Sequence record: PX418922.1
Direction: 5' to 3' (one strand)
DNA from: a phage
DNA length: 64,000 nt
Part shown: in pieces, positions 1 to 64,000 of the stretch
How positions within the stretch are numbered: position 1 is the first letter of the stretch
Layout: each line of letters starts with the position of its first letter
The notes under the pieces: generated by a model
What the model was told of the DNA's origin: nothing
The model's input: the letters and a program-made list of their open reading frames with translations, nothing else
The model's database searches: none
Position numbers and translations under genes: made by a program

Positions 1-158
1 TCCCCATCATCTACTTTTAAATAAACAATGATTTCACTAAGGTCTAAACCATTTTCGTCAAATGCATTTTCATAGACGAAAGTATCTCCTACATCCAAAT
101 CTTTAATGGTAAGGCATCGTTTATTTACTTTTTGCTCATCAATTTCGAAGTTTAACAC
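1..158 (-). CDS. hypothetical protein, N-terminal part only (gene runs off left edge)
   Basis: Minus-strand frame open from GTG at 158-156 (AGGAGG just upstream) to the window edge; not in ORF track because it is truncated. Confidence 0.3.
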   Translation of the reverse strand, partial: MLNFEIDEQKVNKRCLTIKDLDVGDTFVYENAFDENGLDLSEIIVYLKVDDG

Positions 159-387
159 TTCTTCCTCCTAATGTTATCTCCGGTTTGTATATACGAAGAA
201 TTATAGCATTTTCATTTTCTTTGTCAACCCATTCTTCATAATCAGGCCATACATGAATCTCTACTCTACTTACAATATCTTCCATTCGCACAGTCCCAAT
301 GAAATACTCTTTGAGACTGCGCATAATGAAAGCTTCTCTCTCGCGCCAATAATTTTCTATGACTTGAGAGGCAAGCTCGTCGATCAT
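139..387 (-). CDS. hypothetical protein (82 aa)
   Basis: ORF track; tightly packed with the downstream vWA gene. Confidence 0.4.
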   Translation of the reverse strand: MIDELASQVIENYWREREAFIMRSLKEYFIGTVRMEDIVSRVEIHVWPDYEEWVDKENENAIILRIYKPEITLGGRSVKLRN

Positions 388-1178
388 TTTTTAGCACCTA
401 CTTTAACAACCCACTCTCCGAACTCTTCAGATAAGAGTTTGTCATAAAGCTCTGAATCTGTCAAGTCTAAATCTTTAATGCCAATAAAACCAACATTATC
501 ATAAGCATTTGCCAGTTCTTTCAGGAAGCCAAACTTCTCATTACCAACACCAACCATGAACCAATAAATAGGTTTATTCTTATTCTCTTCGATAAGACGA
601 CGAACAGCACTAGGATCACCATTCTCACCATCCGTCTGGAAGAATACAACACCAGGGGTAATGTCAGCACCTGGTTCAGATACAGCTACAACTTTTTCAC
701 GCTCTACAGACACTGTTTCAGTTTTACCAAGCAGACGATTAAAGAAGCCTTTCTTTGGAGCCTCCTCTTGTACCACTTGTTTAGTGGTAATATATTTAGT
801 AACAGTGCCAAAATACTCATCGTAGATATCCGCCATTACAGGGGCGTAATTTGTTCCACCTCCGATACGAACATTACGCATACATTTACCAACATAGTCA
901 TCGTAAACATCTGCTGTTGCTGGAGTAAGCTCTTGGGAACTCGTATTGAAGGCCCACATATCAATTTGTTGATTATCGTCGAACAGCATACCAAAAGGAA
1001 GCAGTTTACCTACAAAATCACTCACTACCCCATTAGAATATAGACCATGCATACTACCAGAAATATCTAGAGCACATGCTACACGAAGAACAATCTTACC
1101 TTCATTCAGGTTCTTATTCTTTTTCAGAGAGAAAGCAAGGTTTTCTTGACGTTTTTTCAGGCTGATTTTCTCGGACAT
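384..1178 (-). CDS. von Willebrand factor A domain protein (TerY-like)
   Basis: MIDAS motif DISGSM (DxSxS) near N-terminus; 264 aa; 4-nt overlap with neighbour. Confidence 0.6.
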   Translation of the reverse strand: MSEKISLKKRQENLAFSLKKNKNLNEGKIVLRVACALDISGSMHGLYSNGVVSDFVGKLLPFGMLFDDNQQIDMWAFNTSSQELTPATADVYDDYVGKCMRNVRIGGGTNYAPVMADIYDEYFGTVTKYITTKQVVQEEAPKKGFFNRLLGKTETVSVEREKVVAVSEPGADITPGVVFFQTDGENGDPSAVRRLIEENKNKPIYWFMVGVGNEKFGFLKELANAYDNVGFIGIKDLDLTDSELYDKLLSEEFGEWVVKVGAKK

Positions 1179-1179
1179 A

Positions 1180-1458
1180 TTATTTCTCCTTCTTAAGTGT
1201 AATATTGGTAACTTCTAAATCTACTTCCACCATATTTGTATCTGGTGGGATGCAATGAGTATAGCCTCGTTGTGCTAGTGATCCATTAATACAGATCGCA
1301 CTGTTTGTGGAATTTTTAATGAACACCAAGTTACGGTAGGTATCCAACCCTGCGTCTTCATAGGCATCATAATACATGAATGTGGCCCCTACGTCAAGAT
1401 CTTCGAAAGCAATAGGTAAATCCTGACTTTTTTCTTCTTGAATATTGAATCTAAACAC
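1180..1458 (-). CDS. hypothetical protein
   Basis: ORF track frame; start moved to GTG 5 nt after GAGGAGG, overlapping the upstream stop. Confidence 0.45.
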   Translation of the reverse strand: MFRFNIQEEKSQDLPIAFEDLDVGATFMYYDAYEDAGLDTYRNLVFIKNSTNSAICINGSLAQRGYTHCIPPDTNMVEVDLEVTNITLKKEK

Positions 1459-2014
1459 GCATACCTCCTCTACCAATTTTGAAGCCCAAATCGTAAGCTT
1501 CCTTGGTGATCTTTTGTAACTCACTTATAGGAAGTGTTACAAGAGGATCATCTTCTTCAATTTCCATCTTATCATCTTCTGTTTCAATGAGAGTATTATG
1601 CACTTTGTGATAAGGGTTGTCAACACGTTTAAACTTATTCTTTTCTGTGCTGAAAAAACAATCTGGATCTTCTTCGCCATCACCCCAACCTTGGTTAGGA
1701 TCTCCGTCAGATTGTTCTGTAGGGATTTCACCTGTAAAGTACTCTTCCAGCACCATAGCGATACCGTCCCTTGGATTTGAGGAATGCATCAAATCACAAA
1801 CCTTACCCCAATCCATAGCCCATTCGAACCGTTCACGAACGCCGTTTTCATCCTCCTTTCCAGAGAAAACACAACCATAACTATCATAGTTGCCATACAT
1901 CTCTTCAATAACAACACCGTCCTTCAAAAGAAAGAGATAACAAGGTGATCCGTCGAAAGAAGTAGAAAGGGCAGCTTTGCCCGATTCTTTGCACAAAAAG
2001 CTAAAACAACCCAT
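1451..2014 (-). CDS. hypothetical acidic protein (187 aa)
   Basis: ORF track; coding-like composition. Confidence 0.5.
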   Translation of the reverse strand: MGCFSFLCKESGKAALSTSFDGSPCYLFLLKDGVVIEEMYGNYDSYGCVFSGKEDENGVRERFEWAMDWGKVCDLMHSSNPRDGIAMVLEEYFTGEIPTEQSDGDPNQGWGDGEEDPDCFFSTEKNKFKRVDNPYHKVHNTLIETEDDKMEIEEDDPLVTLPISELQKITKEAYDLGFKIGRGGMRV

Positions 2015-2412
2015 TACAAACCCTCCTTCAGATTATCAAGAGCTACAGTGGTTTCACAAAATTCTCCATAAGCTTTATGATGTTCCAGAAAAGCTTCGGG
2101 TCCACCCCAGTCATTATCTTGTGTATTCCAGCCATCAATAAAAGCATCTTCAATGATTGTGATCAGTTCCTGTCGAGTCAACGTAATGGTATCAGGTTTC
2201 TGCGTAGTTTCCACACGGAACCCTGGTTCTTCATAAAAACCTTTAGTTACAATGGATTCTAACTCTTCTGCATCACAGAGGAAGTAGCCACAAAGATAAC
2301 ACCAACCGTCACCATCTTTCATTACTTCATAAACTTCACCACTTGCTAACTTGGTGAAAAGAGTAGGGTCTGTTACTGTAAGTTTTAAAAGAATACCTGT
2401 TGGATTATACAT
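2014..2412 (-). CDS. hypothetical protein (132 aa)
   Basis: ORF track. Confidence 0.5.
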   Translation of the reverse strand: MYNPTGILLKLTVTDPTLFTKLASGEVYEVMKDGDGWCYLCGYFLCDAEELESIVTKGFYEEPGFRVETTQKPDTITLTRQELITIIEDAFIDGWNTQDNDWGGPEAFLEHHKAYGEFCETTVALDNLKEGL

Positions 2413-2578
2413 CTTCTTCCTCCTCTAAAATATGGAACCCGTAATTACAATAATCCTGAAAGGTTTCGTGCGCAAGATCTTCTATATCCTCTTGAGACAT
2501 ATCATCTTCAATTTCGATATCCACAACCTCATTGCATCCACACCAAGCAGTTTCAATATTCACTCGTAATATTTTCAT
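2405..2578 (-). CDS. small hypothetical protein (57 aa)
   Basis: Read manually from reverse complement; ATG overlaps upstream stop (TAATG) and its stop overlaps the next start; below ORF-track size cutoff. Confidence 0.3.
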   Translation of the reverse strand: MKILRVNIETAWCGCNEVVDIEIEDDMSQEDIEDLAHETFQDYCNYGFHILEEEEDV

Positions 2579-2775
2579 TACTCCTCCTCCTCATTGAAGT
2601 CAATATCTGCAAGGAGTTCGAATTTACGGAAGTTACGACAACCTTCATAAATATAACAATCACGACAAACTGCTAGAACACTTGGGGGATATATACCTCC
2701 CATCGGTGCGAATCGTTTTTCGTCATCATAACGGACACCAATGTCTTCATCAATTATATAGATACGGATTCTCAT
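2578..2775 (-). CDS. small Cys-containing hypothetical protein (65 aa)
   Basis: ORF track; translationally coupled to the TelA-like gene. Confidence 0.4.
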   Translation of the reverse strand: MRIRIYIIDEDIGVRYDDEKRFAPMGGIYPPSVLAVCRDCYIYEGCRNFRKFELLADIDFNEEEE

Positions 2776-3884
2776 TTACCAAGCCCTCGTTTCACAGCAG
2801 CTACCATCCCGTCTTCCAGAGATTGAACTTCATTAATATAATCAACACGAGCAGCACGGGCTTCCGTATTGATGCGGTTAGTTTCTTCCAACATCTTAAC
2901 CAAGTTTTCCTGATCGTGACGCAGAGTTTCAATATCCAACACTTGACGGTTAGCCAGTGCTGCTGCTTCGATCTGATTCTGTGTGGCAAGATCGCTACCC
3001 AGTTTAATTGCCAGGTTAAATTCATCAAGAACGTTATTCTGCGTCTCTGCTGCTTTCATTTGACGTAAGCTCTCGATATACATTGAGAAGTTAGCAGAGT
3101 AAGCAGGAATAACATTATTTACTATGTTACGCGCAGATCGCATTAAGCTTGCAGAAACTTTTTGCATACCTTGTACACGCGGTCCCATTTGGACACACAG
3201 TAGGCGCAATGCTTTTAAATCTGCAATACGAATCTCCAGAAGATCCAAAGTATCTCGGATCACTTGTCGCTGTTCTACTGCATCTTCTGGAAGAGCAGCC
3301 AAAGCTTGTTCTTCTTTTTCATAGGTTGTTGTTAGAAGCTGCATATCTCGGTTCAAACTTGCAGCATATTGTCCAATAGCTTGATGTAGCTTTTCAAGAT
3401 ATACCAAAGAATCTTCTTCTTTGCGAATATCCATTTGAAGGTTCTTTACCAACTCTTCAATACGGTTATTAACATTATCAAACTCCCCAAACAGGTCTTC
3501 TTTCATACCCATAACTTTTTTAATGAGTTTAGTAATACCCTTGCTTTGTTTAATAGAGTTTGGATCAAGTTGTTTTGCCTGTTTAATCAAAGCTGTGAGT
3601 CGTTCACTCATCTGATCGCCTTGATTACTACGTTGATGTTTTAATACCTCGGCATTCAAGGAACGCAAGGTTGTTCCTGCCTCTGCCCCAATCTCTTCGA
3701 TCTCTTGTCGGGTCATAGAAGGCAAAACTGGAACTTCTTGCGGTGCGGCTGGTGCATAAACAGGACTGGCATCTAACACGCTTGGAGCGAATACAGATTT
3801 ACTTGCATCTGTTGTTGCAGCAAATACGCTCATTTCAGGCTTCTTCTGACCGCCAGTAGCTGCTTTTAAAAATGGACTTGTCAT
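2772..3884 (-). CDS. TelA-like coiled-coil protein (toxic anion resistance family)
   Basis: 370 aa, long heptad-like coiled-coil character; family assignment by resemblance only. Confidence 0.45.
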   Translation of the reverse strand: MTSPFLKAATGGQKKPEMSVFAATTDASKSVFAPSVLDASPVYAPAAPQEVPVLPSMTRQEIEEIGAEAGTTLRSLNAEVLKHQRSNQGDQMSERLTALIKQAKQLDPNSIKQSKGITKLIKKVMGMKEDLFGEFDNVNNRIEELVKNLQMDIRKEEDSLVYLEKLHQAIGQYAASLNRDMQLLTTTYEKEEQALAALPEDAVEQRQVIRDTLDLLEIRIADLKALRLLCVQMGPRVQGMQKVSASLMRSARNIVNNVIPAYSANFSMYIESLRQMKAAETQNNVLDEFNLAIKLGSDLATQNQIEAAALANRQVLDIETLRHDQENLVKMLEETNRINTEARAARVDYINEVQSLEDGMVAAVKRGLGK

Positions 3885-4471
3885 TCTTCATTCTCCTCTT
3901 CTGCATCTCTTATATATGGTGAAACACCGTACTCTTTAGCTACTTTAACCCAATCGTCCCATTTATACAACCATAATTTTCCTTCGGTCCCTTCTTTATC
4001 TGATTTCAACCACATATTAGGTTGCTTACCCGGGTACATGCGATTAGGTTTACGATTATAACCTCTAACACATCTTGTCGCAAACCTATCTACCAGAACA
4101 AGAACATATTTATACTCGTGGTTCAACGGCTCTTTGGAAGTGGCTTTAGGATTAGCCCCTAATTCTGCTGCCAGTTTTTGCCAATGAGCACCGTGCCTAC
4201 TAAACTTACCCATACAACCATCAATAGCATGAGCAATTTCGTGCTTCATTGTATCCACGATCATATCTCTTGTGGAGTTCTTATGCAAGTGCCAATTTAC
4301 AACAACAATTTTATCTCGGTAGTTGCACCAACCGAAAGAGTTATTCACTTTGTTTCTAACACAAGCTTTATATCCTGCTTCACGTAACATGTTGTAGTAA
4401 ACAGGAAAATCTTCTTTTATTTCCTGCATCACTTCCCACCACAAGAGTTGCAAGTCTCTCTCGGTATGCAT
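3881..4471 (-). CDS. SprT-like zinc metallopeptidase
   Basis: HExxH motif (HEIAHAIDG) in a 196-aa protein. Confidence 0.55.
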   Translation of the reverse strand: MHTERDLQLLWWEVMQEIKEDFPVYYNMLREAGYKACVRNKVNNSFGWCNYRDKIVVVNWHLHKNSTRDMIVDTMKHEIAHAIDGCMGKFSRHGAHWQKLAAELGANPKATSKEPLNHEYKYVLVLVDRFATRCVRGYNRKPNRMYPGKQPNMWLKSDKEGTEGKLWLYKWDDWVKVAKEYGVSPYIRDAEEENEE

Positions 4472-4474
4472 AAC

Positions 4475-5068
4475 TTACACCTTAAAAGCGAAATGCGTGG
4501 TCGTGGCTTCAAAATCAGGGCCAGATAAACTTGCACTGAAATCTGAAATATTTGTAATTAAAAAGCTTTTATGCATACCTAACACAGCCACGCTTTCAAT
4601 ATCTTCTACTAACATTTCAATCATGTTAGAAACATGGCTGAACGTATAGTTTTGTTTTTTGATGGTGTAGAAAGAAAGACTCCCACCTGCTGTATAAGAT
4701 ACCTCTTCAAAATCTTTAATCGTATATTGTGTGCCATCAGTAAAGAAAATGGTAGCTTTATTAGTAGCACGTTTCTTGTTTTTTGGTCCTTTTTTACGTT
4801 TACTGCGAGTAGGCAAACCGTTTGGGAACACCATAGCTACAAATTCTTCAGCAGAAACCTCCTTACCGAAATCATAACCATAAGAAACAGCGTCTATAAA
4901 CTCGTCATCTTCATTTTTAAAATAATGGAAATAGGGCCGATTTGAAAGATTATCAAGCATCTTATGCTCGTCCACAGCAGAGAATGTATCCCTCAAAGCG
5001 CGTGTGATTTGCAAAGCATTAGGCAACCTTTTAACACCTACGATGGAAGTACGAATAGAAATTGTCAT
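4475..5068 (-). CDS. hypothetical protein (197 aa)
   Basis: ORF track. Confidence 0.5.
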   Translation of the reverse strand: MTISIRTSIVGVKRLPNALQITRALRDTFSAVDEHKMLDNLSNRPYFHYFKNEDDEFIDAVSYGYDFGKEVSAEEFVAMVFPNGLPTRSKRKKGPKNKKRATNKATIFFTDGTQYTIKDFEEVSYTAGGSLSFYTIKKQNYTFSHVSNMIEMLVEDIESVAVLGMHKSFLITNISDFSASLSGPDFEATTTHFAFKV

Positions 5069-5082
5069 TGTTTTTCTCCTTA

Positions 5083-5520
5083 TTAACGCCGCTTGCTACG
5101 AGATGAACTCTTTTTACTTAAAGGGCTATTGTAAGATTTACGAGTTGTATAGCTACTATTTGTTTTAAAAGTTTGTCTCGGCTTTTCATAAGTTTTTATC
5201 TCTTGTTTAGGCTTACCATAAAAATTAGTTTTCGGTTTAGGTGTATTATAATGCTTATTAATAATCGTTCTGTTATCGTTATAATCCCCACTGCTACGAT
5301 TACTACCACCACTCATCATATGCCCTAACAACATACCTGTAGCAAACTCACTAACACCGCTACTACTAGAACCGCCACCATTGTTGATAATAGTTGTATC
5401 TCCGTCAGATCCTTGTTGAGCGTATTGTTGAGGAGGTTGTTGGTATTGTGCAGGATTTGTTTCATCCTCGCAAGCTGTTAAAAAGATACAACCAATTAAA
5501 ATCAGGGCTAGTTTTTTCAT
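5083..5520 (-). CDS. putative lipoprotein, Gly/Ser-rich
   Basis: Start moved to internal ATG (MKKLALILIGCIFLTAC) with GAGGAAAG upstream; signal peptide plus lipobox LTAC. Confidence 0.5.
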   Translation of the reverse strand: MKKLALILIGCIFLTACEDETNPAQYQQPPQQYAQQGSDGDTTIINNGGGSSSSGVSEFATGMLLGHMMSGGSNRSSGDYNDNRTIINKHYNTPKPKTNFYGKPKQEIKTYEKPRQTFKTNSSYTTRKSYNSPLSKKSSSRSKRR

Positions 5521-5707
5521 ATTTGCTTTCCTCGTTTTGGCTATTAATACATCTGTGTTTGAAATCTCCAGAGAAGCAATAAAGTTGCTCTCCATCTCGG
5601 TATAAACTCACTTTACTGCCGTTGATTACGCTTGTCAATACAAAAATTACAACAAACAACCCTATTGCAAAACAGATATTTTCAAACACAACCAACAAGT
5701 ATTTCAT
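5462..5707 (-). CDS. small membrane protein (81 aa)
   Basis: ORF track; hydrophobic N-terminus; ATGA overlap with upstream gene; 3' end overlaps lipoprotein gene. Confidence 0.35.
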   Translation of the reverse strand: MKYLLVVFENICFAIGLFVVIFVLTSVINGSKVSLYRDGEQLYCFSGDFKHRCINSQNEESKYEKTSPDFNWLYLFNSLRG

Positions 5708-6054
5708 TTTAAAAACACCTCATCATCAGTCTCATTATCCCAGAAGAACAAATCCCAACCATTTGGATCATTCCATTTGGCTGCTGGAGAAGTCCATATT
5801 TGCTCAATATCAATATTCAAAACTTCACCGTTTCGTTTTGAAACAGCTTTAGTTAATTCCCAACGAGATACAGGCTCTACTTCTCCTGAACCACTTCCAC
5901 AACAAGCTACAACATTAGGAGGCAAATTAATTGGATCTTTGGTCACAATCATAACGCTTACCCCAGGGTAAACTTTTGAAAGATAATCTAAAACGTAATC
6001 CACATCACCAGATAAATCCCAAACAAGTTCTTGAATTTCATCAAAATTATTCAT
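5704..6054 (-). CDS. hypothetical protein (116 aa)
   Basis: ORF track. Confidence 0.5.
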   Translation of the reverse strand: MNNFDEIQELVWDLSGDVDYVLDYLSKVYPGVSVMIVTKDPINLPPNVVACCGSGSGEVEPVSRWELTKAVSKRNGEVLNIDIEQIWTSPAAKWNDPNGWDLFFWDNETDDEVFLK

Positions 6055-6067
6055 AAGTCTCTCCTAT

Positions 6068-6090
6068 AAAATAGCCTCCCGAAGGAGGCT
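6068..6090 (-). terminator. putative intrinsic terminator after TerC gene
   Basis: Minus-strand hairpin GAGCCTCC-TTCG-GGAGGCT followed by ATTTTAT. Confidence 0.35.
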
Positions 6091-6096
6091 CATCTA

Positions 6097-7071
6097 TTAA
6101 ACAGCAGCTTCTTCTTTTTCAGGGAAGATAAAGCTTGCAATAACACCAAGAGCTAATGTGCCTAGAACAATCATCAGACTTACGTTAGGGGAAATATCAT
6201 GCGGGAGGAATGACCACTTGGCATGAAGTGTTTCACCGAACGGGTGATACATAAGTTTAGCACCGACAAATACCAGAACCACAGCAACAGCTTTCTCTAA
6301 GTGAACCAGATATTTCACAGCTACACTTAACACAAAGAAAAGTGCACGTAAACCAAGAACAGCCATCAGCATTGCAGAATAAACTAGCAGAGGTTCTTGT
6401 GTCACACCGATCACAGCCGGAACTGAATCAAAAGAGAAGACAATATCTGTAAGCTCAATAACAAACACACAAAGAAGAGCAGGAGTTGCATATTTAATAC
6501 CATTCTTAATGGTGATGAACTTTTCACCATCCAGTGCATTGTGCACAGGCAGAACTTTACCTACTAAACGAACAGCCCAATGCTTAGAGTAATCAATATC
6601 CTCTTCTTCGTCACCACCTTTGATGATAGCCACGGCAGACCAAGCTACAATCAAACCGAACAACACTTGGACCGACCAATGAAGGTTAAACAAAGCGGTC
6701 CCTGCTGCAACAAAAATACCTCGGAAGACAATGGCTCCTGCAATTCCCCAAAGTAAAATCTTATGTTGGAGATGTGTGCTCTTAATTCCAAAGCTTGCAA
6801 AAATTGCCATGAACACCATCAGGTTATCTACAGAAAGACTCTTTTCCAACACATAGCCACTTAGGAAAAGCGCGGCAAACTCTTTACCATGTTCTACCCA
6901 AATGAATGCGTAATATCCTAAAGCTAAAGCAATCCAAAAAACAGACCAAAGCAAAGCAGATTTAATTCCAATTTCTTTATTCTCTTTATGACCAAAGAAA
7001 TCAATACCAATAGACAATGCTAAAATACCAACTAAAACAACTACATCAATAATGGGGAAACCAAGTTGCAT
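6097..7071 (-). CDS. TerC-family integral membrane protein
   Basis: Multi-pass hydrophobic protein with the two TerC-type motifs EKSLSVDN and FSFDSVPAVIG. Confidence 0.65.
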   Translation of the reverse strand: MQLGFPIIDVVVLVGILALSIGIDFFGHKENKEIGIKSALLWSVFWIALALGYYAFIWVEHGKEFAALFLSGYVLEKSLSVDNLMVFMAIFASFGIKSTHLQHKILLWGIAGAIVFRGIFVAAGTALFNLHWSVQVLFGLIVAWSAVAIIKGGDEEEDIDYSKHWAVRLVGKVLPVHNALDGEKFITIKNGIKYATPALLCVFVIELTDIVFSFDSVPAVIGVTQEPLLVYSAMLMAVLGLRALFFVLSVAVKYLVHLEKAVAVVLVFVGAKLMYHPFGETLHAKWSFLPHDISPNVSLMIVLGTLALGVIASFIFPEKEEAAV

Positions 7072-7084
7072 TATTTTCTCCTTT

Positions 7085-7143
7085 CTCTTTGCGGGGAACC
7101 ACTCCCCGCCTCATGTGATACATCTTACTCTATTCTAAAACTT
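7085..7143 (-). promoter_or_regulatory. sigma70-like promoter plus 5' leader hairpin driving TerC gene
   Basis: Minus strand reads TTGACA-N16-TAAGAT-GTATCAC-AT-GAGGCGGGGAGTGGTTCCCCGC; same architecture as the island promoters. Confidence 0.5.
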
Positions 7144-7152
7144 TGTCAACAC

Positions 7153-7374
7153 TTATTTTGAAGAACTTGAGGAAAAGATCCCACGTAGTACAGCCATGAT
7201 AAATGCCACACACACCACAGTCCAGAAGGTGACAGGAACAGTGATATCTGTGTGACCCATCATTTCAACAACGTAGTTATAAGCCAGCAGCAGAAGCCAT
7301 GCTGGAATCATACTAATCAGAAAAGCAATAACAAACACAATAATCACTGCAAGAATACCTGCTAAAACGCCCAT
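7153..7374 (-). CDS. small membrane protein (73 aa)
   Basis: ORF track; two hydrophobic segments. Confidence 0.45.
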   Translation of the reverse strand: MGVLAGILAVIIVFVIAFLISMIPAWLLLLAYNYVVEMMGHTDITVPVTFWTVVCVAFIMAVLRGIFSSSSSK

Positions 7375-7387
7375 AATATTTCTCCTC

Positions 7388-7861
7388 TTAAAGTTTATAA
7401 ATAGTCACATCGTGACCTGTTTTTACTAAAGTTTCTTCAATCATCACTTCAATGATAGCCCAATTACCTCCTGCCAACCCTGCTCCAATCATAGGTAAGC
7501 CGATCTTACATTTTTGGTCACGGAGAAGCAAATCATTAGCCATAGCTATTAGTGCATCGTACAAGGCATCATAGTCCAACTGACGACCTTTAGCATTGTA
7601 TCCATAACGATACTGCCCGTATAGATTATATACCAAAGGATCTGATTGTTCGTCTGGCACCCCTAAACTAAAACAACCTAGTTTACTTTGATCACCAGCC
7701 ATTGTGTCTAAATCTGCCGCATATGCATAAGGGAATGCTCGTTTAATTTGCGGAGCAATTCCTGCTCCCATATTACACATACAATTGCAACAATGAGCAA
7801 TAACAGTTACTTCACCTGCTTTAGCGGCATCGATAAGATTACCTGTTTTCATTTTAAGCAT
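7388..7861 (-). CDS. macro domain protein (ADP-ribose binding / processing)
   Basis: Macro-like motifs TVIAHCCNCMCNMGAGIAPQI and GLPMIGAGLAGG; start moved to ATG after GGAG. Confidence 0.55.
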   Translation of the reverse strand: MLKMKTGNLIDAAKAGEVTVIAHCCNCMCNMGAGIAPQIKRAFPYAYAADLDTMAGDQSKLGCFSLGVPDEQSDPLVYNLYGQYRYGYNAKGRQLDYDALYDALIAMANDLLLRDQKCKIGLPMIGAGLAGGNWAIIEVMIEETLVKTGHDVTIYKL

Positions 7862-7874
7862 TTTTAGCTCCTTA

Positions 7875-8702
7875 TTACAGAATGTGTTGTTTTGTGTAAC
7901 GATCCAAGAATTCAAAGTTTTCAGCATACTTTGAAATTCGGTTGTAACCTTCTCCCAAACATCCGAAGAAAAGTTGCTCTACATAGTAGTGTGGCAATTG
8001 GCTAAGAATGATTTTGAAGTCTTCGTGATTTTGGCCCATAAGATACTTAATAGGACGAACAAGACACTGTGCATCACGTTCTTCATTAATCATTTTAACA
8101 AAAGCTTCTGGTGTATTAATATAATTAAAATTCAGTTTAGCTTCGGTATCTGCTTGATTACCTTCATATTTTGCAAAATACAGGAAGTAAACATCATTTT
8201 TAACTTGATTTTCATCAAGGATCTCAATCAGTTTGTCTTCGTGCGTTCCAGTGATATTTACATCATCAATGAATACAAGCTTCTTATCACCCCAGAATTC
8301 TTTGTTGCAGTAGAATGTATCCCCATCAATAAGTTTCTTACGACTAGCTTTATCCAAGAAGCCATAATCATTAATATAGCTAACTTTACGATGAATAATA
8401 TCCAGTTCTGCTGAACGACCTTGATCATATTGTGCTTGCAACATATTAAAGTAATTAATAAAATGATCTGTCATCATTGTGGCAGCATTATGCACATGGT
8501 TGTAAGGAGAAGGAATGATAACAAATTGTTCCCCAATATGTTTCATTGCCACTTGAGCAAAAAACTGAAGTGCCAATTCTTTACCCATACGACGCGCGGC
8601 TTGGTTACTACCAAATTTCAATTTTGAATAATCTTGGATATCAAAAGTAGCAGTTTCCAGGTCATCAAATTTATTTGCAAAAATTTGAGTTTGATTACGC
8701 AT
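7875..8702 (-). CDS. phosphoribosyltransferase-fold protein
   Basis: PRPP-binding-type motif KLVFIDDVNITGTHE; 275 aa. Confidence 0.5.
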   Translation of the reverse strand: MRNQTQIFANKFDDLETATFDIQDYSKLKFGSNQAARRMGKELALQFFAQVAMKHIGEQFVIIPSPYNHVHNAATMMTDHFINYFNMLQAQYDQGRSAELDIIHRKVSYINDYGFLDKASRKKLIDGDTFYCNKEFWGDKKLVFIDDVNITGTHEDKLIEILDENQVKNDVYFLYFAKYEGNQADTEAKLNFNYINTPEAFVKMINEERDAQCLVRPIKYLMGQNHEDFKIILSQLPHYYVEQLFFGCLGEGYNRISKYAENFEFLDRYTKQHIL

Positions 8703-9351
8703 TTACAATTTCTCCTCTTTTAAGTTTCTCTAGTAAGTCGTTAGGGTTCTTAATATGACAGAAGTTAAATCCTAAGTCAACACATTTTCCATCATATTCT
8801 TCACTATCGCCTACGTGCAATACTTCGTGCCCTAACAGAGGGATCGGAGAATACGTGAGCGTGCGAGCAAAGAATCGCGGATCTGGTTTACAAAGTAAAG
8901 CTTCATCCGAGAAATGGGTGAACTCAAAACAATTCCAACTATCAAACTTACAAGCACGACGCAGGATATCCCCTGATATAAAGTTGGTATTGCTCTTAAT
9001 ACTCAAATCATAACGTCCCGAAAGATACAGCAAGTACATCGGCAGATCCACGGCTACGTGTGGTGGAAACTTAAGGAACCACTGTTCACACTCGAAACGA
9101 AGCTTTGCAGACTTCCAAGGTGTTATCCCAAGTTCAGAACCAAGTTTTTCCCAAGCGTATGCTGCACACTCGGCTTTGCCTTGAAGTGCTGCATTATCCA
9201 GTTCCTTTTTGATCTTCTTATAAGCTGCTCTTGCTTCCACTTCCGTAATATCTCCATATTTTGCGATAGTCCAGGCTCGCATGTCTGCGTAATTGGAGTT
9301 TGCTGTGATCAGTGTGTTCCATACATCAAAAGAGATATGTTTAATAGTCAT
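8695..9351 (-). CDS. HAD-like hydrolase (divergent motif I)
   Basis: N-terminal FDVWNTL and later HVGDS resemble HAD motifs; second Asp of motif I is absent. Confidence 0.4.
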   Translation of the reverse strand: MTIKHISFDVWNTLITANSNYADMRAWTIAKYGDITEVEARAAYKKIKKELDNAALQGKAECAAYAWEKLGSELGITPWKSAKLRFECEQWFLKFPPHVAVDLPMYLLYLSGRYDLSIKSNTNFISGDILRRACKFDSWNCFEFTHFSDEALLCKPDPRFFARTLTYSPIPLLGHEVLHVGDSEEYDGKCVDLGFNFCHIKNPNDLLEKLKRGEIVNA

Positions 9352-9352
9352 A

Positions 9353-9958
9353 TTAAGCCCACCATGCGTCTAAGTTAAGATTACTGTCCACTACCACTTG
9401 TTCTATGTGGTAGCCTTTTATCTGTATCCCACTGTTCAAGAGCATATCATACGCTTCATTGAAACGCAACTTATCTTCTGCGGAATATAAGCGAGCATTA
9501 TAAAATCGGTAATCAATTTCTTCAGCATTAGAAGAAATACGGAAGAAGTTTGTTTCTACTTCGGGATCACTTGCTGAAGTCTTAATGTGAACTTCTCCGT
9601 AATTTTCTTTACTTAGATCCATGAAAAGAACACAGGCAACATGTTTAAACATTCGTTCCAGTTTGTAACGAACAACATTGAAACCTGCATTCTCAAGTTT
9701 TTCTACACACTGCAACATTAAAGTAGTGTCGAGATCGCTTTGATACTTTGTTAACATACGATCACGTTGAGACTTTGTATCCCGATGTAAATCAATTGTT
9801 GTGCATTTGGCACCAATAATCTTAGCTGCTTTCATCAACTCTTCAGAACTAACGTTAGATAAAGTAAGATGAAAATGGGCTTTCCACACTTTTTTAGCAG
9901 GGACACCAAAAGATTTATCCCCACTATTCGGCATGCTGACTACTACACTATGTTGCAT
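9353..9958 (-). CDS. 2H phosphoesterase-like protein (LigT / cyclic phosphodiesterase family)
   Basis: Two HxT/S motifs: HFHLTL and VHIKTS. Confidence 0.45.
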   Translation of the reverse strand: MQHSVVVSMPNSGDKSFGVPAKKVWKAHFHLTLSNVSSEELMKAAKIIGAKCTTIDLHRDTKSQRDRMLTKYQSDLDTTLMLQCVEKLENAGFNVVRYKLERMFKHVACVLFMDLSKENYGEVHIKTSASDPEVETNFFRISSNAEEIDYRFYNARLYSAEDKLRFNEAYDMLLNSGIQIKGYHIEQVVVDSNLNLDAWWA

Positions 9959-9973
9959 TACTTATCTCCTCAC

Positions 9974-10165
9974 TTAAAATGGAAGTCTTTGAAGTTCATC
10001 TCCTCCGATATCAAGTAATTTAGCAACATCTCGATCAGAAAGCAACTCTTTTCTTTGTAAAATATCCACAAGGGTTGCAAGAATGTCCTTAACGTCCCGA
10101 TCACTGTTCTTCAAAAGTTCTCCTGCCGTCCCTACTCTATCTCCTACAGCAAAATATGTAACCAT
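9974..10165 (-). CDS. small hypothetical protein
   Basis: ORF track frame; start moved to ATG 7 nt after AGGAGG, removing overlap with nrdG. Confidence 0.35.
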   Translation of the reverse strand: MVTYFAVGDRVGTAGELLKNSDRDVKDILATLVDILQRKELLSDRDVAKLLDIGGDELQRLPF

Positions 10166-10178
10166 GAAACCTCCTAAG

Positions 10179-10649
10179 TTAATCTGATTGCCAACCACTT
10201 GCCGTTTTGGTCCATAATCTTTGATTATCTGACCCTCTGAAAGGTTTTGTAGTTGGATTGTTTATTTCATACTTTCCGTCTACAATAATGTCAACAATAT
10301 TTTTAATATACAAAGGCACTTCCTCAAAAGTATATCCTGTATACACCATTATATCTTTGCTTGACCCATAAACATCTCTAACCTTTTCTATAAGGTTTTT
10401 AACATTGTAAATATTCTGCGGATCTAATGGCTCTCCTCCTAAAATTGTTAAACCTTTTACAAACGGTCTTGACAAATCTTTTAAAACTTGCTCTACATTT
10501 TCGTGAGTAAACGGTTTCCCATAAGAATAAGACCAGGCTTTTTGGTTAAAACAGCCACGACAACCGTGGCTACAACCACTAACCCAGAGGGAGCACCTAA
10601 CTCCCTCACCATTAATAAGATCTACAGGTTCGTATCCTGCAAAATTCAA
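10179..10649 (-). CDS. nrdG: anaerobic ribonucleotide reductase activating protein
   Basis: Radical-SAM Cys cluster GCSHGCRGC; 4-nt overlap with nrdD. Confidence 0.75.
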   Translation of the reverse strand: MNFAGYEPVDLINGEGVRCSLWVSGCSHGCRGCFNQKAWSYSYGKPFTHENVEQVLKDLSRPFVKGLTILGGEPLDPQNIYNVKNLIEKVRDVYGSSKDIMVYTGYTFEEVPLYIKNIVDIIVDGKYEINNPTTKPFRGSDNQRLWTKTASGWQSD

Positions 10650-12460
10650 AAATGTTTCTCCCTTTGCAAAACTTCCTGCATTTTACCTTTGTTATAAGGC
10701 CGTGAATTAGGGGCAGAAAGATACCCTGATACACGTCTAACTACAGAAATAGTTTCTTCTTCATGGTTGCCACAATCAGGACACTCAAACCCTTTAGCCG
10801 TTGCCTTAAATTCCCCATGAAAACCACACTTAAAGCATTGATCCACGGGCTGATTAATACCAAAATAGTGAATATGTTCATAAGCGTAGTCTACTAAAGT
10901 CTCCAAAGCTTCTAAGTTATTCTTTAAGTTTGGTGTTTCGACATAACTTATGTTACCACCATTACTAATCTGTGCAAAACCTGCTTCATAATCCCATTTT
11001 TCAAAAGGATTTGTTACCAACCATACAGGTTGATGAAAAGAGTTAGTAAGATAGTCTCTTTCTACCAAACCTGGGTATTTTTCATTTAAAGCTGTTGCAA
11101 ACTTATAGCACAAAGATTCTGCTGGAGTTCCATAGAGACTAAACGCCAGCTTAGATCGTTCTTTAAACACAGCACACACATCTTTCATATGTTGCAGAAT
11201 GCTTTTACCAAGTTCCTTTTTATCTTTTTCTTCTGGATAAAGGATTTCCAAAGCTTCGGCAAGACCTACATAACCAATACTAATAGAAGCATAACCACCT
11301 TCAAACAAAACACCAATTTCATCATTGGCATTTAAACGCGCTAAAGCCCCTTCCATGAAAAGAATAGGGTTTTCAGATGCTTTGGTATGTCTGATACGGT
11401 TTACACGTAGCATGTGAGCATCGTAGGCTATCTCCATATGTTTATTAAGAAGATCGGTGAAAGATTCTCCTTTACTTCTCGCTTCCGCAGCGATCAGAGG
11501 TAAGTTGATAGAAACTACTCCAAGGTTGAATCGTCCATCGTATTTTTCTCCTTGTTCGGTGGCATAGTACGACAAAAAGGAACGACAACCCATACTCGTA
11601 ACAGTACCATCTGCTGATCCCGTAACTTCTTTGTTCAAAGGAACAGAAATAAAATCTGGATAAATACGATCAGCACAACATGCCAAAGCTTGTTGCTTAA
11701 GGTCATAGTTAGGATCACTAGGTTTCATGTTAACACCTTCTTGTAAAAAGAAAATAACTTTAGGGAATACAGGTGTTACATGATCTTTGCCTAGACCGTT
11801 ACTATGCACTTTAAGATAGTTAGCTGTGATCATTCTGCCAAAAACAGAGGTATCCAGACCCATACTGATTGTAATAAAAGGAGATTGTCCATTAACACTC
11901 ATTAAAGTATTAACCTGATACAAGAGAGTTTGCATAGCATCGTATACATCTTGTTCGGTCATTTCTAGGGCTTCTTTCCTTGCATAACAACCGTAGCGAC
12001 GTTTGGTTATCTCCATGTTTTTAAGGAAACTAGCTTCAACATAAGGACTAAGACCTTTATCAATGTGCGCACACGTCTGACCTCCATACTGACTGGAGGC
12101 AACAGCTTGGATGATTTGAGTTAGCACTGTGGTAGCTACTCCAATAGATTTTGGTTTTTCTATCTGTGCAGCACCGATCTTAAAACCATTTTCTAACATA
12201 TCTTGATAATTAACAAGACAACAGTTTGTAAGAGGAGAGAGCAGATAATCCAAGTCGTGAATATGTCCAAAACCTTCTGTATGCCATTCTGACAAGTTTT
12301 TTGGCAGTATCTGTGTCATTGCCATATGTTTGCTTAAAATCCCAGCCAAGAGATCCCTATGCGTGTTAACGAGGTGGGAAGGTTTGTTTGCATTCTCTCT
12401 AGTGTATGTTTCTGAAGTACGATCTAAAAAAGAAAAAACATCTTGGTACAAATCTTTCAT
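10646..12460 (-). CDS. nrdD: class III anaerobic ribonucleoside-triphosphate reductase
   Basis: 604 aa; C-terminal zinc ribbon (CFKCG...CPDCG) and glycine-radical motif RVSGYLS. Confidence 0.85.
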   Translation of the reverse strand: MKDLYQDVFSFLDRTSETYTRENANKPSHLVNTHRDLLAGILSKHMAMTQILPKNLSEWHTEGFGHIHDLDYLLSPLTNCCLVNYQDMLENGFKIGAAQIEKPKSIGVATTVLTQIIQAVASSQYGGQTCAHIDKGLSPYVEASFLKNMEITKRRYGCYARKEALEMTEQDVYDAMQTLLYQVNTLMSVNGQSPFITISMGLDTSVFGRMITANYLKVHSNGLGKDHVTPVFPKVIFFLQEGVNMKPSDPNYDLKQQALACCADRIYPDFISVPLNKEVTGSADGTVTSMGCRSFLSYYATEQGEKYDGRFNLGVVSINLPLIAAEARSKGESFTDLLNKHMEIAYDAHMLRVNRIRHTKASENPILFMEGALARLNANDEIGVLFEGGYASISIGYVGLAEALEILYPEEKDKKELGKSILQHMKDVCAVFKERSKLAFSLYGTPAESLCYKFATALNEKYPGLVERDYLTNSFHQPVWLVTNPFEKWDYEAGFAQISNGGNISYVETPNLKNNLEALETLVDYAYEHIHYFGINQPVDQCFKCGFHGEFKATAKGFECPDCGNHEEETISVVRRVSGYLSAPNSRPYNKGKMQEVLQREKHF

Positions 12461-12530
12461 TATTAATCCTTATTTTGTGAGTAGAACTATTATTCTACCT
12501 CTTCCAACCGAAAAAAGCTTTGAGGAAAAT

Positions 12531-12552
12531 CAAAAAAGGCGCAAAGTGCGCC
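12531..12552 (-). terminator. intrinsic terminator
   Basis: Minus-strand hairpin GGCGCA-CTT-TGCGCC followed by TTTTTTG. Confidence 0.5.
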
Positions 12553-12560
12553 TTTAAGTT

Positions 12561-13907
12561 TTATCGTTTGGAGAGGAATTGTCTTCCCATGATCTTACCG
12601 TTCTTTACAGCGGTCCCATCGTGTCCATTATAATCCCAAGTTCCATCAATGTTACGCAAGAAACTATCACGAACAGTGTAGGCTTTACCGTTCTCTACTT
12701 TACTTTCTTCCACAATGATTGCCATAACAAGCTTATTTTCAATTTCGGTAGTAACCGATTCTTTAATACCCTCTGTAACTTCACGATCATATTGGATATA
12801 AACTCGCTCCTCGGTCACTTGCACGTCTACCACATTTTTAAATGTGTATGTCTGCTGTGTAGTGTAAAGGACACGAACGACACTCTTCTTACCTACTGGC
12901 GGCTTCTGACGACGCTTGCGGTAACGGGGAGACGGGTTAAGTTTAATATAACCTACAATATCTGATCCATCTCCAGAGTGGCTCCAATAAAACGTCTCTG
13001 CCAAACCTTTTCCTTGGTCCCCATTTCGAAAAAGAACATTAACAGGACCATCACAAGGGCGTCTACCTCCAATGTGGGCTTGGTATTTTGCTGTTCTTGG
13101 GAGAACAAAATATTCTTCAATCTGCCATTCACTATCGTATTTCTCCCATTCAAAGTGGTTGGCTTTGCATACTTCTAAAACACCATTTTTGTAACGGACT
13201 TGAACAAAGTCCTCACAAGGTTGAATACCTGTATTAGGAATATAGGTAGGCTCTGTGTCTTCTGGTTCAAAAGTCTCTTTTTGTTGTTCCATATCTTCCA
13301 CTTTCCTTACATGCTTAGTATAAAACATATCTTTAAACTCCTGTGCTTCAACCTCAACTGCAAATTCATGTTCTCTGACAGCCGGAGGCACAAGGCTTCC
13401 ACACTCAAGATGCAGCGCATCCAGACCTGCCACTTTATCGTAAAAGATAACTTTTCGATACTTCTTACCGTTTTCTGGAAAAGCAGGGTCTACTCGTTTA
13501 AGACGGGAAGCATCACTTTTAGTCCAAAAACTCTTCCCTGTTGTATTATTGAAAGTAGTAATCATCTCTCCAATTTCTTCTTCAGAAAGGTTACTAGTGT
13601 CTGTGTAAACATCTTCAATTTTTAGCATTTTAGTTTTCTTAAGAATTAAATCTAGCATTGCATCTCCTGTAAAACGTAGCTCATTATCTCCTACTGTCGG
13701 CTCTCCAGAAAATTCATTGGTCCCGACTGTGTGACAGACGTATGGAAAATTTGTGCAACCGTGTAAAAGAGCATATTGTCCTGTAAGTTTAGGATCTGTC
13801 TCTTTAGTCCAACCATATGCAATTTCAATAGCTTTGCAAAGCCTATCGAACAAGCCCCGATTGTTTGCCGCTGTTACCAAATCTTGCTTATGTGTATATA
13901 CATTCAT
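12561..13907 (-). CDS. hypothetical protein (448 aa)
   Basis: Long ORF; no motif recognised. Confidence 0.6.
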   Translation of the reverse strand: MNVYTHKQDLVTAANNRGLFDRLCKAIEIAYGWTKETDPKLTGQYALLHGCTNFPYVCHTVGTNEFSGEPTVGDNELRFTGDAMLDLILKKTKMLKIEDVYTDTSNLSEEEIGEMITTFNNTTGKSFWTKSDASRLKRVDPAFPENGKKYRKVIFYDKVAGLDALHLECGSLVPPAVREHEFAVEVEAQEFKDMFYTKHVRKVEDMEQQKETFEPEDTEPTYIPNTGIQPCEDFVQVRYKNGVLEVCKANHFEWEKYDSEWQIEEYFVLPRTAKYQAHIGGRRPCDGPVNVLFRNGDQGKGLAETFYWSHSGDGSDIVGYIKLNPSPRYRKRRQKPPVGKKSVVRVLYTTQQTYTFKNVVDVQVTEERVYIQYDREVTEGIKESVTTEIENKLVMAIIVEESKVENGKAYTVRDSFLRNIDGTWDYNGHDGTAVKNGKIMGRQFLSKR

Positions 13908-14458
13908 AATAACCCTCCTCGTTTTATTGCAATAGATGCCCTAGGCTCTGCGATACCAGTGGCGTATAAATACGGATGACCTTGTGGAGAAGTTCTCATC
14001 CCAAACGAACCTAATTCTAACCCATACATATCTTCCACGTCAAGACCAATATCTGTCTCTATGATTTGAGTTTGAACTTTGTAATACGTCCAAAAGAAAT
14101 AGCGCATAGTTTCGGCATATTCTTTGACGGACGCTCCTGGATAAAACTCAATAATTTCCAACTTTAAGAAAATGTTAAAATGAGCATCATCCAACTCTTC
14201 TTCTGTTCGGTAGCAAGGTGTTAGAGCCATATAAGGATGATCTGTTGAAAATTCAAACCCGTCTTTCTCCATTTGGAGGAAAGACTGCTCTGCACTGGCT
14301 ACGTAGAACTTACCATTAGGATGCCCCAAGGGGCGATCCTCTTTACCTTCTGGTAATGTATATGCAAGGATATCCGCATCTACAAGATAAGGGACTTCCA
14401 ACATCTCCGCAAATCGCCCATAGTAATCAATAGCTTGAGCAATAACAGCTACGTTCAT
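13904..14458 (-). CDS. hypothetical protein (184 aa)
   Basis: ORF track; 4-nt overlap coupling on both sides. Confidence 0.55.
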   Translation of the reverse strand: MNVAVIAQAIDYYGRFAEMLEVPYLVDADILAYTLPEGKEDRPLGHPNGKFYVASAEQSFLQMEKDGFEFSTDHPYMALTPCYRTEEELDDAHFNIFLKLEIIEFYPGASVKEYAETMRYFFWTYYKVQTQIIETDIGLDVEDMYGLELGSFGMRTSPQGHPYLYATGIAEPRASIAIKRGGLL

Positions 14459-14706
14459 GATCTCCCTCCTGTGCGGAAAGCGCGTTTAGTAATGTTGGAC
14501 ATAATGATTAAATCTTGTAAAGTCATATCTGGGAACTGTTGTTCTAAAACTCCCTCGACAGCACCTATAATATCAGATAGTTCAACAAGTTGCATTATTT
14601 TGCAATCCTGTTCAACAGCATCGAAAAGTTCTTCCACTTCCTCTTTAATCTTTTCTATGCTTCCGTAAGATTGTTTCTTAATGTCTGTTATGTGATACCC
14701 TGCCAT
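14455..14706 (-). CDS. hypothetical protein (83 aa)
   Basis: ORF track; coupled to neighbours. Confidence 0.45.
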   Translation of the reverse strand: MAGYHITDIKKQSYGSIEKIKEEVEELFDAVEQDCKIMQLVELSDIIGAVEGVLEQQFPDMTLQDLIIMSNITKRAFRTGGRS

Positions 14707-16299
14707 TTAACGATCCTCTCTGATTTGATTAATCTTACGAGCAAGGGCAGCTATAAGTTTATCTTCTTCAGATACAGGAGCTGTGCTCTTACCTAAACGA
14801 TGCATGTCTAAAATCTCTTGAACAGTTCGGTTCCATTGCAGGCATTTAATACAACGTGTATGTGCAACATACAGAAGATTTCGTTCTGATTCTTCAAGAC
14901 CTACCCACTCACCCTTCTTATCATAATTGGAAGGAAAGTCATTTGCAACAATAACCTGATCCCATTCCAAACCTTTTGATTTGTGGGCTGTAGTTAAAGT
15001 AACTTTAGCCGTTGGAGAGTTACGGTGCATACGTAAAGTATATGCAATATTATTAGCTTTACCAGAAACAACAATATTTAAAAGTCGTTTTGCATCAGGA
15101 TCTGATTCTGCACACTCTACAAATTCTTCCCAAGAAGTGTAAGGGAGAACTGTCTCATGCTTAACTTTGTCCAAATCGCCTCTACGTAAAGCATTAACAC
15201 TATCAACCATAGAAATGAAATCTTTGGTATCTACGTTAATAATAATCTCTTCTCCGTTAGCGATTCGGTCCATAGCTTCGAGCAACAGGGTCAAATTCTT
15301 ACGGAAAATAATGGTGTAAGGTTTACTATAATCTACCACATCAGAATGAAAACTTCCAGTGACAGTATCATAACCTTTGCCTACCAGCGGATGCTTCAGA
15401 GGTGAACGATCAGAAAGGATCGCATTAGCAATGTCCGCAACTTTAGGACCAAAGCGAAAACAAGCTGTCAGAGGCAACTCAACCCCATATGTAGCCGTTT
15501 GCTTCATCATGTTCTGGCTTCCACGGAACTGATAAATACTCTGAAATTCATCACCCACAACAACAATACGTTTAGCCGATTTAGCATTGCGAAGGATAGA
15601 CAGGAATGCAGGGTTAACATCCTGGAATTCATCTCCAAAAATAATATCGTATCCTAAATCTTCTTTACTCAATTCAAAGAGTTTCACATAGGTGTCATGA
15701 GTCATAATGGTTTCTGATTTAGGATCAATACGCTCACGCCAAAGTTGCTTCGCATATTTAACAACTTCGTTAATAAGTTTTTGTTCGTTGATGTTCTTAC
15801 GTTTAAGATCTGACATATGCACTTTAGGAAAATGTTTATGTCCAATATGTTCATCGTCAGAAAACTCATATTTAGCTAAAGTTTGTTTTACCATTAACCC
15901 GATCATTGCACGAGTCAGTAGCACTTTACCATTCTTATCAATCAAGTTCTGAATCTTGAATTTTTTGGCAATCTCGCTACCAGTTCCAGCTACGTTAACA
16001 TATTGACCTTCTGGACGAGACAATTTGTGTCGAAGGTTTTGTGGAAGACGCTGGTAACAGATTGAATGTAGCGTTCGGCACATAACGTTAGGCGGCATTT
16101 TACGTCGAGCTTCCTCTGCCATACTTTTGTTAAACGCCAAGTATAGAATACTATCATTTGTGCCATTAGCCAACATATACAGTGTTGACGTTTTACCTGA
16201 TCCAGATTTAGCTTGAATTGTAACGAAACGATTTTCTTTATACCCGCTTTCAATAGCGTATTGTTCATCAGTAGGTGTAAAACTCAATTGTGTAGACAC
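14707..16299 (-). CDS. UvrD/Rep-family SF1 DNA helicase
   Basis: Walker A AKSGSGKTST, motif II DEFQD, motif III GDEFQSIYQFRGS. Confidence 0.7.
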   Translation of the reverse strand: MSTQLSFTPTDEQYAIESGYKENRFVTIQAKSGSGKTSTLYMLANGTNDSILYLAFNKSMAEEARRKMPPNVMCRTLHSICYQRLPQNLRHKLSRPEGQYVNVAGTGSEIAKKFKIQNLIDKNGKVLLTRAMIGLMVKQTLAKYEFSDDEHIGHKHFPKVHMSDLKRKNINEQKLINEVVKYAKQLWRERIDPKSETIMTHDTYVKLFELSKEDLGYDIIFGDEFQDVNPAFLSILRNAKSAKRIVVVGDEFQSIYQFRGSQNMMKQTATYGVELPLTACFRFGPKVADIANAILSDRSPLKHPLVGKGYDTVTGSFHSDVVDYSKPYTIIFRKNLTLLLEAMDRIANGEEIIINVDTKDFISMVDSVNALRRGDLDKVKHETVLPYTSWEEFVECAESDPDAKRLLNIVVSGKANNIAYTLRMHRNSPTAKVTLTTAHKSKGLEWDQVIVANDFPSNYDKKGEWVGLEESERNLLYVAHTRCIKCLQWNRTVQEILDMHRLGKSTAPVSEEDKLIAALARKINQIREDR

Positions 16300-16313
16300 G
16301 TATTTCTCCTCTC

Positions 16314-16829
16314 TTAATAAAAACTCTTGACAATCCTCATCATTTCCTTAGCTCTGCTGGCGTAAGGTTCTTTTAGATTAGGTGGCAAATGTGCATTAAT
16401 GTACCCCATTTGTTTTTCCCATGTCCACTTATCTTTAAATCTTGGCATGGTGTCTCCTGCTAAACTGTTTTCTTTTCGTGTTTGAATAATCCAATTACAT
16501 GGAAAATGCACACCACCTTTACGGAAGGGAATATAATGTCCCAATGTGAATGCCTTATTGTTCTTTAAACGTCCAGCTAAATTAAGATTAACAATAAGAC
16601 TACGAAACACGTAGTATTGATAAAGATTGTCAACAGTATATACAGAGTAGTATGCTCTAAGTGCATTATCTCGACTAAGATTACCAACATCCAAACTACA
16701 CCAGTTTAAATTACTTGGATCATAGTTGTGATTATCAATCCATTCTTCTCTTTCCTCAAATTCTGCATTAACAGCAGATTGCCCTGCTGTAGATACAAAA
16801 AGAGAATTTGCATCAAAGAACATACTCAC
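16314..16829 (-). CDS. hypothetical protein (171 aa)
   Basis: ORF track. Confidence 0.5.
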   Translation of the reverse strand: MSMFFDANSLFVSTAGQSAVNAEFEEREEWIDNHNYDPSNLNWCSLDVGNLSRDNALRAYYSVYTVDNLYQYYVFRSLIVNLNLAGRLKNNKAFTLGHYIPFRKGGVHFPCNWIIQTRKENSLAGDTMPRFKDKWTWEKQMGYINAHLPPNLKEPYASRAKEMMRIVKSFY

Positions 16830-16837
16830 TCCCTCCT

Positions 16838-17191
16838 TTAGTTTACATCGTTTAGAGCATTACCAATCTTTAAGATAATAACATCATTAAGAGCTTCTTC
16901 TCCATTAAGGCCAGAGAAAGCAGGAGTAACGAAAGTTATCATATAATAATGGTCTTCTTGTAGGATTGCGATAACGCCATCTAGTTTAACATCTCCTGTG
17001 AAACGAAAAACTTTCAACTTTTGTTCTAAAGGAAGATCTCCTTCAACATTTAAAACCATATCTCCGACACCAAACTTTTCTGCCCCGATGTAGATGTAAG
17101 CTTGGTCCTCTTTTTTATGATAATACAATGTTGCTTGTTTGTCTTGTAGTGTTGTGATACCAAACACATCTACATCAATAATATTTTTCAA
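16838..17191 (-). CDS. hypothetical protein
   Basis: ORF track frame; start moved to TTG after GGGAGGAG to remove a 61-nt overlap. Confidence 0.4.
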   Translation of the reverse strand: MKNIIDVDVFGITTLQDKQATLYYHKKEDQAYIYIGAEKFGVGDMVLNVEGDLPLEQKLKVFRFTGDVKLDGVIAILQEDHYYMITFVTPAFSGLNGEEALNDVIILKIGNALNDVN

Positions 17192-17556
17192 AAATTCTCC
17201 TCCCAAATCCAATAATTGTCTACATAAGTAGGATGCCTTTTGTCCCACTCTTTTCTAGCCCAAGCTACGGCTGCTACCAATACATCTCCATGACAAGGTT
17301 GAGGTGAGCAGTAGCAAACTAAATCTTTCCCTTCTAACTCTAATAAATCTTCAAGAGTGATCTTACCACAACGAATTTGCTCCCACAACCACTCTTTATA
17401 CCTTTGTATGGTTGATCCTCGTGGTTCATCATCTTTTAACTTAAAAGGATTTGCAAACTTAGAGGCTTTTAGTCCCATATGTGGCATTGCTCTACCAATA
17501 TAAACAGCACCCTCTGGGATTGTTTTGCCTAAATGGTAAAAGTTTAATACCTTCAT
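17188..17556 (-). CDS. DUF4326-like protein
   Basis: Motif CYCSPQPCHGDVL. Confidence 0.45.
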   Translation of the reverse strand: MKVLNFYHLGKTIPEGAVYIGRAMPHMGLKASKFANPFKLKDDEPRGSTIQRYKEWLWEQIRCGKITLEDLLELEGKDLVCYCSPQPCHGDVLVAAVAWARKEWDKRHPTYVDNYWIWEENF

Positions 17557-17557
17557 A

Positions 17558-17920
17558 TTAACCTAAACACATACGTGCGATCAGACCCTGGATGAGTTTA
17601 TCTGCTTCTTCGCGATCATAGTCGGTATCTTCTATACCACCATCTTCATCACGATAAACTTTACCTTCCAGGTACCCAGCATCGATCAAACCAATAATCA
17701 AATCGAACTGCCAGCAAGAGTTACCGAAAGGGCGTTTTCCACTGAAACTATCTTCTTCTTCCCAAAGCGTAGAGAGCAGTCGTCTGAAATATTCACGCAC
17801 AGTAACAGTGCCAAGATCATCGTCTTCAAAAACAACATCTAAAGCATCTGGTTCAGCTTTCTCTACAACAGGCACATAACGTTGACCATTAATAACAACA
17901 TCTACGATTGTTTCTCTCAT
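17558..17920 (-). CDS. hypothetical protein (120 aa)
   Basis: ORF track. Confidence 0.5.
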   Translation of the reverse strand: MRETIVDVVINGQRYVPVVEKAEPDALDVVFEDDDLGTVTVREYFRRLLSTLWEEEDSFSGKRPFGNSCWQFDLIIGLIDAGYLEGKVYRDEDGGIEDTDYDREEADKLIQGLIARMCLG

Positions 17921-18279
17921 TTTTCCTCCTTTTTGTATTCAATGAACATATCTGCATAGTAAGCTTTACGTTCTTCAAATTTAGCAGGGTTTACCACAAT
18001 GAACAACACCTTTCTGTTGTCTTGTGGTTCTTTGACTGTAATATATAAATCTTTTGTGCAATAGAAACCTGTGGCTTTGTAAGCGTCACCCCAATTATCC
18101 ACTCCACGATCTATACGATCAAACTTGCAGTTATACTTTTTATCATCCACTTGGTAGACAGCCTCCCCACCATACCAAGTGAAGAATTGGCTACCTTCCA
18201 CCCCAATCTTGAAACCATCACGGGCGGCTGTAGCATTGGTGGCAATCATCAACATCAGGACACAAAGTAGCCTTTTCAT
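17917..18279 (-). CDS. secreted hypothetical protein
   Basis: N-terminal signal peptide MKRLLCVLMLMIATNATA. Confidence 0.5.
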   Translation of the reverse strand: MKRLLCVLMLMIATNATAARDGFKIGVEGSQFFTWYGGEAVYQVDDKKYNCKFDRIDRGVDNWGDAYKATGFYCTKDLYITVKEPQDNRKVLFIVVNPAKFEERKAYYADMFIEYKKEEK

Positions 18280-18585
18280 TTAGAATTCCTCTTCAGTCTT
18301 CTGTCGGTTTTTGAAGAATACTACGTCATATACCTCTCCGTAACCATCATTTACATAGAACATAATAAAACGATCATCTTCTGCTGTTGGTGCGCGATGT
18401 TCAAGTTCAAAACTTTCAATAAAACCGCGTGAATTTACGTAGTAGATTTCATCCTCGCCAGAGAACATCCAATCCCTGTCTATCAAATAGAAAGCTAAAC
18501 TCACAGGCGACAACTCATCCTTCACAGAATCATTGTACAGCATGTGGGCTGCAACTGCCAAGCTTAAAGTCGTATTGTGCTGCAT
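18280..18585 (-). CDS. hypothetical protein, tandem paralog 1
   Basis: Shares LSLAV...YYVN.G.GE...VVF pattern with the adjacent gene. Confidence 0.5.
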   Translation of the reverse strand: MQHNTTLSLAVAAHMLYNDSVKDELSPVSLAFYLIDRDWMFSGEDEIYYVNSRGFIESFELEHRAPTAEDDRFIMFYVNDGYGEVYDVVFFKNRQKTEEEF

Positions 18586-18896
18586 TACATCTCCTCGTCG
18601 GACTTCAAGGCTTTAGAGAATACTACGTTAAACGTTTCACCGCAACCATTATTAACATAATACATGATGTAATTGTCATCTTCGTCTACAGGCGCACGAT
18701 ACTCCAGTTCATAACTGTATAAATTAGAATTACTTGTGCAACCTTGTGGATACCAAAAGTAGAGTTCATCCCCAGATTCTACCCATTTAAGACCAGTCCG
18801 ATCTTCAAATACTAATGTAGATGGATTTTCTGAATCTTTTACAGCTTCTTCGTAATACTGGTGCACCGTAACTGCTAATGATAATGTACTCATCAC
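18585..18896 (-). CDS. hypothetical protein, tandem paralog 2
   Basis: Paralogous to 18280-18585. Confidence 0.5.
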   Translation of the reverse strand: MMSTLSLAVTVHQYYEEAVKDSENPSTLVFEDRTGLKWVESGDELYFWYPQGCTSNSNLYSYELEYRAPVDEDDNYIMYYVNNGCGETFNVVFSKALKSDEEM

Positions 18897-19109
18897 GCCT
18901 CCAAATAGTGTTTACAAATGACAAAACGCCATGTTTGTTTATAATAGTCTCTTTTTTCAAGAGCCTCTTTGTAAGAGGGTATACGTTGCGACAGAAGCAT
19001 CCATTCACAATCTGCACCCATTCTTCCATAAAGCGCGTAACGGATGTTACTTTGTTTATCTCCCATAAATGCCTCCTTAATCTTGTTTACAAGTATACCC
19101 TCTAATTAG

Positions 19110-19307
19110 TTACACTTTTTCCCAAGTACCAAAAGCACAGGAAGGGTAGATTCCAACTTGAGGGTTTCCGTTATCATCTTTGAAAGTAAAACTGTTGTTG
19201 TCTTTATCAAGAACTGTAGAATAAATCTTACCAACAGTAACGCAGTTGGAAGCTTGACCCAGTTCAGTGAGAGTAAGACATTTCATTTTCTGTTTCTTTG
19301 TAGCCAT
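19110..19307 (-). CDS. hypothetical protein (65 aa)
   Basis: ORF track; promoter just upstream. Confidence 0.45.
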   Translation of the reverse strand: MATKKQKMKCLTLTELGQASNCVTVGKIYSTVLDKDNNSFTFKDDNGNPQVGIYPSCAFGTWEKV

Positions 19308-19337
19308 TTATAAAATCTCCTTAGTAAGTGAATCTTT

Positions 19338-19367
19338 ATTCTACACAAAGAGCTTTGCACATGTCAA
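19338..19367 (-). promoter_or_regulatory. sigma70-like promoter
   Basis: Minus strand TTGACA-N18-TAGAAT. Confidence 0.45.
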
Positions 19368-19389
19368 GTAACTCTTTGTCAGATTAGTC

Positions 19390-19659
19390 TTAATGATTGG
19401 TGATGTTGATGACAATCTTAGTTTCAACCTTAGCCCAACAGTAATCTGCTTCATTAAAACGACTATTCACAATGTATTCTCCTGCACGAGAACCTGTTAA
19501 GCACACTGCACCTGTATCTGTAGCCAAATAGTATTCCCGTTCTTGTTCATCTACTTCTGCAATGTAATAGTAGAAAACAGACATAGGTTCAATTTCAGAT
19601 AAACGGTATAACTTTGGAACAGGGGATTTCTCGATAAACTCAACAGAAGTTTTACTCAT
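19390..19659 (-). CDS. hypothetical protein (89 aa)
   Basis: ORF track. Confidence 0.45.
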   Translation of the reverse strand: MSKTSVEFIEKSPVPKLYRLSEIEPMSVFYYYIAEVDEQEREYYLATDTGAVCLTGSRAGEYIVNSRFNEADYCWAKVETKIVINITNH

Positions 19660-19892
19660 TTGTTTTCTCCTAGATCTAAACTAATTAAGAAGTCACGAAG
19701 GATGATCATTTGTTCTGTAGACAATGATAATACACCTTCTCCATAAATATCACCAGACCATTCAGCAGTTAGATCTAGTGTACCAGTACCAGGAAACCAA
19801 TCAACAGTGATCTGATTACCATTAGAGTCAGGTAGTATTTCACTGACTAACATAACACACTCTCCTATTATTGTTCTTGATCTTACGATCAT
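19656..19892 (-). CDS. hypothetical protein (78 aa)
   Basis: ORF track; coupled. Confidence 0.45.
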   Translation of the reverse strand: MIVRSRTIIGECVMLVSEILPDSNGNQITVDWFPGTGTLDLTAEWSGDIYGEGVLSLSTEQMIILRDFLISLDLGENK

Positions 19893-19967
19893 CTACCGAT
19901 AAGAACAAGTACTTAAATCTCTGTTCTTCGAACATCTAACGATAGAGATTAATCTATTACATAATCT

Positions 19968-20026
19968 ATACTCGCTATCGCTCGACCCTTCGGGGTTAGG
20001 GTAGCATATTTTTTGAAAAAAGTCAA
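19968..20026. repeat. conserved ~60-bp intergenic element, copy A
   Basis: TACTCGCTATCGCTCG + hairpin (CCC-TTCG-GGG) + TAGGGTAGCATATTTTTTGAAAAAAGTCAA; second copy at 52633-52690. Confidence 0.6.
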
Positions 20027-20029
20027 CAC

Positions 20030-20347
20030 TTATTTTTTGGTAAGTAGATAAATCAATTGTTCACCTGCTTCTGGTGCATATAGTGCTTTAGTATCGAAGT
20101 CAAAGAAGTGAGTGACTCCTGTTACTTTGGATGCATGAATAGATAATCGTGCAAGCTTAAGCAGATTATCCATTTCCGCAATCTTTGCACGAAATACTGC
20201 ACGTGTAGCGTCAAAAGCTGCATGTGGCATGTATTTACGATTTAGACTACTACGTTTAAATTTACGATAATCTGCAATGATCCTGTTACGTTCTTTGTTC
20301 AAGTGCTTTACCAGTGCAGTATATACATGTGGTTCTTTGTTAGCCAT
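20030..20347 (-). CDS. hypothetical protein
   Basis: ORF track frame; start moved to ATG 7 nt after GAGGAG. Confidence 0.45.
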   Translation of the reverse strand: MANKEPHVYTALVKHLNKERNRIIADYRKFKRSSLNRKYMPHAAFDATRAVFRAKIAEMDNLLKLARLSIHASKVTGVTHFFDFDTKALYAPEAGEQLIYLLTKK

Positions 20348-20552
20348 TGTTAATCTCCTCTTCATATGTTGGTAGTGCATGGTATACGATCACAGGTGCC
20401 AAGTCAAAATAAAAATGACCATTGATAACAGCTATCGTGCCATTGCGTGTTTTGTTAACTTCACAGAATCCCTTCTTGCCGTTTGCCATGATTACAAGCC
20501 ACTCTCCGATAGGAACATCCTCGGTACCAGATACTTTAATCCATCCACTCAC
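20340..20552 (-). CDS. hypothetical protein (70 aa)
   Basis: ORF track. Confidence 0.45.
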   Translation of the reverse strand: MSGWIKVSGTEDVPIGEWLVIMANGKKGFCEVNKTRNGTIAVINGHFYFDLAPVIVYHALPTYEEEINNG

Positions 20553-20809
20553 TTTACTTCCCCTTTGTAATCGGACACTATACCAGGTCTTACTTTTGCC
20601 TTAAGATGTTTCAACTCTGCCATAGGAGTTGCCACTTGTATAAGGTTAATAATTTCAACCTCGTAGATAGTATACTCATAACCCGCATACTTCCCGATGG
20701 AATGCAGGTATTTGATAGCATGTTCAGGTGAATCTGCTTCAACATACCCCAAATCTTTTGTAGTGCGGCCTTCACAGTCGCCTTCTGTAGTTACGTGATA
20801 AAGTGTCAT
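20549..20809 (-). CDS. hypothetical protein (86 aa)
   Basis: ORF track; GAGGAGG upstream. Confidence 0.45.
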   Translation of the reverse strand: MTLYHVTTEGDCEGRTTKDLGYVEADSPEHAIKYLHSIGKYAGYEYTIYEVEIINLIQVATPMAELKHLKAKVRPGIVSDYKGEVK

Positions 20810-20955
20810 AAAACCTCCTCATAGTAAGGTAAAGCCTTGATCAGTTGTTCTGAAGTGCCATTTTGCACCCACGTAACACCCTTGTCAAGAGAAACATACC
20901 CTTTCTTATTGATAAATTTACGGAGACAACCAGTGAACTTGTTTTTGTAGATCAT
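20806..20955 (-). CDS. small hypothetical protein (49 aa)
   Basis: Read manually; AAGGAAG upstream; stop overlaps next start; overlaps 3' end of 20918-21394. Confidence 0.3.
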   Translation of the reverse strand: MIYKNKFTGCLRKFINKKGYVSLDKGVTWVQNGTSEQLIKALPYYEEVL

Positions 20956-21394
20956 TTCTTCTTTCCTTTTTTAATTTGTTGTGACCTTTACCCTTATAAA
21001 GCTTGTGATTACGAGCAGACGGGTTATTTTGGTTCTCCAGTCGGCTAACAGGTGTATTCCAAAGGTTTCCTGCTACAAAAGATGCTGCCACAAGTTCTTC
21101 CAGGTATACAAAATCTAAAGCAGGTATCTTTGTTTCCCTCATCTCGCGTTCTACATTAGACAACACGCCTTCTTCCTTACTATCTTCTTTTTCAATTACA
21201 GACCAACCCTCTTCCTGCCAAGCTTCCCCTCTGAACCAAGTTTCCATGTTATAACCTTGTTCGTCGAGAATAACACCATCTCGCATCTCAAACCATTCGC
21301 CACCACAAAAATGGCGGTGCTCAACACGTCTACCTTCCTTCATTGCTTCTTTAGCTTCGGGCCAAGTCAGTTTGATGTTTTGGATGTTTTGCAT
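20918..21394 (-). CDS. hypothetical protein (158 aa)
   Basis: ORF track; first gene of the minus-strand block. Confidence 0.5.
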   Translation of the reverse strand: MQNIQNIKLTWPEAKEAMKEGRRVEHRHFCGGEWFEMRDGVILDEQGYNMETWFRGEAWQEEGWSVIEKEDSKEEGVLSNVEREMRETKIPALDFVYLEELVAASFVAGNLWNTPVSRLENQNNPSARNHKLYKGKGHNKLKKERRNDLQKQVHWLSP

Positions 21395-21423
21395 TTGTTT
21401 TCTCCTTTTGTTTGGTAGGAGTT

Positions 21424-21483
21424 GATCTTAACAAGATTAAAAAGTATGTCAATACTTGATCTGAAATTATTTTCAGGTATCAT
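21424..21483. promoter_or_regulatory. divergent sigma70-like promoter pair at the strand switch
   Basis: Minus: TTGACA-N16-TAAGAT; plus: TTGATC-N16-TATCAT ahead of 21509. Confidence 0.45.
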
Positions 21484-21508
21484 GTATGAACATTAACAAG
21501 AGAGGTAG

Positions 21509-21802
21509 ATGATGAACATTACTTTAGCAACTAAGAATATTTCTGAAACAATTAACGGTTTTGGTGTGATTGTAGCCTTGCACGGTAACAATGAGAAATG
21601 GTTGGCTTCTTTTGAAGAGGATCGTCAACACAACATTATTTTAGATGCCCCTATAAAAGTTATGCATATCGTTGGTGAAAACAAAGTGCTCACTTCCTCC
21701 CGTTCAAAGGAACAAATTACAAACGAATTAGTAAAACTGCTTGACAATGTTCTTAACATGTTTGATAATGCACCCATCGACACAAAACGTGTCTTAATGT
21801 GA
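21509..21802 (+). CDS. hypothetical protein (97 aa)
   Basis: ORF track. Confidence 0.5.
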   Translation: MMNITLATKNISETINGFGVIVALHGNNEKWLASFEEDRQHNIILDAPIKVMHIVGENKVLTSSRSKEQITNELVKLLDNVLNMFDNAPIDTKRVLM

Positions 21803-21814
21803 GAGGAGAACCAA

Positions 21815-22099
21815 ATGTATTATTCACAAAATGAAGCAGCAAACATTAAACTGGCAGTTGGCGATCTTATTGTGTCACCTAACTACCATTGGGATAACAC
21901 AGATTTGGTTGAAGTAGTAACTCATGTTGGGTTTGAGGGTGTTGTGCTCTACACATTAGGTGGAGGTGTTGTTGGGGAAATGGAACGTTATACAACAACG
22001 AAGAAACTGGTAAGCTCTTATCGCATGTTTTTACACCAAGGTTCGGAAGAGTATACAGCTTTCTTGTTGAAATTAGATGCAGATCGGGAGAAGGCATGA
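21815..22099 (+). CDS. hypothetical protein (94 aa)
   Basis: ORF track. Confidence 0.5.
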   Translation: MYYSQNEAANIKLAVGDLIVSPNYHWDNTDLVEVVTHVGFEGVVLYTLGGGVVGEMERYTTTKKLVSSYRMFLHQGSEEYTAFLLKLDADREKA

Positions 22100-22455
22100 T
22101 GAAAATTGTACACGATGAAATTCAAATAGAAGAAAGTGACCTGATGGATTTGGATGCAGCTTTGGGGAAGGTAATCTATGCAGGAATTAAAGCCTTCCGT
22201 GAGAAGGCAAACAATAGCACGTTTGTCATGATCCCCACTAAACTGATGCGTGTTTTGTATCCAAATAGAAGTGCGCCGTATACAGATGAAGAAGAGGAGA
22301 CAGGTAGAAGAGAGTGGTTAAATATTTTAGAAAAGATGGAGAATGCTTTTATTGATAGTGGTAATCCAGAAATCGTGTATGCTGAAGATCAAAGGAAGGC
22401 ACGGTTAGAGGGCCGTCTTTTATTCGCTAGTTATTTTGATAATCTTTGGAGCTAA
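22096..22455 (+). CDS. hypothetical protein (119 aa)
   Basis: ORF track; ATGA overlap. Confidence 0.5.
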   Translation: MMKIVHDEIQIEESDLMDLDAALGKVIYAGIKAFREKANNSTFVMIPTKLMRVLYPNRSAPYTDEEEETGRREWLNILEKMENAFIDSGNPEIVYAEDQRKARLEGRLLFASYFDNLWS

Positions 22456-22457
22456 AT

Positions 22458-22634
22458 ATGTCTGAATTCTTCACAATGGCTTTCTTAGGGATCTATCTGA
22501 TTATTAGTGCTGTTGGCTTAATCATGTCTCTAATAGAGGAAATGGGAATTAAGTGGAATTGTGCATTCGGTATAGCTCTTATGCTCACTCCGGTTTGGAT
22601 CTACATCTGCAAAGCAGTTGAACTAATTGGTTAA
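22458..22634 (+). CDS. small membrane protein
   Basis: Start moved to ATG after GGAG; two hydrophobic helices. Confidence 0.45.
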   Translation: MSEFFTMAFLGIYLIISAVGLIMSLIEEMGIKWNCAFGIALMLTPVWIYICKAVELIG

Positions 22635-22645
22635 TAGGGGGTAAT

Positions 22646-22897
22646 ATGATTCAGTTTCAAAAAGGTCAAAAGATGACGGTATACGACGCAAAAGATATGG
22701 AATTTGCACTTGAACTTCTCGAAGATGCAGGTTTTGTGTGGATCAACGGCGGAGAGAAGCCTACGGCTTGGCTTCCACATGAAAAAGTAGTCAACCACAC
22801 CTTTCCTGACAGTATCAACTGGCATTCTGATGGTAAGATTTGCCGTGGAAGTTACCCAACAGGTGTCGAGTGGACCATTAAATTAGGAGGGCTTTAA
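22646..22897 (+). CDS. hypothetical protein (83 aa)
   Basis: ORF track. Confidence 0.5.
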   Translation: MIQFQKGQKMTVYDAKDMEFALELLEDAGFVWINGGEKPTAWLPHEKVVNHTFPDSINWHSDGKICRGSYPTGVEWTIKLGGL

Positions 22898-22898
22898 T

Positions 22899-23237
22899 AT
22901 GTTTAGTAAAGAGATGAGAGACGTAATTGCCACTCTGGTAGTTGATCATGGTGTTGAAGTTGAGCGTCACGTTTGGAAAGATGAGCCTCCTTTCTTTGAT
23001 TTGGCATCACGGGCTAAAAGTCACATGTATCTCCTTGAAGATGATAAGGATTTTATTCTGCGTATGCGTTATGATCGAGAGTTTAGAATTCCTCTTGACA
23101 CAGATCCTGATGATGTAGTATTGTGGTTGGCAGAGCATTTCGCATTTAACGCTCTACATGGAAGAAGTTTTGGTAATGAACGTTGGGATACCATTTGTCG
23201 TAAACATAATATTGAACCAGAATACGGGAGTATGTAA
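22899..23237 (+). CDS. hypothetical protein (112 aa)
   Basis: ORF track. Confidence 0.5.
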   Translation: MFSKEMRDVIATLVVDHGVEVERHVWKDEPPFFDLASRAKSHMYLLEDDKDFILRMRYDREFRIPLDTDPDDVVLWLAEHFAFNALHGRSFGNERWDTICRKHNIEPEYGSM

Positions 23238-23488
23238 TGTTAAGCATCAAACCTAAAATGATTACTGAAGATCAAAAAGATTACATTTATAAATGTGGTC
23301 GGGTGTGGAAAGAATACACTAAAGGTAATGAAGTTATTGTAGTTACGGAACATGCTATTTCTTTATCAGATCTTTTTGGTGATTATTTGCAAGTCATTAA
23401 AATTGGTATTGACAGAGGTTTGGTGCAGGTGTTAACATTATCCCAAGTTGAAGCAGAACACTTAGACAAAATCATTGTCGAGTTCTAA
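23237..23488 (+). CDS. hypothetical protein (83 aa)
   Basis: ORF track. Confidence 0.5.
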   Translation: MLSIKPKMITEDQKDYIYKCGRVWKEYTKGNEVIVVTEHAISLSDLFGDYLQVIKIGIDRGLVQVLTLSQVEAEHLDKIIVEF

Positions 23489-23501
23489 GAGGAGAAAGAA
23501 T

Positions 23502-23666
23502 ATGATCTCTTTAGAATCAATAGCTTTTAAGAAAGGGTATACCGCAGGGTTCAAGTTTGGTATGTTTAATAAAGTAAATCCATACTGTCCAATGACACAC
23601 AAAAAGGAATTTGAAGAATGGGAAGATGGATTTTCTAAAGGCTACCAGGCAAAGGGTTGGTTGTAA
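23502..23666 (+). CDS. small hypothetical protein
   Basis: Start moved to ATG after GAGGAG. Confidence 0.45.
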   Translation: MISLESIAFKKGYTAGFKFGMFNKVNPYCPMTHKKEFEEWEDGFSKGYQAKGWL

Positions 23667-23675
23667 GGAGAGAAT

Positions 23676-23840
23676 ATGATTTTAAACTTCATCATCAACT
23701 TGTGTTTGACATTGGGACTACTCTGTGCAATAGTATCCCCTCTGATTGGTGAATATTTTTCTGAACTGGCGATGTTTATAGTTCTTGGTGCGGCTGTTGC
23801 TAACATGTTTGTCGCTGCGATTTGTATGTTGTGGGAATAG
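23676..23840 (+). CDS. small hydrophobic membrane peptide (54 aa)
   Basis: Read manually; AGGAGAG upstream; below ORF-track cutoff. Confidence 0.35.
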   Translation: MILNFIINLCLTLGLLCAIVSPLIGEYFSELAMFIVLGAAVANMFVAAICMLWE

Positions 23841-23851
23841 GAGGGAAGTTT

Positions 23852-24208
23852 ATGAAAAAATTAATCTTAGCCACATTGCTGGCTACCGTAAGCTTCACCA
23901 CTTACGCTCAAAAATTTGTAGCAGTTAAAACAGATATTGGTAAAGATGTTGTGATCACAGGCAACAAGTTTTACTATACACCTGGAAATGGTGTTCTAGA
24001 AGAGTGTAAAGATGTTGAGGCATATACAGGAAAAGAAGATAACACGGAACGTCCTTTTTATTCGATTATAGCCACTTGCAAAAATGAAATAGTAGCTATT
24101 AAACAATATAAAGATGCCCCTGGAGGAGAATACTTATTAGTCAAGAATATTAAGAGTGAAAAAACTGCAAAGTTTACAGTAATTATTTTAAAAGGAGAAA
24201 CGTTCTAA
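23852..24208 (+). CDS. secreted hypothetical protein
   Basis: Start moved to MKKLILATLLATVSFTTYA signal peptide. Confidence 0.5.
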   Translation: MKKLILATLLATVSFTTYAQKFVAVKTDIGKDVVITGNKFYYTPGNGVLEECKDVEAYTGKEDNTERPFYSIIATCKNEIVAIKQYKDAPGGEYLLVKNIKSEKTAKFTVIILKGETF

Positions 24209-25347
24209 TGAAATACACTATTTTTGGAGATGTGGCTGTTGTAAATAAGGAATATGGTGTTGAAGCTAATAAACTTCCTGCTGGAGTTTGGGTTGTCAAC
24301 TGCGATCCGCACGGTAACTACTCTTTAGTGCGTGGCGAAAGTTTCTCTCTTCCGAACACTCTTTATGGGGAAACTAAAGACCGCGCCGCACATGTTATTA
24401 AAACATTTGCTCGTCGTAGTAAAGAAGGTAAAAATACTGGGGTGTTACTGACAGGCACAAAAGGCAGTGGTAAGACGATGTTAGCTAAACTAATTAGCAT
24501 GTCCCTAATGTCCACAGAAGGTTTAGGTATTCCAACCATTTTGGTTACACAGCCTTACACAGATGCTGGCTTCTTAGAATTTATGAGTAAAATTACAGAT
24601 CGTGCTGTTGTTTTATTTGACGAATTTGATAAAGTGTACGCTAAGAAAGAAGATCAGGAAGCACTGTTGACCTTGTTGGATGGAACAGGAAGTGGGAATA
24701 AACTTTACATCCTAACTAAAAATAGTGGTTATATCTCGGAATATTTTGTAAACCGTCCTAGTCGTATCTATTACAGTTTCAATTACGATAAACTGTCTAG
24801 TGAAACTATGTTAGATTACTTGGATAAGAACTTGGTAAATAAAAAACACGTAGATAACTTCCAACGTTTATGGGATGTTAGCACAGAGTTGTCTTTCGAT
24901 GTTATTCAAGGTATTGTAGAAGAATTGAATTTCTATCCAAAAATGACTTTTAAAGAATGTCTTGAAATGATGGGTATTTCTTTAGGCAACGATGCTAAAT
25001 GGAATGTGGCTTCTATCGTAGCTAATGGCAAAACTCTGAAGGTGAATTGGATCAATAACTGGCACGACTTCACCCCTACTAAGTTTTTGTCGGGTGCTTG
25101 TTCCCTGAACATCTATCTGCAAAGCTTGAAAGATGATGAAGTGGAAGCAATGGAAACCAACAGTTATGTTATCCTGGATGAAGATGGTGATCCACATATT
25201 GATCTATGTGCAACTGCTGATGGTCTAACTTGTGATCTGATTGAAGGTGGTAAGATCCTGGTGATGAGCACTACACCAGGAAACACTCTGCGAGTGGTGC
25301 TGGAGCCTGTAACACAACGTTCCACCACATTAGGTAGCGTGTTCTAA
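24208..25347 (+). CDS. AAA+ family ATPase
   Basis: Walker A GTKGSGKT and Walker B VVLFDEFDK. Confidence 0.6.
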   Translation: MKYTIFGDVAVVNKEYGVEANKLPAGVWVVNCDPHGNYSLVRGESFSLPNTLYGETKDRAAHVIKTFARRSKEGKNTGVLLTGTKGSGKTMLAKLISMSLMSTEGLGIPTILVTQPYTDAGFLEFMSKITDRAVVLFDEFDKVYAKKEDQEALLTLLDGTGSGNKLYILTKNSGYISEYFVNRPSRIYYSFNYDKLSSETMLDYLDKNLVNKKHVDNFQRLWDVSTELSFDVIQGIVEELNFYPKMTFKECLEMMGISLGNDAKWNVASIVANGKTLKVNWINNWHDFTPTKFLSGACSLNIYLQSLKDDEVEAMETNSYVILDEDGDPHIDLCATADGLTCDLIEGGKILVMSTTPGNTLRVVLEPVTQRSTTLGSVF

Positions 25348-25366
25348 TAAGTTGAGATTTATTAAA

Positions 25367-25388
25367 CCCGCTTCGGCGGGTTTTCTCT
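25367..25388 (+). terminator. intrinsic terminator
   Basis: CCCGC-TTCG-GCGGG hairpin followed by TTTTCTCTT. Confidence 0.6.
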
Positions 25389-25422
25389 TGTATGGATATC
25401 AGATTAATAAGAGGAGCAACAG

Positions 25423-26409
25423 ATGGCAGCACCAAAATCATGGGAACAATATAAAGAAGAGTGTCAACCAATAGCAGAGAGTAAGCAAATCCAAATCTTA
25501 GGATGGACGGGAGAATGGAAAGGGGTTAATACAAAACTTGATTTGTTGTGTCATTGTGGTTATAAATGGGATACTACAAGTATTAACAATTTTAAACGTG
25601 GTAGTGGTTGTCCTTTATGTGGATATGAGAATACAAGGAAGGCACAAACAATATCCGACGATCAACATATTGCAGATTTCTTTTCTACAGGGAAGTTTAA
25701 GGAAGGCACTATTTTCACCAATACGGGGGAACGTAAAGGGTGTGATCCAGTATGGATGATTCAGTGTCCTGTTTGTTCTCATGATGAATATGTTAAAGCT
25801 GGACTATGTGATGGTAAGTTTTATATGACGCGTGGCAATCTTAAATATGGATACTTACCCTGCCGTTGCTCTGCATCTTATAGGTATACAGCGGAACAGA
25901 TTACGTATAAAGTAAGAAAGAAAATAGAAAAGAAAGGGTATGTTTGGATAGGATGGATTACCAAACCATCTTCTATAGGTAAGTTTAAATATATATGTAA
26001 GAGTCATGGGGAACAAAAAGGAACTGCAAACAACCTTTTAAACATAGGACAAGGTTGTCCGCAGTGTGCTAACAAAAATCAACAACAAGCCTACATTAAT
26101 TATATTTACGATGAGCAAGATATTATCTGTGCACTGAAGTTTGGTATTGCTAATAATAGTAATCGCCGTATGAAAGAACAAAATAGTCATAATGTGTTCA
26201 CTATGAAACAACACCAAGTGTGGCACTTCCCTACTGTTAAGCAATGCCAAAACGCAGAGAAATATTGCAAGAAGGTGTTAAACACGGAAGCAGTGAGCAA
26301 ATATTCTATGCAAGATGGCTACACAGAAACAGTGGAGCTATCTTGCATGGCATCCGTACAGAATATTTATAAACTTTATGGTGGAACATTACAGGAGGAA
26401 ACATGTTAG
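25423..26409 (+). CDS. zinc-ribbon repeat protein with C-terminal GIY-YIG / T5orf172-like domain, copy 1
   Basis: Repeated CxxC pairs; C-terminal YINYIY-(10)-KFGIA...R; paralog at 42111-43091. Confidence 0.45.
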   Translation: MAAPKSWEQYKEECQPIAESKQIQILGWTGEWKGVNTKLDLLCHCGYKWDTTSINNFKRGSGCPLCGYENTRKAQTISDDQHIADFFSTGKFKEGTIFTNTGERKGCDPVWMIQCPVCSHDEYVKAGLCDGKFYMTRGNLKYGYLPCRCSASYRYTAEQITYKVRKKIEKKGYVWIGWITKPSSIGKFKYICKSHGEQKGTANNLLNIGQGCPQCANKNQQQAYINYIYDEQDIICALKFGIANNSNRRMKEQNSHNVFTMKQHQVWHFPTVKQCQNAEKYCKKVLNTEAVSKYSMQDGYTETVELSCMASVQNIYKLYGGTLQEETC

Positions 26410-26768
26410 TTGACGTTCAAATTATGCGCAACGAAAGAATGGACTTCTTTGAAGCAGTAGAGAAACATCTGATCAGATGGGACTATGAATTTGTTCCTGC
26501 TGGATGTGGACCAGTAGAGCATTTAGCGGAAGACGACGATGTATACATGATCATTCGTCAAGTGTACCAGACAGACCAGTGTGAAGAAACGCCCGAACTG
26601 ATTTTGTTTGAGTGTAAAGATCTTGCAAAATATTTTGACTATGGCGGAAAAGAGGGTCATAATCTCTCCAGATACAATAAACGTCTACTTATCTTAGACT
26701 ACATGCGGAACAACAAACACAAACTCATCGACGCAGACGCAGTTTATGGCTACTGGTGGATGGATTAA
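26403..26768 (+). CDS. hypothetical protein (121 aa)
   Basis: ORF track. Confidence 0.5.
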   Translation: MLVDVQIMRNERMDFFEAVEKHLIRWDYEFVPAGCGPVEHLAEDDDVYMIIRQVYQTDQCEETPELILFECKDLAKYFDYGGKEGHNLSRYNKRLLILDYMRNNKHKLIDADAVYGYWWMD

Positions 26769-26781
26769 CAAAGGAGAAACT

Positions 26782-26970
26782 ATGGCACGTTTAGCAGATA
26801 ACCCTGTATTCTACCCCGTTCTTGATCTTTATGATGAATTGACATATGTTGTGGAGCGGTATAATTACAATGAAGACCTCTTGGAGACAAACCTTAAAGT
26901 AGTTCTGATGAAAGCCTATCAGCAAGGGCAACGTGAAATTTTGGAGAGTATGAAAAATGCGAATAACTGA
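26782..26970 (+). CDS. small hypothetical protein
   Basis: Start moved to ATG after AAAGGAG. Confidence 0.45.
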   Translation: MARLADNPVFYPVLDLYDELTYVVERYNYNEDLLETNLKVVLMKAYQQGQREILESMKNANN

Positions 26971-27499
26971 TGATTATGTATTCTTCTTTTCACATAAAGA
27001 TGTTTTTAGTAATTGGTATATTGCACCCTTTACAGAAACCGAACCAGGTTACAATCAGACATTTAATTGTGTCGAACAATACATGATGTGGCGTAAAGCT
27101 TTGCTTTTTAATGACCACAACACTGCACAGGCTATTCTGACTCATAGTTTGATACGGAAAGATGAGAAGATCCAAGCTTATTACAAACGTATGGGTAAGG
27201 CAGTGTCGGATTTTGATAACAACGTATGGGAAGAGAACCGTGAGCGTATTGTTATGCGAGGTTTATGCTTGAAATATGTACAGAATCCAGATTTGTATGC
27301 AGACTTACACCTTTACCAATACAAAACGTTTGTTGAAGCAAGCCCCTACGATAAGGTTTACGGAATTGGAATGGGGATGTATGAACCAGGGGTGCTAAAC
27401 CCTGCCACCTGGAAAGGGCAGAATCTTTTAGGTAAATATCATAATAAACTGATCGAAATACTTTTCCCAGACAAAATACCGCAAAGACGATATTTGTGA
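26957..27499 (+). CDS. NADAR (YbiA-like) domain protein
   Basis: FFFSHKDVFSNWY near N-terminus and YGIGMGMYEPG near C-terminus resemble the NADAR/DUF1768 fold. Confidence 0.5.
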   Translation: MRITDDYVFFFSHKDVFSNWYIAPFTETEPGYNQTFNCVEQYMMWRKALLFNDHNTAQAILTHSLIRKDEKIQAYYKRMGKAVSDFDNNVWEENRERIVMRGLCLKYVQNPDLYADLHLYQYKTFVEASPYDKVYGIGMGMYEPGVLNPATWKGQNLLGKYHNKLIEILFPDKIPQRRYL

Positions 27500-27740
27500 T
27501 ATTTTAACTTTTTTCATTTTTAGAACAAAGGTGTCACTTTGTAGCACAGAAATAAGGCTCCTACAGCACCGTAGAGAGCCTGTTATTTTGTCCTATACAA
27601 ACCCTTGTCTTTTTCAGTTTGCATCACTAGGATTCGATCTAAGTAGGTTCCTGAAGGTCTACCAATAAGATTAAAGGTTATCTCAAATTACCACTACCTG
27701 TTATCTCAAAAATTCCTCAAATTATTTAAACTTTTTAAGA

Positions 27741-27920
27741 ATTTACAAAAGTGAAAGTTGAAAACCAAAATTTAAAGTTTAGGAAAATTATCTTAAAATG
27801 TCAGATACAAAACAAAACTCAAAAGTCAAGGAAAATTTTAAAAATTTTGCGCGCCCACAGTATTTAAAGTTTTTTTGCTTTTACAAAAATGAAAGTACAA
27901 AAGCAAAATTTAAAGTTTAC
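27741..27920. repeat. two ~40-bp imperfect direct repeats in an AT-rich intergenic region
   Basis: TTTACAAAAGTGAAAGTTGAAAACCAAAATTTAAAGTTTA (27741-27780) and TTTTACAAAAATGAAAGTACAAAAGCAAAATTTAAAGTTTAC (27879-27920). Confidence 0.6.
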
Positions 27921-27967
27921 AAAAATTTATGCAGATGGGAATGAGAAGAGTTCTCATGTGGAAATGC

Positions 27968-28046
27968 AAATGATAATGATTCGCATTTAGGTTTATAAAT
28001 GAGATTGATTCTTATTTAATAAAGTAAATGATAATCATTCTCATTT
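27968..28046. promoter_or_regulatory. three Fur-box-like palindromic sites
   Basis: AAATGATAATGATTCGCATTT, AAATGAGATTGATTCTTATTT, AAATGATAATCATTCTCATTT; core GATAATCATTCTC is 1 mismatch from the Fur-box 3' 13-mer. Confidence 0.4.
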
Positions 28047-28304
28047 AGAGAATGACGCGCAGGGGCGGTGTTTGTCTCGCGCTCCCGTGTCCCCTCGCCA
28101 TGTACTAAGAATAACAGATCCAGCCAGGAAAGCAAGCGATTATTTTATCTTTACATTTCTTTACAAATATATAGCGCCCAGCCTACCGGCGATCAACCTT
28201 CCAACCAGTGCCCCTGGTATGTTAGCCCCGCCTTTACGCCGTGGGGTGGCGCTTCCTCTTCTGTATGTAAAACAGTATAAGCCCTATCCCTGGGCTTGTC
28301 AAGA

Positions 28305-28571
28305 TTATTTTTTGTTTTCTTGCCAGGTCAGGACACCTAGCCAAAAATGAATATCACCTTTTCCCCAATGTGGTATATTGCTTTCTTTCCCACCTTCACG
28401 CGCCCAGGTAAAACCGCCCGTGTAACTTTGTAATTGATAACTATCCTCGACCTTATAATCTGATAGGTTGAGAACGGTTTCAACCTTTAAGCCCGTTGCG
28501 CTTGCTACCTGGTGCACCGTGCCGCCTTGCCAGCCCAATGAGTGCATAAGATGTAATGTAGTATTTGTCAT
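28305..28571 (-). CDS. hypothetical protein (88 aa), GC-rich
   Basis: ORF track; AAGGG upstream; lies in an otherwise non-coding stretch, so uncertain. Confidence 0.3.
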   Translation of the reverse strand: MTNTTLHLMHSLGWQGGTVHQVASATGLKVETVLNLSDYKVEDSYQLQSYTGGFTWAREGGKESNIPHWGKGDIHFWLGVLTWQENKK

Positions 28572-28680
28572 GGTGTCGCCCTTTCTTTGTTGTGCGCCCT
28601 GGTTGGCGCGGTAGAAAGATGATAGCCCTTTCCTTTATATATAGCAAGCAAAAAGAAAATAAAAAAGATTGAAAAAGTGG

Positions 28681-28738
28681 TTGACGTTCGCCAGGTGGCG
28701 GCATAATATTTACCACGTAGCGCGGCAATGGTGCCGCT
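28681..28738 (+). promoter_or_regulatory. island promoter + 5' leader hairpin (P1)
   Basis: TTGACG-N17-TAATAT-TTACCAC-GTAG then hairpin GCGGCA-ATGG-TGCCGC. Confidence 0.55.
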
Positions 28739-28758
28739 CACTATTTGGAGTTAAGATC

Positions 28759-28956
28759 ATGGCAACATTGCACATTGTGGCGAAAGCTGGACAAATCAAC
28801 GTAATAGTAAACGGTTTTACTGAGTTCAGTCATCCCCAGGATGATCATGAAACGGTTTTATCTTTCATTGATTCCCTGTTAGAAATGGGAGTCATTACAG
28901 AAGACCAGCACGCTACAAAATGCAAGCGCGTTAATCAAATTGCAGGGATAGAATAA
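28759..28956 (+). CDS. island small protein (65 aa)
   Basis: ATG after GGAG; ORF-track frame trimmed so the start is downstream of the leader hairpin. Confidence 0.5.
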   Translation: MATLHIVAKAGQINVIVNGFTEFSHPQDDHETVLSFIDSLLEMGVITEDQHATKCKRVNQIAGIE

Positions 28957-28962
28957 AAAGTA

Positions 28963-29017
28963 TTGACAACAAACAACAACCTGATAAGATGTATCACATA
29001 GGGGCGACAAGCGCCCC
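28963..29017 (+). promoter_or_regulatory. island promoter + 5' leader hairpin (P2)
   Basis: TTGACA-N16-TAAGAT-GTATCAC-ATAG then hairpin GGGGCG-ACAA-GCGCCCC. Confidence 0.55.
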
Positions 29018-29041
29018 GCCTAACAGAAGAGAGAAATCATC

Positions 29042-29314
29042 ATGGCATCATATAGCGCAACAATGATCGTAACTGGCACCACTGGTAAACCTATGAGCGG
29101 TGGCGGATCTTTCGCTAATATTAATATTGACGGGCGCTTATCCCTGGACGCAGCGATCACCGTGGCGCGGGAAACATTTAAGAAAGAATGTAAATTCAAT
29201 AAACAAGATTATCTCGGTTTCGCTATTGAAAAAACCGCGCGCTTTGTTGATTATAAAAGCCCGAAAATGGTTGATACTACACTGAAAGCGCAAGATGTAG
29301 CCTTTTTGCTTTAA
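29042..29314 (+). CDS. island small protein (90 aa), Gly-rich N-terminus
   Basis: ORF track; AGAGAGA RBS. Confidence 0.55.
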   Translation: MASYSATMIVTGTTGKPMSGGGSFANINIDGRLSLDAAITVARETFKKECKFNKQDYLGFAIEKTARFVDYKSPKMVDTTLKAQDVAFLL

Positions 29315-29317
29315 GGC

Positions 29318-29371
29318 TTGACATTAACGAATAATTTGTTAATATGTTACATAAAGCGGGAATAGTTCCCG
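29318..29371 (+). promoter_or_regulatory. island promoter + 5' leader hairpin (P3)
   Basis: TTGACA-N16-TAATAT-GTTACAT then hairpin GCGGGAA-TAG-TTCCCGC. Confidence 0.55.
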
Positions 29372-29390
29372 CTATTTGTAAGGTGGTAGA

Positions 29391-29648
29391 ATGTTTTACA
29401 TCAAATTAAAAGGTCACGTGATCGCGTTCAAAGATAACGCTTTTTACAGATTAGCAAAATATGCGTTAATACATCCCCACTATGTTTATATAAGGGGGCG
29501 TGATGAAATAAATATTTTTGATCAAACAACATGCGAAAACATCGAGATCCGCAAGGTTGGCGTACGTGATTATCGTACATCTTTCTACCCTTGCAAGGAT
29601 TCAGCAAGTCTTTTTAAAGTATGCCAATTGTTGAAAAAAGGTGGTTAA
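29391..29648 (+). CDS. island small protein (85 aa)
   Basis: ORF track. Confidence 0.55.
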   Translation: MFYIKLKGHVIAFKDNAFYRLAKYALIHPHYVYIRGRDEINIFDQTTCENIEIRKVGVRDYRTSFYPCKDSASLFKVCQLLKKGG

Positions 29649-29649
29649 T

Positions 29650-30207
29650 ATGGGCCGCGAATATGTGATCCAGTCTTGGGTAAAACATGAAGCAGATGAT
29701 CCGCGCATCATTCCCGATCATCTTATCGATGAATCCACGGGATATAGCGGTGAGCAAATAGGTAACAGATTAGCACGTAGTAACGGCAACGTAAAAGCGC
29801 GTTATGTGCGCCCTGGCTGGCTGGCAAATGGTAACGCTGATTTATCCAGTGCGGAAGATGCGAGCGACGGCGCGAAAGATAATCCTTTGTACAAAATTGA
29901 TCCGGCTTTTCGTGTCCTGGATGAATACCCCAGCAAGATAGCGGCGCTCGATCAGGCCCTGGAAAGTAAGCGCATCACCTGGACCGCTTACAACATGGCA
30001 AAAAACGTACTTGATGGTAAATTGATTCAAGCTGAAAGAAAATTAGCCAAAATTGCAGCCATAACCCAGGAGGAAGACGAGGAGACAACGGAAGAGGAAG
30101 AGTACGAAGAGATCCCGCCGTTGTTGTGTGTTGATGCTTTCCCTGATTATCAGCCGACAGAGGAAGAAAAAAGGATCGCACTAGAAAACTTTGAAAATAG
30201 TCTTTGA
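29650..30207 (+). CDS. island protein with acidic C-terminal tail (185 aa)
   Basis: ATG after AAAGGTGG; C-terminus EEDEETTEEEEYEE; no own promoter. Confidence 0.5.
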   Translation: MGREYVIQSWVKHEADDPRIIPDHLIDESTGYSGEQIGNRLARSNGNVKARYVRPGWLANGNADLSSAEDASDGAKDNPLYKIDPAFRVLDEYPSKIAALDQALESKRITWTAYNMAKNVLDGKLIQAERKLAKIAAITQEEDEETTEEEEYEEIPPLLCVDAFPDYQPTEEEKRIALENFENSL

Positions 30208-30260
30208 CATATCGCCGCCACTGGCATAATATTTACCACGTAGGGCGGCAATGGTGCCGC
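30204..30260 (+). promoter_or_regulatory. island promoter + 5' leader hairpin (P4)
   Basis: TTGACA-N17-ATAATA-TTTACCAC-GTAG then GCGGCA-ATGG-TGCCGC. Confidence 0.55.
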
Positions 30261-30289
30261 TCATAGTGAAATTATGCAAGAGGTTTGCA

Positions 30290-30385
30290 ATGATTAATAA
30301 AGAAAATAGCTTGACGGTTGGAACGATTAACGCTATCATTCTTGCCGTTCCATTTTGGATTGTATTAGCGGCTATTATTTTCTAA
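30290..30385 (+). CDS. hydrophobic micro-protein (31 aa)
   Basis: MINKENSLTVGTINAIILAVPFWIVLAAIIF; only coding capacity downstream of P4. Confidence 0.35.
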   Translation: MINKENSLTVGTINAIILAVPFWIVLAAIIF

Positions 30386-30394
30386 AAAATATTC

Positions 30395-30455
30395 TTGACA
30401 ACGTTTTTTAATCTGATAAGATGTATCACATAGGGCGGCGGAATACTTCCCCGCC
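30395..30455 (+). promoter_or_regulatory. island promoter + 5' leader hairpin (P5)
   Basis: TTGACA-N16-TAAGAT-GTATCAC-ATAG then GGCGG..GGAA-TAC-TTCC.CCGCC. Confidence 0.55.
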
Positions 30456-30476
30456 AAAACAAAAAAGGGTAACACA

Positions 30477-30839
30477 ATGAGCAAGCAAATCAATACTATC
30501 ATGTTTAATCTGGTATCTTTCCGCGATGATATGAAAAATTTACCACGTGAAACGGTTGATATTCATGTTTCAGCTTATCGCGCCCTTATTGATATGTTAC
30601 CGCTAAAACGTGATCAACATGCCGCTAATATGATGCTTAATGCTATGCTTAAAAAGATGATTCAAACGGATCTCACCCTGGCGTATGAGTATCAAGGGCG
30701 CTTATATGCAACTTACAACAAGGCGGTACCTGGTCTGGGAAGTACCGAAGAGTTGCACGGCTTAAACCTGGATCAAAACACTTGGGATAGTATGCGCCGC
30801 GTTATGGTATGGGCCGAAAGCGGTAAAATTTACGAATAA
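30477..30839 (+). CDS. island small protein (120 aa)
   Basis: ORF track. Confidence 0.55.
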   Translation: MSKQINTIMFNLVSFRDDMKNLPRETVDIHVSAYRALIDMLPLKRDQHAANMMLNAMLKKMIQTDLTLAYEYQGRLYATYNKAVPGLGSTEELHGLNLDQNTWDSMRRVMVWAESGKIYE

Positions 30840-30844
30840 AAACG

Positions 30845-30902
30845 GTTGACATTGTTTAAAATTCTAGTATAGTTTACCACATAGGGCGGGAAGTGGTTTC
30901 CC
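30845..30902 (+). promoter_or_regulatory. island promoter + 5' leader hairpin (P6)
   Basis: TTGACA-N16-TATAGT-TTACCAC-ATAG then GCGGGAA-GTGG-TTTCCCGC. Confidence 0.55.
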
Positions 30903-30927
30903 GCCAACAATGAAAAAGGTTATCATC

Positions 30928-31293
30928 ATGGCTATTAATATTAATGTTTCCGCTTATGCTACCCTGGCTAACACGGCTAAAATTGAATTATCCAGCATTG
31001 AGGCGGTGCATATTAGCGCCCGTCGCTGGTTTCAACGGTCCTACGGTAACACATATTTTTCTTTAATGGTTGACGTTGAGATCGGCGGTAAACTGATCGA
31101 GGTGGTTAACGTTCCGTTTCAATATGGCTATGGTGATCATTTTGATACCGTCGCCCTAGAAGAGTTTAGCAAGGTTATCAACCTGGAAGGTAAAGAGTTT
31201 TCAAATTATGCCTACCTTTCCCGTTTTTGCCGTGACAATGGGATCACTGTATACAGTCATGCGAGCGATGTAAAACGTAAAAAAGATTTATAA
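30928..31293 (+). CDS. island small protein (121 aa)
   Basis: Second in-frame ATG chosen (AAAAAGG upstream); the first ATG abuts the hairpin. Confidence 0.5.
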   Translation: MAININVSAYATLANTAKIELSSIEAVHISARRWFQRSYGNTYFSLMVDVEIGGKLIEVVNVPFQYGYGDHFDTVALEEFSKVINLEGKEFSNYAYLSRFCRDNGITVYSHASDVKRKKDL

Positions 31294-31299
31294 AAAGCA

Positions 31300-31360
31300 T
31301 TGACAGCACGAATAAAAAGAGTAAACTGTATTACATAGAGAGCGGGAACACTTCCCGCCT
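31300..31360 (+). promoter_or_regulatory. island promoter + 5' leader hairpin (P7)
   Basis: TTGACA-N17-TAAACT-GTATTAC-ATAG then GCGGGAA-CAC-TTCCCGC. Confidence 0.55.
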
Positions 31361-31382
31361 CACTGAAAAAGAGAGAAAAATC

Positions 31383-31622
31383 ATGGCTAAATCTAAAATG
31401 TACAACGGTCACAAAAACAAAACTCATTGGAATGTAAGCCTTTGGATTAATAACGATGAATCGTTATACCGGTTGGCCCAAGATTTTATTAACGCTAATG
31501 CTAATCGTAATGATGCGGCGCGGGATATGATGCTTTTTCTGGAACAAACTGGACAAGATAAAACGCCAGACGGTTTCAAATATAGCACTACTGCGATCCG
31601 TGCCGCGATGGTTGGAATGTAA
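31383..31622 (+). CDS. island small protein (79 aa)
   Basis: ORF track. Confidence 0.55.
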   Translation: MAKSKMYNGHKNKTHWNVSLWINNDESLYRLAQDFINANANRNDAARDMMLFLEQTGQDKTPDGFKYSTTAIRAAMVGM

Positions 31623-31631
31623 TAAAAACAG

Positions 31632-31689
31632 TTGACAACGTTTAAAATTAGTGTAAGATGTATCACATAGGGCGGGAAGTGGTTTCCCG
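31632..31689 (+). promoter_or_regulatory. island promoter + 5' leader hairpin (P8)
   Basis: TTGACA-N16-TAAGAT-GTATCAC-ATAG then GCGGGAA-GTGG-TTTCCCGC. Confidence 0.55.
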
Positions 31690-31712
31690 CCAAAACAAAG
31701 AGATTAAAGATT

Positions 31713-31940
31713 ATGGCTATCAATATTGTTCGCGTATCCGGCACCGTTGGCACTTCCCAGGTTATTGCAGTTGTAACAAACAAAAAGATTAATGATGTAT
31801 GTGAGATCTTGAATAAGTGGGCTATTGCTAATTTTGGGGAATATGCAAGCGTCGAGTACATCGAATCCTACCAGGTGCCAACCATCAGCCTAACCGATCT
31901 CAACGTTGATCGCCTGTTATGCCTGGATGAATTGATCTGA
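31713..31940 (+). CDS. island small protein (75 aa)
   Basis: ORF track. Confidence 0.55.
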   Translation: MAINIVRVSGTVGTSQVIAVVTNKKINDVCEILNKWAIANFGEYASVEYIESYQVPTISLTDLNVDRLLCLDELI

Positions 31941-31949
31941 AAAAGATTG

Positions 31950-32006
31950 TTGACACCGGAAAGAAAAAGAGTAAACTGTATTACGTAGGGCGGCAATGGT
32001 GCCGCT
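31950..32006 (+). promoter_or_regulatory. island promoter + 5' leader hairpin (P9)
   Basis: TTGACA-N17-TAAACT-GTATTAC-GTAG then GCGGCA-ATGG-TGCCGC. Confidence 0.55.
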
Positions 32007-32030
32007 CACAACAAAAGAGAGATTATTACG

Positions 32031-32243
32031 ATGGCTAATATCCGCACACTGTTAAAAAATGCAAGTCAAGTTTTATTTTCAGATGACGAGTATTTCAATA
32101 AAGACATTACAGGCGTGAAGAATATCAAAGATGTAAAAAGTGTTATGGGTATATATTGCAATGTTAAACGTGTTGGAACGTTCGGTGATAAAGTATTGTA
32201 CCAATCAGGTGATTACAATTTTACTTTGACGATTATTTCATAA
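32031..32243 (+). CDS. island small protein (70 aa)
   Basis: ORF track. Confidence 0.55.
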   Translation: MANIRTLLKNASQVLFSDDEYFNKDITGVKNIKDVKSVMGIYCNVKRVGTFGDKVLYQSGDYNFTLTIIS

Positions 32244-32248
32244 AACGC

Positions 32249-32310
32249 TTGCAATACTGCAAAAATAAAGTAAACTGTATTACATCAAGGCGGCGGAATG
32301 GTCCACCGCC
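32249..32310 (+). promoter_or_regulatory. island promoter + 5' leader hairpin (P10)
   Basis: TTGCAA-N16-TAAACT-GTATTAC-ATCAA then GGCGGCGGA-ATGG-TCCACCGCC. Confidence 0.5.
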
Positions 32311-32334
32311 TAACAAAGAGAAGAGGAAAATATC

Positions 32335-32502
32335 ATGATCACTTTCGCTACCCGTGAAGCCGCTCGCAACGTTGCACGTAAAGTTAACGCCGCCAACCTG
32401 GGCGCTACTTTTAAAGCGCCTGTAAAAGATGAATCAGGAAAATGGATCTTCCCTGGTCTGCGTCACGCTGATAAGCTAGGCACTTTAAGCCTTAAAAAAT
32501 AA
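32335..32502 (+). CDS. island small protein (55 aa)
   Basis: Read manually (MITFATREAARNVARK...); AGAGAAGAGG upstream; shares MITFA N-terminus with the next gene. Confidence 0.4.
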   Translation: MITFATREAARNVARKVNAANLGATFKAPVKDESGKWIFPGLRHADKLGTLSLKK

Positions 32503-32505
32503 TCG

Positions 32506-32540
32506 TTGACTTTTCGTTATAGCGCCCATTATAAGGCGCT
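32506..32540 (+). promoter_or_regulatory. island promoter with variant hairpin (P11)
   Basis: TTGACT then hairpin AGCGCC-CATTATAA-GGCGCT; -10 element unclear. Confidence 0.35.
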
Positions 32541-32576
32541 ATAGAGAAGAGAAACCACTACTAACAAGGAAACATC

Positions 32577-32798
32577 ATGATCACTTTCGCTATTGTCGCC
32601 GTTGTCGCTGGTCAGGTTTACGTAAACGATACATTCACCACAGAAGACAAGGCCGCAGGAGACATAACCGCCGTTTACAATGAGTGCAAGGCAGTAGAAA
32701 GGATGTTAGCGCCTTGTATGTTAATGAGTGAACGCCAGGACGGGATAACAGTGTTTACTAACATTGAAACAGGGTACCAAATGGTAGTAACAAAATAA
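32577..32798 (+). CDS. island small protein (73 aa), hydrophobic N-terminus
   Basis: ORF track. Confidence 0.5.
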   Translation: MITFAIVAVVAGQVYVNDTFTTEDKAAGDITAVYNECKAVERMLAPCMLMSERQDGITVFTNIETGYQMVVTK

Positions 32799-32801
32799 AG
32801 C

Positions 32802-32858
32802 TTGACACGGATTTAATTTTCAGTAAACTGTTACACGTAGGGCGGGAATAGTTCCCGC
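32802..32858 (+). promoter_or_regulatory. island promoter + 5' leader hairpin (P12)
   Basis: TTGACA-N16-TAAACT-GTTACAC-GTAG then GCGGGAA-TAG-TTCCCGC. Confidence 0.55.
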
Positions 32859-32876
32859 TAAAAAGAGAGAAAGACC

Positions 32877-33230
32877 ATGAAAGCACAAAATGCAATTAAA
32901 GAGTACATCCTTGCCGCTATCGATTTTAATGATTACGGTATTACAACCGAAAAAGAGAAGATCGCGGAATTGATGCGCCGTTTTAATTCCGAGTACTGGT
33001 ACCCTGATAATCAATCACGTTTTAATTATAGTATTGTTAAAGCACTTGCATCATGGTTACAAGGCTTGCCATCAGATATTAATATAGCTTTCGAATATTG
33101 GGAAATTGATCGTTTGTTAACATCCTGGGGATACATTAAAGAGAATAGCAGCGATGATAAAATCCAACGAGAAAGGGAAAATTATTGGCTTTATATTGCA
33201 GGCGTGATCCTTGCTTGCTCTTATGAATGA
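32877..33230 (+). CDS. island small protein (117 aa)
   Basis: ORF track. Confidence 0.55.
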   Translation: MKAQNAIKEYILAAIDFNDYGITTEKEKIAELMRRFNSEYWYPDNQSRFNYSIVKALASWLQGLPSDINIAFEYWEIDRLLTSWGYIKENSSDDKIQRERENYWLYIAGVILACSYE

Positions 33231-33236
33231 TAAACC

Positions 33237-33289
33237 TTGACAATTTTACAAAACAGTTTAAATTAATAATATAGCGGCAATGGTGCCGC
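33237..33289 (+). promoter_or_regulatory. island promoter + 5' leader hairpin (P13)
   Basis: TTGACA-N16-TAAATT then GCGGCA-ATGG-TGCCGC. Confidence 0.5.
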
Positions 33290-33309
33290 TCATATAAAGA
33301 GGAAACAAA

Positions 33310-33456
33310 ATGAATACATCTAATCGCGCAGAAAAAATTCAATCTTCCAAGATCCGCAAGGCCTGGAATGAGGAAGTGATCCGCAAAGGCGACAAGCGCA
33401 ATAAAACAAAGCGCGGGAAGAGTGACAAATATAATTGGATGGATTTAGAGGATTAA
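33310..33456 (+). CDS. highly basic micro-protein (48 aa)
   Basis: Read manually (MNTSNRAEKIQSSKIRKAW...KRNKTKRGKSDKYNW); terminator follows. Confidence 0.4.
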   Translation: MNTSNRAEKIQSSKIRKAWNEEVIRKGDKRNKTKRGKSDKYNWMDLED

Positions 33457-33464
33457 CATAACAA

Positions 33465-33490
33465 GGGCGCACCAAGCGCCCTTTCTTTTT
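33465..33490 (+). terminator. intrinsic terminator
   Basis: GGGCGC-ACCAA-GCGCCC then TTTCTTTTT. Confidence 0.65.
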
Positions 33491-33511
33491 ACATGTAGAG
33501 GATAAACAAAA

Positions 33512-33697
33512 ATGACTTTAAACGAGCTTAAAACAGCCTATAACGCAACATTAAAAATAGCCGTGCGTTACCGTGACGAATACGGTTTTATTGCGCAGGG
33601 CGTGATCCTGGGCTTTTCTGACGATGGTTTGATCTATGTTGATGCACATCACAACAAGGTTAAACCGGAAAACGTTATCAGTATAAAATATCTTTAA
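33512..33697 (+). CDS. island small protein (61 aa)
   Basis: ORF track; GAGGATAA upstream. Confidence 0.45.
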   Translation: MTLNELKTAYNATLKIAVRYRDEYGFIAQGVILGFSDDGLIYVDAHHNKVKPENVISIKYL

Positions 33698-33703
33698 AAG
33701 TGG

Positions 33704-33760
33704 TTGACACCATAACCGGACCTGTTAAACTGTATTACATCAGGCGGGGAATAGTTCCCC
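33704..33760 (+). promoter_or_regulatory. island promoter + 5' leader hairpin (P14)
   Basis: TTGACA-N16-TAAACT-GTATTAC-ATCAG then GGGGAA-TAG-TTCCCC. Confidence 0.55.
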
Positions 33761-33783
33761 AACCATACAAAAAGGTAAATATT

Positions 33784-33990
33784 ATGATCACCGCAAAACA
33801 AGAAAAAATCATTATCGACGTTGCAGCCGTTGCCGCTATTGCTATTATTGGATCTTATTATGATACCCGTTTCCCGTCGGCTATGCATGAGATCGCCGCC
33901 GTTGCATCAGTTGGCGTGCTGTTTTACGTTGGTAAACGCTATTTATCACCAATGATTAACAAGCTGACACCGTGGAAAAATAAAGGTTGA
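33784..33990 (+). CDS. island small membrane protein (68 aa)
   Basis: Start moved downstream of hairpin; hydrophobic AAVAAIAIIG segment. Confidence 0.5.
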   Translation: MITAKQEKIIIDVAAVAAIAIIGSYYDTRFPSAMHEIAAVASVGVLFYVGKRYLSPMINKLTPWKNKG

Positions 33991-34041
33991 TCCTGTTTTA
34001 TATTGTGTTATAGTTATCGTGTAGGGCGGCAATGGTGCCGC
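33987..34041 (+). promoter_or_regulatory. island promoter + 5' leader hairpin (P15)
   Basis: TTGATC-N16-TATAGT-TATCGT-GTAG then GCGGCA-ATGG-TGCCGC. Confidence 0.5.
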
Positions 34042-34061
34042 GCCCCTTTGAGGATGCAATC

Positions 34062-34346
34062 ATGAGTAAAGCTAACACCGTGCTAATGTTTTCCCTGATT
34101 AATGATCCCGCTTACTTGTCCAACATGACGCAGGAGGGTAACACATTAACGGCAACATTCACCAATAAGCTTGACCGAGTGATCATCATCTCACTGAAAA
34201 CAGTTAGTAAAGGCTTTTACTCGTTAGCTTATCATTGGATCACTGATACCGATGAGACAAGCCAGGACTATAGCGCCCCTTTCCCTGAATCAATGGCACG
34301 GGAGATCATCGCCGCCGTTGTAAATGATGGTTTGTTTACTGCATAA
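34062..34346 (+). CDS. island small protein (94 aa)
   Basis: Start moved to ATG downstream of hairpin. Confidence 0.5.
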   Translation: MSKANTVLMFSLINDPAYLSNMTQEGNTLTATFTNKLDRVIIISLKTVSKGFYSLAYHWITDTDETSQDYSAPFPESMAREIIAAVVNDGLFTA

Positions 34347-34363
34347 ATAATTTAGAAAAAGGC

Positions 34364-34422
34364 TTGCAATCATTTTGAGATAGTGTATATTTAATTCATA
34401 GGGCGGCGGGAATAGTTCCCAA
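34364..34422 (+). promoter_or_regulatory. island promoter + 5' leader hairpin (P16)
   Basis: TTGCAA-N16-TATATT-TAATTC-ATAG then GGGAA-TAG-TTCCC. Confidence 0.5.
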
Positions 34423-34443
34423 AGCAAACGAGAGGATTACACG

Positions 34444-34563
34444 ATGAGCAAGTACACAGTAGAATACACGGTAGAGAATCCGGCAGTATCCGAAGGTAAA
34501 AAGATGACATTTGCCATCAGTATAATCGCTTTCGTTGTCACTATCTTATCAATCATCTTATAA
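34444..34563 (+). CDS. hydrophobic micro-protein (39 aa)
   Basis: Read manually (MSKYTVEYTVENPAVSEGKKMTFAISIIAFVVTILSIIL). Confidence 0.35.
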   Translation: MSKYTVEYTVENPAVSEGKKMTFAISIIAFVVTILSIIL

Positions 34564-34573
34564 GGTACACACC

Positions 34574-34735
34574 ATGAAAATAACAGACATTATCAAAGAG
34601 ATCGCCCTTGCCGCTGGCGTTGAAGTCGAGGAAGTGATCGCGCTCAATCTTACAGAAAACGATCTGCGCAACTATGAAGCGGAAAGCGTGAAAGCAAGCG
34701 GCGCGGTCCTGGTATATGATCCGGCTAACAAGTAA
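34574..34735 (+). CDS. island small protein (53 aa)
   Basis: Start moved to MKITDII... Confidence 0.4.
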   Translation: MKITDIIKEIALAAGVEVEEVIALNLTENDLRNYEAESVKASGAVLVYDPANK

Positions 34736-34744
34736 GGGGGTAAC

Positions 34745-34855
34745 ATGAATCCGAAAGATATGCAAGCATGGAAAGGGTACGACGATCTAAGCGCCTTGCG
34801 CAATAAGTCAAGCCGTAACTTTAGACGGTTGGAAGCAAAGAAAAAGAAAAAATAG
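34745..34855 (+). CDS. basic micro-protein (36 aa)
   Basis: Read manually (MNPKDMQAWKGYDDLSALRNKSSRNFRRLEAKKKKK); GGGGG upstream. Confidence 0.35.
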   Translation: MNPKDMQAWKGYDDLSALRNKSSRNFRRLEAKKKKK

Positions 34856-34856
34856 T

Positions 34857-34912
34857 TTGACAAGTCCGCCTAGTCTGATAATATGTATCTTGTAGGGCGG
34901 CAATGGTGCCGC
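34857..34912 (+). promoter_or_regulatory. island promoter + 5' leader hairpin (P17)
   Basis: TTGACA-N16-TAATAT-GTATCTT-GTAG then GCGGCA-ATGG-TGCCGC. Confidence 0.55.
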
Positions 34913-34933
34913 TCACAAGAAGAGAGAAAAATC

Positions 34934-35218
34934 ATGAAAATTACAAAAAGCCTAACTAATTATGCAGCACGTCGCGGATTATGTTTAACCGTTGAAAACT
35001 TAGGGAAAGAAGACTTTTTGTGTTTTTGGGAGCTTGAGAATGATTGCGAGTGGATGTTTTCTTATTCTATCTGCGAAGATCAAAACGGTTGTTTGTTAAC
35101 CTGGCGCGGTAATATCTATTTACCGGAAGAAATTAAAGAAGAGTTACCAGGTACGATCATGACAGAGAGACAGCTTAAGGAAGTGATCAATTTTGTAGGG
35201 CAAAACATTAAAAAATAA
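34934..35218 (+). CDS. island small protein (94 aa)
   Basis: Start moved downstream of hairpin; AGAGAGA RBS. Confidence 0.5.
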   Translation: MKITKSLTNYAARRGLCLTVENLGKEDFLCFWELENDCEWMFSYSICEDQNGCLLTWRGNIYLPEEIKEELPGTIMTERQLKEVINFVGQNIKK

Positions 35219-35219
35219 T

Positions 35220-35280
35220 TTGACAGCAGGCAAACAACGTAGTAAAGTTTACCACATAGGGCGGCGGAATGGTCCACCGC
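35220..35280 (+). promoter_or_regulatory. island promoter + 5' leader hairpin (P18)
   Basis: TTGACA-N17-TAAAGT-TTACCAC-ATAG then GGCGGCGGA-ATGG-TCCACCGC. Confidence 0.55.
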
Positions 35281-35303
35281 TCACAACAGAAGAGAAACAA
35301 ATC

Positions 35304-35474
35304 ATGATCCCGACTATGTTTTATGTATCGCGCAAAGGTCACAATATTTTTTGGTCTGAAGATTTAAATGAAGCTATGACGTTTGCCCGTGATCGTGTTG
35401 CTATCGGTGGCGTTAACATCACCGTAACCGATGAAAATGGCATTGAATACTATAACGGCGACGATGAAGAATAA
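35304..35474 (+). CDS. island small protein (56 aa)
   Basis: Start moved to MIPTMFYV... Confidence 0.45.
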   Translation: MIPTMFYVSRKGHNIFWSEDLNEAMTFARDRVAIGGVNITVTDENGIEYYNGDDEE

Positions 35475-35479
35475 TTAAT

Positions 35480-35512
35480 GAGGCGGGGGAGTATTCCCCG
35501 CCGTCAATAAAG
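35480..35512 (+). promoter_or_regulatory. orphan leader-type hairpin with no recognisable promoter
   Basis: GGCGGGGGA-GTA-TTCCCCGCC immediately ahead of the RBS of 35522. Confidence 0.4.
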
Positions 35513-35521
35513 AGGTAAATC

Positions 35522-35791
35522 ATGAAAATATCATTAGACGTTGCAATCAAGGCCATCGAATCCGGTTACACCCTGGTAAAAGATGATAAGGCTAAAACCG
35601 TGCACCACGTTAACAAAGAAACAGGCGAAAGCATGATCACATATAAAGCCGCCTACTTTCTCCAATCAGTAGCAGATCCGCGCGTACAACGCCAGGTTAC
35701 AGCGGCTATTGCTAAAAAATTATGTGCTTTACAGGGCACAAGTTTTAACGAGATCGCCCCGTGTTTTGACTGGTCGAGCTTGAAAAAATAG
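35522..35791 (+). CDS. island small protein (89 aa)
   Basis: ORF track. Confidence 0.5.
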   Translation: MKISLDVAIKAIESGYTLVKDDKAKTVHHVNKETGESMITYKAAYFLQSVADPRVQRQVTAAIAKKLCALQGTSFNEIAPCFDWSSLKK

Positions 35792-35792
35792 T

Positions 35793-35845
35793 TTGACAAC
35801 AATTATAAATCGGGTAGAATGTATTTCGTAGGGCGGGGCAATGGT
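35793..35845 (+). promoter_or_regulatory. island promoter with degenerate hairpin (P19)
   Basis: TTGACA-N16-TAGAAT-GTATTTC-GTAG then GGGCGGGGCAATGGTGCAACGCC. Confidence 0.45.
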
Positions 35846-35872
35846 GCAACGCCTACTAATGAGGGTAAAATC

Positions 35873-35977
35873 ATGTTAGAGAAAATTTTCACGGTTGTAG
35901 TAGTGGGCCTGGTGTTATCGGTTGGAGTGGTTGCAACTATGGCTAACATGATCCTATCTTCCCACGGTATTGGATAA
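35873..35977 (+). CDS. hydrophobic micro-protein (34 aa)
   Basis: Read manually (MLEKIFTVVVVGLVLSVGVVATMANMILSSHGIG). Confidence 0.35.
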   Translation: MLEKIFTVVVVGLVLSVGVVATMANMILSSHGIG

Positions 35978-35987
35978 GGTGAATCAA

Positions 35988-36203
35988 ATGATCACGAATA
36001 AGACAGGTAAAACAGAATTTTTACGCGCCTTGCAGATCGGCAAGCCTGAGATCTGGCATTGCACTAAATCCGCGCATAATGAAATGAAAGATTTTACCGC
36101 TACTTTACAACGTGTTAAAATATCTATCACACAGAAAAAAGCCTTGTTAGTAGTAGAAAACGAGATCCCGCAAACTATTATTATTGTCGAGCGTACAGCA
36201 TGA
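35988..36203 (+). CDS. island small protein (71 aa)
   Basis: Start moved from TTG to the in-frame ATG. Confidence 0.45.
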   Translation: MITNKTGKTEFLRALQIGKPEIWHCTKSAHNEMKDFTATLQRVKISITQKKALLVVENEIPQTIIIVERTA

Positions 36204-36586
36204 AAACAGAAATCATTATTGAAATCATCAACGGTTATAAAGAAGCCTTTATTTTTGCTGAATCAGCAAGGGATCATGAAGGTAATTTTATTGATAACTT
36301 AGACGATTATGATTTTTCTCCTAGCGTGGATCAACGGATCGCCCAGGATGTAACAGCCTTTATTAATGCTAATCTTGCCGCTATCTCTGAGGCAATGAGC
36401 GACGGCGCAACAGCCAACCAGATCGGGAATGATTTACATTTTACCCGTAACGGTCACGGCGTAGGCTTTTGGGATCGCCCTGAAATATACACCACTAACA
36501 CGGCGAACCGCCTAACCAATGCAGCTAAGTTTATGCCGAACGTGTCGGCTTACATTGGTGAAGATAATTTGATTTATATTGAATAA
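36200..36586 (+). CDS. island small protein (128 aa)
   Basis: ORF track; ATGA coupling. Confidence 0.5.
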   Translation: MKTEIIIEIINGYKEAFIFAESARDHEGNFIDNLDDYDFSPSVDQRIAQDVTAFINANLAAISEAMSDGATANQIGNDLHFTRNGHGVGFWDRPEIYTTNTANRLTNAAKFMPNVSAYIGEDNLIYIE

Positions 36587-36592
36587 AAAGTA

Positions 36593-36650
36593 TTGACACC
36601 GATCCCCAATATGGTACTATTTACCACGTAGGCGGGAAATGGTTTCCCGC
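36593..36650 (+). promoter_or_regulatory. island promoter + 5' leader hairpin (P20)
   Basis: TTGACA-N16-TACTAT-TTACCAC-GTAG then GCGGGAA-ATGG-TTTCCCGC. Confidence 0.55.
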
Positions 36651-36674
36651 CAGGTAATCAAAAAGGTAAATACT

Positions 36675-37064
36675 ATGCGCAACCTGGTTTCTGTTTCTAA
36701 CGTTGAAAAATTTCAATCTTTACAGGGTATCGTTAACAACGTAGCGCCTTTTTTAGTCAACGGCTTGATTGCAAAGATGAAAAATAAACATCATGCGGCA
36801 TGGTCTGCTTACTGCTTTGATAATGATGAAAAAGCGGCTGAAATGATGTTAAATATGCTGTTAGACAGTGTAGAATCATCTTTACCGGAAAACATCGCAG
36901 AAGAGATCACCTATCGTTATAATATGGCGATCACTTACCAGGAGGTTGCGCAATTTAATATGATGGACGATGACGAACAACAGGATCAGGAAATGTTTTG
37001 GGAGTATGCTGATCGTCAATCGGCTTTTGATGAAAAATTAGCGATGTATTATAACGAATATTAA
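36675..37064 (+). CDS. island small protein (129 aa)
   Basis: Start moved downstream of hairpin. Confidence 0.5.
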   Translation: MRNLVSVSNVEKFQSLQGIVNNVAPFLVNGLIAKMKNKHHAAWSAYCFDNDEKAAEMMLNMLLDSVESSLPENIAEEITYRYNMAITYQEVAQFNMMDDDEQQDQEMFWEYADRQSAFDEKLAMYYNEY

Positions 37065-37080
37065 TACACGGTAAAAGAAA

Positions 37081-37105
37081 GGGGCGCACTAAGCGCCCTT
37101 TTTTG
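37081..37105 (+). terminator. intrinsic terminator
   Basis: GGGCGC-ACTAA-GCGCCC then TTTTTTG. Confidence 0.65.
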
Positions 37106-37448
37106 TATTCTTTTTTCACGATGGAAACAACACGTAAAGAATAGGCGTAAAGGTGGCGTAAAACCATCTAAAACCGACTGTAACCGCTTAAACAAGGTAG
37201 GAATGATTAATCACCTTGCCAGGATGAAAAAGCCGTTATAAAGCTATCTAGAGCGTTTAAAGCACATAGGAAATAATTTGCTTTTTATCTTGCCTTTTAC
37301 CCTGCTTTTGATTATTATTATGGAACGGGCGGCACCTGGAGACAGGGGAAGATAATCACCGGAAGATCCCGCTATATATTGATAGCTAATACCTATTAAA
37401 CAACAAAACATCAAAGGAATAAACTATCAAATCTTTACAATTCTACCT

Positions 37449-37495
37449 ATTGACACCGGATCGCCCTTATACTAAGATGTATCACGTAGGGCAAA
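37449..37495 (+). promoter_or_regulatory. island promoter without clear hairpin (P21)
   Basis: TTGACA-N17-TAAGAT-GTATCAC-GTAGGGC; hairpin degenerate. Confidence 0.45.
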
Positions 37496-37524
37496 TGATT
37501 TTAAACGGTAAACGAGGAATCACC

Positions 37525-37908
37525 ATGAGCAATATCATCAACCTGGCAGCGACTGTAAACGGTAAAGACTTTAACGGCGCTGTAGACCGTGATCCTATGT
37601 GGTACTTGTCAGTGTTTAAAGGCGATCTGGTTGAAGTTAGAACAACCGAAGGGTATAGCGATGATTATAAATGCGAGATTCATTTACATAATTGGTACAC
37701 GGGTAAAACTTATGCGCTGAATCACGCGTTTATCGGAAAAATCGAATATCGTGAGATGATCGACGAAGAAACGGGGCAAGATTTTAGCGAAAACGTTTAT
37801 ATTCGTTCCGAGACATTAGCCGAACGTTTGATCGAGAAAATGAAAGCAAAAAATAAAATTAATTTATCTCATTGGATTGATATAACAAACGATCCAGCTT
37901 ATCAGTAA
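37525..37908 (+). CDS. island small protein (127 aa)
   Basis: Start moved to MSNIINLAAT... Confidence 0.5.
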   Translation: MSNIINLAATVNGKDFNGAVDRDPMWYLSVFKGDLVEVRTTEGYSDDYKCEIHLHNWYTGKTYALNHAFIGKIEYREMIDEETGQDFSENVYIRSETLAERLIEKMKAKNKINLSHWIDITNDPAYQ

Positions 37909-37924
37909 ATAACATTTCATACCA

Positions 37925-37950
37925 GGGCGCACAAAGCGCCCTTTCTTTTT
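37925..37950 (+). terminator. intrinsic terminator closing the island
   Basis: GGGCGC-ACAAA-GCGCCC then TTTCTTTTT. Confidence 0.65.
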
Positions 37951-39529
37951 GCCCGAACAATGTTGATAGATTCCGCCTATGGAAAACCGACACAGAACAA
38001 AACTGAATAAATAGCGGTATCAAGCTAATCAACCATTAAATGAATAACCATACCTCCCAGGGTAACAGGCTGTTAGAGAGCCATTTAAAGCGGTTAAAAT
38101 CGATCAACAACCAACAACAAACCATCAAAAACACCCTTTTACCTCCTTTCTAGTGCAATGATAACCATTATCATCTATCCATGTTTATCTATACAATATA
38201 AGTGCATAATTATAATGTTGATAATAGTTCGCAACAACTAACCAACAAACAACATAAAACAATAAGCAAACTAATCATAATCAAAGGAATAATAGCAAGA
38301 TGATTGATAACAACAAACAATCAAACCATGATGAATACTAAGCAAGATAACGATAACACGACAAAACAACCAACTAACGAACAATAACAAACGAAACCAT
38401 TAAAATAATAACTATTGCCATAATAGTGACTAAATGAAATCATTACAAAACGAATCATTCACAGAGTCATCATTAGCACGCTATGCCGGACACATAGCGA
38501 GCTAATAATAAGCCAACTACACCCCAACAATCATAACCATCGGTGATGGTTATTTCTTGTTACTGCGTAGCTTGCAATAATTGCAAGCGTAATGACGCTT
38601 ACACTTATTGCGCTGGCTTATTATTAGCATTATATGTAATTACCAAGATCATAACATTAGCGCAATAACAATAATCATTGTGGTAATTACGTAAGGAAAC
38701 AATTAGCATGGCAATAATTATGGGGCAATGGGAGGATGATTATCATCATTCCGATACATTGCACACTATGCACATAATAGAATAAAAAGCAATAATTTTG
38801 GGGGCGAAATGTTACCGCCACAGGCGGGAATGTTGAGCACTAAGAAAAGAGATAAACCTTAATCATGGGGGCGTAAATATCCGCAGGATTGCCAACGGCG
38901 ATCCGGTAGGATGTTGAGCATCTTCTCTTAAACGTAAATAAAATCAGAAAATTCTTGATTTATTTTAGTTTTTATGTTAATAAACGTTTAAATAATAATC
39001 ATTCTCATATAAATAATAGTCTGCTTGTCATGAGCGGGATTAGTTGACAATGTTCCGTCATATGATGAAGTTGCCAACCTATTGATAAATAAGTGTTTGT
39101 GTGATTTATAATCAAGTGGCCCACCTTGTCGCTACGTTGGCATAAGCCTTGCATAAGTCATTGAATACGAATGATAATTATTCTCATTCGCATGATATTT
39201 GGGAATTGTCGCTGCGTGGACCTGACGGCCCGAAAATTCGCGTTAAGCACTTCTTACGTATGCGCCATGATTTTTGCCATATGATATTGATTCTATTAGA
39301 TATTCTTGCCATGATTGCCATGAAACAGGGTGTCCCGAAATAATCTTTCCCCGTAGATATTTTGGGTTACTTTTTATACAAGAGTGGGGTGTCAAAAATA
39401 ATCGGTATATATGGGATAATTGATAGGAATCCCCTATGATAATTCGATTGTAATTCCCTGAGATTGATCGTATGATGTTGGTGATTGATGATTGCCATGA
39501 AAGATGGCTAACGATGAGAGGAGATTATC
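37951..39529. other. 1.6-kb non-coding, repeat-rich region with strand-skewed A+C content
   Basis: No ORF of 60 aa or more; CAACAA/ACAAAC low-complexity runs; palindromes; Fur-box-like sites at 38991-39010 and 39169-39189. Confidence 0.5.
38570..38588. repeat. 19-bp palindrome
   Basis: GCTTGCAAT-A-ATTGCAAGC, 9-bp arms. Confidence 0.6.
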
Positions 39530-39904
39530 ATGCAAGAGAGTAAAAATATTCCGTTGAGCAGTGCAGCATTGCTTCGCTTCTATAAAGCATGGATTGCCAA
39601 CTATCCTGCAATGAATCGCACAACGAGTGGCTTATGTGGTTGTCTGGTGGATTATGTAGATGATTTTGTTGGTGAGACAACTAGAGAAGAAGATAGAAGA
39701 TGGCGGGATAGTTTGTTGGACCGTTTGAAATATGAAATGAGGAGACAATTTACATGTGCAGGGCTGGACTATAATCTTCCGTTCAATGCAGATTGCATGG
39801 ATTACCTTTCAGAGTGTATAAACTTGGCGTGTCATACCAACACGTTACGTCTTCAGTGGGTGAAAGACAGAATTGAAGATGCAAATAATGTTTGCATTGA
39901 ATAA
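39530..39904 (+). CDS. hypothetical protein, paralog family A copy 1
   Basis: Shares Y..W......GLC.CL....PF.....WVKD pattern with 44137, 49930, 51236. Confidence 0.5.
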   Translation: MQESKNIPLSSAALLRFYKAWIANYPAMNRTTSGLCGCLVDYVDDFVGETTREEDRRWRDSLLDRLKYEMRRQFTCAGLDYNLPFNADCMDYLSECINLACHTNTLRLQWVKDRIEDANNVCIE

Positions 39905-39963
39905 AAATGTCTGTATAGTGGTTTGCATACCGCGCATAACAGATAGCCAATGAGGAGATTGAA

Positions 39964-40173
39964 ATGTCAAATATGAAAACTGTATCCTTGTATTTAGCTA
40001 ACACTGATCGTGTGCACACCCTTGCTAACGCAAGTCGTGTACTCGTGCAGTTCCGAAACTTTAAGCCGTCCGTTGTGACAGGCAGTGAAACGTGTGTTAT
40101 CGATTTCATTAACGAATACTTCCGAGGGAATCCGGTTGGTCGTTACTTTATTAAGGGTTTGAAGGATGCATAG
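39964..40173 (+). CDS. hypothetical protein (69 aa)
   Basis: ORF track. Confidence 0.45.
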   Translation: MSNMKTVSLYLANTDRVHTLANASRVLVQFRNFKPSVVTGSETCVIDFINEYFRGNPVGRYFIKGLKDA

Positions 40174-40396
40174 TATGAAACGCATGAAAATTCGTATTGA
40201 GAATGATGGTGGTTATAAAGGATTGGCACATGCAAAATTTCCACTTGTGTTGGAAGCTACGGTGGAATACAGTGGGCTTGCTCATGTGCGATTCTCGAAG
40301 ATGATGGAAGTGCAGGAATGGTTTTGGGACGAGATAGATGCACGAGAAGGAGAAGATTATGTTTTCTTTCCTCACGAATATAACATTGTTTATTAA
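40166..40396 (+). CDS. hypothetical protein, paralog family B copy 1
   Basis: Shares W.WF..D.....DYVFF..E.N with 44847. Confidence 0.45.
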   Translation: MHSMKRMKIRIENDGGYKGLAHAKFPLVLEATVEYSGLAHVRFSKMMEVQEWFWDEIDAREGEDYVFFPHEYNIVY

Positions 40397-40399
40397 AGG

Positions 40400-40648
40400 T
40401 TGTGTGCAATGATCACACCACAACAGAATGAAGCAGCAATGGATCTTCTTGATAGTTTGTATTTCGATAATTGGTACTCTGAATGTGAATGGATGAATAT
40501 GCAAACTCTGAAAGAGAAGACAAAAGCGTTGATTACAGTAGATCAATTTCTTGCAGAGACGGAAAGAATGAATTATGATATGGCATCTCGCGCACGACGC
40601 GTTTCCATTTTCAATAAAATGTTAGCATTATGGGGAGGTAGAAAATGA
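40400..40648 (+). CDS. hypothetical protein (82 aa)
   Basis: ORF track. Confidence 0.45.
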   Translation: MCAMITPQQNEAAMDLLDSLYFDNWYSECEWMNMQTLKEKTKALITVDQFLAETERMNYDMASRARRVSIFNKMLALWGGRK

Positions 40649-41106
40649 GACAACCATCTATACTGGAAGCGCATGTGCAATGTGTTGTAGATTATGTCAA
40701 AGAACACTCAAGTTTGTTGAATGTAACCTGTGCAGTGCAAAATGATGTAGGTATTGTCTGTGTGCAACATATCTTATCTGAAACTCGTTATGAAGTATTT
40801 CGTGCCACGTTGTTTGGATGTGATCGAGTGCATGTAAACTTCCTGGACTCCAATTATCGTTATGCTTTAGAAAATATTGATGATTATCTTCCTTGCTCTC
40901 CGACAGGATATGTAATGGTAACAGCAAACGAAGTAACACCGAGCAACAGTGAACAGGAAGCTTTGTTACGGAAGAAAATACGCCAACTGCAAGTGTTGAA
41001 TGAACTGAAAGAAGAGATTGAAAAAGAACTGAAAGAAGATTTTGGTATGCTTCCAAAAGACGCTTTGAAATGGTATGATGAGTTAGGAGGAGAGAACAAT
41101 GTTTAA
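40645..41106 (+). CDS. hypothetical protein (153 aa)
   Basis: ORF track. Confidence 0.5.
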   Translation: MRQPSILEAHVQCVVDYVKEHSSLLNVTCAVQNDVGIVCVQHILSETRYEVFRATLFGCDRVHVNFLDSNYRYALENIDDYLPCSPTGYVMVTANEVTPSNSEQEALLRKKIRQLQVLNELKEEIEKELKEDFGMLPKDALKWYDELGGENNV

Positions 41107-41557
41107 AGAAGGTCATGTCTACCGTTTCCAGGATGAGGATTATATGCGATTATATTCTACCTTTGATAACAGTATTGCTGCTATCATTGGAGAGAATTTT
41201 TTCGAGGTGTTGAGCACTGATGCAAATGGTAATATCTTGTCAATGGTTGTAATAGGTATGAGAGACGGTATTATCACTGCTGGTGATGGGGATCGTTACA
41301 TAATCAATTCTGCTCATATAGATTATTTTGTTGACGGTGGTGTTCGTGGTGGTCGTGGAAAACCCCAAGAAGAACCTGTTGATACAACAAAAGAAGAGTG
41401 GTATGTTGTAATGACTGATGACACCTGTATTTCTGGATTTGAAAGTTATGAAGAAGCTTTGAAAGAAGCAGCAGAGCATAAAATGGCTAATCCTACAGAA
41501 GAGGTTGAAGTTTATAAACGTTTGGTTGTTGCTACCATCGGCGTATCTTTTGTTTAA
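41099..41557 (+). CDS. hypothetical protein (152 aa)
   Basis: ORF track. Confidence 0.5.
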   Translation: MFKEGHVYRFQDEDYMRLYSTFDNSIAAIIGENFFEVLSTDANGNILSMVVIGMRDGIITAGDGDRYIINSAHIDYFVDGGVRGGRGKPQEEPVDTTKEEWYVVMTDDTCISGFESYEEALKEAAEHKMANPTEEVEVYKRLVVATIGVSFV

Positions 41558-41569
41558 AAGGGGAATGTT

Positions 41570-42007
41570 ATGTTTAAAGTTAATGCTGTTTACTGTTTCA
41601 AAAGTAAAGCTGCCTGTGAAGCTTTCTCTATGATCTCTGATGAAAATTTCAAAATGGCAGCTTTGATTGAAGGGTCTTGTTTCCGCGTCGAGGATGTTAG
41701 TGAATCAGGGTCTGTTTGCTCATTGACTTTATTGGACAGCGGGGATATTATTGAAGCTGGACAGTATCCGTTCAGGAGTTGGGAGATATTGTTAGCTCGC
41801 GGAGAGCGTAACTTTTTTATGTGCGTGTCTGCGGGGGAAGTTGTGAAAGAAACTAAGGATGTTTCTGTTTACAATTCTGAATTTATAAGTTATAGTGAGT
41901 ATCAACATCTGGAAGGCATTGTTGGTCACTTGTTATCTCTGATTGACATTGAATGTGACCTGCCTGAATCATTGAAAGAAGAGTTGAAAGCATTAGATCT
42001 GCTGTAA
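41570..42007 (+). CDS. hypothetical protein (145 aa)
   Basis: ORF track. Confidence 0.5.
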   Translation: MFKVNAVYCFKSKAACEAFSMISDENFKMAALIEGSCFRVEDVSESGSVCSLTLLDSGDIIEAGQYPFRSWEILLARGERNFFMCVSAGEVVKETKDVSVYNSEFISYSEYQHLEGIVGHLLSLIDIECDLPESLKEELKALDLL

Positions 42008-42110
42008 TGTTTCGCACAACGGAGACTAAGCATGTCGATTGTTTACCTGGCTGTTTGGTTCCGCTGTGATTTGTTTGTCCTGTCGGGGCATTTTTAGGAG
42101 TCTGGAAGTA

Positions 42111-43091
42111 ATGGCTAAAACTAAAAGTTGGGAAGAACATTTAAAAGATTGTTTAGAGGTTGTAAAACCAGGTGTTAAGATACTAGGATGGTCAGGAGAA
42201 TGGAAAGGAGCACATACCCGTTTGCGGTGCGTGTGTTCTGTTCACGGGGAATGGACTTCCACCACAATACATAAGTTTAAAATGGGGAGAAGTTGTCCAG
42301 GTTGTAGGACAGATGCTTCAGCCCATGCTAGACACAACGGAGATAAGTTTTGGTTGGATTTGTTGTATAATTTTTGTCAAGAACGAGATTTCTTTTTTGA
42401 AGTGCCTCAACCTCCTATCTACGGTAGGTCTGAAATCAAGATCTGCTGCCCGAAACACGGTACATTTAGAAGTACACTAAGTAATATACAAAAACAAAGA
42501 TCATGTCCCATGTGTAAAGTAGATGCAGCCAGAGAGAATAATCTTTTACCTGACCAATATCACGTGGAGAAGTACATGGCGACAGGTTCTTTTCCACAGG
42601 GCAGTTTATTTCGTAGAATAGGTAAAACAAGAAGTTCGAAAGGTTCAGCACAAACATGGGAGTGCTACTGTCCCACATGCAATGAAACACATCTTGCACG
42701 TGATAGCAATCTGGCTCAAGGTAAGCGACCATGTTCTTGTTCAGGGAATAATCAGAAGCAAGCGTACATTAATGTGGTATTTGACAACAACACTCCTATA
42801 GCTTTAAAGTTTGGAATAGCAAGAAACAGTGCACAAAGATTAGCCGCACAAAATAAAAAGAATTTTTTGAAGATGGATTGCTTGGCGGTATATTCTTTCA
42901 GAACAGTCAGAGAATGTAAAGCTGCGGAACGCGCTTGTAAGAGGATGCTGGTCTGTAGTACAGTAGGTAAGAAAGAAATGGTTGACGGGTATACTGAAAC
43001 AACATATATTTCTAATTACGATACAATTGTGGATATCTATAAGAAGTTTGGAGGTGTGAAGTTGCAAATGATAAAGAAGAGTACCGAGTGA
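42111..43091 (+). CDS. zinc-ribbon repeat protein with C-terminal GIY-YIG / T5orf172-like domain, copy 2
   Basis: Start moved to MAKTKSWEEH after GGAG; paralog of 25423; C-terminal YINVVF...KFGIA...R. Confidence 0.45.
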   Translation: MAKTKSWEEHLKDCLEVVKPGVKILGWSGEWKGAHTRLRCVCSVHGEWTSTTIHKFKMGRSCPGCRTDASAHARHNGDKFWLDLLYNFCQERDFFFEVPQPPIYGRSEIKICCPKHGTFRSTLSNIQKQRSCPMCKVDAARENNLLPDQYHVEKYMATGSFPQGSLFRRIGKTRSSKGSAQTWECYCPTCNETHLARDSNLAQGKRPCSCSGNNQKQAYINVVFDNNTPIALKFGIARNSAQRLAAQNKKNFLKMDCLAVYSFRTVRECKAAERACKRMLVCSTVGKKEMVDGYTETTYISNYDTIVDIYKKFGGVKLQMIKKSTE

Positions 43092-43188
43092 GGCGTACAC
43101 ATATCTATTAAATTTGGATTGTTTATAAAGAAATGGATCTAAACGGAGCATATGAGTGGATCACTATTGATTGGTCGGAGGTGAAATA

Positions 43189-43398
43189 ATGGTTACTATC
43201 ACGTTGACAGTTACACAAGAGCAAGCAGAAGAATTACGTGATGCACTGGCATATATGGGACGCGCTTATTATATGCCTCACAAATCTCAAGATGTTTTTG
43301 CTACAGCCGTTGAGAAAGCTTTAAACAAATACCGAGAAACTCATGCCGTTCCTAAAGTATCAGCAGAAGAGTTTGGCACTTGGCACGAAGTTCACTGA
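43189..43398 (+). CDS. hypothetical protein
   Basis: Start moved to ATG after GGAGGTG. Confidence 0.45.
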   Translation: MVTITLTVTQEQAEELRDALAYMGRAYYMPHKSQDVFATAVEKALNKYRETHAVPKVSAEEFGTWHEVH

Positions 43399-43408
43399 GG
43401 AGGTTTCG

Positions 43409-43663
43409 ATGAAAGGTAACAAGATGAAAGTTAATCAAGTGCCGAGCGCATACACTTTGTGGCTTGCGCGAGCGTTACACCAGACGATCAAAGACCCTAA
43501 GAAGCCAATGAAGAGTGGGAAGAAGTTTATGTCTAAGGGCAAAACAACCTTTGGCTTCACTCGTATGTCTGTTAAGATGAAAAGGCTGGGGGGTACAAGC
43601 CAAACTACGCTCGTTACCCTTCTGAATACAACTGGTTTGATTAAAGAGGAGAACAAAACATGA
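43409..43663 (+). CDS. basic hypothetical protein
   Basis: Start moved to ATG after GAGGAGG. Confidence 0.45.
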   Translation: MKGNKMKVNQVPSAYTLWLARALHQTIKDPKKPMKSGKKFMSKGKTTFGFTRMSVKMKRLGGTSQTTLVTLLNTTGLIKEENKT

Positions 43664-43944
43664 AAACATCTATTCGCGTAAAACATGATCCAAACAGCAG
43701 TTACCCATATGTGTATGTTGAACGTCATGAAGGGGACTATTACACCATAAAACGTAAAGTCCCAACTGATACAGGGTTTAACTTTGATGTTATTGCACTG
43801 GATGATCAAGGTGTTGATAATCTGGTAAATGCATTACTCGCATTGAAGGAAGTACGACATGAAAATCAGACTAAAGGTAAAGTGGCTTTCGATTCTTGTG
43901 ATCGTTTAGCCGAAGAGATTGCCGAATGGCGTGATACTCACTAA
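43660..43944 (+). CDS. hypothetical protein (94 aa)
   Basis: ORF track. Confidence 0.5.
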   Translation: MKTSIRVKHDPNSSYPYVYVERHEGDYYTIKRKVPTDTGFNFDVIALDDQGVDNLVNALLALKEVRHENQTKGKVAFDSCDRLAEEIAEWRDTH

Positions 43945-43959
43945 AACAGGAGAAAGATT

Positions 43960-44136
43960 ATGGCTACTTTTCAACAACTGAAAGATGTTTCACGTTTAGT
44001 AAGAAAAATCCGAGAAGCAGACGCTGCTGTGCGGAATGCATTAACGCCAGCAGAGCGTGAAGATCTTGAAGAGGAGGTGAAAACAGCCGAGAATGCTTTT
44101 GCTGCGTATCTTTCAACACTGTATACAGGAGGTTAA
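43960..44136 (+). CDS. small hypothetical protein (58 aa)
   Basis: Read manually; AGGAGAAAG upstream; fills the gap before 44137. Confidence 0.4.
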   Translation: MATFQQLKDVSRLVRKIREADAAVRNALTPAEREDLEEEVKTAENAFAAYLSTLYTGG

Positions 44137-44451
44137 ATGTCAGAAGAACTTAAAGAATTTTATCAAGCATATCATAACTGGCTGTTAGCTGGTGCTCCAG
44201 ATAATAATCCTTTCTGGCATGATAAAGGATTATGTAGTTGCCTCTACCTTTGGACTGGAGGTTATGATGATCTAAATTATGAAATGCAAATGCAATTCCG
44301 TGAGGCAGGATTGTCTGAAGAATACCCGTTTGATGACGGAGACTGGTTTAAATATGATTTTGCACAAAGAAACGGGCTATTGCATTTGAATGCTGCCCGT
44401 ATAAAATGGGTAAAAGACCATGCTACACAGGAGGATGTGCAATGCCAATAG
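44137..44451 (+). CDS. hypothetical protein, paralog family A copy 2
   Basis: Family A pattern. Confidence 0.5.
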   Translation: MSEELKEFYQAYHNWLLAGAPDNNPFWHDKGLCSCLYLWTGGYDDLNYEMQMQFREAGLSEEYPFDDGDWFKYDFAQRNGLLHLNAARIKWVKDHATQEDVQCQ

Positions 44452-44642
44452 TGTTTAGTTTCTTAGTAATTGTTATGGTTGTTCTTTTCGCGGCATGGCT
44501 TTGGGATTTTGACCCAGGAGCAGCGCAGCAAAGAGCTACAGACTGGAAAGAACAATGTATTGTGCTCAAACATGAACGAAATGCGGAGAAATTTCTTGAC
44601 CTAGAGTGTGATCGCCTTGTAAGATACAAGCAAGATAAATAA
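44442..44642 (+). CDS. small membrane-anchored protein
   Basis: Start moved to MPIVFSFLVIVMVVLFAAWLW after GGAGG. Confidence 0.45.
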   Translation: MPIVFSFLVIVMVVLFAAWLWDFDPGAAQQRATDWKEQCIVLKHERNAEKFLDLECDRLVRYKQDK

Positions 44643-44656
44643 CCTTGAGGTGCAAA

Positions 44657-44845
44657 ATGGTAATTGAGATTAAACTTGAATATGCTGGGGCTGTTGCTCT
44701 GATCGCACAAATGCTTGGAGCAAAGATTGAAGAAGTGTATATCAATGCCTGGAGCGTAGAGATTGATGTTCCTATGGACAACATTGCTAATCGCTTGCTG
44801 GTGGCAGAGTGTGAACGCACCAACATAATCTACAAAGGAGCATAA
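44657..44845 (+). CDS. hypothetical protein
   Basis: Start moved to ATG after GAGGTG. Confidence 0.45.
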   Translation: MVIEIKLEYAGAVALIAQMLGAKIEEVYINAWSVEIDVPMDNIANRLLVAECERTNIIYKGA

Positions 44846-44846
44846 T

Positions 44847-45068
44847 ATGAAAATTAGAGTTTGTGATGTATTGGGTTATGTTGGTTTTGAGAATGTTCAG
44901 ATTCCTTTTGTTGTTGAAGCACATCTTGTTAGCGACGATATGACAACATTCTTTGTTACGATAGAAGAAATGTCCAAAGTTGAGGGATGGGAGTGGTTTG
45001 AAGAAGATGTTTGGGAAGGTTGTGATTACGTATTTTTCTCTGACGAAGTGAATGTTCTTGCGGAGTAG
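44847..45068 (+). CDS. hypothetical protein, paralog family B copy 2
   Basis: Family B pattern. Confidence 0.45.
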   Translation: MKIRVCDVLGYVGFENVQIPFVVEAHLVSDDMTTFFVTIEEMSKVEGWEWFEEDVWEGCDYVFFSDEVNVLAE

Positions 45069-45070
45069 GT

Positions 45071-45277
45071 ATGTCTTGTTTTACAAAAGCAGTGTCCATA
45101 TGTAAGAAACAGTATGAAAGTGATTACGGAATATTTAATATTCCAGCAGATCATACAAAGTATTGTTCATGTGGTGGCAGAATGAAGAAAACAGTGATTT
45201 ATGCGGATAGTGGAGACGAACTTGTTCCGGTTATGGTTTGCAAAGCTTGTCATTCTGTTAAAACATTAAAAGCGTAA
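45071..45277 (+). CDS. small zinc-ribbon protein
   Basis: CSCGG ... CKACH cysteine pairs. Confidence 0.45.
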   Translation: MSCFTKAVSICKKQYESDYGIFNIPADHTKYCSCGGRMKKTVIYADSGDELVPVMVCKACHSVKTLKA

Positions 45278-45372
45278 GGAGTCGGGACACCCGACGATTG
45301 GAGCTAAAAATTTTGCGTACAACCCTTTCCGCCCAACAGGGGCGCGTCGGGTAAATAAAGAGGAGAGTTTAT

Positions 45373-45771
45373 ATGAAAAAGATCATCGTAGGTTTATTGT
45401 TACTCATTGCATCACTCGGAACAGCAAATGCGTCTCAAGTTTATGAGTGTGTGTCAGATGTGGTTGTTAAAAATCTGAAAGGTGAAGTGATTTCTGGTCC
45501 TAAGAAAATGGCTTCTGTTGTCATTAATAAAGATAACTCCTTTATCCTTAAAAATTCAGGTGGTGCTTTGATGAGTGGCATTCTGCAATACACAGGAGAA
45601 AAAAGTAAAGATGGTAGTGCTATGTATGGTTCACAACAGTTTATTGGCACTACTGAAGTTGTGATGATGCGCACAGAGTATCGAGACACTTTAGCTTGGT
45701 TTGCATTTCTAAAAAATGATAAAACAATAACAAATGTTCTTACTCTAGAAGCCGATTGTACGCAACGATAA
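45373..45771 (+). CDS. secreted hypothetical protein
   Basis: Signal peptide MKKIIVGLLLLIASLGTANA. Confidence 0.5.
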   Translation: MKKIIVGLLLLIASLGTANASQVYECVSDVVVKNLKGEVISGPKKMASVVINKDNSFILKNSGGALMSGILQYTGEKSKDGSAMYGSQQFIGTTEVVMMRTEYRDTLAWFAFLKNDKTITNVLTLEADCTQR

Positions 45772-45781
45772 GGGGGTATTT

Positions 45782-46237
45782 ATGACTAAAGTGCGACATT
45801 ACGCTGTAAACTGCAACGATGCTTGGCGTTTGTGTCCTGATGATCCGACAGAAGGCACATTTGTAAGATATGAGGATTATAAAGAATTATCGGATGCTGT
45901 AATCGCATTGTTAACTGATATCCGTTCACGTTATCCAGGACAAGATTTCACTTGCCCTCACATCAAACTTCTTGCTTGCCTGGTAGAAGGTGAGAAAGAA
46001 GTGGAAGATGGCTTCAAGCGTGTAGAGTATCAAGGTGAAACTTTAGATGTTCCTGAATTTGTTAATTATATTGCAACAGATTCGAGTGGCGAGCGTTATG
46101 GTTACACTCATAAACCGGAGATTCCAGATTTCGCTTATGCGTGGCGTATTCCTTATGAAGTTTTTAATGTTGCAGATTGCTGGTATTTAGGAGAAGGAAA
46201 CAACCTTAATTGGCGTGATTCCTTGGTTCAGGTTTAA
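45782..46237 (+). CDS. hypothetical protein (151 aa)
   Basis: ORF track. Confidence 0.5.
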   Translation: MTKVRHYAVNCNDAWRLCPDDPTEGTFVRYEDYKELSDAVIALLTDIRSRYPGQDFTCPHIKLLACLVEGEKEVEDGFKRVEYQGETLDVPEFVNYIATDSSGERYGYTHKPEIPDFAYAWRIPYEVFNVADCWYLGEGNNLNWRDSLVQV

Positions 46238-46241
46238 CAAT

Positions 46242-46505
46242 ATGAAAGAGACATTGCCAGCAGCATACCGTTTGAATGATGAACGTATTTGGGAGTGGAC
46301 CGACGTTTCTTGTTTTTACCCTGAAATAGTTCAATATTGGCGAGCAAAAGGGTGTGTTGTAGTTATCAACCCATGTGGACCAGTGGATGAAGATTGCTTG
46401 TATCTCGATGGAAAGTGGCACAGTTATTGTCGCTGGCCTTTTGAGTGGATGTGTAAAGAAGATCTCCCAGAGGGTTGGGAGTATCCAAAAGCAAATAGGA
46501 GATAA
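46242..46505 (+). CDS. hypothetical protein
   Basis: Start moved to the ATG just after the upstream stop. Confidence 0.45.
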   Translation: MKETLPAAYRLNDERIWEWTDVSCFYPEIVQYWRAKGCVVVINPCGPVDEDCLYLDGKWHSYCRWPFEWMCKEDLPEGWEYPKANRR

Positions 46506-46506
46506 T

Positions 46507-46869
46507 ATGTCTAAAGATTTTGTTGAAATGTTTGTCAAAGATGAAGAAACTGGTTTAGGCACAGGTTTCATTTGTGAAGAAACCTTTAAACGTGAACAAG
46601 AAAAAGCTATTCTTATGCGAAACTATGATCACGCATTAGAACAATGGAAAAATGCAGAACAAAAATGCAAAAACCTTTATGCAGAAAATAGAAAACTACA
46701 AGATCAAATGGAGTTGTTAGCTATCAGTTTACGATCTCTCATTTTGGCTGTAGAAGATGGTTTTAAAAATCCAGATGGTTTTCCTGTGAGCGATATTGAA
46801 CATGATTTGTATCTTGCTCGTGGTGCTTACTTCTATGTTAAACAGAAGTCTGTAGAAGGAGAGAAGTGA
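46507..46869 (+). CDS. hypothetical coiled-coil protein
   Basis: Start moved to MSKDFVEMF after AGGAG. Confidence 0.45.
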   Translation: MSKDFVEMFVKDEETGLGTGFICEETFKREQEKAILMRNYDHALEQWKNAEQKCKNLYAENRKLQDQMELLAISLRSLILAVEDGFKNPDGFPVSDIEHDLYLARGAYFYVKQKSVEGEK

Positions 46870-47066
46870 TGGAAGAAAAACTGGAACGTATTATCGAGTT
46901 AGCCATGTCTATTGGCTACGACGATTGTTTTCTCCAAACTATTGGAGAAATAGAGAACGATTACGACTCTTGGGTGAAAGAGTTGGAAGAACTTAAAACT
47001 TCCTTGATTGCTGACTTTGCTGAAGCAGAGGATAAAGCAGATCGTTACAACTATCTGTGTCGATAA
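46866..47066 (+). CDS. hypothetical protein (66 aa)
   Basis: ORF track. Confidence 0.45.
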   Translation: MMEEKLERIIELAMSIGYDDCFLQTIGEIENDYDSWVKELEELKTSLIADFAEAEDKADRYNYLCR

Positions 47067-47068
47067 AG

Positions 47069-47096
47069 CTTGACACACGCTTCCTGTATGGTATGC
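47069..47096 (+). promoter_or_regulatory. sigma70-like promoter
   Basis: TTGACA-N16-TATGCT then TTACCAC. Confidence 0.45.
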
Positions 47097-47126
47097 TTAC
47101 CACATCAAGACAATAAGGAGAGAAAA

Positions 47127-47471
47127 ATGACTAAACTTTTGTGCGTATCATCTTCCGTTCCATATTTCACTGTTGGTAAGCAATACCCTGTGACAAATAC
47201 GGACGAGGATGTAGATTACTACTGGATCAATAGTGATGACGGAACAGATTGTGTTATTGAGTTGAGAATGCGCTGCGCCACTTTTGAGGTGGTAACTGAA
47301 AACGTGATGCGTCTTTTCGAGATCCGATATACAAAAGATAACGGCAGTATTAAAACTTATCAGATCCCAGCCCTTTCTATCTACGACGCATGTGTACGTT
47401 TGGGTCAGATTTACGGGGACGATAAATACTACCGTGACGATGTGTCCATTCATGTGGTAGAGGTGGTGTAA
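47127..47471 (+). CDS. hypothetical protein
   Basis: Start moved to MTKLLCV after AAGGAGAG. Confidence 0.5.
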   Translation: MTKLLCVSSSVPYFTVGKQYPVTNTDEDVDYYWINSDDGTDCVIELRMRCATFEVVTENVMRLFEIRYTKDNGSIKTYQIPALSIYDACVRLGQIYGDDKYYRDDVSIHVVEVV

Positions 47472-47472
47472 T

Positions 47473-47745
47473 ATGAATAAAGATCGGTTTCTTTCTTTAG
47501 TCGCGGAAGCTCCTTTTGATGTTCTTGGGGTGAGATTATGGAAAGACAGAAACTATGGGTTAGATGTTCAAACATACTCTCTTTGGTTGGTTGGGGAGCA
47601 CAGCTTAGATGAAAGCTTGTGCATGGGTAGGGATTCTCGTTCCCTCTGTTTAAAGTTCAGAAGCTTAGAACGCGCAAACAAAGAGCAAGAAAAACTAACG
47701 AGGTGGCTAAATGAAAACAAGCGCAAGGTTGATGGAGTTTTATAA
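47473..47745 (+). CDS. hypothetical protein (90 aa)
   Basis: ORF track. Confidence 0.45.
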   Translation: MNKDRFLSLVAEAPFDVLGVRLWKDRNYGLDVQTYSLWLVGEHSLDESLCMGRDSRSLCLKFRSLERANKEQEKLTRWLNENKRKVDGVL

Positions 47746-47932
47746 AATTTATCTAGCATGGATTGATGTTGGTGCTCCTGATGGTAAACCTTTTCGGCGG
47801 GATTGACTTTGGGTCATTGTTTGGCAAACATTGAAGATGTTGTGATCCAAAGGGTTGTTTTAGAGAAAGAGGCTATTTGAGAGAAGACGGCACAATACTT
47901 AAATATAAAGATTAACCACAAAGGAGATAGAT

Positions 47933-48232
47933 ATGCAAGTTGAAGACCTGATTAAAATTTTGAATGAAGCTAAAGAGAAAGGTGCTATCAAGGACTGGAA
48001 ACGTGAAACAAGTGAAGACCTATCTCATTGTTGCCGAGAGTTTTACATCGAAGGTATTGCTGACGATCATTATACTATCGAATGGTATATCAACTTAATG
48101 ACCCTTAAGCACGGTTCATTTGAGATTTGGTTTGATGACATTGATGTAAATGGTTTTCATCCTGGCTATAAAATCGCTATGCAGTTATCTTATCGTAGAG
48201 AAGTTGTAGCACATTTGGGTTTACATAACTAA
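47933..48232 (+). CDS. hypothetical protein (99 aa)
   Basis: ORF track; AAGGAGATAG upstream. Confidence 0.5.
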   Translation: MQVEDLIKILNEAKEKGAIKDWKRETSEDLSHCCREFYIEGIADDHYTIEWYINLMTLKHGSFEIWFDDIDVNGFHPGYKIAMQLSYRREVVAHLGLHN

Positions 48233-48242
48233 GGAGAAAAGA

Positions 48243-48566
48243 ATGCAAGCAGTTGTTAACGAAGCTATTATGAACTTATCCTTCTTGTTAGCTGGTTTAG
48301 GAGGTGTTCTCATAGGTTTGGCTCTTATCTGGTGTATTCGTCGATTAATCGGGTACCGACAAAAAGGTGTTTCATGTTTTGTATCTTACAATTTTACAAC
48401 TGCTTACAGCAATGAAGTTGGATCTGGTAATGCTCAAGCATTTTTACCAACATATCCTCCTACGGTGGAAGATATTCGAAACTTGGAAGTACAACTTATG
48501 GGACTAGGTGATAACTATACATCTCTAGTTATTCAAAATATTTTTCGACTAAAACAGGGGGCGTGA
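48243..48566 (+). CDS. membrane-anchored hypothetical protein
   Basis: N-terminal hydrophobic helix. Confidence 0.5.
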   Translation: MQAVVNEAIMNLSFLLAGLGGVLIGLALIWCIRRLIGYRQKGVSCFVSYNFTTAYSNEVGSGNAQAFLPTYPPTVEDIRNLEVQLMGLGDNYTSLVIQNIFRLKQGA

Positions 48567-48779
48567 ATGAAGGTACATTACCCTCATCCATTTGATCCTA
48601 AAAACAAAGCCGTAATTCTTCGTCAGTGGCAACGGGTTTGTCGTACTAAATGTCCAATCAATAGCCCACACAATGTAGACAAGGACTATCTTGGGACATT
48701 TGTTGAATACACTTACATAGACAAAAACAAGCGTAAACAGCATGTCGAGGAATACTGCTTAAGAGTAGAATGGCTGTAA
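48567..48779 (+). CDS. hypothetical protein (70 aa)
   Basis: ORF track. Confidence 0.45.
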   Translation: MKVHYPHPFDPKNKAVILRQWQRVCRTKCPINSPHNVDKDYLGTFVEYTYIDKNKRKQHVEEYCLRVEWL

Positions 48780-48791
48780 ATAATAAATACC

Positions 48792-48820
48792 TTGACAAGT
48801 GTTTATTCGTTTTGTAAAGT
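48792..48820 (+). promoter_or_regulatory. sigma70-like promoter
   Basis: TTGACA-N17-TAAAGT ahead of the recombinase gene. Confidence 0.5.
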
Positions 48821-48849
48821 GAGAATACAGCAATGGTTTAGGAGTGGTT

Positions 48850-49521
48850 ATGAAAAAGTTTGTTGTTTACAGTCGTCTTTCTAAACAGAAAAAAGGTGAG
48901 GCACAATATGGTATGGAGAGCCAAGAGAATGATATCCGTTACTTCTTAGACTCTGTGCCTGATGCGGAAGTTATTGGTCAATTTTCTGAATACTATTCGG
49001 GTAAGGGCGATTGGAAGCAACGTAAGGAACTGGTTAAAGCGGTTGAAATGTGTAAAGCTACCGGAGCAACTTTATTGGTAGCTAAAGTTGACCGCTTGGG
49101 TCGTAACAACGCCTCCGTAGCAACTCTTCTAGAAATGATCGATGTTAAGATAGCCATTATGCCAGACGCAGATAAAATGGTTATACAGCTTCTGTCTGTT
49201 CTGGCTGAACAAGAAGTTAGAGGTATTGCTGATCGTATTAAAAAGGGTCTTGCTGTAGCAAAAAGCAAAGGTGTTTTATTAGGCAGTGCTAATCCTAAAA
49301 CTGCCGCTGCACGTAGAAAAGGAAAAATGGAATACAACTCTGTTAAAGCAGACGCTTTTGCAGAGACATTCCGTGAACGCTTGGAGATCCTTAGAGATTT
49401 AAATACACCTTACAAAACTATTGCTGAAAAATTCAATAGTAAGAAAATAGCAACAGCACGTGGTGGTAAATGGGATGCTAAAACTGTTTCTCGTTTGTGT
49501 GCCAGACTGAACATTAAATAG
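48850..49521 (+). CDS. serine recombinase (resolvase / invertase family)
   Basis: N-terminal YSRLSKQKK (catalytic Ser region) and LLVAKVDRLGRN motif; start moved to ATG after AGGAG. Confidence 0.55.
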   Translation: MKKFVVYSRLSKQKKGEAQYGMESQENDIRYFLDSVPDAEVIGQFSEYYSGKGDWKQRKELVKAVEMCKATGATLLVAKVDRLGRNNASVATLLEMIDVKIAIMPDADKMVIQLLSVLAEQEVRGIADRIKKGLAVAKSKGVLLGSANPKTAAARRKGKMEYNSVKADAFAETFRERLEILRDLNTPYKTIAEKFNSKKIATARGGKWDAKTVSRLCARLNIK

Positions 49522-49529
49522 GAGAGGAT

Positions 49530-49952
49530 ATGAAACAAGAAAATGAATCTGTAGATCACTTAATCATGCTGTCAGCCCTTTTTGCCGGATGGGACGTATT
49601 TTTTGAAAATTTGTTCAATTCTGCTACAGATGGTTCCGATTTTATGCGCCAGTTTAAACGACGAACTGTTGAGGACTATGCTTTCTATTCAGGTCGGATT
49701 GAAAAAGGTTACGAAGATACAAATACAACACTCACCATTAAAGTTTTAGATGTGATGTTTAGTGTTATAGATGCTATCGACGAAAGTCTTCCGATCCTAG
49801 ACAATTGTAATACGAAAGCCTATGTTTACAAAATAGCTCGTGCTTATGTGTCTGCAAACAGTTGTCTTCTTTCCACCCAGATTGCCGTGAACAATCTTGC
49901 CAACTTGTTTGATGAAGGAGAAACTTTTTATGACAATCGATTTGAAGTGTAA
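49530..49952 (+). CDS. hypothetical protein (140 aa)
   Basis: ORF track. Confidence 0.5.
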   Translation: MKQENESVDHLIMLSALFAGWDVFFENLFNSATDGSDFMRQFKRRTVEDYAFYSGRIEKGYEDTNTTLTIKVLDVMFSVIDAIDESLPILDNCNTKAYVYKIARAYVSANSCLLSTQIAVNNLANLFDEGETFYDNRFEV

Positions 49953-50295
49953 GAGGATTCTTTTAGATTTCTATAATAATTGGTTAGAACACCTCCGGCT
50001 CTTTCCAAGAGAAAGTGGTTACGCTGATGTTGGCTTATGCCGAGGTCTACGTATGTATATAAGTGGTGAATTTCGGGCCGAGCATTCTTTAGCATATTCT
50101 GTTTATGGTATGCAATTAGCCAGTTTTGAAAACGCTGGCTTAGATACAACTTTCCCATTTAACACAGCAAAATCTTTTGAGCAAGAGTGTAAGGAAAAAC
50201 GTTGCATGTTTAATGAAAAACGTGTACAGTGGGTTAAGGATCGAGTTAAACAACTGGAACAAGAGTTGGATTTCTTCTATGATGAGGCAGAATAA
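49930..50295 (+). CDS. hypothetical protein, paralog family A copy 3
   Basis: Start moved to ATG after AAGGAG; family A pattern. Confidence 0.45.
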   Translation: MTIDLKCKRILLDFYNNWLEHLRLFPRESGYADVGLCRGLRMYISGEFRAEHSLAYSVYGMQLASFENAGLDTTFPFNTAKSFEQECKEKRCMFNEKRVQWVKDRVKQLEQELDFFYDEAE

Positions 50296-50567
50296 TGGAT
50301 AGACAAACCTTAAAAACAATGGCAGATGCCACTAATTCCCCGTACTTTGAAAAAGTAAGTAAATTGGTAGCTAAAGCCGCAGAGGAAGGATATTATAACA
50401 TAAACATCCATAACCCAAGTCTTATACTAGAAATGCCAAGTGATAAGAAGATACAAGAGAGTATCTGTGAAGGTATTGTTAGTTACTGGCGCGAGCGTGG
50501 GTGTGGTGCAAACATGGCTTTAGACAGTGCAAACATTGTAAGATATATAAATATTTCTTGGGGGTGA
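50295..50567 (+). CDS. hypothetical protein (90 aa)
   Basis: ORF track. Confidence 0.5.
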   Translation: MDRQTLKTMADATNSPYFEKVSKLVAKAAEEGYYNINIHNPSLILEMPSDKKIQESICEGIVSYWRERGCGANMALDSANIVRYINISWG

Positions 50568-50608
50568 TTTTATGATTCAATGCACTCATATCCAAATTAC
50601 TTGGAGAG

Positions 50609-51184
50609 ATGAACTTTACCATTTTGGGACAATTTACTGTAGGGGAAACATACCCTGTCATTAAACATAATCCTAACATCGCAAACTTTGATAGGATGGT
50701 TCTTGTTGAGGACGATCTGGGTCAAACTTATTCTTTAGATCTAAAATATCCGTTTTCTTACGGCTACGATTGGATCGTTACTTTTGAAGACGTGGAGGAA
50801 AATAAAACAATGAACGAAAAAAATTCTTGGTATTATCGTTGTGAACTGCCGCCAGTAGGTGAAAAGGTTATCTTTGTTCCTGATTTGGAAAGATATTCTT
50901 GGGACAGTTCTTATTCTATTCCTAAAGAAGGCACCGAAGTTGAAGTTATTGCACATCGCACAACTTCGCATGGTAACGATGTAGCAGTTGTTTTCTGGGA
51001 TGATGAAGGTGCTGCTTGTGCAGGTGGCTTTGTTGCAGGTAATTTTGAACCCCTGCCAGATCCTTTGAAGGAGGCAATTTTAGGCGTAGCTTCTTTTGGA
51101 CTCTCTTACACATCTGCACAAGAGATCGTAGAAGGTATTTTAAACGGTACCGTTCCAAACGAAATTTTTAAACAGATTAAATAA
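50609..51184 (+). CDS. hypothetical protein (191 aa)
   Basis: ORF track. Confidence 0.5.
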   Translation: MNFTILGQFTVGETYPVIKHNPNIANFDRMVLVEDDLGQTYSLDLKYPFSYGYDWIVTFEDVEENKTMNEKNSWYYRCELPPVGEKVIFVPDLERYSWDSSYSIPKEGTEVEVIAHRTTSHGNDVAVVFWDDEGAACAGGFVAGNFEPLPDPLKEAILGVASFGLSYTSAQEIVEGILNGTVPNEIFKQIK

Positions 51185-51235
51185 TAGTTGCACCCCGTTC
51201 TGCGGGGTGTTATTGTATATGTAAAGGAGGCGCTA

Positions 51236-51574
51236 ATGTATTACACTGAAGACTACATATTGTATAACTTTTTTAAAGGTTGGTTGAAATGGGCGGAACA
51301 AGCTCCTGTCGGAGATTGTGTTTTTCCTTGGGATTCTCGTCAAGGCTTGTGTCGTTGTTTGGAAGATTGGCTTATAACCACAAACTACAATTCAGAAACT
51401 AAGAAATCTACATCAAACAGATTAAAAATGTTGTTTGAAGAAGATGGTTTAGATCCAATTTATCCTTTCGGTGAGGAAAGTTTCCACAATGGTCTTTTCC
51501 TTGGCACTCAACATTATGATAAAGATCGTGTAGATTGGGTAAAAGAAAAGGTAGCACAGTATGAATGGGGTTAA
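51236..51574 (+). CDS. hypothetical protein, paralog family A copy 4
   Basis: Start moved to ATG after AAGGAGG; family A pattern. Confidence 0.45.
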   Translation: MYYTEDYILYNFFKGWLKWAEQAPVGDCVFPWDSRQGLCRCLEDWLITTNYNSETKKSTSNRLKMLFEEDGLDPIYPFGEESFHNGLFLGTQHYDKDRVDWVKEKVAQYEWG

Positions 51575-51764
51575 GAATTATCACCGCTGGTTAGAAAGCT
51601 ATCTTAAGAAATGTGAACTTGGTGTTCCAGGTTATACTTACGACACGGACGAGATCCTTGATGAAATGGAAGTTTGGTTTAAAGAGCCTCGTGAACTATT
51701 GGAAAACATTCTAATGGCTTGGGATGGTACGGCACAAAGCATTGAAGGAGGTAGAAATGAGTAA
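51561..51764 (+). CDS. hypothetical protein (67 aa)
   Basis: ORF track. Confidence 0.45.
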   Translation: MNGVKNYHRWLESYLKKCELGVPGYTYDTDEILDEMEVWFKEPRELLENILMAWDGTAQSIEGGRNE

Positions 51765-51892
51765 GAAATTGTTTAATATTCGTGAGAATCGTGATGGATC
51801 GTTCTCTGTAGTCAATGAGTTTAATGTTTCGGTTGGGACTTTTATTACTAAACGTCAAGCAGAACAAGTAAGAGATACTTTAAACAAGTAAA
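51758..51892 (+). CDS. small hypothetical protein (44 aa)
   Basis: Read manually after GGAGG; coordinates may be off by 1-2 nt. Confidence 0.3.
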
Positions 51893-51908
51893 TTTTTAAG
51901 GGGGACTT

Positions 51909-52328
51909 ATGTTAGGTAAGATCAAAGCTTTTTTCAAACGTATTGTTGAAGGAAGTCCAACAGAAGGTGCATTAGGAAGATCTCTAACAGGAGAACCGCT
52001 TGCCATAATTTCTATCAGTCGGTATGGTGGATATTCAATTAAACAAACACCTTTAGGTATAGAAGGTAGTATGCTTTCTTGGACAATATCTCAAGTTGGT
52101 GATAACAGGCTTGCAGCTATAGCATTGCTTCGTGGGGAGTATGACTATTGTTTATCAGCGCCTTGTAAAAAGCATCTCATAGAGCACATTAGAGATAGAG
52201 TAGAAAGAGAAGGCGGATACTTCTTCGAAACTAAGAGAAACGAACAAGGAACTCTTGACTTCACTAAGGTTTACTGGGACAATCATACTCGTCAAACTGT
52301 TGAACAACTTCTGGAGGAAAGATGTTAA
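51909..52328 (+). CDS. hypothetical protein (139 aa)
   Basis: ORF track. Confidence 0.5.
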   Translation: MLGKIKAFFKRIVEGSPTEGALGRSLTGEPLAIISISRYGGYSIKQTPLGIEGSMLSWTISQVGDNRLAAIALLRGEYDYCLSAPCKKHLIEHIRDRVEREGGYFFETKRNEQGTLDFTKVYWDNHTRQTVEQLLEERC

Positions 52329-52531
52329 AAGCTTTTGCTGTATACTCTACTGTAGGATTCTTTTATTGGATTATAGTTGTTGTTGGATGTTGGTTGGGTT
52401 CTTCTGTTGTGATGGGAGAATGGTTAACATACAATGTATTTGAATGGAATGTAGTTTGTAGATCATTACTTGTTATATGGACTGCTATTGTTTGTTGGAT
52501 AACTGTTAGTCTAACATTAGATCTATATTGA
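52322..52531 (+). CDS. small membrane protein (69 aa)
   Basis: GGAGG RBS; two hydrophobic helices. Confidence 0.45.
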   Translation: MLKAFAVYSTVGFFYWIIVVVGCWLGSSVVMGEWLTYNVFEWNVVCRSLLVIWTAIVCWITVSLTLDLY

Positions 52532-52632
52532 TTAATAGATGGTAGATAGATGATCATAGTTTATCTACCTTCACTTACGTTTCATACCTCACTATCGTGA
52601 GTAACATGAAACATTATTATATAGAAATCTAC

Positions 52633-52690
52633 TACTCGCTATCGCTCGTAAACATATGTTTAGGGTACCATATTTTTTTGAAAAAGTCAA
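52633..52690. repeat. conserved ~60-bp intergenic element, copy B
   Basis: TACTCGCTATCGCTCG + hairpin (AAACA-TA-TGTTT) + TAGGGTACCATATTTTTTTGAAAAAGTCAA; copy A at 19968-20026. Confidence 0.6.
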
Positions 52691-52697
52691 TGCTGAT

Positions 52698-52790
52698 TCA
52701 CCTATCAATTATCTGTTTAAGATAAATCTTACCTATCAATCTAACTCTTAACTAGTATTGCACCTATAGTAAGACTATTCCTATAGTTAT
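52698..52790. repeat. iteron-like short direct repeats
   Basis: CCTATCAAT at 2 sites and CCTATAGT at 2 sites within about 90 bp. Confidence 0.4.
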
Positions 52791-52824
52791 TAACCCTCTT
52801 CTTCTGTAGAATGTAATTAGATCC

Positions 52825-52854
52825 TTGACAAACTCACAAAGCTTGTGTTACATT
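52825..52854 (+). promoter_or_regulatory. sigma70-like promoter
   Basis: TTGACA-N18-TACATT ahead of 52892. Confidence 0.4.
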
Positions 52855-52891
52855 GTGTCTCACAAGTGAATAATACCGAACAGGAGGAAGA

Positions 52892-53107
52892 ATGAGTTCC
52901 AATTTTCTATACAAAGCAAAAGATTCACGAGATGGAGAGAACCATTGGTGGTTGATCACAGAAGATGGTGTTATCATCCTACCGTGGGACGGAGAGACGA
53001 AAGTTCAAATACTAGAGAAAGTAAAAGGTGTTAGTTTTAATGTTAATCATGATATAACAACTTTCAAAGCTTTTGCTATGAATCCTAGTCTTGTTGCTGA
53101 ATGGTAA
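52892..53107 (+). CDS. hypothetical protein (71 aa)
   Basis: ORF track; AGGAGG upstream. Confidence 0.5.
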   Translation: MSSNFLYKAKDSRDGENHWWLITEDGVIILPWDGETKVQILEKVKGVSFNVNHDITTFKAFAMNPSLVAEW

Positions 53108-53120
53108 TCCAGGAGAAGAT

Positions 53121-53339
53121 ATGACTAAAATGTATGCAGCCGTTGATAAGCTGGATGGGTCTGATTCTGTTTTTATTTTGAATAAAATGGGTGTCTTAGT
53201 TTATGCCCGAACTTCTCAAAACATAGAGCACCAAGTGGAAGCAGCACAAATTTTAGAGCAAATAACCCCTCCATACCTATACTCAAATGTTGAGCGTTTT
53301 AACGATGCACTTGGTTTGACGTTAATAGCGGAATGGTAA
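53121..53339 (+). CDS. hypothetical protein
   Basis: Start moved to ATG after AGGAG. Confidence 0.45.
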   Translation: MTKMYAAVDKLDGSDSVFILNKMGVLVYARTSQNIEHQVEAAQILEQITPPYLYSNVERFNDALGLTLIAEW

Positions 53340-53539
53340 TAATGGCGAAAATGTTGAAAATTGATAATGTCGTAACAATCACTACGTCCATACCTTGTCC
53401 TCCTATGCCTTGCCCCTATTGTGGTGGTGCAGGATATGTTATGGCGGATGTAGGTCAAATTTACGAGTGTAACCCGTGCAAAACCACAGGTTATATCCAA
53501 ATAGAATCAGAGGAGAAACACTATGAGCCAAAACGCTAA
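53333..53539 (+). CDS. small Cys-rich protein
   Basis: CPPMPCPYCGG ... CNPC; start ambiguous (53333 or 53342). Confidence 0.4.
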   Translation: MVIMAKMLKIDNVVTITTSIPCPPMPCPYCGGAGYVMADVGQIYECNPCKTTGYIQIESEEKHYEPKR

Positions 53540-53972
53540 AGAAAAAGAAGTAATCACGGTAATCCGTCAGATGGAAGGTGCCGAAAACAATGCTTTTGTT
53601 ACTAAGATTCTTCTTAATATCTTTGAAGATGTTATTTTAAACAATCCTGGTCATAAAGATTATCAGTATGATGTTATGATGGGTGCTTTGCTTGAGATTA
53701 ACAAAAACACTTTTGCTGAATATGAGCAACACATGCTTTTACCAGAGGAAGATCAGGATTATTTGTTATCTGGTGCTTTAAGTGCACAAGAAAATTTCTA
53801 CCACGTTCTTAATATGGCTTATGCAGATGAACTTGCTGTCTCCCTTGAAGAGCGGATTCAAATGGTTCGTGACGTAATGAATGAACAAATCCAAGAAGTT
53901 GAGGATCTGGTGGCAGAGCCTTTAGCAGAAATTCGTGCAGCTATTGAAAAACAAAAAGGAACTCAATCATGA
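53523..53972 (+). CDS. hypothetical protein (149 aa)
   Basis: ORF track. Confidence 0.5.
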   Translation: MSQNAKEKEVITVIRQMEGAENNAFVTKILLNIFEDVILNNPGHKDYQYDVMMGALLEINKNTFAEYEQHMLLPEEDQDYLLSGALSAQENFYHVLNMAYADELAVSLEERIQMVRDVMNEQIQEVEDLVAEPLAEIRAAIEKQKGTQS

Positions 53973-54136
53973 TGCAAGTAGGTGATGTGGTTTGCCTTAA
54001 AGGTGCAAACAAACAAATGACAGTAATAGAAAGTTATGGTGAATCTTGTAAAGTAACTTGGTTCGATGAAAACGGGGAATTGCAACACGCCATATTCGAT
54101 CAAAAAGCTTTGAGGAAGGTTGAAGAAAAAGAATGA
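53969..54136 (+). CDS. small hypothetical protein (55 aa)
   Basis: Read manually; ATGA coupling to upstream gene. Confidence 0.4.
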   Translation: MMQVGDVVCLKGANKQMTVIESYGESCKVTWFDENGELQHAIFDQKALRKVEEKE

Positions 54137-54396
54137 GCCATCCGTCAATATTTTTCTGTTTTGTAGATCTTGAAAACGAGTCTTTAATCGTTGATAGTGA
54201 GGGTTACTTCACTTATTGGGAATCCGAGCACGAAACTATAAGTGTAGTGAAAGAAATTATGCAAACCAATCCAAACCTACCAGCACATAAGTACGGTATT
54301 GCAAAAGTGTTTGTTACTAAAACAGAGTACACAAAAGAGCGAAGCACTTTGTACCATAATATTGAAGTGATTCACTATTTCAAAGATGTTATTTAG
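54133..54396 (+). CDS. hypothetical protein (87 aa)
   Basis: ORF track. Confidence 0.45.
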   Translation: MSHPSIFFCFVDLENESLIVDSEGYFTYWESEHETISVVKEIMQTNPNLPAHKYGIAKVFVTKTEYTKERSTLYHNIEVIHYFKDVI

Positions 54397-54404
54397 GAGG
54401 TTAT

Positions 54405-55013
54405 ATGGAAGAGAAGATTTGGGATGGTAAAGATCCTTTAGAAGTTGGACACGTAGCACGTGTCAAAAAATCTACTACAGGTCCTGGTTTTTCTGGTTTG
54501 TATCATATACCAGAAGAAGGTCAGCACGTTACAATTTTGGCTCGTGACAAACAAAACGGAGCAACGCCTGTGTGGATTGTTCGCTGGTATGACAAAGATC
54601 TTAACATTTGCTTGTCACCTATTATGGCTCATTTGCTGGAAGCCCCTTGCTCTGAAGAAGCTCTAATTTTTGTTTCGGCTTTTCAGAAAGCCACAGGTTT
54701 AACATTAGATGCAAAAGATGTGCAAAAAGCATTTGACATTATTCAGGAAGACAACGATACTACATCTAACGACGAACTGGTTGAAGTTACAATCTTATCT
54801 TCAGCAGATATCCGAGAGATTGATAATTGTGATTTTCCAATCACATTTAAAATGTCGCAGAAAGACATGCAGTCATCTGGAAGTTGTTTTGGTATACCTC
54901 GTTGGTTTTTTGATTCTATCAAAAATTCTACTACAGAGGGATCAGACTATGATCAAGATGACATGCTTTGGTTCTTAAAAAACCGAGAGATTGTTCTCTC
55001 ACCACTTAAATAA
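54405..55013 (+). CDS. hypothetical protein (202 aa)
   Basis: ORF track; GGAGG upstream. Confidence 0.5.
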   Translation: MEEKIWDGKDPLEVGHVARVKKSTTGPGFSGLYHIPEEGQHVTILARDKQNGATPVWIVRWYDKDLNICLSPIMAHLLEAPCSEEALIFVSAFQKATGLTLDAKDVQKAFDIIQEDNDTTSNDELVEVTILSSADIREIDNCDFPITFKMSQKDMQSSGSCFGIPRWFFDSIKNSTTEGSDYDQDDMLWFLKNREIVLSPLK

Positions 55014-55022
55014 GGAGAAATA

Positions 55023-55124
55023 ATGGTTTCATTTATCGTAGGTGTAGTTGTAGGCTATCTGATTAACAAATATCAAGACGTTATCACGGCAAAAGTAAAA
55101 GACATTTTAGACTCATCTAAATAA
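55023..55124 (+). CDS. hydrophobic micro-protein (33 aa)
   Basis: Read manually (MVSFIVGVVVGYLINKYQDVITAKVKDILDSSK); AAGGAGAAATA upstream. Confidence 0.35.
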   Translation: MVSFIVGVVVGYLINKYQDVITAKVKDILDSSK

Positions 55125-55176
55125 TCTATCAAAGCTGCATCTTCAATAGGTGCAGCCTTTTAAAAGGAGATATGGC

Positions 55177-55350
55177 ATGACTAAACGCACTGATTTTAAA
55201 TGTATGCATTGTGGGAAATCTTTTGGGGATCATCAAGCTCGCACATTCAACTGTCCACGTAAAGGTCGCGGAAATTTTAAAGGTTTTAATCCCGCACATG
55301 TTTATTCTCCAGATTACGATAAGCCAGAAGAAGAAAAATTTGTTATTTAA
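55177..55350 (+). CDS. small zinc-ribbon protein
   Basis: Start moved to ATG after AAGGAG; CMHCG ... CPRKG. Confidence 0.45.
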   Translation: MTKRTDFKCMHCGKSFGDHQARTFNCPRKGRGNFKGFNPAHVYSPDYDKPEEEKFVI

Positions 55351-55362
55351 TAAGGAGGTCAT

Positions 55363-55644
55363 ATGGAACTCGTTCAAGAATTGTATAATGCTTTAGGAGC
55401 AAAAGGAAAAGATTGGCCCGAACATGCGCTTATTGCTATAAGAGACTCCGATGGTGAGATTAAGTTTTCAAGCGTAAGTAAAGAGCACATCGTAGAAACA
55501 AAACTGGGTATTTACATGCGTGGAACTTATTGCTTATTCAACACCAGAATGGTAGAAGCTCCTGTTATTGAAAATGGGACAAAAGATTGCCCCACAATCG
55601 TAACAAAAGCTGAATATGAGAAGTTTTTCTACGCTAAGGCTTGA
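55363..55644 (+). CDS. hypothetical protein (93 aa)
   Basis: ORF track; AAGGAGG upstream. Confidence 0.5.
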   Translation: MELVQELYNALGAKGKDWPEHALIAIRDSDGEIKFSSVSKEHIVETKLGIYMRGTYCLFNTRMVEAPVIENGTKDCPTIVTKAEYEKFFYAKA

Positions 55645-55687
55645 CACAGGAACAATACTATAGGATAGTAATCCTATCGTAGCAATA

Positions 55688-55711
55688 GAACCCGCTTCGG
55701 CGGGTTTTTTC
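55688..55711 (+). terminator. intrinsic terminator
   Basis: CCCGC-TTCG-GCGGG then TTTTTT. Confidence 0.65.
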
Positions 55712-55735
55712 ATATCTGTAGCAATAGGAGGTCGT

Positions 55736-55966
55736 GTGTTAAATAAAATCGAAGAAGGTTGTATGGCATTTTTGGTAGATAACCCGTTTCCCTTTATGGT
55801 TAAGGTCCATGTAGGAGAGTATTTAGGTTATGACGAATGGGATTGTATTATCAATAGTGAAATGCACCACTACCAACCAACAATACTTAAGACGGATCAA
55901 ATGGCGCGTATTACAGTAGAGGATGAATTGATCATTGAGTTATACGAGAGAGCACTACACAAGTAA
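55736..55966 (+). CDS. hypothetical protein (76 aa), GTG start
   Basis: AGGAGG 4 nt ahead of GTG; sits between two terminators. Confidence 0.4.
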   Translation: MLNKIEEGCMAFLVDNPFPFMVKVHVGEYLGYDEWDCIINSEMHHYQPTILKTDQMARITVEDELIIELYERALHK

Positions 55967-56004
55967 GCTAGAACCCACCTAAATCGAACAGAGACGCTCT
56001 AAAA

Positions 56005-56040
56005 TAGAAAAGGCACCCACTTGGGTGCCTTTGTTTTATT
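56005..56040. terminator. bidirectional intrinsic terminator at the convergent junction
   Basis: AGGCACCCA-CTT-GGGTGCCT flanked by an A-run and TTGTTTTATT. Confidence 0.6.
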
Positions 56041-56308
56041 CTTCGTTAGATTGCGTTTCAGACGCGTTAAATTCGGTTTCAGTACAACTTGCTAGGTAAC
56101 TTATATTTTGCATCACTACAACTACAGGTGTTTGAAGTTTATCTTCTAGCCCAGCAGCCACTTGAGCCAAAGCATTATCAATATTCGATTTCCTAACACC
56201 TGTTCCATGTCCTGTTGCCAAGTAAAGATTACCTTCCCCTTTTTGTGTAGCATTGGCAAAGTAGTAAACGTAATGTGCAAGGTAGTAATCACGGATTTCT
56301 TCAGTCAT
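56036..56308 (-). CDS. hypothetical protein (90 aa)
   Basis: ORF track. Confidence 0.45.
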   Translation of the reverse strand: MTEEIRDYYLAHYVYYFANATQKGEGNLYLATGHGTGVRKSNIDNALAQVAAGLEDKLQTPVVVVMQNISYLASCTETEFNASETQSNEE

Positions 56309-56351
56309 TTTATTCTCCTAATAAGAAAGGGGCCGAAGCCCCTTGAGTGGT

Positions 56352-57152
56352 TTATTTGTTTAAGTGGTCTTCGACCATTTTAATAAAACCTTCATTGCTG
56401 AAGGCTGTTGCAGCTTTTTCTCGGTAAACAAAAACTCCACGATCTTCATAGAGAAGTGTTTCTTCGTAATTAACTTCAGGGTTAACTACAACCATTTTTG
56501 TCCCGATGTTAAGAGCAGGAAAAAGCTCCCAGTTAAAATTGATAACTTGATTAGAGCAACCCACTACAATCACCATATCTTGAGCCGTCAAGCCGTCTAA
56601 GATGTGGTACATATCGTTATACAATGGGGCAGTCTCCCCAAAGAACACTACATTAGGCTTCACATACTTGTAATCATCTACATCGATAGCAGCATAGCCA
56701 ACATCTTTGATGATTCTATTGTCTACGATCACTTCAGGCAGGAAGCCGTGAACATGTAGAACATCTTCATGAACAACACCCGCTTGTTCCAGAAGATCAT
56801 CTACGTTTGTCGTGATGTTGATAACACGATCACAGCCGTACTCTTGAAACCATTCCGCGATCTGGTAATGCGCAGCGTTAGGAGTTACACTATCCATCTC
56901 TACGCGACGTTTATTGTAGAAGTCATGAGTTTTACGGTAGAGGTTGTATCCCTCTGCATCTAATCCGCCAACAGCCCCAGGAACACACTGTTCTTGTTGG
57001 TATCCAGCACGGAAGTTGAAAATGTCACACACTTCAGAAAGGTCGTATTCATCCCACAAAGCTTTCCCACTATCTGTATCAGTGCGGAAAGTACGTACAC
57101 CGCTATCGGCGCTTAAGCCAGCGCCGCTGATCACTATTAATCGTCTTGGCAT
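56352..57152 (-). CDS. Sir2-family NAD-dependent protein (sirtuin-like)
   Basis: NAD-binding motif GAGLSADSGVRTFR and VLHVHG (catalytic His region); no obvious zinc-ribbon Cys pairs. Confidence 0.6.
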   Translation of the reverse strand: MPRRLIVISGAGLSADSGVRTFRTDTDSGKALWDEYDLSEVCDIFNFRAGYQQEQCVPGAVGGLDAEGYNLYRKTHDFYNKRRVEMDSVTPNAAHYQIAEWFQEYGCDRVINITTNVDDLLEQAGVVHEDVLHVHGFLPEVIVDNRIIKDVGYAAIDVDDYKYVKPNVVFFGETAPLYNDMYHILDGLTAQDMVIVVGCSNQVINFNWELFPALNIGTKMVVVNPEVNYEETLLYEDRGVFVYREKAATAFSNEGFIKMVEDHLNK

Positions 57153-57649
57153 TCTTCCTCCTCATAATCATCATAATCTTCATCATCCAAATCGTACACT
57201 TCGTCTTGAGAATAACTCACTTCAAAGTAAATATCAAACTCTGCAAACAAACGTAGAATGTTGGACATGCTGTAATAGTTATCATAAGCTTCCTCTGCTT
57301 CATAGTAGAGGCGTAGCAAACGTTCAGCTTCTTCGTCTTCTACCCATTTATGATCAACATAAACAGAAGCGGCATAAATATTGTAGGCTTGTTCTCGACT
57401 ATCAGCAAGATTTCGGCTTAACAGTTCAGGGAAGTCTTTACCATTTACATTTAGTCTTCCGCATAACCACAAAGCAATATCATGCCAATCTGCATCCTCT
57501 CCGCTGAAGCAGCTTGCGACTTCGCCAAACTTGGCATCCCCTAAGTCTCCGCTAATAGTGATCATGGTTGAACTATTGTAACCACAAGTTTCGCAATTTG
57601 AACAACTGTTGTGCACATGAATTTCTACTTGAAACATATTTCCTCCCAT
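57137..57649 (-). CDS. highly acidic hypothetical protein (170 aa)
   Basis: C-terminus DLDDEDYDDYEEEECQDD; Asp/Glu-rich throughout. Confidence 0.5.
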   Translation of the reverse strand: MGGNMFQVEIHVHNSCSNCETCGYNSSTMITISGDLGDAKFGEVASCFSGEDADWHDIALWLCGRLNVNGKDFPELLSRNLADSREQAYNIYAASVYVDHKWVEDEEAERLLRLYYEAEEAYDNYYSMSNILRLFAEFDIYFEVSYSQDEVYDLDDEDYDDYEEEECQDD

Positions 57650-57680
57650 AAAAGAAAAGCCCCCTGAAACAGGAGGCTTT
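57650..57680 (-). terminator. putative intrinsic terminator
   Basis: Minus-strand AGCCTCCTG-TTTC-AGGGGGCT (one G-U) then TTTTCTTTT. Confidence 0.4.
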
Positions 57681-57695
57681 GTTCAGATTCTGACA

Positions 57696-58346
57696 CTATA
57701 CCAGACTTTGTAGGTATTTGTCAAGGGCTTCTTGATCACCTTGACAAACATAGCAACGGAAGTCTTGAGCCGAAGGTTGTTTATTCTCATCCCAGTCCCA
57801 CATTATATTACCTTTGTAACGTGAACCAGGGAAGTCGAAAAATGCTGTATGGGTGATGTGGTGTGGACCGCCCCAAACCTCTGTAAAGGTGAACTGCGGA
57901 TACGCTACCTTCACCGCCTCCATAAACCAAGCTTTACGAATCAAAGCATTGTTGATAAAATGCGCGTGACGTTCCATTTCTTCCCAGTTCTTCCACACGC
58001 TTTTCTCGTCAAGGGAAAATACAAGATCCTCTTCAATATACAAGCCATCTTCGCATTCGTCAAAATCTGCCTCAAGACCTCCTACAGGTTCGTCGAGTCT
58101 AACACCATCAAAAGCAGAATATACCCACCAACCATCTTCCAGTAAGGCTTTGATAGGGACGAAGCCTTTATCAGCATATTGATCGAATTGTTTCACACGG
58201 TGGCTTGTGCAGTCTTCAAACTCACATTCTAAACGATATGCACCTTTTCGACGAGCCTCAAGACCGTGTGTACTGAAAATAACAACACTTCCTTCACCAT
58301 CATTACGATCTACTTGATAAGCAACTACTGGTTTTGAATTTGACAT
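57696..58346 (-). CDS. hypothetical protein (216 aa)
   Basis: ORF track. Confidence 0.5.
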   Translation of the reverse strand: MSNSKPVVAYQVDRNDGEGSVVIFSTHGLEARRKGAYRLECEFEDCTSHRVKQFDQYADKGFVPIKALLEDGWWVYSAFDGVRLDEPVGGLEADFDECEDGLYIEEDLVFSLDEKSVWKNWEEMERHAHFINNALIRKAWFMEAVKVAYPQFTFTEVWGGPHHITHTAFFDFPGSRYKGNIMWDWDENKQPSAQDFRCYVCQGDQEALDKYLQSLV

Positions 58347-59029
58347 TATTTCTCCTTATCTAGAAGATTGTTAGACAAAAACACGGCACGAGCAAAACCA
58401 CGTGCGGTTAGGGATCTAAGTTGTTTTGTTTTTGCACTAGCTCCACCTAAGCTTTTCCAACCCCAGAAGCAGCCTATATGATCTACTGGTTTCTTCACTG
58501 GTTGAACAAAACCATTGCCGTGCCAAATACAAGTTTTCTTTGTATACCCATCACGGGTAGGCATTTTAGGATGAAAGCTTCCTTCCTCTTCAAACAAATA
58601 CCCACCATATTCATAAGGATTAAAGTAAAAATCGGGTTTACGCCATAAGGTTGAAAGTTTACCTACTGGGTTCTCAATCATCCAAGGAACATTATATTTG
58701 TTACCCAAAGCTTCCACTACACGAATATTAGCTAAAGCTTCATCTAATTCCTCTGTGCTACGTTCGTGTTTGCTACCACTACCTGCTAACATAGTACAAG
58801 GTGGAAATCCAAAAATAATATCGGGTTTAGGTATCCCATGATCTTCAGGGTTGAATGTAGAATCTATCCAGGCATTCACATAGGTTATGTTTGGGTGCTC
58901 CATCCTAACCTCGTATTTACCGTGATCCCCTTCATCAGCGTTTACACAAAAACACTTGTGACCTGCTTCGGCATAACGTAACACCATGATCCCAGATCCG
59001 TCAAACATAGACAAAACTGTTTTACTCAT
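58346..59029 (-). CDS. DNA (cytosine-5)-methyltransferase-like protein
   Basis: Motif I SMFDGSG, motif IV FGFPPCT (Pro-Cys), motif VI IENPVG; start moved to ATG after GGAGGGG. Confidence 0.5.
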   Translation of the reverse strand: MSKTVLSMFDGSGIMVLRYAEAGHKCFCVNADEGDHGKYEVRMEHPNITYVNAWIDSTFNPEDHGIPKPDIIFGFPPCTMLAGSGSKHERSTEELDEALANIRVVEALGNKYNVPWMIENPVGKLSTLWRKPDFYFNPYEYGGYLFEEEGSFHPKMPTRDGYTKKTCIWHGNGFVQPVKKPVDHIGCFWGWKSLGGASAKTKQLRSLTARGFARAVFLSNNLLDKEK

Positions 59030-59435
59030 TACCCCTCCATTCAAGACAAGCCATAACTTTACGCCAATCACTTTCTGTAAGAAAAATCTCGTTTGCTTTC
59101 TTCCACAAATCTAAATCGTGAAGGGTTGGAATACGATATGTTAGTTCACAGAATCTATGCTCTTCTTCTGTAATATAACCAAAATGCAGAGCCACATCGT
59201 GAAACCAACACCAACCATGCATCTCTCGAACAACATGGTCATGCTGAGACATTGTTTTATGCCGTAAACCTAACCAACAAGGAACAGATACTTTAGTAGT
59301 CTTTAATCTGTGATCAACAGTATTAGAGTATTCAATAATAGCTGTCAGTTTCAATCGTGCTTTTTCTAAATCCTCATGGGTCACTTTGAAATAACTTTCT
59401 GAAAGATATCCACACATATTAATAACCTCCTTCAA
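59022..59435 (-). CDS. hypothetical protein (137 aa)
   Basis: ORF track. Confidence 0.45.
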   Translation of the reverse strand: MKEVINMCGYLSESYFKVTHEDLEKARLKLTAIIEYSNTVDHRLKTTKVSVPCWLGLRHKTMSQHDHVVREMHGWCWFHDVALHFGYITEEEHRFCELTYRIPTLHDLDLWKKANEIFLTESDWRKVMACLEWRGNE

Positions 59436-60360
59436 AAGGCTTTACTACATGTTGATTAGCTTTAAAACGTTCAACATAGTCGTTTTCACCCATGTTTTCA
59501 TATAGTTTAGTAACAACATAAAAGTTTTCCCAAGCATATTCCCTAAACCAACCACTAGTGATGGAGGTGCAGACTTTTGATAAAGCCATTATAAAACTTT
59601 GCTTAGGGGTTGGACCTCCGATCTCTTCACCGAAAGGAATTTGTGAACGTTCCAAAGCCAAAACACACGCTTCTTCATAAACACCTAACAGGCGCACATG
59701 TTTTGGTTGAGCAAAAAACTTTTCTTTGCTGGTCATAACTTCACTTCCATCTTTCATATAAGATTTATATGCTGGAGCATCCATTAACGCGATTGCTTCA
59801 TGGATAGAATCATGATCATAAACATACGGAACCTCGTCACCTTTAAAGAACTCTTTACTTTTTACGTTTAAGTTCGGATGAGAGTAAGTGTATGTTTCTT
59901 TCTCACGCAACTCATAAATACTCTTAAGATTTTCTGGGATCTTTGCGCCCAGTGACCGCATGAAATGAATATCTTTCATAGTTTTAAAGAAGTGAGGACT
60001 ATCCTTTTTAAAACGATGACTCATTTTAAGAAGGTAGAGCACATCTAAAGGAGCAACAACATGTCCAGCGTAAGTTCGACGAACATCATCAGAATCTTCA
60101 CAATAACTAATCAAAGCTTCTGTGCTATCTCCTTGAGAAGCAATATCGTATTCCAAATGTGCACCAGCTATCATTTTGACATGGCCTTTGTTCCCTTTAC
60201 GTTCTACAAGTTCAACAAACTCGTCTTGAGAGAACATTTTTGATAATTCTTCCCACTCTTGTTCTGTACACAGGTAATCTAAATCTACACAAGGGCGATA
60301 CAAGTCTTTTCCCATGTCCATAGCATGAATTTGTAATGCACGGCTACCAATTAACACCAT
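59419..60360 (-). CDS. nucleotidyltransferase-fold protein (tentative)
   Basis: N-terminal LIGSRALQ...DLDYL resembles the GS...DxD signature of the Pol-beta-like NTase fold. Confidence 0.35.
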   Translation of the reverse strand: MVLIGSRALQIHAMDMGKDLYRPCVDLDYLCTEQEWEELSKMFSQDEFVELVERKGNKGHVKMIAGAHLEYDIASQGDSTEALISYCEDSDDVRRTYAGHVVAPLDVLYLLKMSHRFKKDSPHFFKTMKDIHFMRSLGAKIPENLKSIYELREKETYTYSHPNLNVKSKEFFKGDEVPYVYDHDSIHEAIALMDAPAYKSYMKDGSEVMTSKEKFFAQPKHVRLLGVYEEACVLALERSQIPFGEEIGGPTPKQSFIMALSKVCTSITSGWFREYAWENFYVVTKLYENMGENDYVERFKANQHVVKPFEGGY

Positions 60361-60420
60361 AATATTTCTCCTCTATTGGTTGATAGGTTAAGTTTATCAA
60401 GCTTCCAGATTCCTGTCAAT

Positions 60421-60445
60421 AAAAAACCCGCCGAAGCGGGTTATT
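60421..60445 (-). terminator. intrinsic terminator
   Basis: Minus-strand CCCGC-TTCG-GCGGG then TTTTTT. Confidence 0.6.
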
Positions 60446-60450
60446 ATTTA

Positions 60451-60723
60451 CTAACACATTGAGGAAGAAGAGATCCAAACACCTCTTGTGGTTAAACCAT
60501 TTTCATCCAACTCTACACCATAATCTTCACAAATGAAATCAATATAGTGATCTGCGGCTGGCGTTCCTGTAGGGTAATAAGTTTCTCCGTTACCGTAGTC
60601 ACCTATCCAAGCTTGTTCCTGAAACTGTTCACAAAGTTCTTCAATTTCCTTACGAAACTTTCCTTGTGCTTGTTCCATCTCTTTAACTTTCTTTTTTATC
60701 AGCAGTTCGCCTTCAGACTCCAC
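60451..60723 (-). CDS. hypothetical protein (90 aa)
   Basis: ORF track. Confidence 0.45.
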   Translation of the reverse strand: MESEGELLIKKKVKEMEQAQGKFRKEIEELCEQFQEQAWIGDYGNGETYYPTGTPAADHYIDFICEDYGVELDENGLTTRGVWISSSSMC

Positions 60724-60732
60724 AATCTCTCC

Positions 60733-60951
60733 TTAACAGCTACTACTGTGCCAAACGCCTTGAGAATTAACAACGAAACCATCATCACCTTCACCATAAC
60801 AAGAAGAGGATTGCCAATCTTCAAAACAGATTGCGTCATCTTCTAAACTAAGACCAAAACCAGCATCTTCAGCTTCTTTTGTAAGTTCGTCCACCAAAGC
60901 CATAATAGCTTGGGCTTTTTCAGTTAATTCTTCAACATTACGATAACTCAT
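60733..60951 (-). CDS. hypothetical acidic protein
   Basis: Start moved to ATG after AGAGGAG (TAATG overlap with upstream stop). Confidence 0.45.
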   Translation of the reverse strand: MSYRNVEELTEKAQAIMALVDELTKEAEDAGFGLSLEDDAICFEDWQSSSCYGEGDDGFVVNSQGVWHSSSC

Positions 60952-61265
60952 TAGTATTTCTCCTCTGGTTGGAAAACGGAACGACAAGCCCACATACTAG
61001 CTTCTTTTAAATGTTTAATAGCACAACGGATTTGATCAATACGTTCGTATGCAAGATCTAATTCTTTTTCTGTGCCGTCAAAAGACCCATGATATGCTTC
61101 ACAATACTCTTCCTCTAAAGCTTTGAAGATTAAACCTAAACGCTCTTCTGCATCTTTAATAGCGTTAACCTTGCCAATCTTATCGTCAGTATGCGCCTTA
61201 TAACCTTTGATATCTTCGATTCCCACTTTACCTCCTATTAACAACTTAAAGAAGATGGATGCCAA
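60951..61265 (-). CDS. hypothetical protein (104 aa)
   Basis: ORF track. Confidence 0.45.
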   Translation of the reverse strand: MASIFFKLLIGGKVGIEDIKGYKAHTDDKIGKVNAIKDAEERLGLIFKALEEEYCEAYHGSFDGTEKELDLAYERIDQIRCAIKHLKEASMWACRSVFQPEEKY

Positions 61266-61435
61266 TTTGTTCCAGTATTCTCATTTTCATCTTCTGGATC
61301 ATAATAGCCACCCATCCCATATTCAGGGGAGAAACGGAAACCTTTACCAGTCTCATCTGCTAACTGCTCTGCTTCCGCTAAAGCCTCATAAGCTGCTTTT
61401 ACGGCTTCTTCTACTGTTTTAAACTTGGTCGTCAT
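61238..61435 (-). CDS. hypothetical protein (65 aa)
   Basis: ORF track. Confidence 0.4.
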   Translation of the reverse strand: MTTKFKTVEEAVKAAYEALAEAEQLADETGKGFRFSPEYGMGGYYDPEDENENTGTNWHPSSLSC

Positions 61436-61709
61436 AAAATTTCTCCTCTCCTAAAGACATGTTGACATGAAATGCACGATATGTAAATTCGTTGTCCGTT
61501 GTGTTTGAATAAAACTCAAATTGAACAACACCGTCTTGAGAAGACAGATACATGCCAATTTGAACTGTTCCTTCTGGTACCAGGTAAGCATACTCTGGAC
61601 GTAGTGTTACATTGTAAAAATAAAGTTCCCCAACACCCATTTCATCCCAAGCTTCCCAAGCGGTAACGAAGTTACTTTCAAAACTTGTTACTGATCTGAA
61701 CTCTGCCAT
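61419..61709 (-). CDS. hypothetical protein (96 aa)
   Basis: ORF track. Confidence 0.45.
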   Translation of the reverse strand: MAEFRSVTSFESNFVTAWEAWDEMGVGELYFYNVTLRPEYAYLVPEGTVQIGMYLSSQDGVVQFEFYSNTTDNEFTYRAFHVNMSLGEEKFYDDQV

Positions 61710-62200
61710 AAAACCTCCTCAATCTTGTAGTTTGACTCCATCTCCAATACATTTCCACGAACGTCTCTCCGAAGAAAGGCATAAGCTTTATTAGGTATTG
61801 TAGACTCATATTTAACCATATCTGGCACAGCAAAAGATACTACTACTCCTGCTGGGCTTCTGTCAAGAGCCTTATTAATATTTCTAAGGATATCGTTAGC
61901 CAAGATTTCTGCCAATTCTCCAAGAACGGTTTCGGTTATATCTTTATATCCCATTAAGTATTTGTTGATATCTTTCATCTCTGTATTGTTCAGAGTATAA
62001 TCCAAAGGATAGAAATTCAAAGCGGAGTCACTTTTATGTGTCCACATGAAATGCACCCGATCCGAGCAGAATCGTAACCCTCTTTGAAGAATATCTTCTA
62101 CAACAGGCAGAATTTCTTTTGTCACATCATTAACCATGTTGTAATCTAAGATTTCTGCCAAGTTTGTTCTTTGTTCACCACGTTTACGTTTAGGAATCAC
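61688..62200 (-). CDS. hypothetical protein (170 aa)
   Basis: ORF track. Confidence 0.5.
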   Translation of the reverse strand: MIPKRKRGEQRTNLAEILDYNMVNDVTKEILPVVEDILQRGLRFCSDRVHFMWTHKSDSALNFYPLDYTLNNTEMKDINKYLMGYKDITETVLGELAEILANDILRNINKALDRSPAGVVVSFAVPDMVKYESTIPNKAYAFLRRDVRGNVLEMESNYKIEEVLWQSSDQ

Positions 62201-62771
62201 TTGTTATTGCCCTCATTACCAAAGGTCGTAGAAAATCGTAAATCTCTTGTTTTGTTTTCCCACGAATGTTTAAACAAGGAACATTATTGGCTTTAGCTAT
62301 CTTCCAAGCCGTAGCTGTTCCACCTTTTGCATCTCCATGTTTATCAGTATTAGCACAAGCCAACAAGAAACATGATGGAGCAGGATTCTCCAAATCTCTA
62401 CCTAACACTTGATGCACATTACGTTGGTGCAATTTTCTAGCACCCTGCTTAAGCTTTTCATAGGCTGGGTGAACATCTTTGATCCATTGCACAGAGATAG
62501 CATAGTTCATTGTATCTGGTTTTGCAAGAACAATAACATCCCCTGGAATCTGATTACCTTTGAAATTTTCCCAAGGAACATAAATCTCCTTGTTAGTAGG
62601 ATTTTCAGACTCTTGGACACCTGTTTCAAAAGCAGAATCACTACCCTCTGCCTTCCCAGACCTTAATTTAAACCCAAGGTTTGAAAGCCATTTCCCTATG
62701 CCTACCATCAAAGCCCACTCTTCTTCGGATATGTCTCTACTTCCAACTCCCGTATAGAACAGTTCTGCCAT
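62190..62771 (-). CDS. DprA/Smf-like Rossmann-fold protein (SLOG-type)
   Basis: YTGVGSRDIS ... SGKAEGSDSAF ... GGTATAW pattern; start moved to ATG after GAGGTG. Confidence 0.45.
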   Translation of the reverse strand: MAELFYTGVGSRDISEEEWALMVGIGKWLSNLGFKLRSGKAEGSDSAFETGVQESENPTNKEIYVPWENFKGNQIPGDVIVLAKPDTMNYAISVQWIKDVHPAYEKLKQGARKLHQRNVHQVLGRDLENPAPSCFLLACANTDKHGDAKGGTATAWKIAKANNVPCLNIRGKTKQEIYDFLRPLVMRAITSDS

Positions 62772-62778
62772 AATCACC

Positions 62779-63087
62779 TCAACAAGTAATTTCAAAAGGT
62801 GTATACGGTTCCGTATTTCTCATGATCCAAGGACTGCTAGGATTGCTCGGATCATAAGGACCAAAAGGTTTTATGGTCGGTTGTGTTTCTTTCTTCTGAA
62901 TCTCTTCAAAAATACGACGAAGTTCAGAATATTCTTGATCCACCATAAGATTCGGTGCATCTGATTCTACAGCTTGCAGGTTATCTTCCTTAAGAACAAT
63001 CTCACGAACAAGATTAACATCTTCTGTTTCTAAGATAACTTCTTTACGGATATTACCTACACTTTGAATAATTGTAATCTTATACAT
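62779..63087 (-). CDS. hypothetical protein (102 aa)
   Basis: ORF track. Confidence 0.45.
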   Translation of the reverse strand: MYKITIIQSVGNIRKEVILETEDVNLVREIVLKEDNLQAVESDAPNLMVDQEYSELRRIFEEIQKKETQPTIKPFGPYDPSNPSSPWIMRNTEPYTPFEITC

Positions 63088-63830
63088 TAATCCTCCTCAA
63101 GAGTTGAATAAAATTGAAGACCACCGTCCATATCGAAATAAGCAAATGTTAAGTTATTATTGAACACAGATCCAGTATCCATATAAACACGATTCGCATT
63201 GATAATAGGTGTTTTTACATAAGAGTGTCCATGAAACACATAATCCACACCCATCACAACAGGAAGTTTCATTCCCTCTTTAGCACAGTCTACCATATCT
63301 CTGTCCCACATAAGTGCTTCAGCAAAACGGTTTTCCTGTGTTTTTGTCATCTTCGAAATGTATTCTGGAATATCTGTTACAGGGAGATATTCCAAAGAAG
63401 ATGGATACCCACCATGAATAAACGCAAGTTTCATGCCTCTGTAGTTAACAATGAGAACAACAGGTAAATCTTCTGTCATCATTGTTAAGGCTGTAGCTCC
63501 TTCTTCACCACATTCTTCAAAGACCGTATATCCTCCATTTTGATACCAACACTCGTAGTAGCTACGATCTCCTTCCAGCATACCTTTAATCATCATGTCT
63601 TCATGATTGCCACGAATAGCGTAGCGATTGTGTTTACGAGTAAATTCTAAAACACAACGAAAGTTTTGCTTTCCACGGTCAGTAAGATCTCCTAGAGATA
63701 CAACCACATCTGTATCTCGGATACCTAACTTTGCCTTTCCTTTTTCATACAAATTATAACAACCGTGTAGATCTCCAATTATAAAAAGATCTTGATCGCT
63801 TTTAACAGTAATTTCTCTGTGTATGATCAC
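63087..63830 (-). CDS. Ser/Thr protein phosphatase (calcineurin-like metallophosphatase)
   Basis: Motifs GDLHG, GDLTDRG, GNHE; GTG start overlapping upstream stop (GTGA). Confidence 0.7.
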   Translation of the reverse strand: MIIHREITVKSDQDLFIIGDLHGCYNLYEKGKAKLGIRDTDVVVSLGDLTDRGKQNFRCVLEFTRKHNRYAIRGNHEDMMIKGMLEGDRSYYECWYQNGGYTVFEECGEEGATALTMMTEDLPVVLIVNYRGMKLAFIHGGYPSSLEYLPVTDIPEYISKMTKTQENRFAEALMWDRDMVDCAKEGMKLPVVMGVDYVFHGHSYVKTPIINANRVYMDTGSVFNNNLTFAYFDMDGGLQFYSTLEED

Positions 63831-64000
63831 TTATCCTCCTCAAAATCTAAGAAAATAAAAATATTCACCTTTCCTTCAATCTCTTGTTCTAAAACAAGAT
63901 CGGCAAATTCTGCATAAGCTTTCTCTTCAACTTTTTCAATATGTTCTGCGGCATCTTTAAAAGGCGTATCCCCATCCACCTTTACTAATAAGAAAAGAGA
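63827..64000 (-). CDS. hypothetical protein, C-terminal part only (gene starts beyond window end)
   Basis: Minus-strand frame open from the window edge (...DAAEHIEKVEEKAYAEFADLVLEQEIEGKVNIFIFLDFEEDK) to TGA at 63829-63827. Confidence 0.4.
   Translation of the reverse strand, partial: SLFLLVKVDGDTPFKDAAEHIEKVEEKAYAEFADLVLEQEIEGKVNIFIFLDFEEDK

Follow-up and report, generated by a model that had tools for sequence, protein, structure and literature searches.

The window (the whole 64,000-nucleotide stretch of phage sequence record PX418922.1 that was analysed) carries a gene for a NADAR-domain protein that is probably a stand-alone ADP-ribosyl glycohydrolase countering the DarTG1 defence, a member of the AdfN class. 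Its most likely function would be to strip ADP-ribose from guanine bases of phage DNA, because the protein is orthologous to the NADAR bas60_0111 of phage Bas60 and keeps most of the residues that contact ADP-ribose in a characterised NADAR. This reading gives a probable function, DarTG1 counter-defence, to a gene that has been labelled 'hypothetical protein' or, wrongly, 'GTP cyclohydrolase II'. Phages of the phAPEC8-like group are frequent candidates for therapy against pathogenic E. coli, and knowing which host defences they evade would allow better prediction of host range. Since the family, its chemistry and the role of the close orthologue are already published, the assignment raises no new question. 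The features discussed below are collected in Table 1.

Table 1. Positions of the NADAR gene and of the sequence features around it, numbered from the first nucleotide of the window
Feature	Position	Strand	Details
NADAR-domain protein gene	26957..27499	+	ATG-to-TGA ORF, 180 aa, ~21.5 kDa; stop codon counted in the coordinates
Shine-Dalgarno-like GGAGAG	26943..26948	+	8 nt 5' of the NADAR ATG; read from the sequence
Intrinsic terminator	27555..27591	+	hairpin of 9 bp, one base bulged (27555-27581), followed by UGUUAUUUUG
AT-rich direct repeats	27718-27927		GC ~0.28
Four palindromes spaced 29 bp	27940-28048		29-bp-period array called at 27968-28049; Fur-box-like
GC-richer noncoding patch	28050-28300		GC 0.45-0.48
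Sigma-70 promoter-like sequence	28302-28274	-	TTGACA, 17 nt, TATACT

A megablast search with positions 24000-31000 matched 144 phage records, the best of them (92-97% identity) from Phapecoctavirus, and we assign the window to this genus of the subfamily Stephanstirmvirinae, which holds the phAPEC8-like lytic E. coli myoviruses of about 150 kb. The NADAR ORF is the counterpart of phAPEC8_00256, with 97.8% protein identity. Using tblastn, we found the protein at full length and at least 80% identity in 71 phage records; the next sequence group, at about 58% identity, was the sister genus Justusliebigvirus. Below 60% identity there were 648 records from large myoviruses of Staphylococcus, Listeria, Enterococcus, Bacillus, Klebsiella and other hosts, a spread that fits the reported concentration of NADARs in myoviruses (PMC9503650). 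Comparison with phAPEC8, anhysbys and TSP7_1 gave 12-13 synonymous and 4 non-synonymous differences, or a dN/dS of about 0.07; the gene is real and under strong purifying selection. Most phAPEC8-like GenBank records label the gene 'hypothetical protein' or 'GTP cyclohydrolase II', and several relatives carry the latter name or 'YbiA-like N-glycosidase'. Records with the cyclohydrolase label bear the note 'Uncharacterized domain COG3236', and we rejected this label as derived from the COG3236 description of RibA-fused NADAR domains elsewhere; Pfam finds no cyclohydrolase domain in the protein. In the paper listed by a literature search on Phapecoctavirus and DarTG, the genus was tied just to another anti-defence gene, Atd1, and NADAR went unmentioned.

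The reading frame is intact over 180 codons, and the GGAGAG motif upstream of its ATG is a putative ribosome-binding site. The start codon lies inside the 3' end of the preceding small ORF (26746-26970), an overlap of 14 nt that suggests coupled translation within an operon. Start/stop overlaps of this kind are usual inside phage operons. Both Met1 and the MRxTD N-terminus that it begins are kept among the aligned homologues. The original prediction had named the gene as encoding a YbiA-like NADAR with an N-terminal FxSNxY signature and a glycine-rich C-terminal segment. The N-terminal block is indeed that of NADAR proteins, '(F/L)SN(F/W)(Y/H)', although the literal pattern was one residue off, the real sequence being F17-S18-N19-W20-Y21 (FSNWY). 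As proposed, the C-terminal segment is glycine-rich (Y135-G-I-G-M-G ... W152-K-G-Q-N-L-L-G159), and G136, W152, G154, N156 and G159 are, along with S18 of the N-terminal block, invariant in an alignment of 39 homologues.

For family membership, the profile search that had been suggested as a check gave a clear answer: the protein matched Pfam NADAR (PF08719/DUF1768) over profile positions 3-154 of 163 with an E-value of 2e-35 and 122.9 bits, against a gathering cut-off of 35.1. NCBIfam TIGR02464 (E 5.9e-32, 111 bits, cut-off 73.7) and PHROG 1017 (E 2.2e-51) agreed, and the sole PDB match by sequence was 8BAU, the Phytophthora nicotianae NADAR bound to ADP-ribose (E 1.1e-14). An AlphaFold2 model built from the 39-sequence alignment was confident (pLDDT 95.5, pTM 0.89) and has the alpha+beta fold of NADAR proteins, in which two small beta-sheets flank a helical core. 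When this model was compared with the PDB by Foldseek, just two matches were significant, 8BAU (TM 0.78) and E. coli YbiA (2B3W, TM 0.69). The protein thus belongs, close to certainty, to the NADAR superfamily. The DS32_2 NADAR anti-phage protein model NF053876 scored below threshold (17.6 bits, cut-off 240), and PADLOC gave no DarG1-type match; its sole match was PDC-M42C, the NADAR component of an uncharacterised candidate defence system.

Focusing on the active site, we mapped residues onto 8BAU through the HMMER alignment, applying an offset because the database chain is numbered two above the numbering of the paper. In the P. nicotianae protein (PnNADAR), ADP-ribose is contacted by K50, R79, W89, R93, W133, D130 on the pyrophosphate, and by E43 and E125 on the distal ribose (PMC11543638). 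The residues E43, K50, R79, W89, R93, E125, D130 and W133 correspond to E40, K47, K81, W91, R95, E127, D132 and Y135 of the window protein. Six are therefore kept (E40, K47, W91, R95, E127 and D132), and among the 39 homologues E40, K47, W91, E127 and D132 are invariant; the two substitutions at ligand contacts, R79 to K81 and W133 to Y135, are both conservative. In the multiple alignment, E40 and K47 share columns with E36 and K43 of T4 gp30.3 (AdfN-T4), two residues whose mutation impairs counter-defence (PMC11825919).

The position of PnNADAR E125 separates the subfamilies, with Glu marking the YbiA type, Asp the BC4488/DarG1 type linked to DarT, and His the T4-type phage NADARs (PMC11543638). 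E127 of the window protein falls in this column, as does the Glu of E. coli YbiA; the residue there in T4 gp30.3 is His. We thus place the protein, as judged from its aligned residues, in the YbiA subfamily in the classification sense of de Souza and Aravind. As a class label, YbiA-like was therefore correct because of this Glu; as a statement of close kinship it did not hold, since the identity to E. coli YbiA is 28% over 96 residues (E 6e-6), about half the protein. A DarG1/BC4488-type antitoxin was ruled out by the Glu at the E125 position, the missing N-terminal extension and the lack of a toxin gene among the neighbouring ORFs scanned.

The closest characterised relative was found in Justusliebigvirus. 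An alignment over 172 aa gives 58% identity (E 9e-69) between the window protein and bas60_0111 of Bas60 (PaulScherrer); a further NADAR of this genus in the BASEL collection, bas61_0107 of EmilieFrey (Bas61), is about 99% identical to bas60_0111. Common to the window protein and bas60_0111 are a clade-specific insertion of 7 residues (around residues 68-74) and the change from Trp to Tyr. Gene order is the same in both genera: an AAA ATPase, a CapR/T5orf172 endonuclease-like gene, the NADAR gene and a noncoding gap of about 0.8 kb, beyond which lie an 88-aa minus-strand ORF and then many small genes. On account of the 58% identity, the common insertion and Trp-to-Tyr change, and the same genome position, we assign the window protein as an orthologue of bas60_0111. 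We in turn take bas60_0111 to be the published AdfN-Bas60, because it is the single NADAR match in the Bas60 genome.

AdfN-Bas60 was described by Johannesman et al. 2025 (PMC11825919). Bas60, Bas61 and Bas62 encode one NADAR, given this name. In E. coli it needed no other phage factor to neutralise the toxicity of DarT1, and on DarTG1 hosts RB69, T5 and Bas25 formed plaques again when it was supplied; it was of no help to T5 against DarTG2, which modifies thymidine. The activity was demonstrated by ectopic expression. Cleavage of ADP-ribose from guanine in DNA, DarT1 neutralisation and phage rescue were reported for AdfN-Bas60 and also for AdfN-Bas32 and AdfN-T4 (PMC11825919).

From these comparisons, the best functional analogue of the window protein appears to be AdfN-Bas60, not YbiA. 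Each is a stand-alone phage NADAR, about 180 aa long, from the subfamily Stephanstirmvirinae; gene order and the downstream noncoding region agree, and in both the insertion at about 68-74 and the Tyr at the PnNADAR W133 position accompany the YbiA-type Glu. They differ in genus (Justusliebigvirus for AdfN-Bas60, Phapecoctavirus here), in 42% of residues, and by 7 residues in the length of the loop at positions 27-35. The window differs from the AdfN-Bas60 locus, too, in what separates the ATPase gene from the NADAR gene: one more endonuclease-like gene along with two small ORFs. An identity of 58% may leave room for a shift in specificity.

Other known NADARs resemble the protein less. The P. 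nicotianae NADAR, an orphan that hydrolyses ADP-ribosyl-guanine (Schuller et al. 2023, PMC11543638), is the best structural match at 28% identity; its ADP-ribose-contacting residues correspond one to one with those of the window protein, and the Glu at the E125 position is found in both. It is, however, eukaryotic with its own N-terminal and internal extensions, whereas the window protein has Lys for R79, Tyr for W133 and an insertion elsewhere. E. coli YbiA shares the fold, the YbiA-type Glu and the FSNF/W motif but is without the loop between the GIG and WKG motifs, and its gene sits between rhlE and dinG. It is an N-glycosidase of riboflavin intermediates from a LexA-controlled operon (operon context, PMC11125620), and it gave cells no protection against DarT1 (PMC11125620). 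Although the window protein passes TIGR02464, we found neither the close kinship nor the riboflavin and LexA-operon context of an E. coli YbiA orthologue.

AdfN-T4 (T4 gp30.3) and DarG1, the DarT1-linked NADAR antitoxin, belong to the same superfamily as the window protein and have the same proposed job, removal of ADP-ribose from guanine in DNA. The catalytic Glu/Lys pair of T4 gp30.3 is the aligned E36 and K43 noted above; BLASTP detected no similarity between it and the window protein, and the relation is visible just in the multiple alignment. T4 gp30.3 has His and DarG1 Asp where the window protein has E127. AdfN-T4 needs the context of a T-even phage, whereas AdfN-Bas60 does not (PMC11825919). 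The DarG1 gene adjoins darT1 and its product is extended at the N-terminus by two strands and a helix; the window protein, by contrast, begins at the first core strand in the AlphaFold2 model and lacks such an extension.

A role against DarTG1 would, by analogy with AdfN-Bas60, unfold as follows. Some E. coli strains carry the DarTG1 toxin-antitoxin defence; on infection of such a host, DarT1 would put ADP-ribose on guanine bases of the phage DNA and block replication. The phage NADAR, expressed from an operon with host-type promoter-like sequences upstream, would bind the ADP-ribose via E40, K47, K81, W91, R95, D132 and Y135 and cut the N-glycosidic bond that joins ribose to guanine, where E40 and E127 sit beside the ribose. 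The DNA would then be back to normal and replication could continue, making the phage NADAR an 'orphan antitoxin' of the AdfN class. The operon may be expressed early, as suggested by several sigma-70-like promoter matches on the plus strand upstream (21741, 23095, 23409, 23706 and 26635). A scan of ten neighbouring ORFs, reaching about 3 kb to either side, turned up no ADP-ribosyltransferase domain; within this distance the protein is an orphan, encoded by the phage without an adjacent DarT-type toxin. All four types of NADAR from E. coli and phages tested by Cihlova et al. hydrolysed ADP-ribosyl-guanine, and none of the four ADP-ribosyl-thymidine (PMC11125620). Despite their activity in vitro, neither E. 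coli YbiA nor T4 gp30.3 rescued cells from DarT1 on its own (PMC11125620), so such activity is no guarantee of function in cells.

We considered three other roles for the protein. It may have a broader or different ADP-ribose target, such as ADP-ribosyl-cytidine, ADP-ribosylated RNA or soluble TIR/NADase signals, and counter defences other than DarTG1, which we judge unlikely. Judging by genomic context, Iyer et al. argue that low-molecular-weight ADP-ribose derivatives are the substrates of most phage NADARs (PMC9503650), and YbiA-type and some other NADARs also strip ADP-ribose from cytidine (PMC12945103). The 7-residue insertion of the clade sits beside the phosphate-binding helix and a Tyr replaces the ligand-stacking Trp near the ligand site, changes that could alter specificity, and PDC-M42C, the sole PADLOC match, is a component of a candidate defence system. 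The same insertion and Tyr, however, are present in AdfN-Bas60, the closest characterised relative, which does neutralise DarT1 in cells. As to soluble immune signals, we know of no direct evidence for any NADAR acting on them, which also counts against this target. The more specific proposal that the Phapecoctavirus/Justusliebigvirus clade consists of broad nucleic-acid ADP-ribose erasers (guanine together with cytidine and/or RNA), or of degraders of soluble immune signals, we regard as doubtful; if true, it would mean that the phage is protected from several defence systems and not from DarTG1 alone.

The protein is very unlikely to be a housekeeping N-glycosidase like E. coli YbiA, hydrolysing riboflavin intermediates as metabolic damage control. 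The score of 111 bits against TIGR02464, named 'riboflavin biosynthesis intermediates N-glycosidase' (cut-off 73.7), the YbiA-type Glu at 127 and the 'GTP cyclohydrolase II' or 'YbiA-like N-glycosidase' annotations of relatives all point in this direction, but the identity to E. coli YbiA is just 28% over 96 residues, and the cyclohydrolase label stems from COG3236, with no such domain in the window protein. The ten neighbouring ORFs scanned, which include phage genes of unknown function, the AAA ATPase and an endonuclease-like gene, have no riboflavin-related domain, and a lytic phage would, we reason, draw no obvious benefit from the activity. That the protein lacks any enzymatic role and is an inactive or purely structural remnant is hardly credible: nothing specific favours it beyond the two substituted ligand contacts (K81 and Y135), and it is opposed by the dN/dS of about 0.07, the invariance of E40, K47, W91, E127 and D132 in 39 homologues, the full-length ORF in the 71 phage records with at least 80% identity and the confident fold prediction (pLDDT 95.5). 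Removal of ADP-ribose from guanine, directed against DarTG1, thus stays the probable role.

Downstream of the gene, the original prediction had placed a repeat region and then the boundary of an island. The NADAR ORF does end its operon and is followed by an ORF-poor, repeat-rich stretch, as stated, but the boundary was not borne out: the stretch is a conserved noncoding region whose position is shared by each of the five related phage loci that we compared, drawn from two genera. A predicted intrinsic terminator closes the operon ending in the NADAR gene. Its RNA fold reaches -18.6 kcal/mol, where shuffled sequences average -7.2 (z = -5.0), and the same sequence is annotated in phAPEC8 as predicted by ARNold and kept in the aligned Phapecoctavirus relatives. 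The whole arrangement beyond the gene was found in phAPEC8, anhysbys, TSP7_1, Bas60 and Bas61. From one of the two genera to the other the GC-rich patch hardly changes, and it is better conserved than the NADAR gene, whose proteins are just 58% identical; blastn detected it in 234 records overall, with 73-86% identity in rV5-like phages of Klebsiella, Salmonella (PVP-SE1), Cronobacter, Pectobacterium, Proteus and Erwinia. We therefore rejected a horizontally acquired island, the region being at the same place in both genera and its GC-rich part conserved across rV5-like phages. None of those more distant genera had a NADAR gene within 1.5 kb of the element, which makes its proximity to NADAR a feature of the two Stephanstirmvirinae genera alone, and we saw no functional link between the element and the gene.

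The conserved GC-rich noncoding element is more curious than the NADAR gene and deserves a look of its own. A protein-coding role was rejected on the basis of single-base indels between genera and local ORFs that are not protein-like. We found no tRNA and no credible Rfam match in the downstream noncoding region, and single-sequence RNA folding was no better than for shuffled sequences on either strand. With RNAalifold, alignments of 9 and of 22 sequences yielded weak consensus energies, and covariation added no net bonus. Next to an internal hairpin, a single flanking base pair covaries (A..T or G..C), with no exception among the 22 sequences in which it is readable; overall, support for a structured RNA is weak. 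Among 24 distinct versions of the element, taken from phage records and IMG/VR, most have a Fur-box-like palindrome directly before the conserved block, where it would overlap a weak plus-strand promoter, and at the other end a variable hairpin with flanks that make up a well-conserved minus-strand sigma-70 promoter pointing into the element. An iron-controlled sense/antisense RNA pair, or an element acting at the DNA level such as a replication origin, are candidates for what it represents.

A literature search on Fur boxes in lytic phages and on noncoding RNAs in these subfamilies found nothing relevant. The Fur-box consensus of E. coli is GATAATGATAATCATTATC. At 28024-28042, the fourth palindrome of the window, GTAAATGATAATCATTCTC, matches this consensus at 16 of 19 positions, the only match of that quality in the window, where 0.09 would be expected. 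A looser motif derived from the local copies gave 14 matches, or about 8 distinct sites with both strands counted; the expectation was 1.1. Another ORF-free region, near 38157-39297, contains four of these looser-motif sites.

The GC-rich element lying 3′ of the NADAR gene showed almost no variation between Phapecoctavirus and Justusliebigvirus, and 234 records, from rV5-like phages infecting many different hosts, matched it with 73-86% identity. A protein-coding role was ruled out by single-base indels. The element is probably what the original prediction described as an "island". Promoter-like sites on both strands are directed into it, and one base pair inside it covaries without exception in 22 readable sequences; RNA structure is weak overall, and searches of the element found no Rfam match and no tRNA.

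Features identified around the NADAR gene and in the second ORF-free region
Feature	Position	Basis
Endonuclease-like ORF, two genes upstream of NADAR gene	25423-26409	CapR-homology, T5orf172, PHROG 681
AT-rich repeat stretch, GC ~0.28	27718-27927	direct repeats
Fur-box-like palindrome array (n=4, 29-bp spacing)	27940-28048	likeness to E. coli Fur box
GC-rich noncoding element, ~250 bp	28050-28300	conservation across phages
Small-gene modules, examples	28963, 30395, 30846, 31300, 31632, 31950	
Second long stretch without credible ORFs	about 38150-39530	
Further Fur-box-like sites in second ORF-free region (n=4)	38157-38175, 38991-39009, 39170-39188, 39280-39297	locally derived motif

For the palindromes preceding the element, 16 of the 19 positions of the E. 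coli Fur-box consensus are matched by the copy at 28024-28042, the sole match at that level in the window (0.09 expected). Five similar palindromes occupy the equivalent place in Bas60 and Bas61, and in most of the more distant element versions compared a palindrome of this kind is kept directly upstream of the element. A motif derived from the local copies gave approximately 8 distinct sites in the window, against 1.1 expected, with 4 of them in the second ORF-free region, where several Fur-box-like palindromes occur together with low-complexity A/C-rich sequence (aacaacaaac...). The AT-rich stretch contains a 72-nt direct repeat, present twice with 82% identity, and a 29-nt unit (AAAACCAAAATTTAAAGTTTAGGAAAATT) that occurs three times. 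The stretch is kept in the aligned Phapecoctavirus relatives and in part in Justusliebigvirus. It may serve for DNA unwinding or protein binding.

Further downstream (28680-32320), nearly all small genes are preceded by a repeated module consisting of a promoter and then a GC hairpin: TTGACA, 16 nt, TAAGAT or TAAACT, followed by GTATCACATAGGGCGG...CCGCC. In phAPEC8, the corresponding sites carry "PHIRE" and "MEME" promoter annotations. The hairpin is conserved and lies immediately 3′ of the presumed start site.

Upstream of the NADAR gene, the endonuclease-like ORF has three CapR-homology stretches and a match to PHROG 681 ("endonuclease"); its similarity to T5orf172 is weak, scoring 18.7 bits against a Pfam cut-off of 20 bits. 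The ORF is 987 nt long in the window, and its length in relatives ranges from 978 nt (Bas61) through 1185 nt (phAPEC8) and 1209 nt (anhysbys) to 1404 nt (Bas60); this variation suggests a homing-endonuclease-like gene.

Among database records, several that carry the name "Campylobacter phage", MG065650 and MG065639 among them, showed 94-99% identity to the searched regions, as did E. coli phages of Phapecoctavirus and Justusliebigvirus, and "Acinetobacter phage vB_AbaM_ABPW7" fell within the same range; the stated hosts of these records look doubtful. The NADAR gene is called "GTP cyclohydrolase II" in many relatives, which is a mis-annotation.

Follow-up and report, generated by a model that had tools for sequence, protein, structure and literature searches.

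The window, the whole 64,000-nucleotide stretch of DNA analyzed here (PX418922.1), derives from a phAPEC8-like myovirus (Phapecoctavirus), a large virulent phage of E. coli. The direct terminal repeat that forms the physical genome ends is placed by homology at 38917..39245: the record of phage Schickermooser begins and ends with the same 329 bp, and this exact repeat shares 97% identity with the segment, at least 10 independent records begin or end at window position 38917, and a terminal repeat of 328 bp has been reported (Korf et al. 2019, PMC6563267). Inward of the repeat lies an "island" of about 35 small genes on the + strand (28681..37908), characterized through repeat families D1-D8, a promoter scan and the annotation of relatives. 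Around 20 of these genes are preceded by a promoter of the form TTGACA-16/17-TAnnnT, followed by a conserved GGGCGG...CCGCC 5' hairpin, and the last gene of the block is T4 gp30.8-like. The island is a right-terminal block of sigma-70-driven early genes, located at the right end of the linear genome.

The small + strand genes at 28.7-37.9 kb are flanked by two large ORF-free regions (27500-28300 and 37910-39530) in which seven palindromes of 21 bp are located; the left region has four of them (27939-28046) and the right region three (starting at 38156, 38990 and 39169). The left array consists of site 1 (27939..27959, GAATGAGAAGAGTTCTCATGT; 14.2 bits by the Fur matrix described below, the weakest copy in this phage), site 2 (27968..27988, AAATGATAATGATTCGCATTT; 25.3 bits), site 3 (27997..28017, AAATGAGATTGATTCTTATTT; 20.1 bits) and site 4 (28026..28046, AAATGATAATCATTCTCATTT; 28.0 bits, the top score of the window), and the spacing across the four copies is exactly 29/29/29 bp. 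This array is located where the 10-14 kb right-terminal early block has its inner boundary, 11-14 kb from the right end and its repeat. On the right, site R1 (38156..38176, CAATGATAACCATTATCATCT; 21.2 bits) is found in a CA-rich spacer devoid of ORFs, 761 bp inward from the edge of the terminal repeat, whereas the other two sites are within the repeat itself: R2 (38990..39010, AAATAATAATCATTCTCATAT; 24.0 bits) at 74-94 bp from the left physical end, and R3 (39169..39189, GAATGATAATTATTCTCATTC; 22.4 bits) at a distance of 253-273 bp from the left end and of 56 bp from the right one. Both copies of the Schickermooser repeat contain R2 and R3, and both ends of the virion DNA therefore bear them. 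A preliminary description of this DNA had listed five copies bracketing the island, at 27968-28046, 38991-39010 and 39169-39189; all five are real and do bracket it, and the two at 27939-27959 and 38156-38176 had been missed.

Match to the Fur recognition sequence

The same description had called the palindromes Fur-box-like and had noted that their core GATAATCATTCTC is one base away from GATAATCATTATC of the E. coli Fur box. The one-base difference is correct, and the likeness turns out to have been understated. Phage sites differ from the 7-1-7 Fur consensus TGATAATnATTATCA at one or two positions, site 4 at only one. Matrix scoring, which had been proposed as a check, was carried out with a matrix whose training set was limited to nine E. 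coli Fur-regulated promoters and which was built from a literature-consensus seed plus the best matches in these nine promoter regions, not from footprints; with it, six phage sites score 20.1-28.0 bits, compared with a leave-one-out median of 19.5 bits for true E. coli Fur sites, and the best other match in the window reaches 15.6 bits. By this measure the phage sites score equal to or above genuine E. coli Fur boxes, and they match the Fur recognition sequence, which is described as a 19-bp consensus, a 7-1-7 inverted repeat or an nATwAT hexamer array, as well as proven sites usually do. The window has six sites that reach 20 bits or more, versus 0.064 expected, and the maximum in 1000 first-order Markov simulations was 2. 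Allowing up to two mismatches, the 13-mer core has 11 matches versus 2.6 expected, a number attained in none of 100 shuffles (0/100), and because of this excess the occurrence of the palindromes in the window is not due to chance.

The relationship also holds in the opposite direction. When a matrix made from the phage sites only was used to scan 40 kb of E. coli DNA, the top five matches were the Fur operators of fepA-fes, fepD-entS and fepB-entC, three Fur-controlled intergenic regions of the ent-fep cluster that make up 1.8% of the 40 kb scanned. Furthermore, the phage sites show a secondary score peak at a 6-base shift (site 2, for example, has a secondary 14-bit match at offset -6), a feature typical of real, footprinted Fur clusters (Chen et al. 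2007, PMC2189734). Bacteria use the very same sequence next to genes of the Fur regulon: the exact 21-mer of site 4, AAATGATAATCATTCTCATTT, occurs in more than 120 bacterial genomes beside such genes. Among 149 flanking ORFs from 120 bacterial loci, the genes downstream of it, with siderophore-synthetase and iron-binding-protein genes among them, include fur (11), IucA/IucC (7), TonB-receptor plug proteins (7), solute-binding proteins (6), ZnuA (4) and ferritin (4). Judged by sequence, host Fur probably binds these sites in vivo.

In motif (the 19-bp GATAATGATAATCATTATC, or the 7-1-7 form), score range and hexamer periodicity, the phage boxes agree with the Fur operators on the chromosomes of bacteria, among them those of E. 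coli (fepA-fes, fepB-entC, fhuA, cirA, fiu and others). The architecture is different, since in chromosomal operators the sites, offset from one another by 6 or 3 bp, overlap each other and the -35/-10 region of the promoter that they regulate (PMC2189734), whereas each phage box is a discrete, extended palindrome, spaced 29 bp from the next, and has no strong promoter or iron genes associated with it. Fur boxes on phage DNA are themselves not new. The stx1 promoter of Shiga-toxin phages contains a Fur box on a temperate phage. Likewise, Fur boxes are found upstream of the sit operon (sitABCD) on lambdoid prophages (PMC6969025). As here, a host Fur recognition sequence is carried on phage DNA in these cases, but the temperate-phage boxes are single operators in front of iron or virulence cargo genes that are expressed from the lysogen, whereas the present phage is virulent and has arrays that are located at the terminal repeat and the early-region boundary without iron-related cargo.

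Placement relative to promoters and genes

The most familiar function of a Fur box would be that of a classical operator, in which host Fur-Fe2+ represses overlapping or adjacent phage promoters and makes a subset of transcripts iron-responsive. Candidate promoters for such control are one in the terminal repeat directed toward the left-end genes (39530 onward), weak ones in the AT-rich region that read through the left array, and a strong leftward one at 28302-28274. Their sequence marks the boxes as true Fur boxes, 83% of E. coli Fur clusters overlap sigma-70 promoters (PMC2189734), the prophage sit operon provides a precedent, and promoter-like sequences do occur near the sites: TTGCAT-18-GATAAT overlaps the site at 39169, with TTGATA-19-TATAAT 50 bp upstream, and TTTACA-18-CAAAAT at 27880-27909 would start transcription about 23 bp before the left array. 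In addition, in several unrelated viral contigs a single box directly follows a TGnTATAAT-type -10 element, as in ordinary operators. However, the promoter-like matches that overlap palindromes are weak, just 9/12, and lie in AT-rich DNA where the scan yields many, whereas none of the approximately 20 strong consensus early promoters found by the scan overlaps or lies near a box. The nearest genes downstream, at a distance of at least 340 bp, have functions unrelated to iron, an operator made of four phased boxes with two more in a terminal repeat would be oddly designed, and the T5 cluster discussed below lies past two terminators and at a distance from the mapped pre-early promoters. Because no strong promoter overlaps the sites, a classical operator role is unsupported and is considered unlikely. 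The earlier suggestion of iron-responsive control of adjacent transcripts accordingly finds no support in the anatomy of the region, and of the proposal that the palindromes are operators for host Fur or for a phage regulator it is the Fur-box sequence that stands, with the host factor favored, and not the operator role. The missing promoter overlap bears on operator function and not on binding.

Unusually strong sites that are not tied to promoters could instead act as a decoy, in which replicating phage genomes, each with at least nine strong boxes, titrate host Fur and derepress the iron-uptake regulon, providing iron for phage enzymes such as ribonucleotide reductase. Titration of Fur by multicopy Fur boxes is well established and constitutes the principle of the Fur titration assay, and a load of about 9 boxes, each with two dimers, on about 100 genome copies is estimated to be on the order of the cellular Fur pool. 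Nevertheless, T5, which has the same arrays, degrades the host DNA within minutes of infection, and derepression of host genes would therefore be pointless there. A decoy also needs neither conserved placement at the repeat and the early-region boundary, nor a 29-bp phase, nor an adjacent GC-rich element, and this explanation appears improbable.

Conservation in relatives and in other phages

In a complete 150-kb relative, seven of the eight matches of at least 16 bits correspond to the two palindrome clusters. Orthologues of site 1 score 17-20 bits in phages tuntematon, B15 and Schickermooser, site 2 is identical in the same three phages, and R1 is identical in B15, Schickermooser and L085. 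Site 3 has other, equally Fur-like sequences in tuntematon and Schickermooser that occupy the same 29-bp register. The array is present at the same position in relatives in which the flanking protein is 58-85% identical, and although sequences and spacings of the sites differ, the Fur consensus is kept. This conservation at the motif level indicates, from sequence comparison, that the motif itself is under selection. Beyond close relatives, the array is found in 449 phage records that comprise Stephanstirmvirinae, T5-like Demerecviridae and other myoviruses of about 145 kb; the consensus is shared by 37 unrelated intergenic contexts whose GC content is 31-49%, and the modal spacing of 29 bp is seen again in six lineages. 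The exact 21-mer of site 4 is present in 68 viral contigs, and that of site 2, AAATGATAATGATTCGCATTT, is also part of the array of the T5-like phage SPC35. Contigs from metagenomes do not have the motif preferentially near their ends.

These distributions bear on the identity of the binding protein. A phage-encoded protein, such as the small terminase or another packaging, end-recognition, replication or virion DNA-binding protein, might have a Fur-box-like site preference by coincidence. Two sites are located in the terminal repeat, the usual place of packaging signals in repeat-ended phages, the right-repeat copy of the T5 cluster is about 500-650 bp from the physical right end, and contig L042 has boxes 325 bp upstream of a small terminase gene. 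Phased palindrome arrays are moreover typical of iteron- or pac-type sites, and a stop in DNA injection would be easier to explain with a virion protein on the array than with a cytoplasmic one. However, phage DNA-binding proteins and their sites normally co-diverge, whereas this consensus is constant across lineages that have no detectable homology around the sites, bacteria have the same 21-mer in front of Fur-regulon genes, and the four-site array is 11-14 kb away from the repeat. A phage protein is thus rated distinctly unlikely. The host factor is favored on these sequence grounds because the same consensus recurs in unrelated phage lineages of 31-49% GC, because no Fur homolog is encoded in the phage, and because no DNA-binding domain is recognizable in the genes neighboring the sites.

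It is scarcely credible that the palindromes act independently of any protein, through cruciform or bent DNA, or are functionless inherited repeats. The T5 literature does treat the equivalent elements as structural repeats and palindromes, such palindromes can form hairpins, and one scored as terminator-like, but single copies turn over while the exact Fur consensus stays, the motif recurs in unrelated phages, and the match is to a specific protein-recognition matrix including its degenerate positions.

The T5 injection-stop region and a possible role for host Fur

The injection-stop (iss) region of phage T5 belongs to the right part of the left terminal repeat, which is untranslated, and contains copies 1-4 of direct repeat C and the palindromes E, G, H and I, after which come palindrome J and major nick 1 (Heusterspreute 1987; Wang 2005; Davison, bioRxiv 10.1101/866236). 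With the E. coli Fur matrix, T5 palindromes G, I and E score 28.0, 22.4 and 19.9 bits, respectively, and they surround the calculated first-step-transfer shear point at 9618. The window array aligns by blastn to T5 9571-9630 at 83%, and SPC35 has six sites in the region corresponding to the T5 injection stop. At the sequence level, the annotated T5 palindromes E, G and I are the same boxes as those of the left array, which corresponds to the module formed by E/G/I (direct repeat C), palindrome J and nick 1. In both phages the palindromes share the 21-bp consensus and are clustered in a long untranslated region (ORF-free 27500-28300 in the window), at the inner boundary of a block of early genes transcribed by the host polymerase, the cluster is followed after 10-30 nt by a GC-rich element with GCGCAGGG, and it is conserved throughout the respective phage family. 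In the literature searched, no link between the T5 palindromes and Fur boxes was found, nor were experiments on metal-dependent Fur binding or on iron- or Fur-dependent expression in these phages.

The palindromes are proposed to be candidate high-affinity-type sites for host Fur-Fe2+ that are placed at structural landmarks of the genome rather than at promoters and that have a boundary or entry role. This combined statement is given a probability of about 0.45, which is weighted toward the identity of the Fur sites; that the function is that of a boundary or an entry checkpoint is in itself only a tentative suggestion, since it is binding and its effect that we infer here. With a period of 29 bp, successive sites would be rotated by about a quarter turn each, and thus by one full turn over the four-site array. 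Upon entry of the DNA into an iron-replete cell, Fur dimers would coat each 21-bp box at once and, given the known tendency of Fur to polymerize, could cover the whole array of about 110 bp. The resulting nucleoprotein block would delimit the early region. It could keep transcription or translocation from crossing the boundary, as a roadblock or insulator does, could serve as a pause point in DNA entry, or both, and it would be relieved when Fur loses its iron. For the 50-year-old puzzle of the T5 injection stop, Fur is a testable host-factor candidate.

Several observations argue against this role of host Fur or set the window phage apart from T5. Boxes of 21 bp at a distance of 29 bp are unlike the overlapping, 6-bp-shifted operators of the chromosome, and it is hard to see how further entry could be stopped by a cytoplasmic protein sitting on DNA that is already inside the cell. 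The T5 cluster lies inside a 10.1-kb terminal repeat, whereas the repeat of the window phage is 329 bp and the array, although located at the inner edge of the early block on the right, is outside this repeat, with two extra boxes within the repeat. Spacing is irregular in T5 and strictly 29 bp here. The paired DnaA boxes next to the T5 palindromes (IRD'-spacer-IRC'; Davison, bioRxiv 10.1101/866236) are absent in the window phage, in which the two non-coding regions contain no TTWTNCACA DnaA box (6 in the whole window versus about 8 expected), and so are the T5-type DRD repeats. T5-like phages are the only ones for which two-step DNA transfer is documented; for phAPEC8-like phages it has never been reported. 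Finally, the motif lacks a contig-end bias in metagenomes, and some single copies are placed like ordinary operators.

The GC-rich element that adjoins the left array (28047..28300) is highly conserved and is near-identical in relatives, in which the neighboring NADAR protein is 58-85% identical. It is non-coding, as shown by homopolymer indels of 1-3 nt that occur in it among relatives, and no RNA-structure signal was found in the element. Within it, at 28057-28064, is GCGCAGGG, the reverse complement of the annotated nick-1 octamer of T5, of which one 150-kb relative has just two copies.

Palindromes with the sequence of Fur boxes

All five Fur-like palindromes described previously at the edges of the island were found, and a scan with the 7-1-7 form of the Fur consensus and the 21-mer palindrome added two further copies, at 27939-27959 and 38156-38176. 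The left copies start at 27939, 27968, 27997 and 28026, an exact 29-bp period, and this 29-bp unit was also recovered by a repeat finder that used no Fur prior (families D9 and D11). The sites are confined to two long ORF-free stretches, 27500-28300 and 37910-39530. They were scored with an E. coli Fur matrix built solely from nine Fur-regulated promoter regions (fepA-fes, fepD-entS, fepB-entC, fhuA, fecI, cirA, tonB, exbB and fiu), seeded with the literature consensus and based on best matches in these regions rather than on footprints. With this matrix, the sites starting at 28026, 27968, 38990, 39169, 38156 and 27997 reach 28.0, 25.3, 24.0, 22.4, 21.2 and 20.1 bits, respectively, and are exactly the six best matches in the window, the next one having 15.6 bits. 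The comparison by position weight matrix suggested in the preliminary description thus bears out the resemblance to Fur sites, the leave-one-out median of true E. coli sites being 19.5 bits. Chance would give 0.064 sites of at least 20 bits in the window, against the six observed, and no more than two arose in any of 1000 first-order Markov simulations.

The converse scan was done with a symmetrised matrix made solely from the seven phage sites, applied to positions 600000-640000 of E. coli K-12. Its top five matches are located without exception in the fepB-entC, fepA-fes and fepD-entS intergenic regions, which together cover 1.8% of the scanned stretch. In addition, the score profile has a secondary peak shifted by 6 bases around each phage site, which is the signature of footprinted Fur clusters (Chen et al., 2007; PMC2189734). 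The exact 21-mer AAATGATAATCATTCTCATTT is present in more than 120 bacterial genomes, from Proteobacteria to Bacilli, Clostridia and cyanobacteria. Pfam classification of the 149 genes reading away from these bacterial copies identified FUR-family genes (11, a sign of autoregulation), IucA/IucC siderophore synthetases and TonB-dependent receptors (7 each), solute-binding proteins (6), ZnuA-type proteins and ferritins (4 each) and rubrerythrins (3). A tblastn search with 24 E. coli iron proteins, too insensitive for this purpose, placed homologs at most 1.5 kb away at 9 of 80 bacterial loci. ArgR, IHF, Zur and CRP/FNR boxes were rejected, as their half-site sequences and spacings do not appear to fit the phage palindromes. 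On the matrix, score-peak and bacterial-context tests together, the identification of the palindromes as Fur boxes is therefore strongly supported, and as firm as sequence analysis permits.

The motif is widespread in viruses. In IMG/VR, 68 contigs contain the exact 21-mer, in 37 unrelated contexts of 31-49% GC; 36 of these 37 are intergenic, and roughly half contain multiple boxes within 400 bp. With the array as query, blastn matched 449 phage records, belonging to Stephanstirmvirinae, T5-like Demerecviridae (with Escherichia, Salmonella, Klebsiella, Citrobacter and Pectobacterium as hosts) and other ~145-kb myoviruses. The commonest spacing between neighbouring boxes is again 29 bp, which is found in six independent lineages. 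The motif has no bias towards the ends of metagenomic contigs (mean relative distance 0.28 vs 0.25 expected, KS p = 0.44), and the downstream genes in unrelated viral contigs, for the most part tiny hypothetical ORFs, are uninformative. In one unrelated contig the boxes lie upstream of a small terminase. Like the two boxes within the terminal repeat, the expected location of packaging signals, this would suit recognition by a phage-encoded protein. Such a protein is nevertheless unlikely, because the consensus is identical across unrelated phages and is used in bacterial Fur regulons, and because the window contains neither a Fur homolog (best tblastn E = 5.7 with an approximate E. coli Fur sequence as query) nor a DNA-binding neighbour of the arrays.

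Genome ends, early block and conservation of the array

An origin from an E. coli chromosome or prophage was rejected, as none of 5,426 complete E. coli genomes matches the 13 kb around the palindromes. The same 13 kb match 276 phage records, the closest being Escherichia phage ECML-183-2, tuntematon and other Phapecoctavirus (Stephanstirmvirinae) at 93-97% identity, that is, phAPEC8-like virulent myoviruses of ~150 kb and 39% GC. No tRNAs were detected within the window.

The island (28.7-37.9 kb) is an array of ~35 small genes on the + strand and constitutes an early-gene block for the host polymerase. A cassette of promoter and 5' hairpin is present in ~20 copies on the + strand between 28681 and 37478, with one further copy at 7149-7122 on the - strand, and precedes nearly every early gene of the island. 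It consists of TTGACA, a spacer of 16-17 nt, TAnnnT, GTATCAC or TTACCAC and a GGGCGG...CCGCC hairpin, in this order, and lies directly ahead of the ribosome-binding site of a small gene. Classical operators would be expected to overlap promoters, and this is not borne out: the consensus early promoters are all distant from the boxes, the promoter matches that do overlap boxes are weak (9-of-12), and the neighbouring genes have no relation to iron. Of the earlier proposal that the palindromes may be operators for host Fur or for a phage regulator, the Fur-box identity is strongly supported by the matrices, the 6-base peak and the bacterial contexts, but the operator role is supported only in part, the consensus promoters lying elsewhere.

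Position 38917 of the window is the start or end of many independently deposited records, and other records reach 39236-39244 from the opposite side. The terminal repeat of the relative Schickermooser has been reported as 328 bp (PMC6563267); in its record, both ends bear an exact 329-bp repeat, which is 97% identical to 38917-39245 of the window. The sites at 38990 and 39169 therefore lie inside the direct terminal repeat, and two boxes are thus present at every virion DNA end. The island forms the right-terminal block of the linear genome, with the left array at its inner boundary. The distance from the four-site array to the right end is 11 kb in the window phage and 14 kb in Schickermooser, whose array likewise has a 29/29/29 period. 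In a complete 150-kb relative, seven of the eight matches of at least 16 bits make up the left and right site clusters.

Relatives in which the adjacent NADAR-domain protein is 58-85% identical have four or five boxes in the same place. In these diverged phages the sequences and spacings of the boxes vary and the Fur consensus is kept in all, while in close relatives single boxes are swapped for other Fur-like sequences with the 29-bp register unchanged. Since boxes are replaced in register and retain the consensus, the comparison argues for selection on the motif itself and not mere inheritance. The ~250 bp located 3' of the array (28047-28300) are almost invariant even where the flanking protein is only 58% identical; they contain homopolymer indels of 1-3 nt that break any reading frame, which therefore identifies them as a constrained non-coding element. 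With respect to structured RNA, Rfam gave nothing at the gathering threshold in the window and, when E up to 1 was allowed around the left array, matches at noise level; the folding of the GC-rich element does not exceed that of shuffled sequences (z = 0.05 and 0.31 for the two strands). Because these signals are absent, the element may be a DNA-level signal, e.g., a nick site or a protein site.

Two promoter-like features are located beside the array. At 28302-28274 on the - strand there is an 11-of-12 sigma-70 promoter match (TTGACA-17-TATACT), present in all aligned relatives, whose spacer is the terminator hairpin of an 88-aa - strand gene (28305-28571) and from which transcription would run leftward across the GC-rich element and into the Fur-like array. 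Immediately left of the array, two AT-rich direct repeats of 72 nt (27718-27789 and 27856-27927; 82% identical) each contain TTTACA-18-CAAAAT; they are unrelated to the T5 DRD repeats.

The T5 injection-stop palindromes and a possible role of the boxes

Where T5-like records begin at the physical left end, the array matches at ~9.0-9.7 kb, inside the left terminal repeat. The boxes of T5 itself belong to the injection-stop region, which is untranslated and has a calculated shear point at 9618 (Davison, bioRxiv 10.1101/866236). In T5 (AY587007), the annotated palindrome G (9576-9596) scores 28.0 bits, palindrome I 22.4 bits and palindrome E/direct repeat C copy 1 19.9 bits; the T5-like Salmonella phage SPC35 has six such boxes. 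These repeats and palindromes have been catalogued since 1987 and were still described only as such in 2026, and the stop signal proposed by Davison is DnaA boxes, with Fur never mentioned (bioRxiv 10.1101/866236). Literature searches combining Fur with T5, with lytic phage or with phage genomes yielded nothing relevant, and the link between Fur boxes and T5 injection-stop palindromes appears to be unreported in the searchable literature. Both are known kinds of element, and it is their connection that appears to be new.

The two systems share a further feature. Beyond the T5 array come palindrome J and the major 7.9% nick, at the annotated octamer CCCTGCGC. In the phAPEC8-like phage the reverse complement of this octamer, GCGCAGGG (at 28057), opens the conserved 28047-28300 element 10 nt past the array; GCGCAGGG occurs only twice in a 150-kb relative. 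However, the terminal repeat is 329 bp here and the array lies outside it, whereas the T5-like match is inside the left terminal repeat. Moreover, DnaA boxes adjoin the palindromes in T5, while none were found beside the window arrays. The T5 cluster is placed beyond two terminators, which also speaks against operators.

Fur is predicted from the motif to bind the arrays, and their placement and the T5 parallel suggest a boundary or pause function. In the proposed model, host Fur-Fe2+ would coat the arrays soon after DNA entry, forming an iron-sensitive nucleoprotein block at the boundaries of the terminal early region that would act as a roadblock or insulator and/or as a pause in DNA delivery. 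A decoy that titrates Fur would conflict with the fact that T5 destroys host DNA early and would leave the conserved placement unexplained. A more far-reaching reading holds that Fur is the cellular factor recognising the T5 injection stop signal (possibly with DnaA in T5-like phages), that Fur-box arrays are a general device coupling entry or transition to iron, and that delivery is gated in phAPEC8-like phages; we give it roughly one chance in eight. If true, large virulent enterobacterial phages, namely T5-like siphoviruses and phAPEC8-like and related myoviruses, would couple DNA entry or the transition from the early to the next phase to host iron status, and the phAPEC8-like phage would have an unsuspected staged or gated delivery of its ~11-kb terminal early block.

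To our knowledge, Fur boxes on phage DNA were known only as single operators before iron or virulence cargo in temperate phages. Here, a virulent phage carries phased, top-scoring Fur-box arrays at the ends of its genome and the edge of its early block, as hundreds of other phages likewise do. With the T5 injection-stop palindromes read as Fur boxes, an old open question becomes directly testable. Gut iron status varies strongly, and the phage groups concerned are widely used for therapy and biocontrol, in which host iron status may gate infection.

DnaA boxes and neighbouring features

In T5-like phages, as at locus 1803-2302 of SPC35 (L086, a viral record), Fur-like boxes surround the DnaA-box pair of the injection-stop region: 4-5 of them form an array to one side, and a lone 28-bit box lies 357 bp off to the other. 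In two unrelated viral contigs of marine origin (L020 and L056), a TTATCCACA box pair lies directly beside the exact Fur 21-mer. On account of this adjacency in T5-like phages and the two marine contigs, a module of DnaA and Fur boxes may be recurrent.

A DNA-binding regulator encoded beside the arrays was sought and rejected, the neighbours being NADAR, T4 gp30.8-like, CapR/T5orf172 endonuclease, AAA ATPase and unknown proteins. The NADAR-domain gene (26957-27499; E = 2e-35) lies just upstream of the left non-coding region and is preceded by the CapR/T5orf172-type endonuclease gene (25423-26409). The NADAR family is linked to reversal of ADP-ribosylation, and anti-defence or DNA-processing functions are possible for both products. 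On the right, the ~950-bp ORF-free stretch from the last early gene to the terminal repeat (37950-38900), which contains the box at 38156, is A/C-rich on the + strand, with strong strand asymmetry (AT skew ~0.25) and AACAACAAACCATCAAA repeats; its conservation (92.5%) is below that of its surroundings. Finally, several records, e.g., that of the relative B15, are opened arbitrarily at ~21300-21500, which is not a physical genome end; here the GC skew changes sign and divergent consensus promoters are found at 21452-21425 (-) and 21741 (+).

Follow-up and report, generated by a model that had tools for sequence, protein, structure and literature searches.

Promoter-early stem-loop (PeSL) cassettes are known from T4-type phages, where a role in cassette shuffling has been proposed (PMC2839356, PMC4122927). 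The PeSL cassette is the closest known precedent for an island of promoter and stem-loop modules that we describe here from a Phapecoctavirus-type coliphage (phAPEC8/phi92 group; record PX418922.1), using a stretch of 64,000 nucleotides (the window). The original prediction, made from the letters of this DNA, had missed that precedent.

A different set of precedents comes from E. coli mRNAs. The 5'-terminal stem-loops of the ompA and papA leaders protect these messages from 5'-end-dependent decay by RppH and RNase E, a stabilization reportedly described by Emory in 1992, by Bouvet and Belasco in the same year, and by Arnold in 1998, all of them cited in PMC3997798. Three or four unpaired 5' nucleotides are near the limit at which the protection is expected to fade.

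The island and its products

The island occupies 28.68-37.94 kb of the window and contains 28 small ORFs (31-185 aa), all on the + strand and spanning 28759-37908, much as originally predicted. The ORFs evolve as coding sequence: codon position 3 takes 63% of the 2,328 substitutions between them and their relatives, and 60% among the eight that are no longer than 56 aa. Spacers measure about 71-97 nt within the island and about 0-15 nt in the gene blocks on either side (flanks per the annotation of phage anhysbys), which agrees with the predicted contrast with tighter packing outside. In phi92 the island adjoins the right terminal repeat, and by homology the same probably holds for the virion DNA of this phage; similarity between the window and the phi92 terminal repeat is only weak. 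The features are listed below in window coordinates, on the + strand unless stated otherwise.

28681..28956: g01 cassette; promoter TTGACG-N17-TAATAT 28681-28709 (its -35/-10 spacer holds a further small hairpin), leader hairpin about 28717-28744, ORF 28759-28956 (65 aa; PHROG 23268, unknown function)
28963..29314: g02 cassette; promoter TTGACA-N16-TAAGAT 28963-28990, hairpin 29001-29017, ORF 29042-29314 (90 aa)
29318..30207: g03+g04 cassette; promoter 29318-29345, hairpin 29355-29373, ORFs 29391-29648 (85 aa) and 29650-30207 (185 aa, acidic C-terminus), coupled by a 1-nt spacer
30204..30385: g05 cassette; promoter 30204-30232 (-35 overlaps the g04 stop TGA), hairpin 30243-30262, ORF 30290-30385 (31 aa, hydrophobic)
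30395..30839: g06 cassette; promoter 30395-30422, hairpin 30434-30455, ORF 30477-30839 (120 aa)
30846..31293: g07 cassette; promoter TTGACA-N16-TATAGT 30846-30873, hairpin 30885-30905, ORF 30928-31293 (121 aa)
31300..31622: g08 cassette; promoter 31300-31327, hairpin 31338-31361, ORF 31383-31622 (79 aa, Pfam DUF7249)
31632..31940: g09 cassette; promoter 31632-31659, hairpin 31671-31691, ORF 31713-31940 (75 aa)
31950..32243: g10 cassette; promoter 31950-31977, hairpin 31985-32009, ORF 32031-32243 (70 aa)
32249..32502: g11 cassette; promoter TTGCAA-N16-TAAACT 32249-32276, hairpin 32288-32311, ORF 32335-32502 (55 aa)
32506..32798: g12 cassette; -35 TTGACT 32506-32511, hairpin 32518-32543, whose loop carries the -10 TATAAT in relatives and is exactly inverted in the window (CATTATAA), ORF 32577-32798 (73 aa)
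32802..33230: g13 cassette; promoter 32802-32829, hairpin 32841-32859, ORF 32877-33230 (117 aa)
33237..33456: g14 cassette; promoter 33237-33264, hairpin 33273-33290, ORF 33310-33456 (48 aa, basic; Pfam Phage_1_1, the T7 gene 1.1 family)
33463..33483: intrinsic terminator T1, AAGGGCGCACCAAGCGCCCTT then a T-run; scores on both strands
33512..33697: g15, 61 aa, without its own promoter, beginning 29 nt 3' of T1
33704..33990: g16 cassette; promoter 33704-33731, hairpin 33746-33760, ORF 33784-33990 (68 aa, hydrophobic)
33987..34346: g17 cassette; promoter TTGATC-N16-TATAGT 33987-34014, hairpin 34024-34044, ORF 34062-34346 (94 aa)
34364..34855: g18-g20 cassette; promoter TTGCAA-N16-TATATT 34364-34391, weaker hairpin 34403-34425, ORFs 34444-34563 (39 aa, membrane), 34574-34735 (53 aa) and 34745-34855 (36 aa, basic), spacers 9-10 nt
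34857..35218: g21 cassette; promoter 34857-34884, hairpin 34892-34916, ORF 34934-35218 (94 aa)
35220..35474: g22 cassette; promoter 35220-35248, hairpin 35259-35282, ORF 35304-35474 (56 aa)
35475..35791: g23; hairpin-only leader (hairpin 35482-35502, no promoter), ORF 35522-35791 (89 aa)
35793..36586: g24-g26 cassette; promoter TTGACA-N16-TAGAAT 35793-35820, hairpin 35828-35856, ORFs 35873-35977 (34 aa, membrane), 35988-36203 (71 aa) and 36200-36586 (128 aa, invariant motif FTRNGHGVGFWDR)
36593..37064: g27 cassette; promoter 36593-36620, hairpin 36631-36651, ORF 36675-37064 (129 aa)
37076..37104: intrinsic terminator T2, 12-bp stem then a T-run
37450..37908: g28 cassette, a chimeric module; promoter 37450-37478, hairpin-less g28-type leader, ORF 37525-37908 (127 aa; Pfam Phage_30_8, the T4 gp30.8 family)
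37924..37942: intrinsic terminator T3, at the island end
7068..7149, - strand: module copy, TTGACA-N16-TAAGAT-GTATCACATGA-GGCGGGGAGTGGTTCCCCGC-RBS-ATG; the only full copy found in the window outside the island

The small hydrophobic and basic products that had been predicted are present (hydrophobic g05, g16, g18 and g24; basic g14 and g20). The claim that no product carries a recognizable motif was nearly right: three have Pfam matches (g08, g14 and g28, above), all to families of unknown function. PHROGs matched 26 families, all labeled "unknown function" apart from one generic "membrane protein". A search for solved-structure relatives of the products found none, and two confident AlphaFold models gave no characterized structural match; for g08, the model has a pLDDT of 84 and no structural match. 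A putative role of the products in host takeover or anti-defense is plausible.

Promoters and leader hairpins

A consensus sigma-70 promoter (TTGACA-like -35, 16/17-nt spacer, TAnnnT -10) lies upstream of 20 of the 28 ORFs, with a perfect TTGACA in 16 and TTGACG, TTGCAA (twice) or TTGATC in the remainder. The g12 promoter, with its TTGACT -35 and damaged -10, is a weaker 21st case, and seven ORFs (g04, g15, g19, g20, g23, g25 and g26) have no promoter of their own, so that the predicted TTGACA-N16/17-TAnnnT promoter for nearly every gene holds for most of the island and fails for these seven. Strict matches (10/12 or better) number 17 on the + strand, 16 of them intergenic, against 2.2 +/- 1.6 in dinucleotide shuffles; a looser scan gave 68 against 34.7 +/- 6.1.

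A GC hairpin follows 19 of the 20 promoters, as had been proposed (stem 7-10 bp, -7.8 to -17.5 kcal/mol). Each module runs from an A-rich tract at the previous stop codon through the sigma-70 promoter, the start step, UAG, the hairpin and an A/G-rich, unstructured leader carrying a weak Shine-Dalgarno sequence (AGAGA/AAGG) to one to three very small ORFs. The predicted start site is a conserved pyrimidine-purine step 7-8 nt 3' of the -10; counted from there, 0-4 unpaired nucleotides precede the hairpin in 18 of 20 leaders, and many leaders would keep 3-4 (RUAG). The RBS is unpaired in the minimum free energy folds. The earlier reading of this DNA had noted the 5' hairpin but not that it belongs to a single module, conserved and repeated.

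Base pairing in the hairpin is conserved: 93-94% of cells are paired and 5-6 of 8 pairs show double changes (one pair occurs as CG:43, GC:22 and AU:3). Neither the paired fraction nor the covariation score was equaled in any shuffle, and the signal collapses in slid controls. A covariance model detects the element 17 times in the window, always on the + strand and within 28.7-36.7 kb, and 140 times across 10 loci, while a BLAST query with the g09 copy found the module in 139 phage records. The strand asymmetry that an RNA element should show is, however, weak (26 vs 15 G.U pairs, p = 0.03, among related sequences). Loop inversions show that the hairpins act as inverted repeats in the DNA as well, and the hairpin in the promoter-less g23 leader implies that the element need not sit right at the 5' end.

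Probable cassette exchange among relatives

Other genera (phi92, alia and FV3) have kept modules at the orthologous positions, and cassette content and order vary among related phages. Relatives carrying the same genes without the modules, an outcome named beforehand as counting against the prediction, were not seen; relatives keep the modules. These comparisons and the near-consensus sigma-70 sequences give good support to what was predicted, an array of independently promoted, self-contained cassettes.

In tuntematon, the g02 module (about 60 nt identical) stands before another gene; a spacer of alia combines the promoter half of the window's g03 module with the leader half of its g06 module; and the g28 module joins the promoter of phi92 gp247 (55 nt identical) to a g28-type leader. 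In alia, the g05 cassette is differently placed and the cassette order differs, while tuntematon and TSP7_1 have an extra cassette inserted at g07 and lack or replace the g23 gene, where the hairpin is kept with compensatory changes. Relatives also carry a further module and gene between g19 and g20, and g10 exists as two alleles. The g27 gene is missing from five close relatives and yet is 98-100% identical in Justusliebigvirus phages, which belong to another genus. Patches 90-97% identical to phi92 lie beside genes at 36-70%.

The modules make up 19% of the DNA and hold 20 of 37 homology breaks. Among non-coding junctions, 20 of 23 fall in modules versus 73% expected, an enrichment that is inseparable from the tendency of junctions to be intergenic. 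Other events are not module-mediated: a stop-to-stop deletion between g19 and g20, the loss of g25, and a g10 allele whose breakpoint lies within the gene. Modules appear to be sites where related phages swap small genes, and the chimeric modules at gain/loss junctions, together with the cassettes 98-100% identical between genera, support a PeSL-like shuffling role. Their coincidence with recombination junctions was another feature that the first reading of the island had passed over.

A model for the modules and its alternatives

The model that we favor, with a probability of about 0.6, is a hyperplastic early region made of about 21 portable modules, in which host-RNAP promoters and mRNA-stabilizing leader stem-loops are combined with repeat-driven cassette exchange. 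Unmodified host RNA polymerase would fire all of the island promoters once the DNA enters the cell. Each message would then start with a stem-loop 0-4 nt from its 5' end, as in the ompA and papA leaders, and would be protected from RppH/RNase E decay; the stem-loop would also keep the RBS unpaired whatever the upstream sequence. Read-through between cassettes is expected, since there are only three terminators. The 20-odd direct repeats, roughly 60-85 nt each, would supply DNA homology between otherwise unrelated genes, so that cassettes could be lost or gained, change their order, or pass from phage to phage, as T4-type PeSL cassettes are proposed to do.

Could the hairpin instead be recognized by a protein? 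It is possible, albeit unlikely, that RUAG-GGCGG...CCGCC is bound by a phage or host factor controlling the whole early set at once, such as an RNA-binding repressor or nuclease, an N/nut-type antiterminator, or a DNA-binding shut-off protein at +1 to +25. Sequence conservation does exceed the needs of pairing, in that the UAG and the GGCGG/CCGCY helix base hardly vary and the loops cluster around AAUGG/AAUAG/AAGUGG, and the element is retained in the g23 leader and occurs in two phage subfamilies. Repeated gene conversion among copies could, however, also yield such conservation, and the apical stem and the loop are free to vary, through compensatory changes and changes in length. Moreover, orthologous cassettes of other genera keep the hairpin with unrelated stem sequences (the FV3 g06 orthologue has its promoter and a GGGGCAA/TTGCCCC stem, and the SSBI34 orthologues likewise use unrelated stems), and no candidate regulator was found.

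Somewhat more doubtful is the proposal, made for PeSL stem-loops, that the hairpins are terminators or attenuators that damp upstream read-through so that each gene relies on its own promoter. Work on RB49/phi1 showed that a PeSL stem-loop ahead of lacZ cuts expression as strongly as a strong terminator does (PMC2839356), and damping would be plausible for about 20 strong promoters in series with only three canonical terminators. The GenBank record of phage ASO2A labels these hairpins rho-independent terminators (from WebGeSTer for most, from TransTermHP as well for two), but these labels are automatic and the ASO2A paper is silent on them. Being downstream of the cassette's own promoter, the hairpins would terminate their own transcripts as well. 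On the 3' side they are flanked by A-rich rather than U-rich sequence (AAAACAAAG, TCACAAC), and without a U-tract they are not canonical terminators; a terminator scan called none of the leader hairpins while finding the three real ones (33463-33483, 37076-37104 and 37924-37942), which have T-runs and belong to a different sequence family. The "many strong intrinsic terminators" of the original prediction were therefore an overstatement.

Finally, an identical hairpin in six copies and modules about 60 nt identical though 5.7 kb apart might suggest functionless traces of one promoter region that was recently duplicated in series, with the hairpin as a passenger, but this is very improbable given the patterned conservation (the -35, -10, start step, helix and RBS are kept while the -35/-10 spacer varies), the compensatory changes in the hairpin, and the persistence of the arrangement at orthologous sites across genera despite diverged sequence.

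Comparison with PeSL cassettes

The portable early modules that we favor resemble the PeSL cassettes of T4-type phages in pairing a promoter with a stem-loop and in the support for a shuffling role. They differ in that the stem-loop of the window lies within the transcribed leader, and in that the phage belongs to a different family.

The island and its genes

The region concerned, called the island here, and its canonical terminators are placed as follows.

28.68-37.94 kb, plus strand: the island, with 28 small open reading frames (ORFs), g01 to g28 in order
33463-33483: canonical terminator T1
37076-37104: canonical terminator T2
37924-37942: canonical terminator T3

The original prediction of about 28 micro-genes is borne out: 28 plus-strand ORFs of 31-185 aa lie within 28759-37908 and agree with the annotated genes of phage anhysbys and others. 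These ORFs behave as coding sequence, with 63% of the 2,328 substitutions that separate them from eight relatives falling at codon position 3. Among the short ORFs (<=56 aa, n = 8) the share is 60%, and in g18, g19 and g20 the differences are too few or too even for an individual coding verdict. Spacers within the island are mostly 71-97 nt, whereas the genes of the neighbouring blocks abut or overlap in the anhysbys annotation, so that the proposed contrast with the packing elsewhere stands. The claim of many strong terminators did not survive, since the terminator scan finds only the three canonical ones, and T1-T3 form a sequence family of their own, separate from the leader hairpins discussed below. 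Scans for tRNA genes and for Rfam families gave no matches in the whole window.

A nucleotide search with the 9.3-kb region matched 263 phage records. The best matches, at 95-97% identity, are all Phapecoctavirus genomes of about 150 kb (phAPEC8 group, Stephanstirmvirinae), and the genome is therefore not that of a T4-like myovirus. Coverage of the region stays at or below 93% in every record, and the content of the island is therefore variable.

The protein products offer few clues to function. PHROGs places 26 of the 28, all in families of unknown function except for the generic 'membrane protein' label of g18, and no paralogy was found among the 28 products. Pfam assigns g14 to Phage_1_1 (the T7 gene 1.1 family), g28 to Phage_30_8 (the T4 gp30.8 family) and g08 to DUF7249, three families without known function; a sub-threshold Aegyptin_C match of g23 was discounted. 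In their own phages, T7 gene 1.1 and T4 gene 30.8 belong to the early region, consistent with a pool of small early genes that is widely shared. Sequence searches of the PDB with g04, g26, g27 and g28 found no relatives, and homologue searches with g08 and g26 returned 'hypothetical protein' only. The AlphaFold model of g08 (pLDDT 84) has no structural match in the PDB. The 128-aa product of g26 (36200-36586) carries an invariant FTRNGHGVGFWDR motif and gives a very confident model (pLDDT 96), which has no structural match in the PDB and matches only uncharacterised phage proteins in BFVD. Uncharacterised proteins with the predicted g26 fold are encoded by phages of Xanthomonas, Burkholderia (BcepSauron) and Synechococcus.

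A repeated promoter-hairpin module

Consensus promoters (TTGACA-like, 16-17 nt, TAnnnT) precede 20 of the 28 ORFs, with a perfect TTGACA in 16 of the 20. A private promoter for nearly every gene was thus too generous a description: it holds for these 20, g04, g15, g19, g20, g23, g25 and g26 are without one, and that of g12 is damaged, with TTGACT at -35 and a spoiled -10. Strict plus-strand matches number 17, all but one of them intergenic, where dinucleotide shuffles give 2.2 +/- 1.6; a looser scan gives 68, compared with 34.7 +/- 6.1. These promoters are not independent of one another, being copies of one module whose conservation extends well past the hexamers. A module together with the ORF or ORFs behind it is referred to as a cassette.

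Parts of the module, in order
1. Stop codon of the previous gene, at times overlapping the -35
2. A-tract, from that stop codon onward
3. TTGACA, followed by a 16/17-nt spacer that varies freely
4. TAnnnT
5. (G/T)TAYCAC-like letters, with a pyrimidine-purine step 7-8 nt past the -10 in 16/20 copies
6. TAG
7. GC hairpin of 7-10 bp
8. A/G-rich unpaired leader, in which AGAGA or AAGG is the sole Shine-Dalgarno-like element
9. ATG

From the usual spacing and the pyrimidine-purine preference, transcription is predicted to start at the conserved purine. RNA from this start would read R-U-A-G and then enter the hairpin, leaving 0-4 unpaired 5' nucleotides in 18 of 20 copies, with the 5' ends as predicted. 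In 19 of the 20 modules the stem-loop begins at about +1/+5 and ends at about +20/+29, counted from the predicted start. The association of a 5' hairpin with each promoter was well seen: 19 of the 20 modules have one, at -7.8 to -17.5 kcal/mol, with g28 as the exception. The sequence RUAG-GGCGG, at the predicted start site and the base of the helix, is conserved among modules. Accessory hairpins inside the promoter itself occur only at g01, g05, g12 and a leftward promoter at 28302 (minus strand).

Three genes, g07, g09 and an extra gene of phage tuntematon, share the start ATGGCTAT(T/C)A..., encoding M-A-I-...; the shared letters lie at 30928-30942, at 31713-31727 and at L003 5249-5263 respectively. 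Module homology thus extends into the starts of unrelated genes.

With a covariance model built from six of the modules, 17 copies are detected in the window, every one on the plus strand between 28.7 and 36.7 kb; a further full copy, on the minus strand at 7149, comes from a generic scan for promoter plus hairpin. Promoters outside the island mostly have no hairpin. Used as a BLAST query, a single module matches 139 records, nearly all from Stephanstirmvirinae, with partial matches in Vequintavirinae. Phage phi92 holds about 12 copies in gp225-gp248, and FV3 and SSBI34 hold several each. FV3 has in addition a second promoter class, in four copies (L008 4464-4543, 5085-5172, 5419-5494 and 8804-8888), in which the -35 TTGACT sits in a hairpin loop (GGCCTTGACTCCAGGGCC).

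Mosaicism of the island

The original prediction had proposed comparing island content among related phages, and in five Phapecoctavirus genomes and phi92 that content proves largely syntenic yet mosaic. The g27 gene is missing from all five close relatives and is found at 98-100% identity in Justusliebigvirus phages; g23, g25 and g28 come and go, and extra cassettes are present in tuntematon, TSP7_1 and SKA64. Identity to the window also changes abruptly along the island. In SKA64 it is 99% for g07, 70-77% for g08-g10 and 100% for g11, and in phi92 it is 90-97% for g02, g07, g11, g21, g24 and g28 and 36-66% for g03, g04, g13 and g15. Phage alia matches the right third (34884-37454) at 92-93% and the left part at 72-88%, and its cassette order differs because the g05 cassette is placed elsewhere.

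Two chimeric junctions could be resolved to the nucleotide. Between its g02-like and g06-like genes, alia has a spacer that combines two halves known from the window, namely the promoter half of the window's g03 module and the leader half of the window's g06 module. The g28 module of the window is made of about 55 nt identical to the gp247 promoter of phi92, as far as CACGTA, and of a g28-type leader; a gp247-like gene has thus been lost by crossover of two modules at the start site and hairpin base.

Is this the general route of exchange? Among 37 distinct homology breaks in seven relatives, 20 fall in modules, which make up 19% of the DNA (p = 2e-6), and nine further breaks lie within 10 nt of a stop codon, mostly one directly upstream of a module. 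Of the 23 non-coding breaks, modules hold 20, where 73% would be expected, and the enrichment is not significant on this basis; the census therefore does not separate module-mediated exchange from plain survival of intact genes. Some events clearly bypassed the modules, namely the removal, from stop codon to stop codon, of a module and its gene that relatives carry between g19 and g20, the deletion of g25, and an allele swap in g10 with its breakpoint in mid-gene.

Borders of the island

In phi92 the last gene of the homologous island is likewise the gp30.8-like one, with about 1.1 kb between the island and the annotated right terminal repeat, and positions 39141-39445 of the window match the phi92 terminal repeat region weakly (69-74%). 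By this homology the island probably lies at a physical end of the virion DNA. The flanking and internal non-coding segments have the following features.

27700-28320: left border, without annotation in relatives
28302 to 28274, minus strand: leftward promoter TTGACA-N17-TATACT, with a hairpin between -35 and -10
27940-28048: three palindromic repeats with 29-nt spacing (TAAATGAGAnTGATTCTCATTTA), in the path of the 28302 transcript
27718-27927: AT-rich direct repeats, in the same path
37065-37524: 460 nt of non-coding DNA from T2 to the g28 promoter, 92% conserved in alia, which is of a different genus
37950-39560: about 1.6 kb of gene-free DNA after the island, 94-98% conserved in relatives
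about 38100-38500: long A/C-rich, G-poor tracts (caacaaccaacaacaaacc...)

The 28302 promoter has a predicted GC-rich leader with the motif GCGCCACCCCACGGCGTAAAGGCGGGG, conserved in phi92 and SSBI34, and the left border as a whole looks like a replication origin or operator cluster. No convincing ORF or promoter was seen in 37065-37524. The gene-free segment at 37950-39560 is probably the site of the physical genome ends.

What the leader hairpins may do

Pairing is maintained in 93.4% of the cells of the within-window alignment, with double changes at 5 of 8 pairs and one apical pair split between CG (8) and GC (7). Over 82 distinct copies from ten loci, pairing is 94.2% and double changes occur at 6 of 8 pairs; these covariation figures are supportive and fall short of proof because the copies are related to one another and their alignments were made to fit the model. 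Shuffles never attain the paired fraction or the covariation score of the real copies, and the slid controls collapse. Other loci keep a hairpin with different letters. In the FV3 (Vequintavirus) cassette of the g06 orthologue, promoter and leader hairpin are both retained, but the stem is an unrelated one, GGGGCAA...TTGCCCC; the SSBI34 leader stem is GGGCGAC...GTCGCCC; and the promoter-less g23 leader retains its hairpin through compensatory changes in three phages.

We hold with high confidence that the island is built as a series of portable cassettes for early expression, of the kind known in T4-type phages as promoter-early stem-loop (PeSL) cassettes. Host RNA polymerase would fire all of the module promoters at once, and the leader hairpin would protect and insulate each short message in the manner of an ompA-type 5'-terminal stem-loop. 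We put the probability of this stabilising role at about 0.4. The repeated modules would also provide homology for the loss, gain, re-ordering and trade of cassettes between genera, a shuffling role in which our confidence is moderate.

A test of whether the hairpin is selected as RNA or as duplex DNA gave a weak result: there are 26 G.U pairs on the plus strand and 15 when the complement is folded, and the plus-strand fold is the more stable in 27 hairpins versus 14 among 55 (p = 0.03). One pair is G.U in 29 of the 82 copies. A rival reading, in which the element is an operator shared by the cassettes for a regulator, we think unlikely.

Two exact loop inversions between phages show that the inverted repeats act at the DNA level too. 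One, in the g10-like module of SKA64, contrasts CAATAGTG with CACTATTG, and the other, at g12, contrasts CATTATAA with TTATAATG. The equivalents of the g12 module (32506-32543) in four relatives (L001-L004) have the hairpin TATAGCGCC-TTATAATG-GGCGCTATA, whose loop holds a perfect -10 TATAAT 16 nt past TTGACT. The -10 is lost in the window because the loop there is the exact reverse complement (CATTATAA), and the g12 flip could switch the promoter. Perhaps the hairpin modules are the working sites of a dedicated system, either hairpin-directed cassette mobilisation or a common RNA operator. In the first form, circles excised and re-inserted at the stem-loop could carry promoter-bearing genes between phage genera, somewhat as integrons do; in the second, when early expression gives way to middle expression, one phage factor could stabilise, silence or destroy all the early transcripts together. 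The loop inversions, one of them toggling a -10 box, and the crossovers at the hairpin base are compatible with either form, and we nevertheless consider such a system improbable.

The hairpins resemble intrinsic terminators in being GC-rich and of comparable size. They differ in lying between a promoter and its own gene and in having no 3' U-tract, their 3' flanks being A-rich; none was called in the terminator scan, and their identification as canonical intrinsic terminators is rejected. The ASO2A record (MZ726793, L006) labels leader hairpins 'rho-independent terminator', mostly from WebGeSTer and in two cases also from TransTermHP, and the labelled hairpins sit between each annotated promoter and that promoter's own gene. 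The ASO2A paper does no more than count them, and the labels, probably artefacts of annotation, would overstate the number of terminators in this phage group. An attenuating or terminating role for the hairpin is accordingly doubtful. That the repeats have no function at all is highly improbable, in that the orthologue hairpins with unrelated stems offer independent support, at the level of sequence comparison, for a selected structure.

Elsewhere in the window, the minus strand from 57724 to about 57640 holds a consensus promoter (TTGACA-N18-TATAGT) and, at most about 15 nt downstream, a hairpin like that of a canonical terminator, U-tract included (AAAGCCTCCTGTTTCAGGGGGCTTTTCTTTT), directly ahead of the promoter's gene. 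This hairpin may be an attenuator.

Significance of the cassette array

If confirmed, the PeSL-like reading would make promoter-plus-stem-loop cassettes a general way for large lytic phages outside the T4 group to build and trade early accessory genes, in a phage group widely collected for therapy (263 related records). The roughly 20 natural variants of a compact module (strong promoter, 5' hairpin, weak ribosome-binding site) form a set for measuring the effects of 5'-terminal stem-loops on phage mRNA life and translation. The roughly 28 small genes, exchanged between genera, are obvious candidates for host-takeover and anti-defence screens. In addition, the public annotation of leader hairpins as terminators is corrected.

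Comparison with known systems

The 5'-terminal stabilising stem-loops of the ompA and papA leaders of E. coli mRNAs are reportedly the subject of work by Emory (1992), Bouvet and Belasco (1992) and Arnold (1998), all in the reference list of PMC3997798. If transcription starts where predicted, the modules would share with those leaders a stable hairpin a few nucleotides from the 5' end, followed by a single-stranded leader with the ribosome-binding site. Each of the ompA and papA examples is one leader of a cellular mRNA whose 5' end has been mapped and whose half-life has been measured, whereas the modules have predicted 5' ends, 3-4 unpaired nucleotides in many copies, and a 20-fold repeat.

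The precedent for the cassettes, PeSL, is already known; for the module itself, as defined here from sequence, the literature searched contains no description in this phage group, the phi92, phAPEC8 and PVP-SE1 papers being a possible exception. The order of parts is shared: a stop codon in an AT-rich tract, a near-consensus sigma-70 promoter, a stem-loop, a Shine-Dalgarno element and a start codon. Indeed, the 20 modules place such promoters, with their AT-rich upstream tracts, between ORFs, and a stable stem-loop is joined to 19 of them. As with PeSL, the many repeats occupy a hyperplastic region of small ORFans variable among close relatives, and they are located at insertions, deletions and replacements, with chimeric copies at the junctions. 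In PeSL cassettes (Arbiol et al. 2010, PMC2839356; Comeau et al. 2014, PMC4122927) the stem-loop, with five classes of placement in Arbiol et al., lies upstream of the promoter, inside it or just before its start, and a terminator function has been ascribed to it; the excision of mini-circles through recombination of adjacent copies is a further defining feature. Here the stem-loop instead falls past the predicted start in 19 of 20 copies and so belongs to the mRNA leader, RUAG-GGCGG is conserved, and the lineage is Stephanstirmvirinae and Vequintavirinae, not T4-like. The stem-loops within the promoter at g01, g05, g12 and 28302 and in the four-copy FV3 class do resemble the commonest RB49 classes.

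The host-takeover module of phage SPO1 has its small genes in about 12 operons inside the terminal redundancy (Stewart et al. 1998; PMC6873191), strong ribosome-binding sites, and several products shown to shut off host functions (PMC6873191). Island and SPO1 module alike pack about 24-28 very small genes into about 9-12 kb at a genome end (a probable one for the island), with many strong host-sigma promoters (28 ORFs and 20 promoters in the 9.3 kb here), and expression at the start of infection is established in SPO1 and expected of the island. The island differs in its weak, AGAGA-type ribosome-binding sites, in its common leader hairpin, and in lying beside the terminal repeat, by phi92 homology, instead of within it. 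By analogy, the SPO1 host-takeover module may be the nearest functional guide to the possible roles of the island products.
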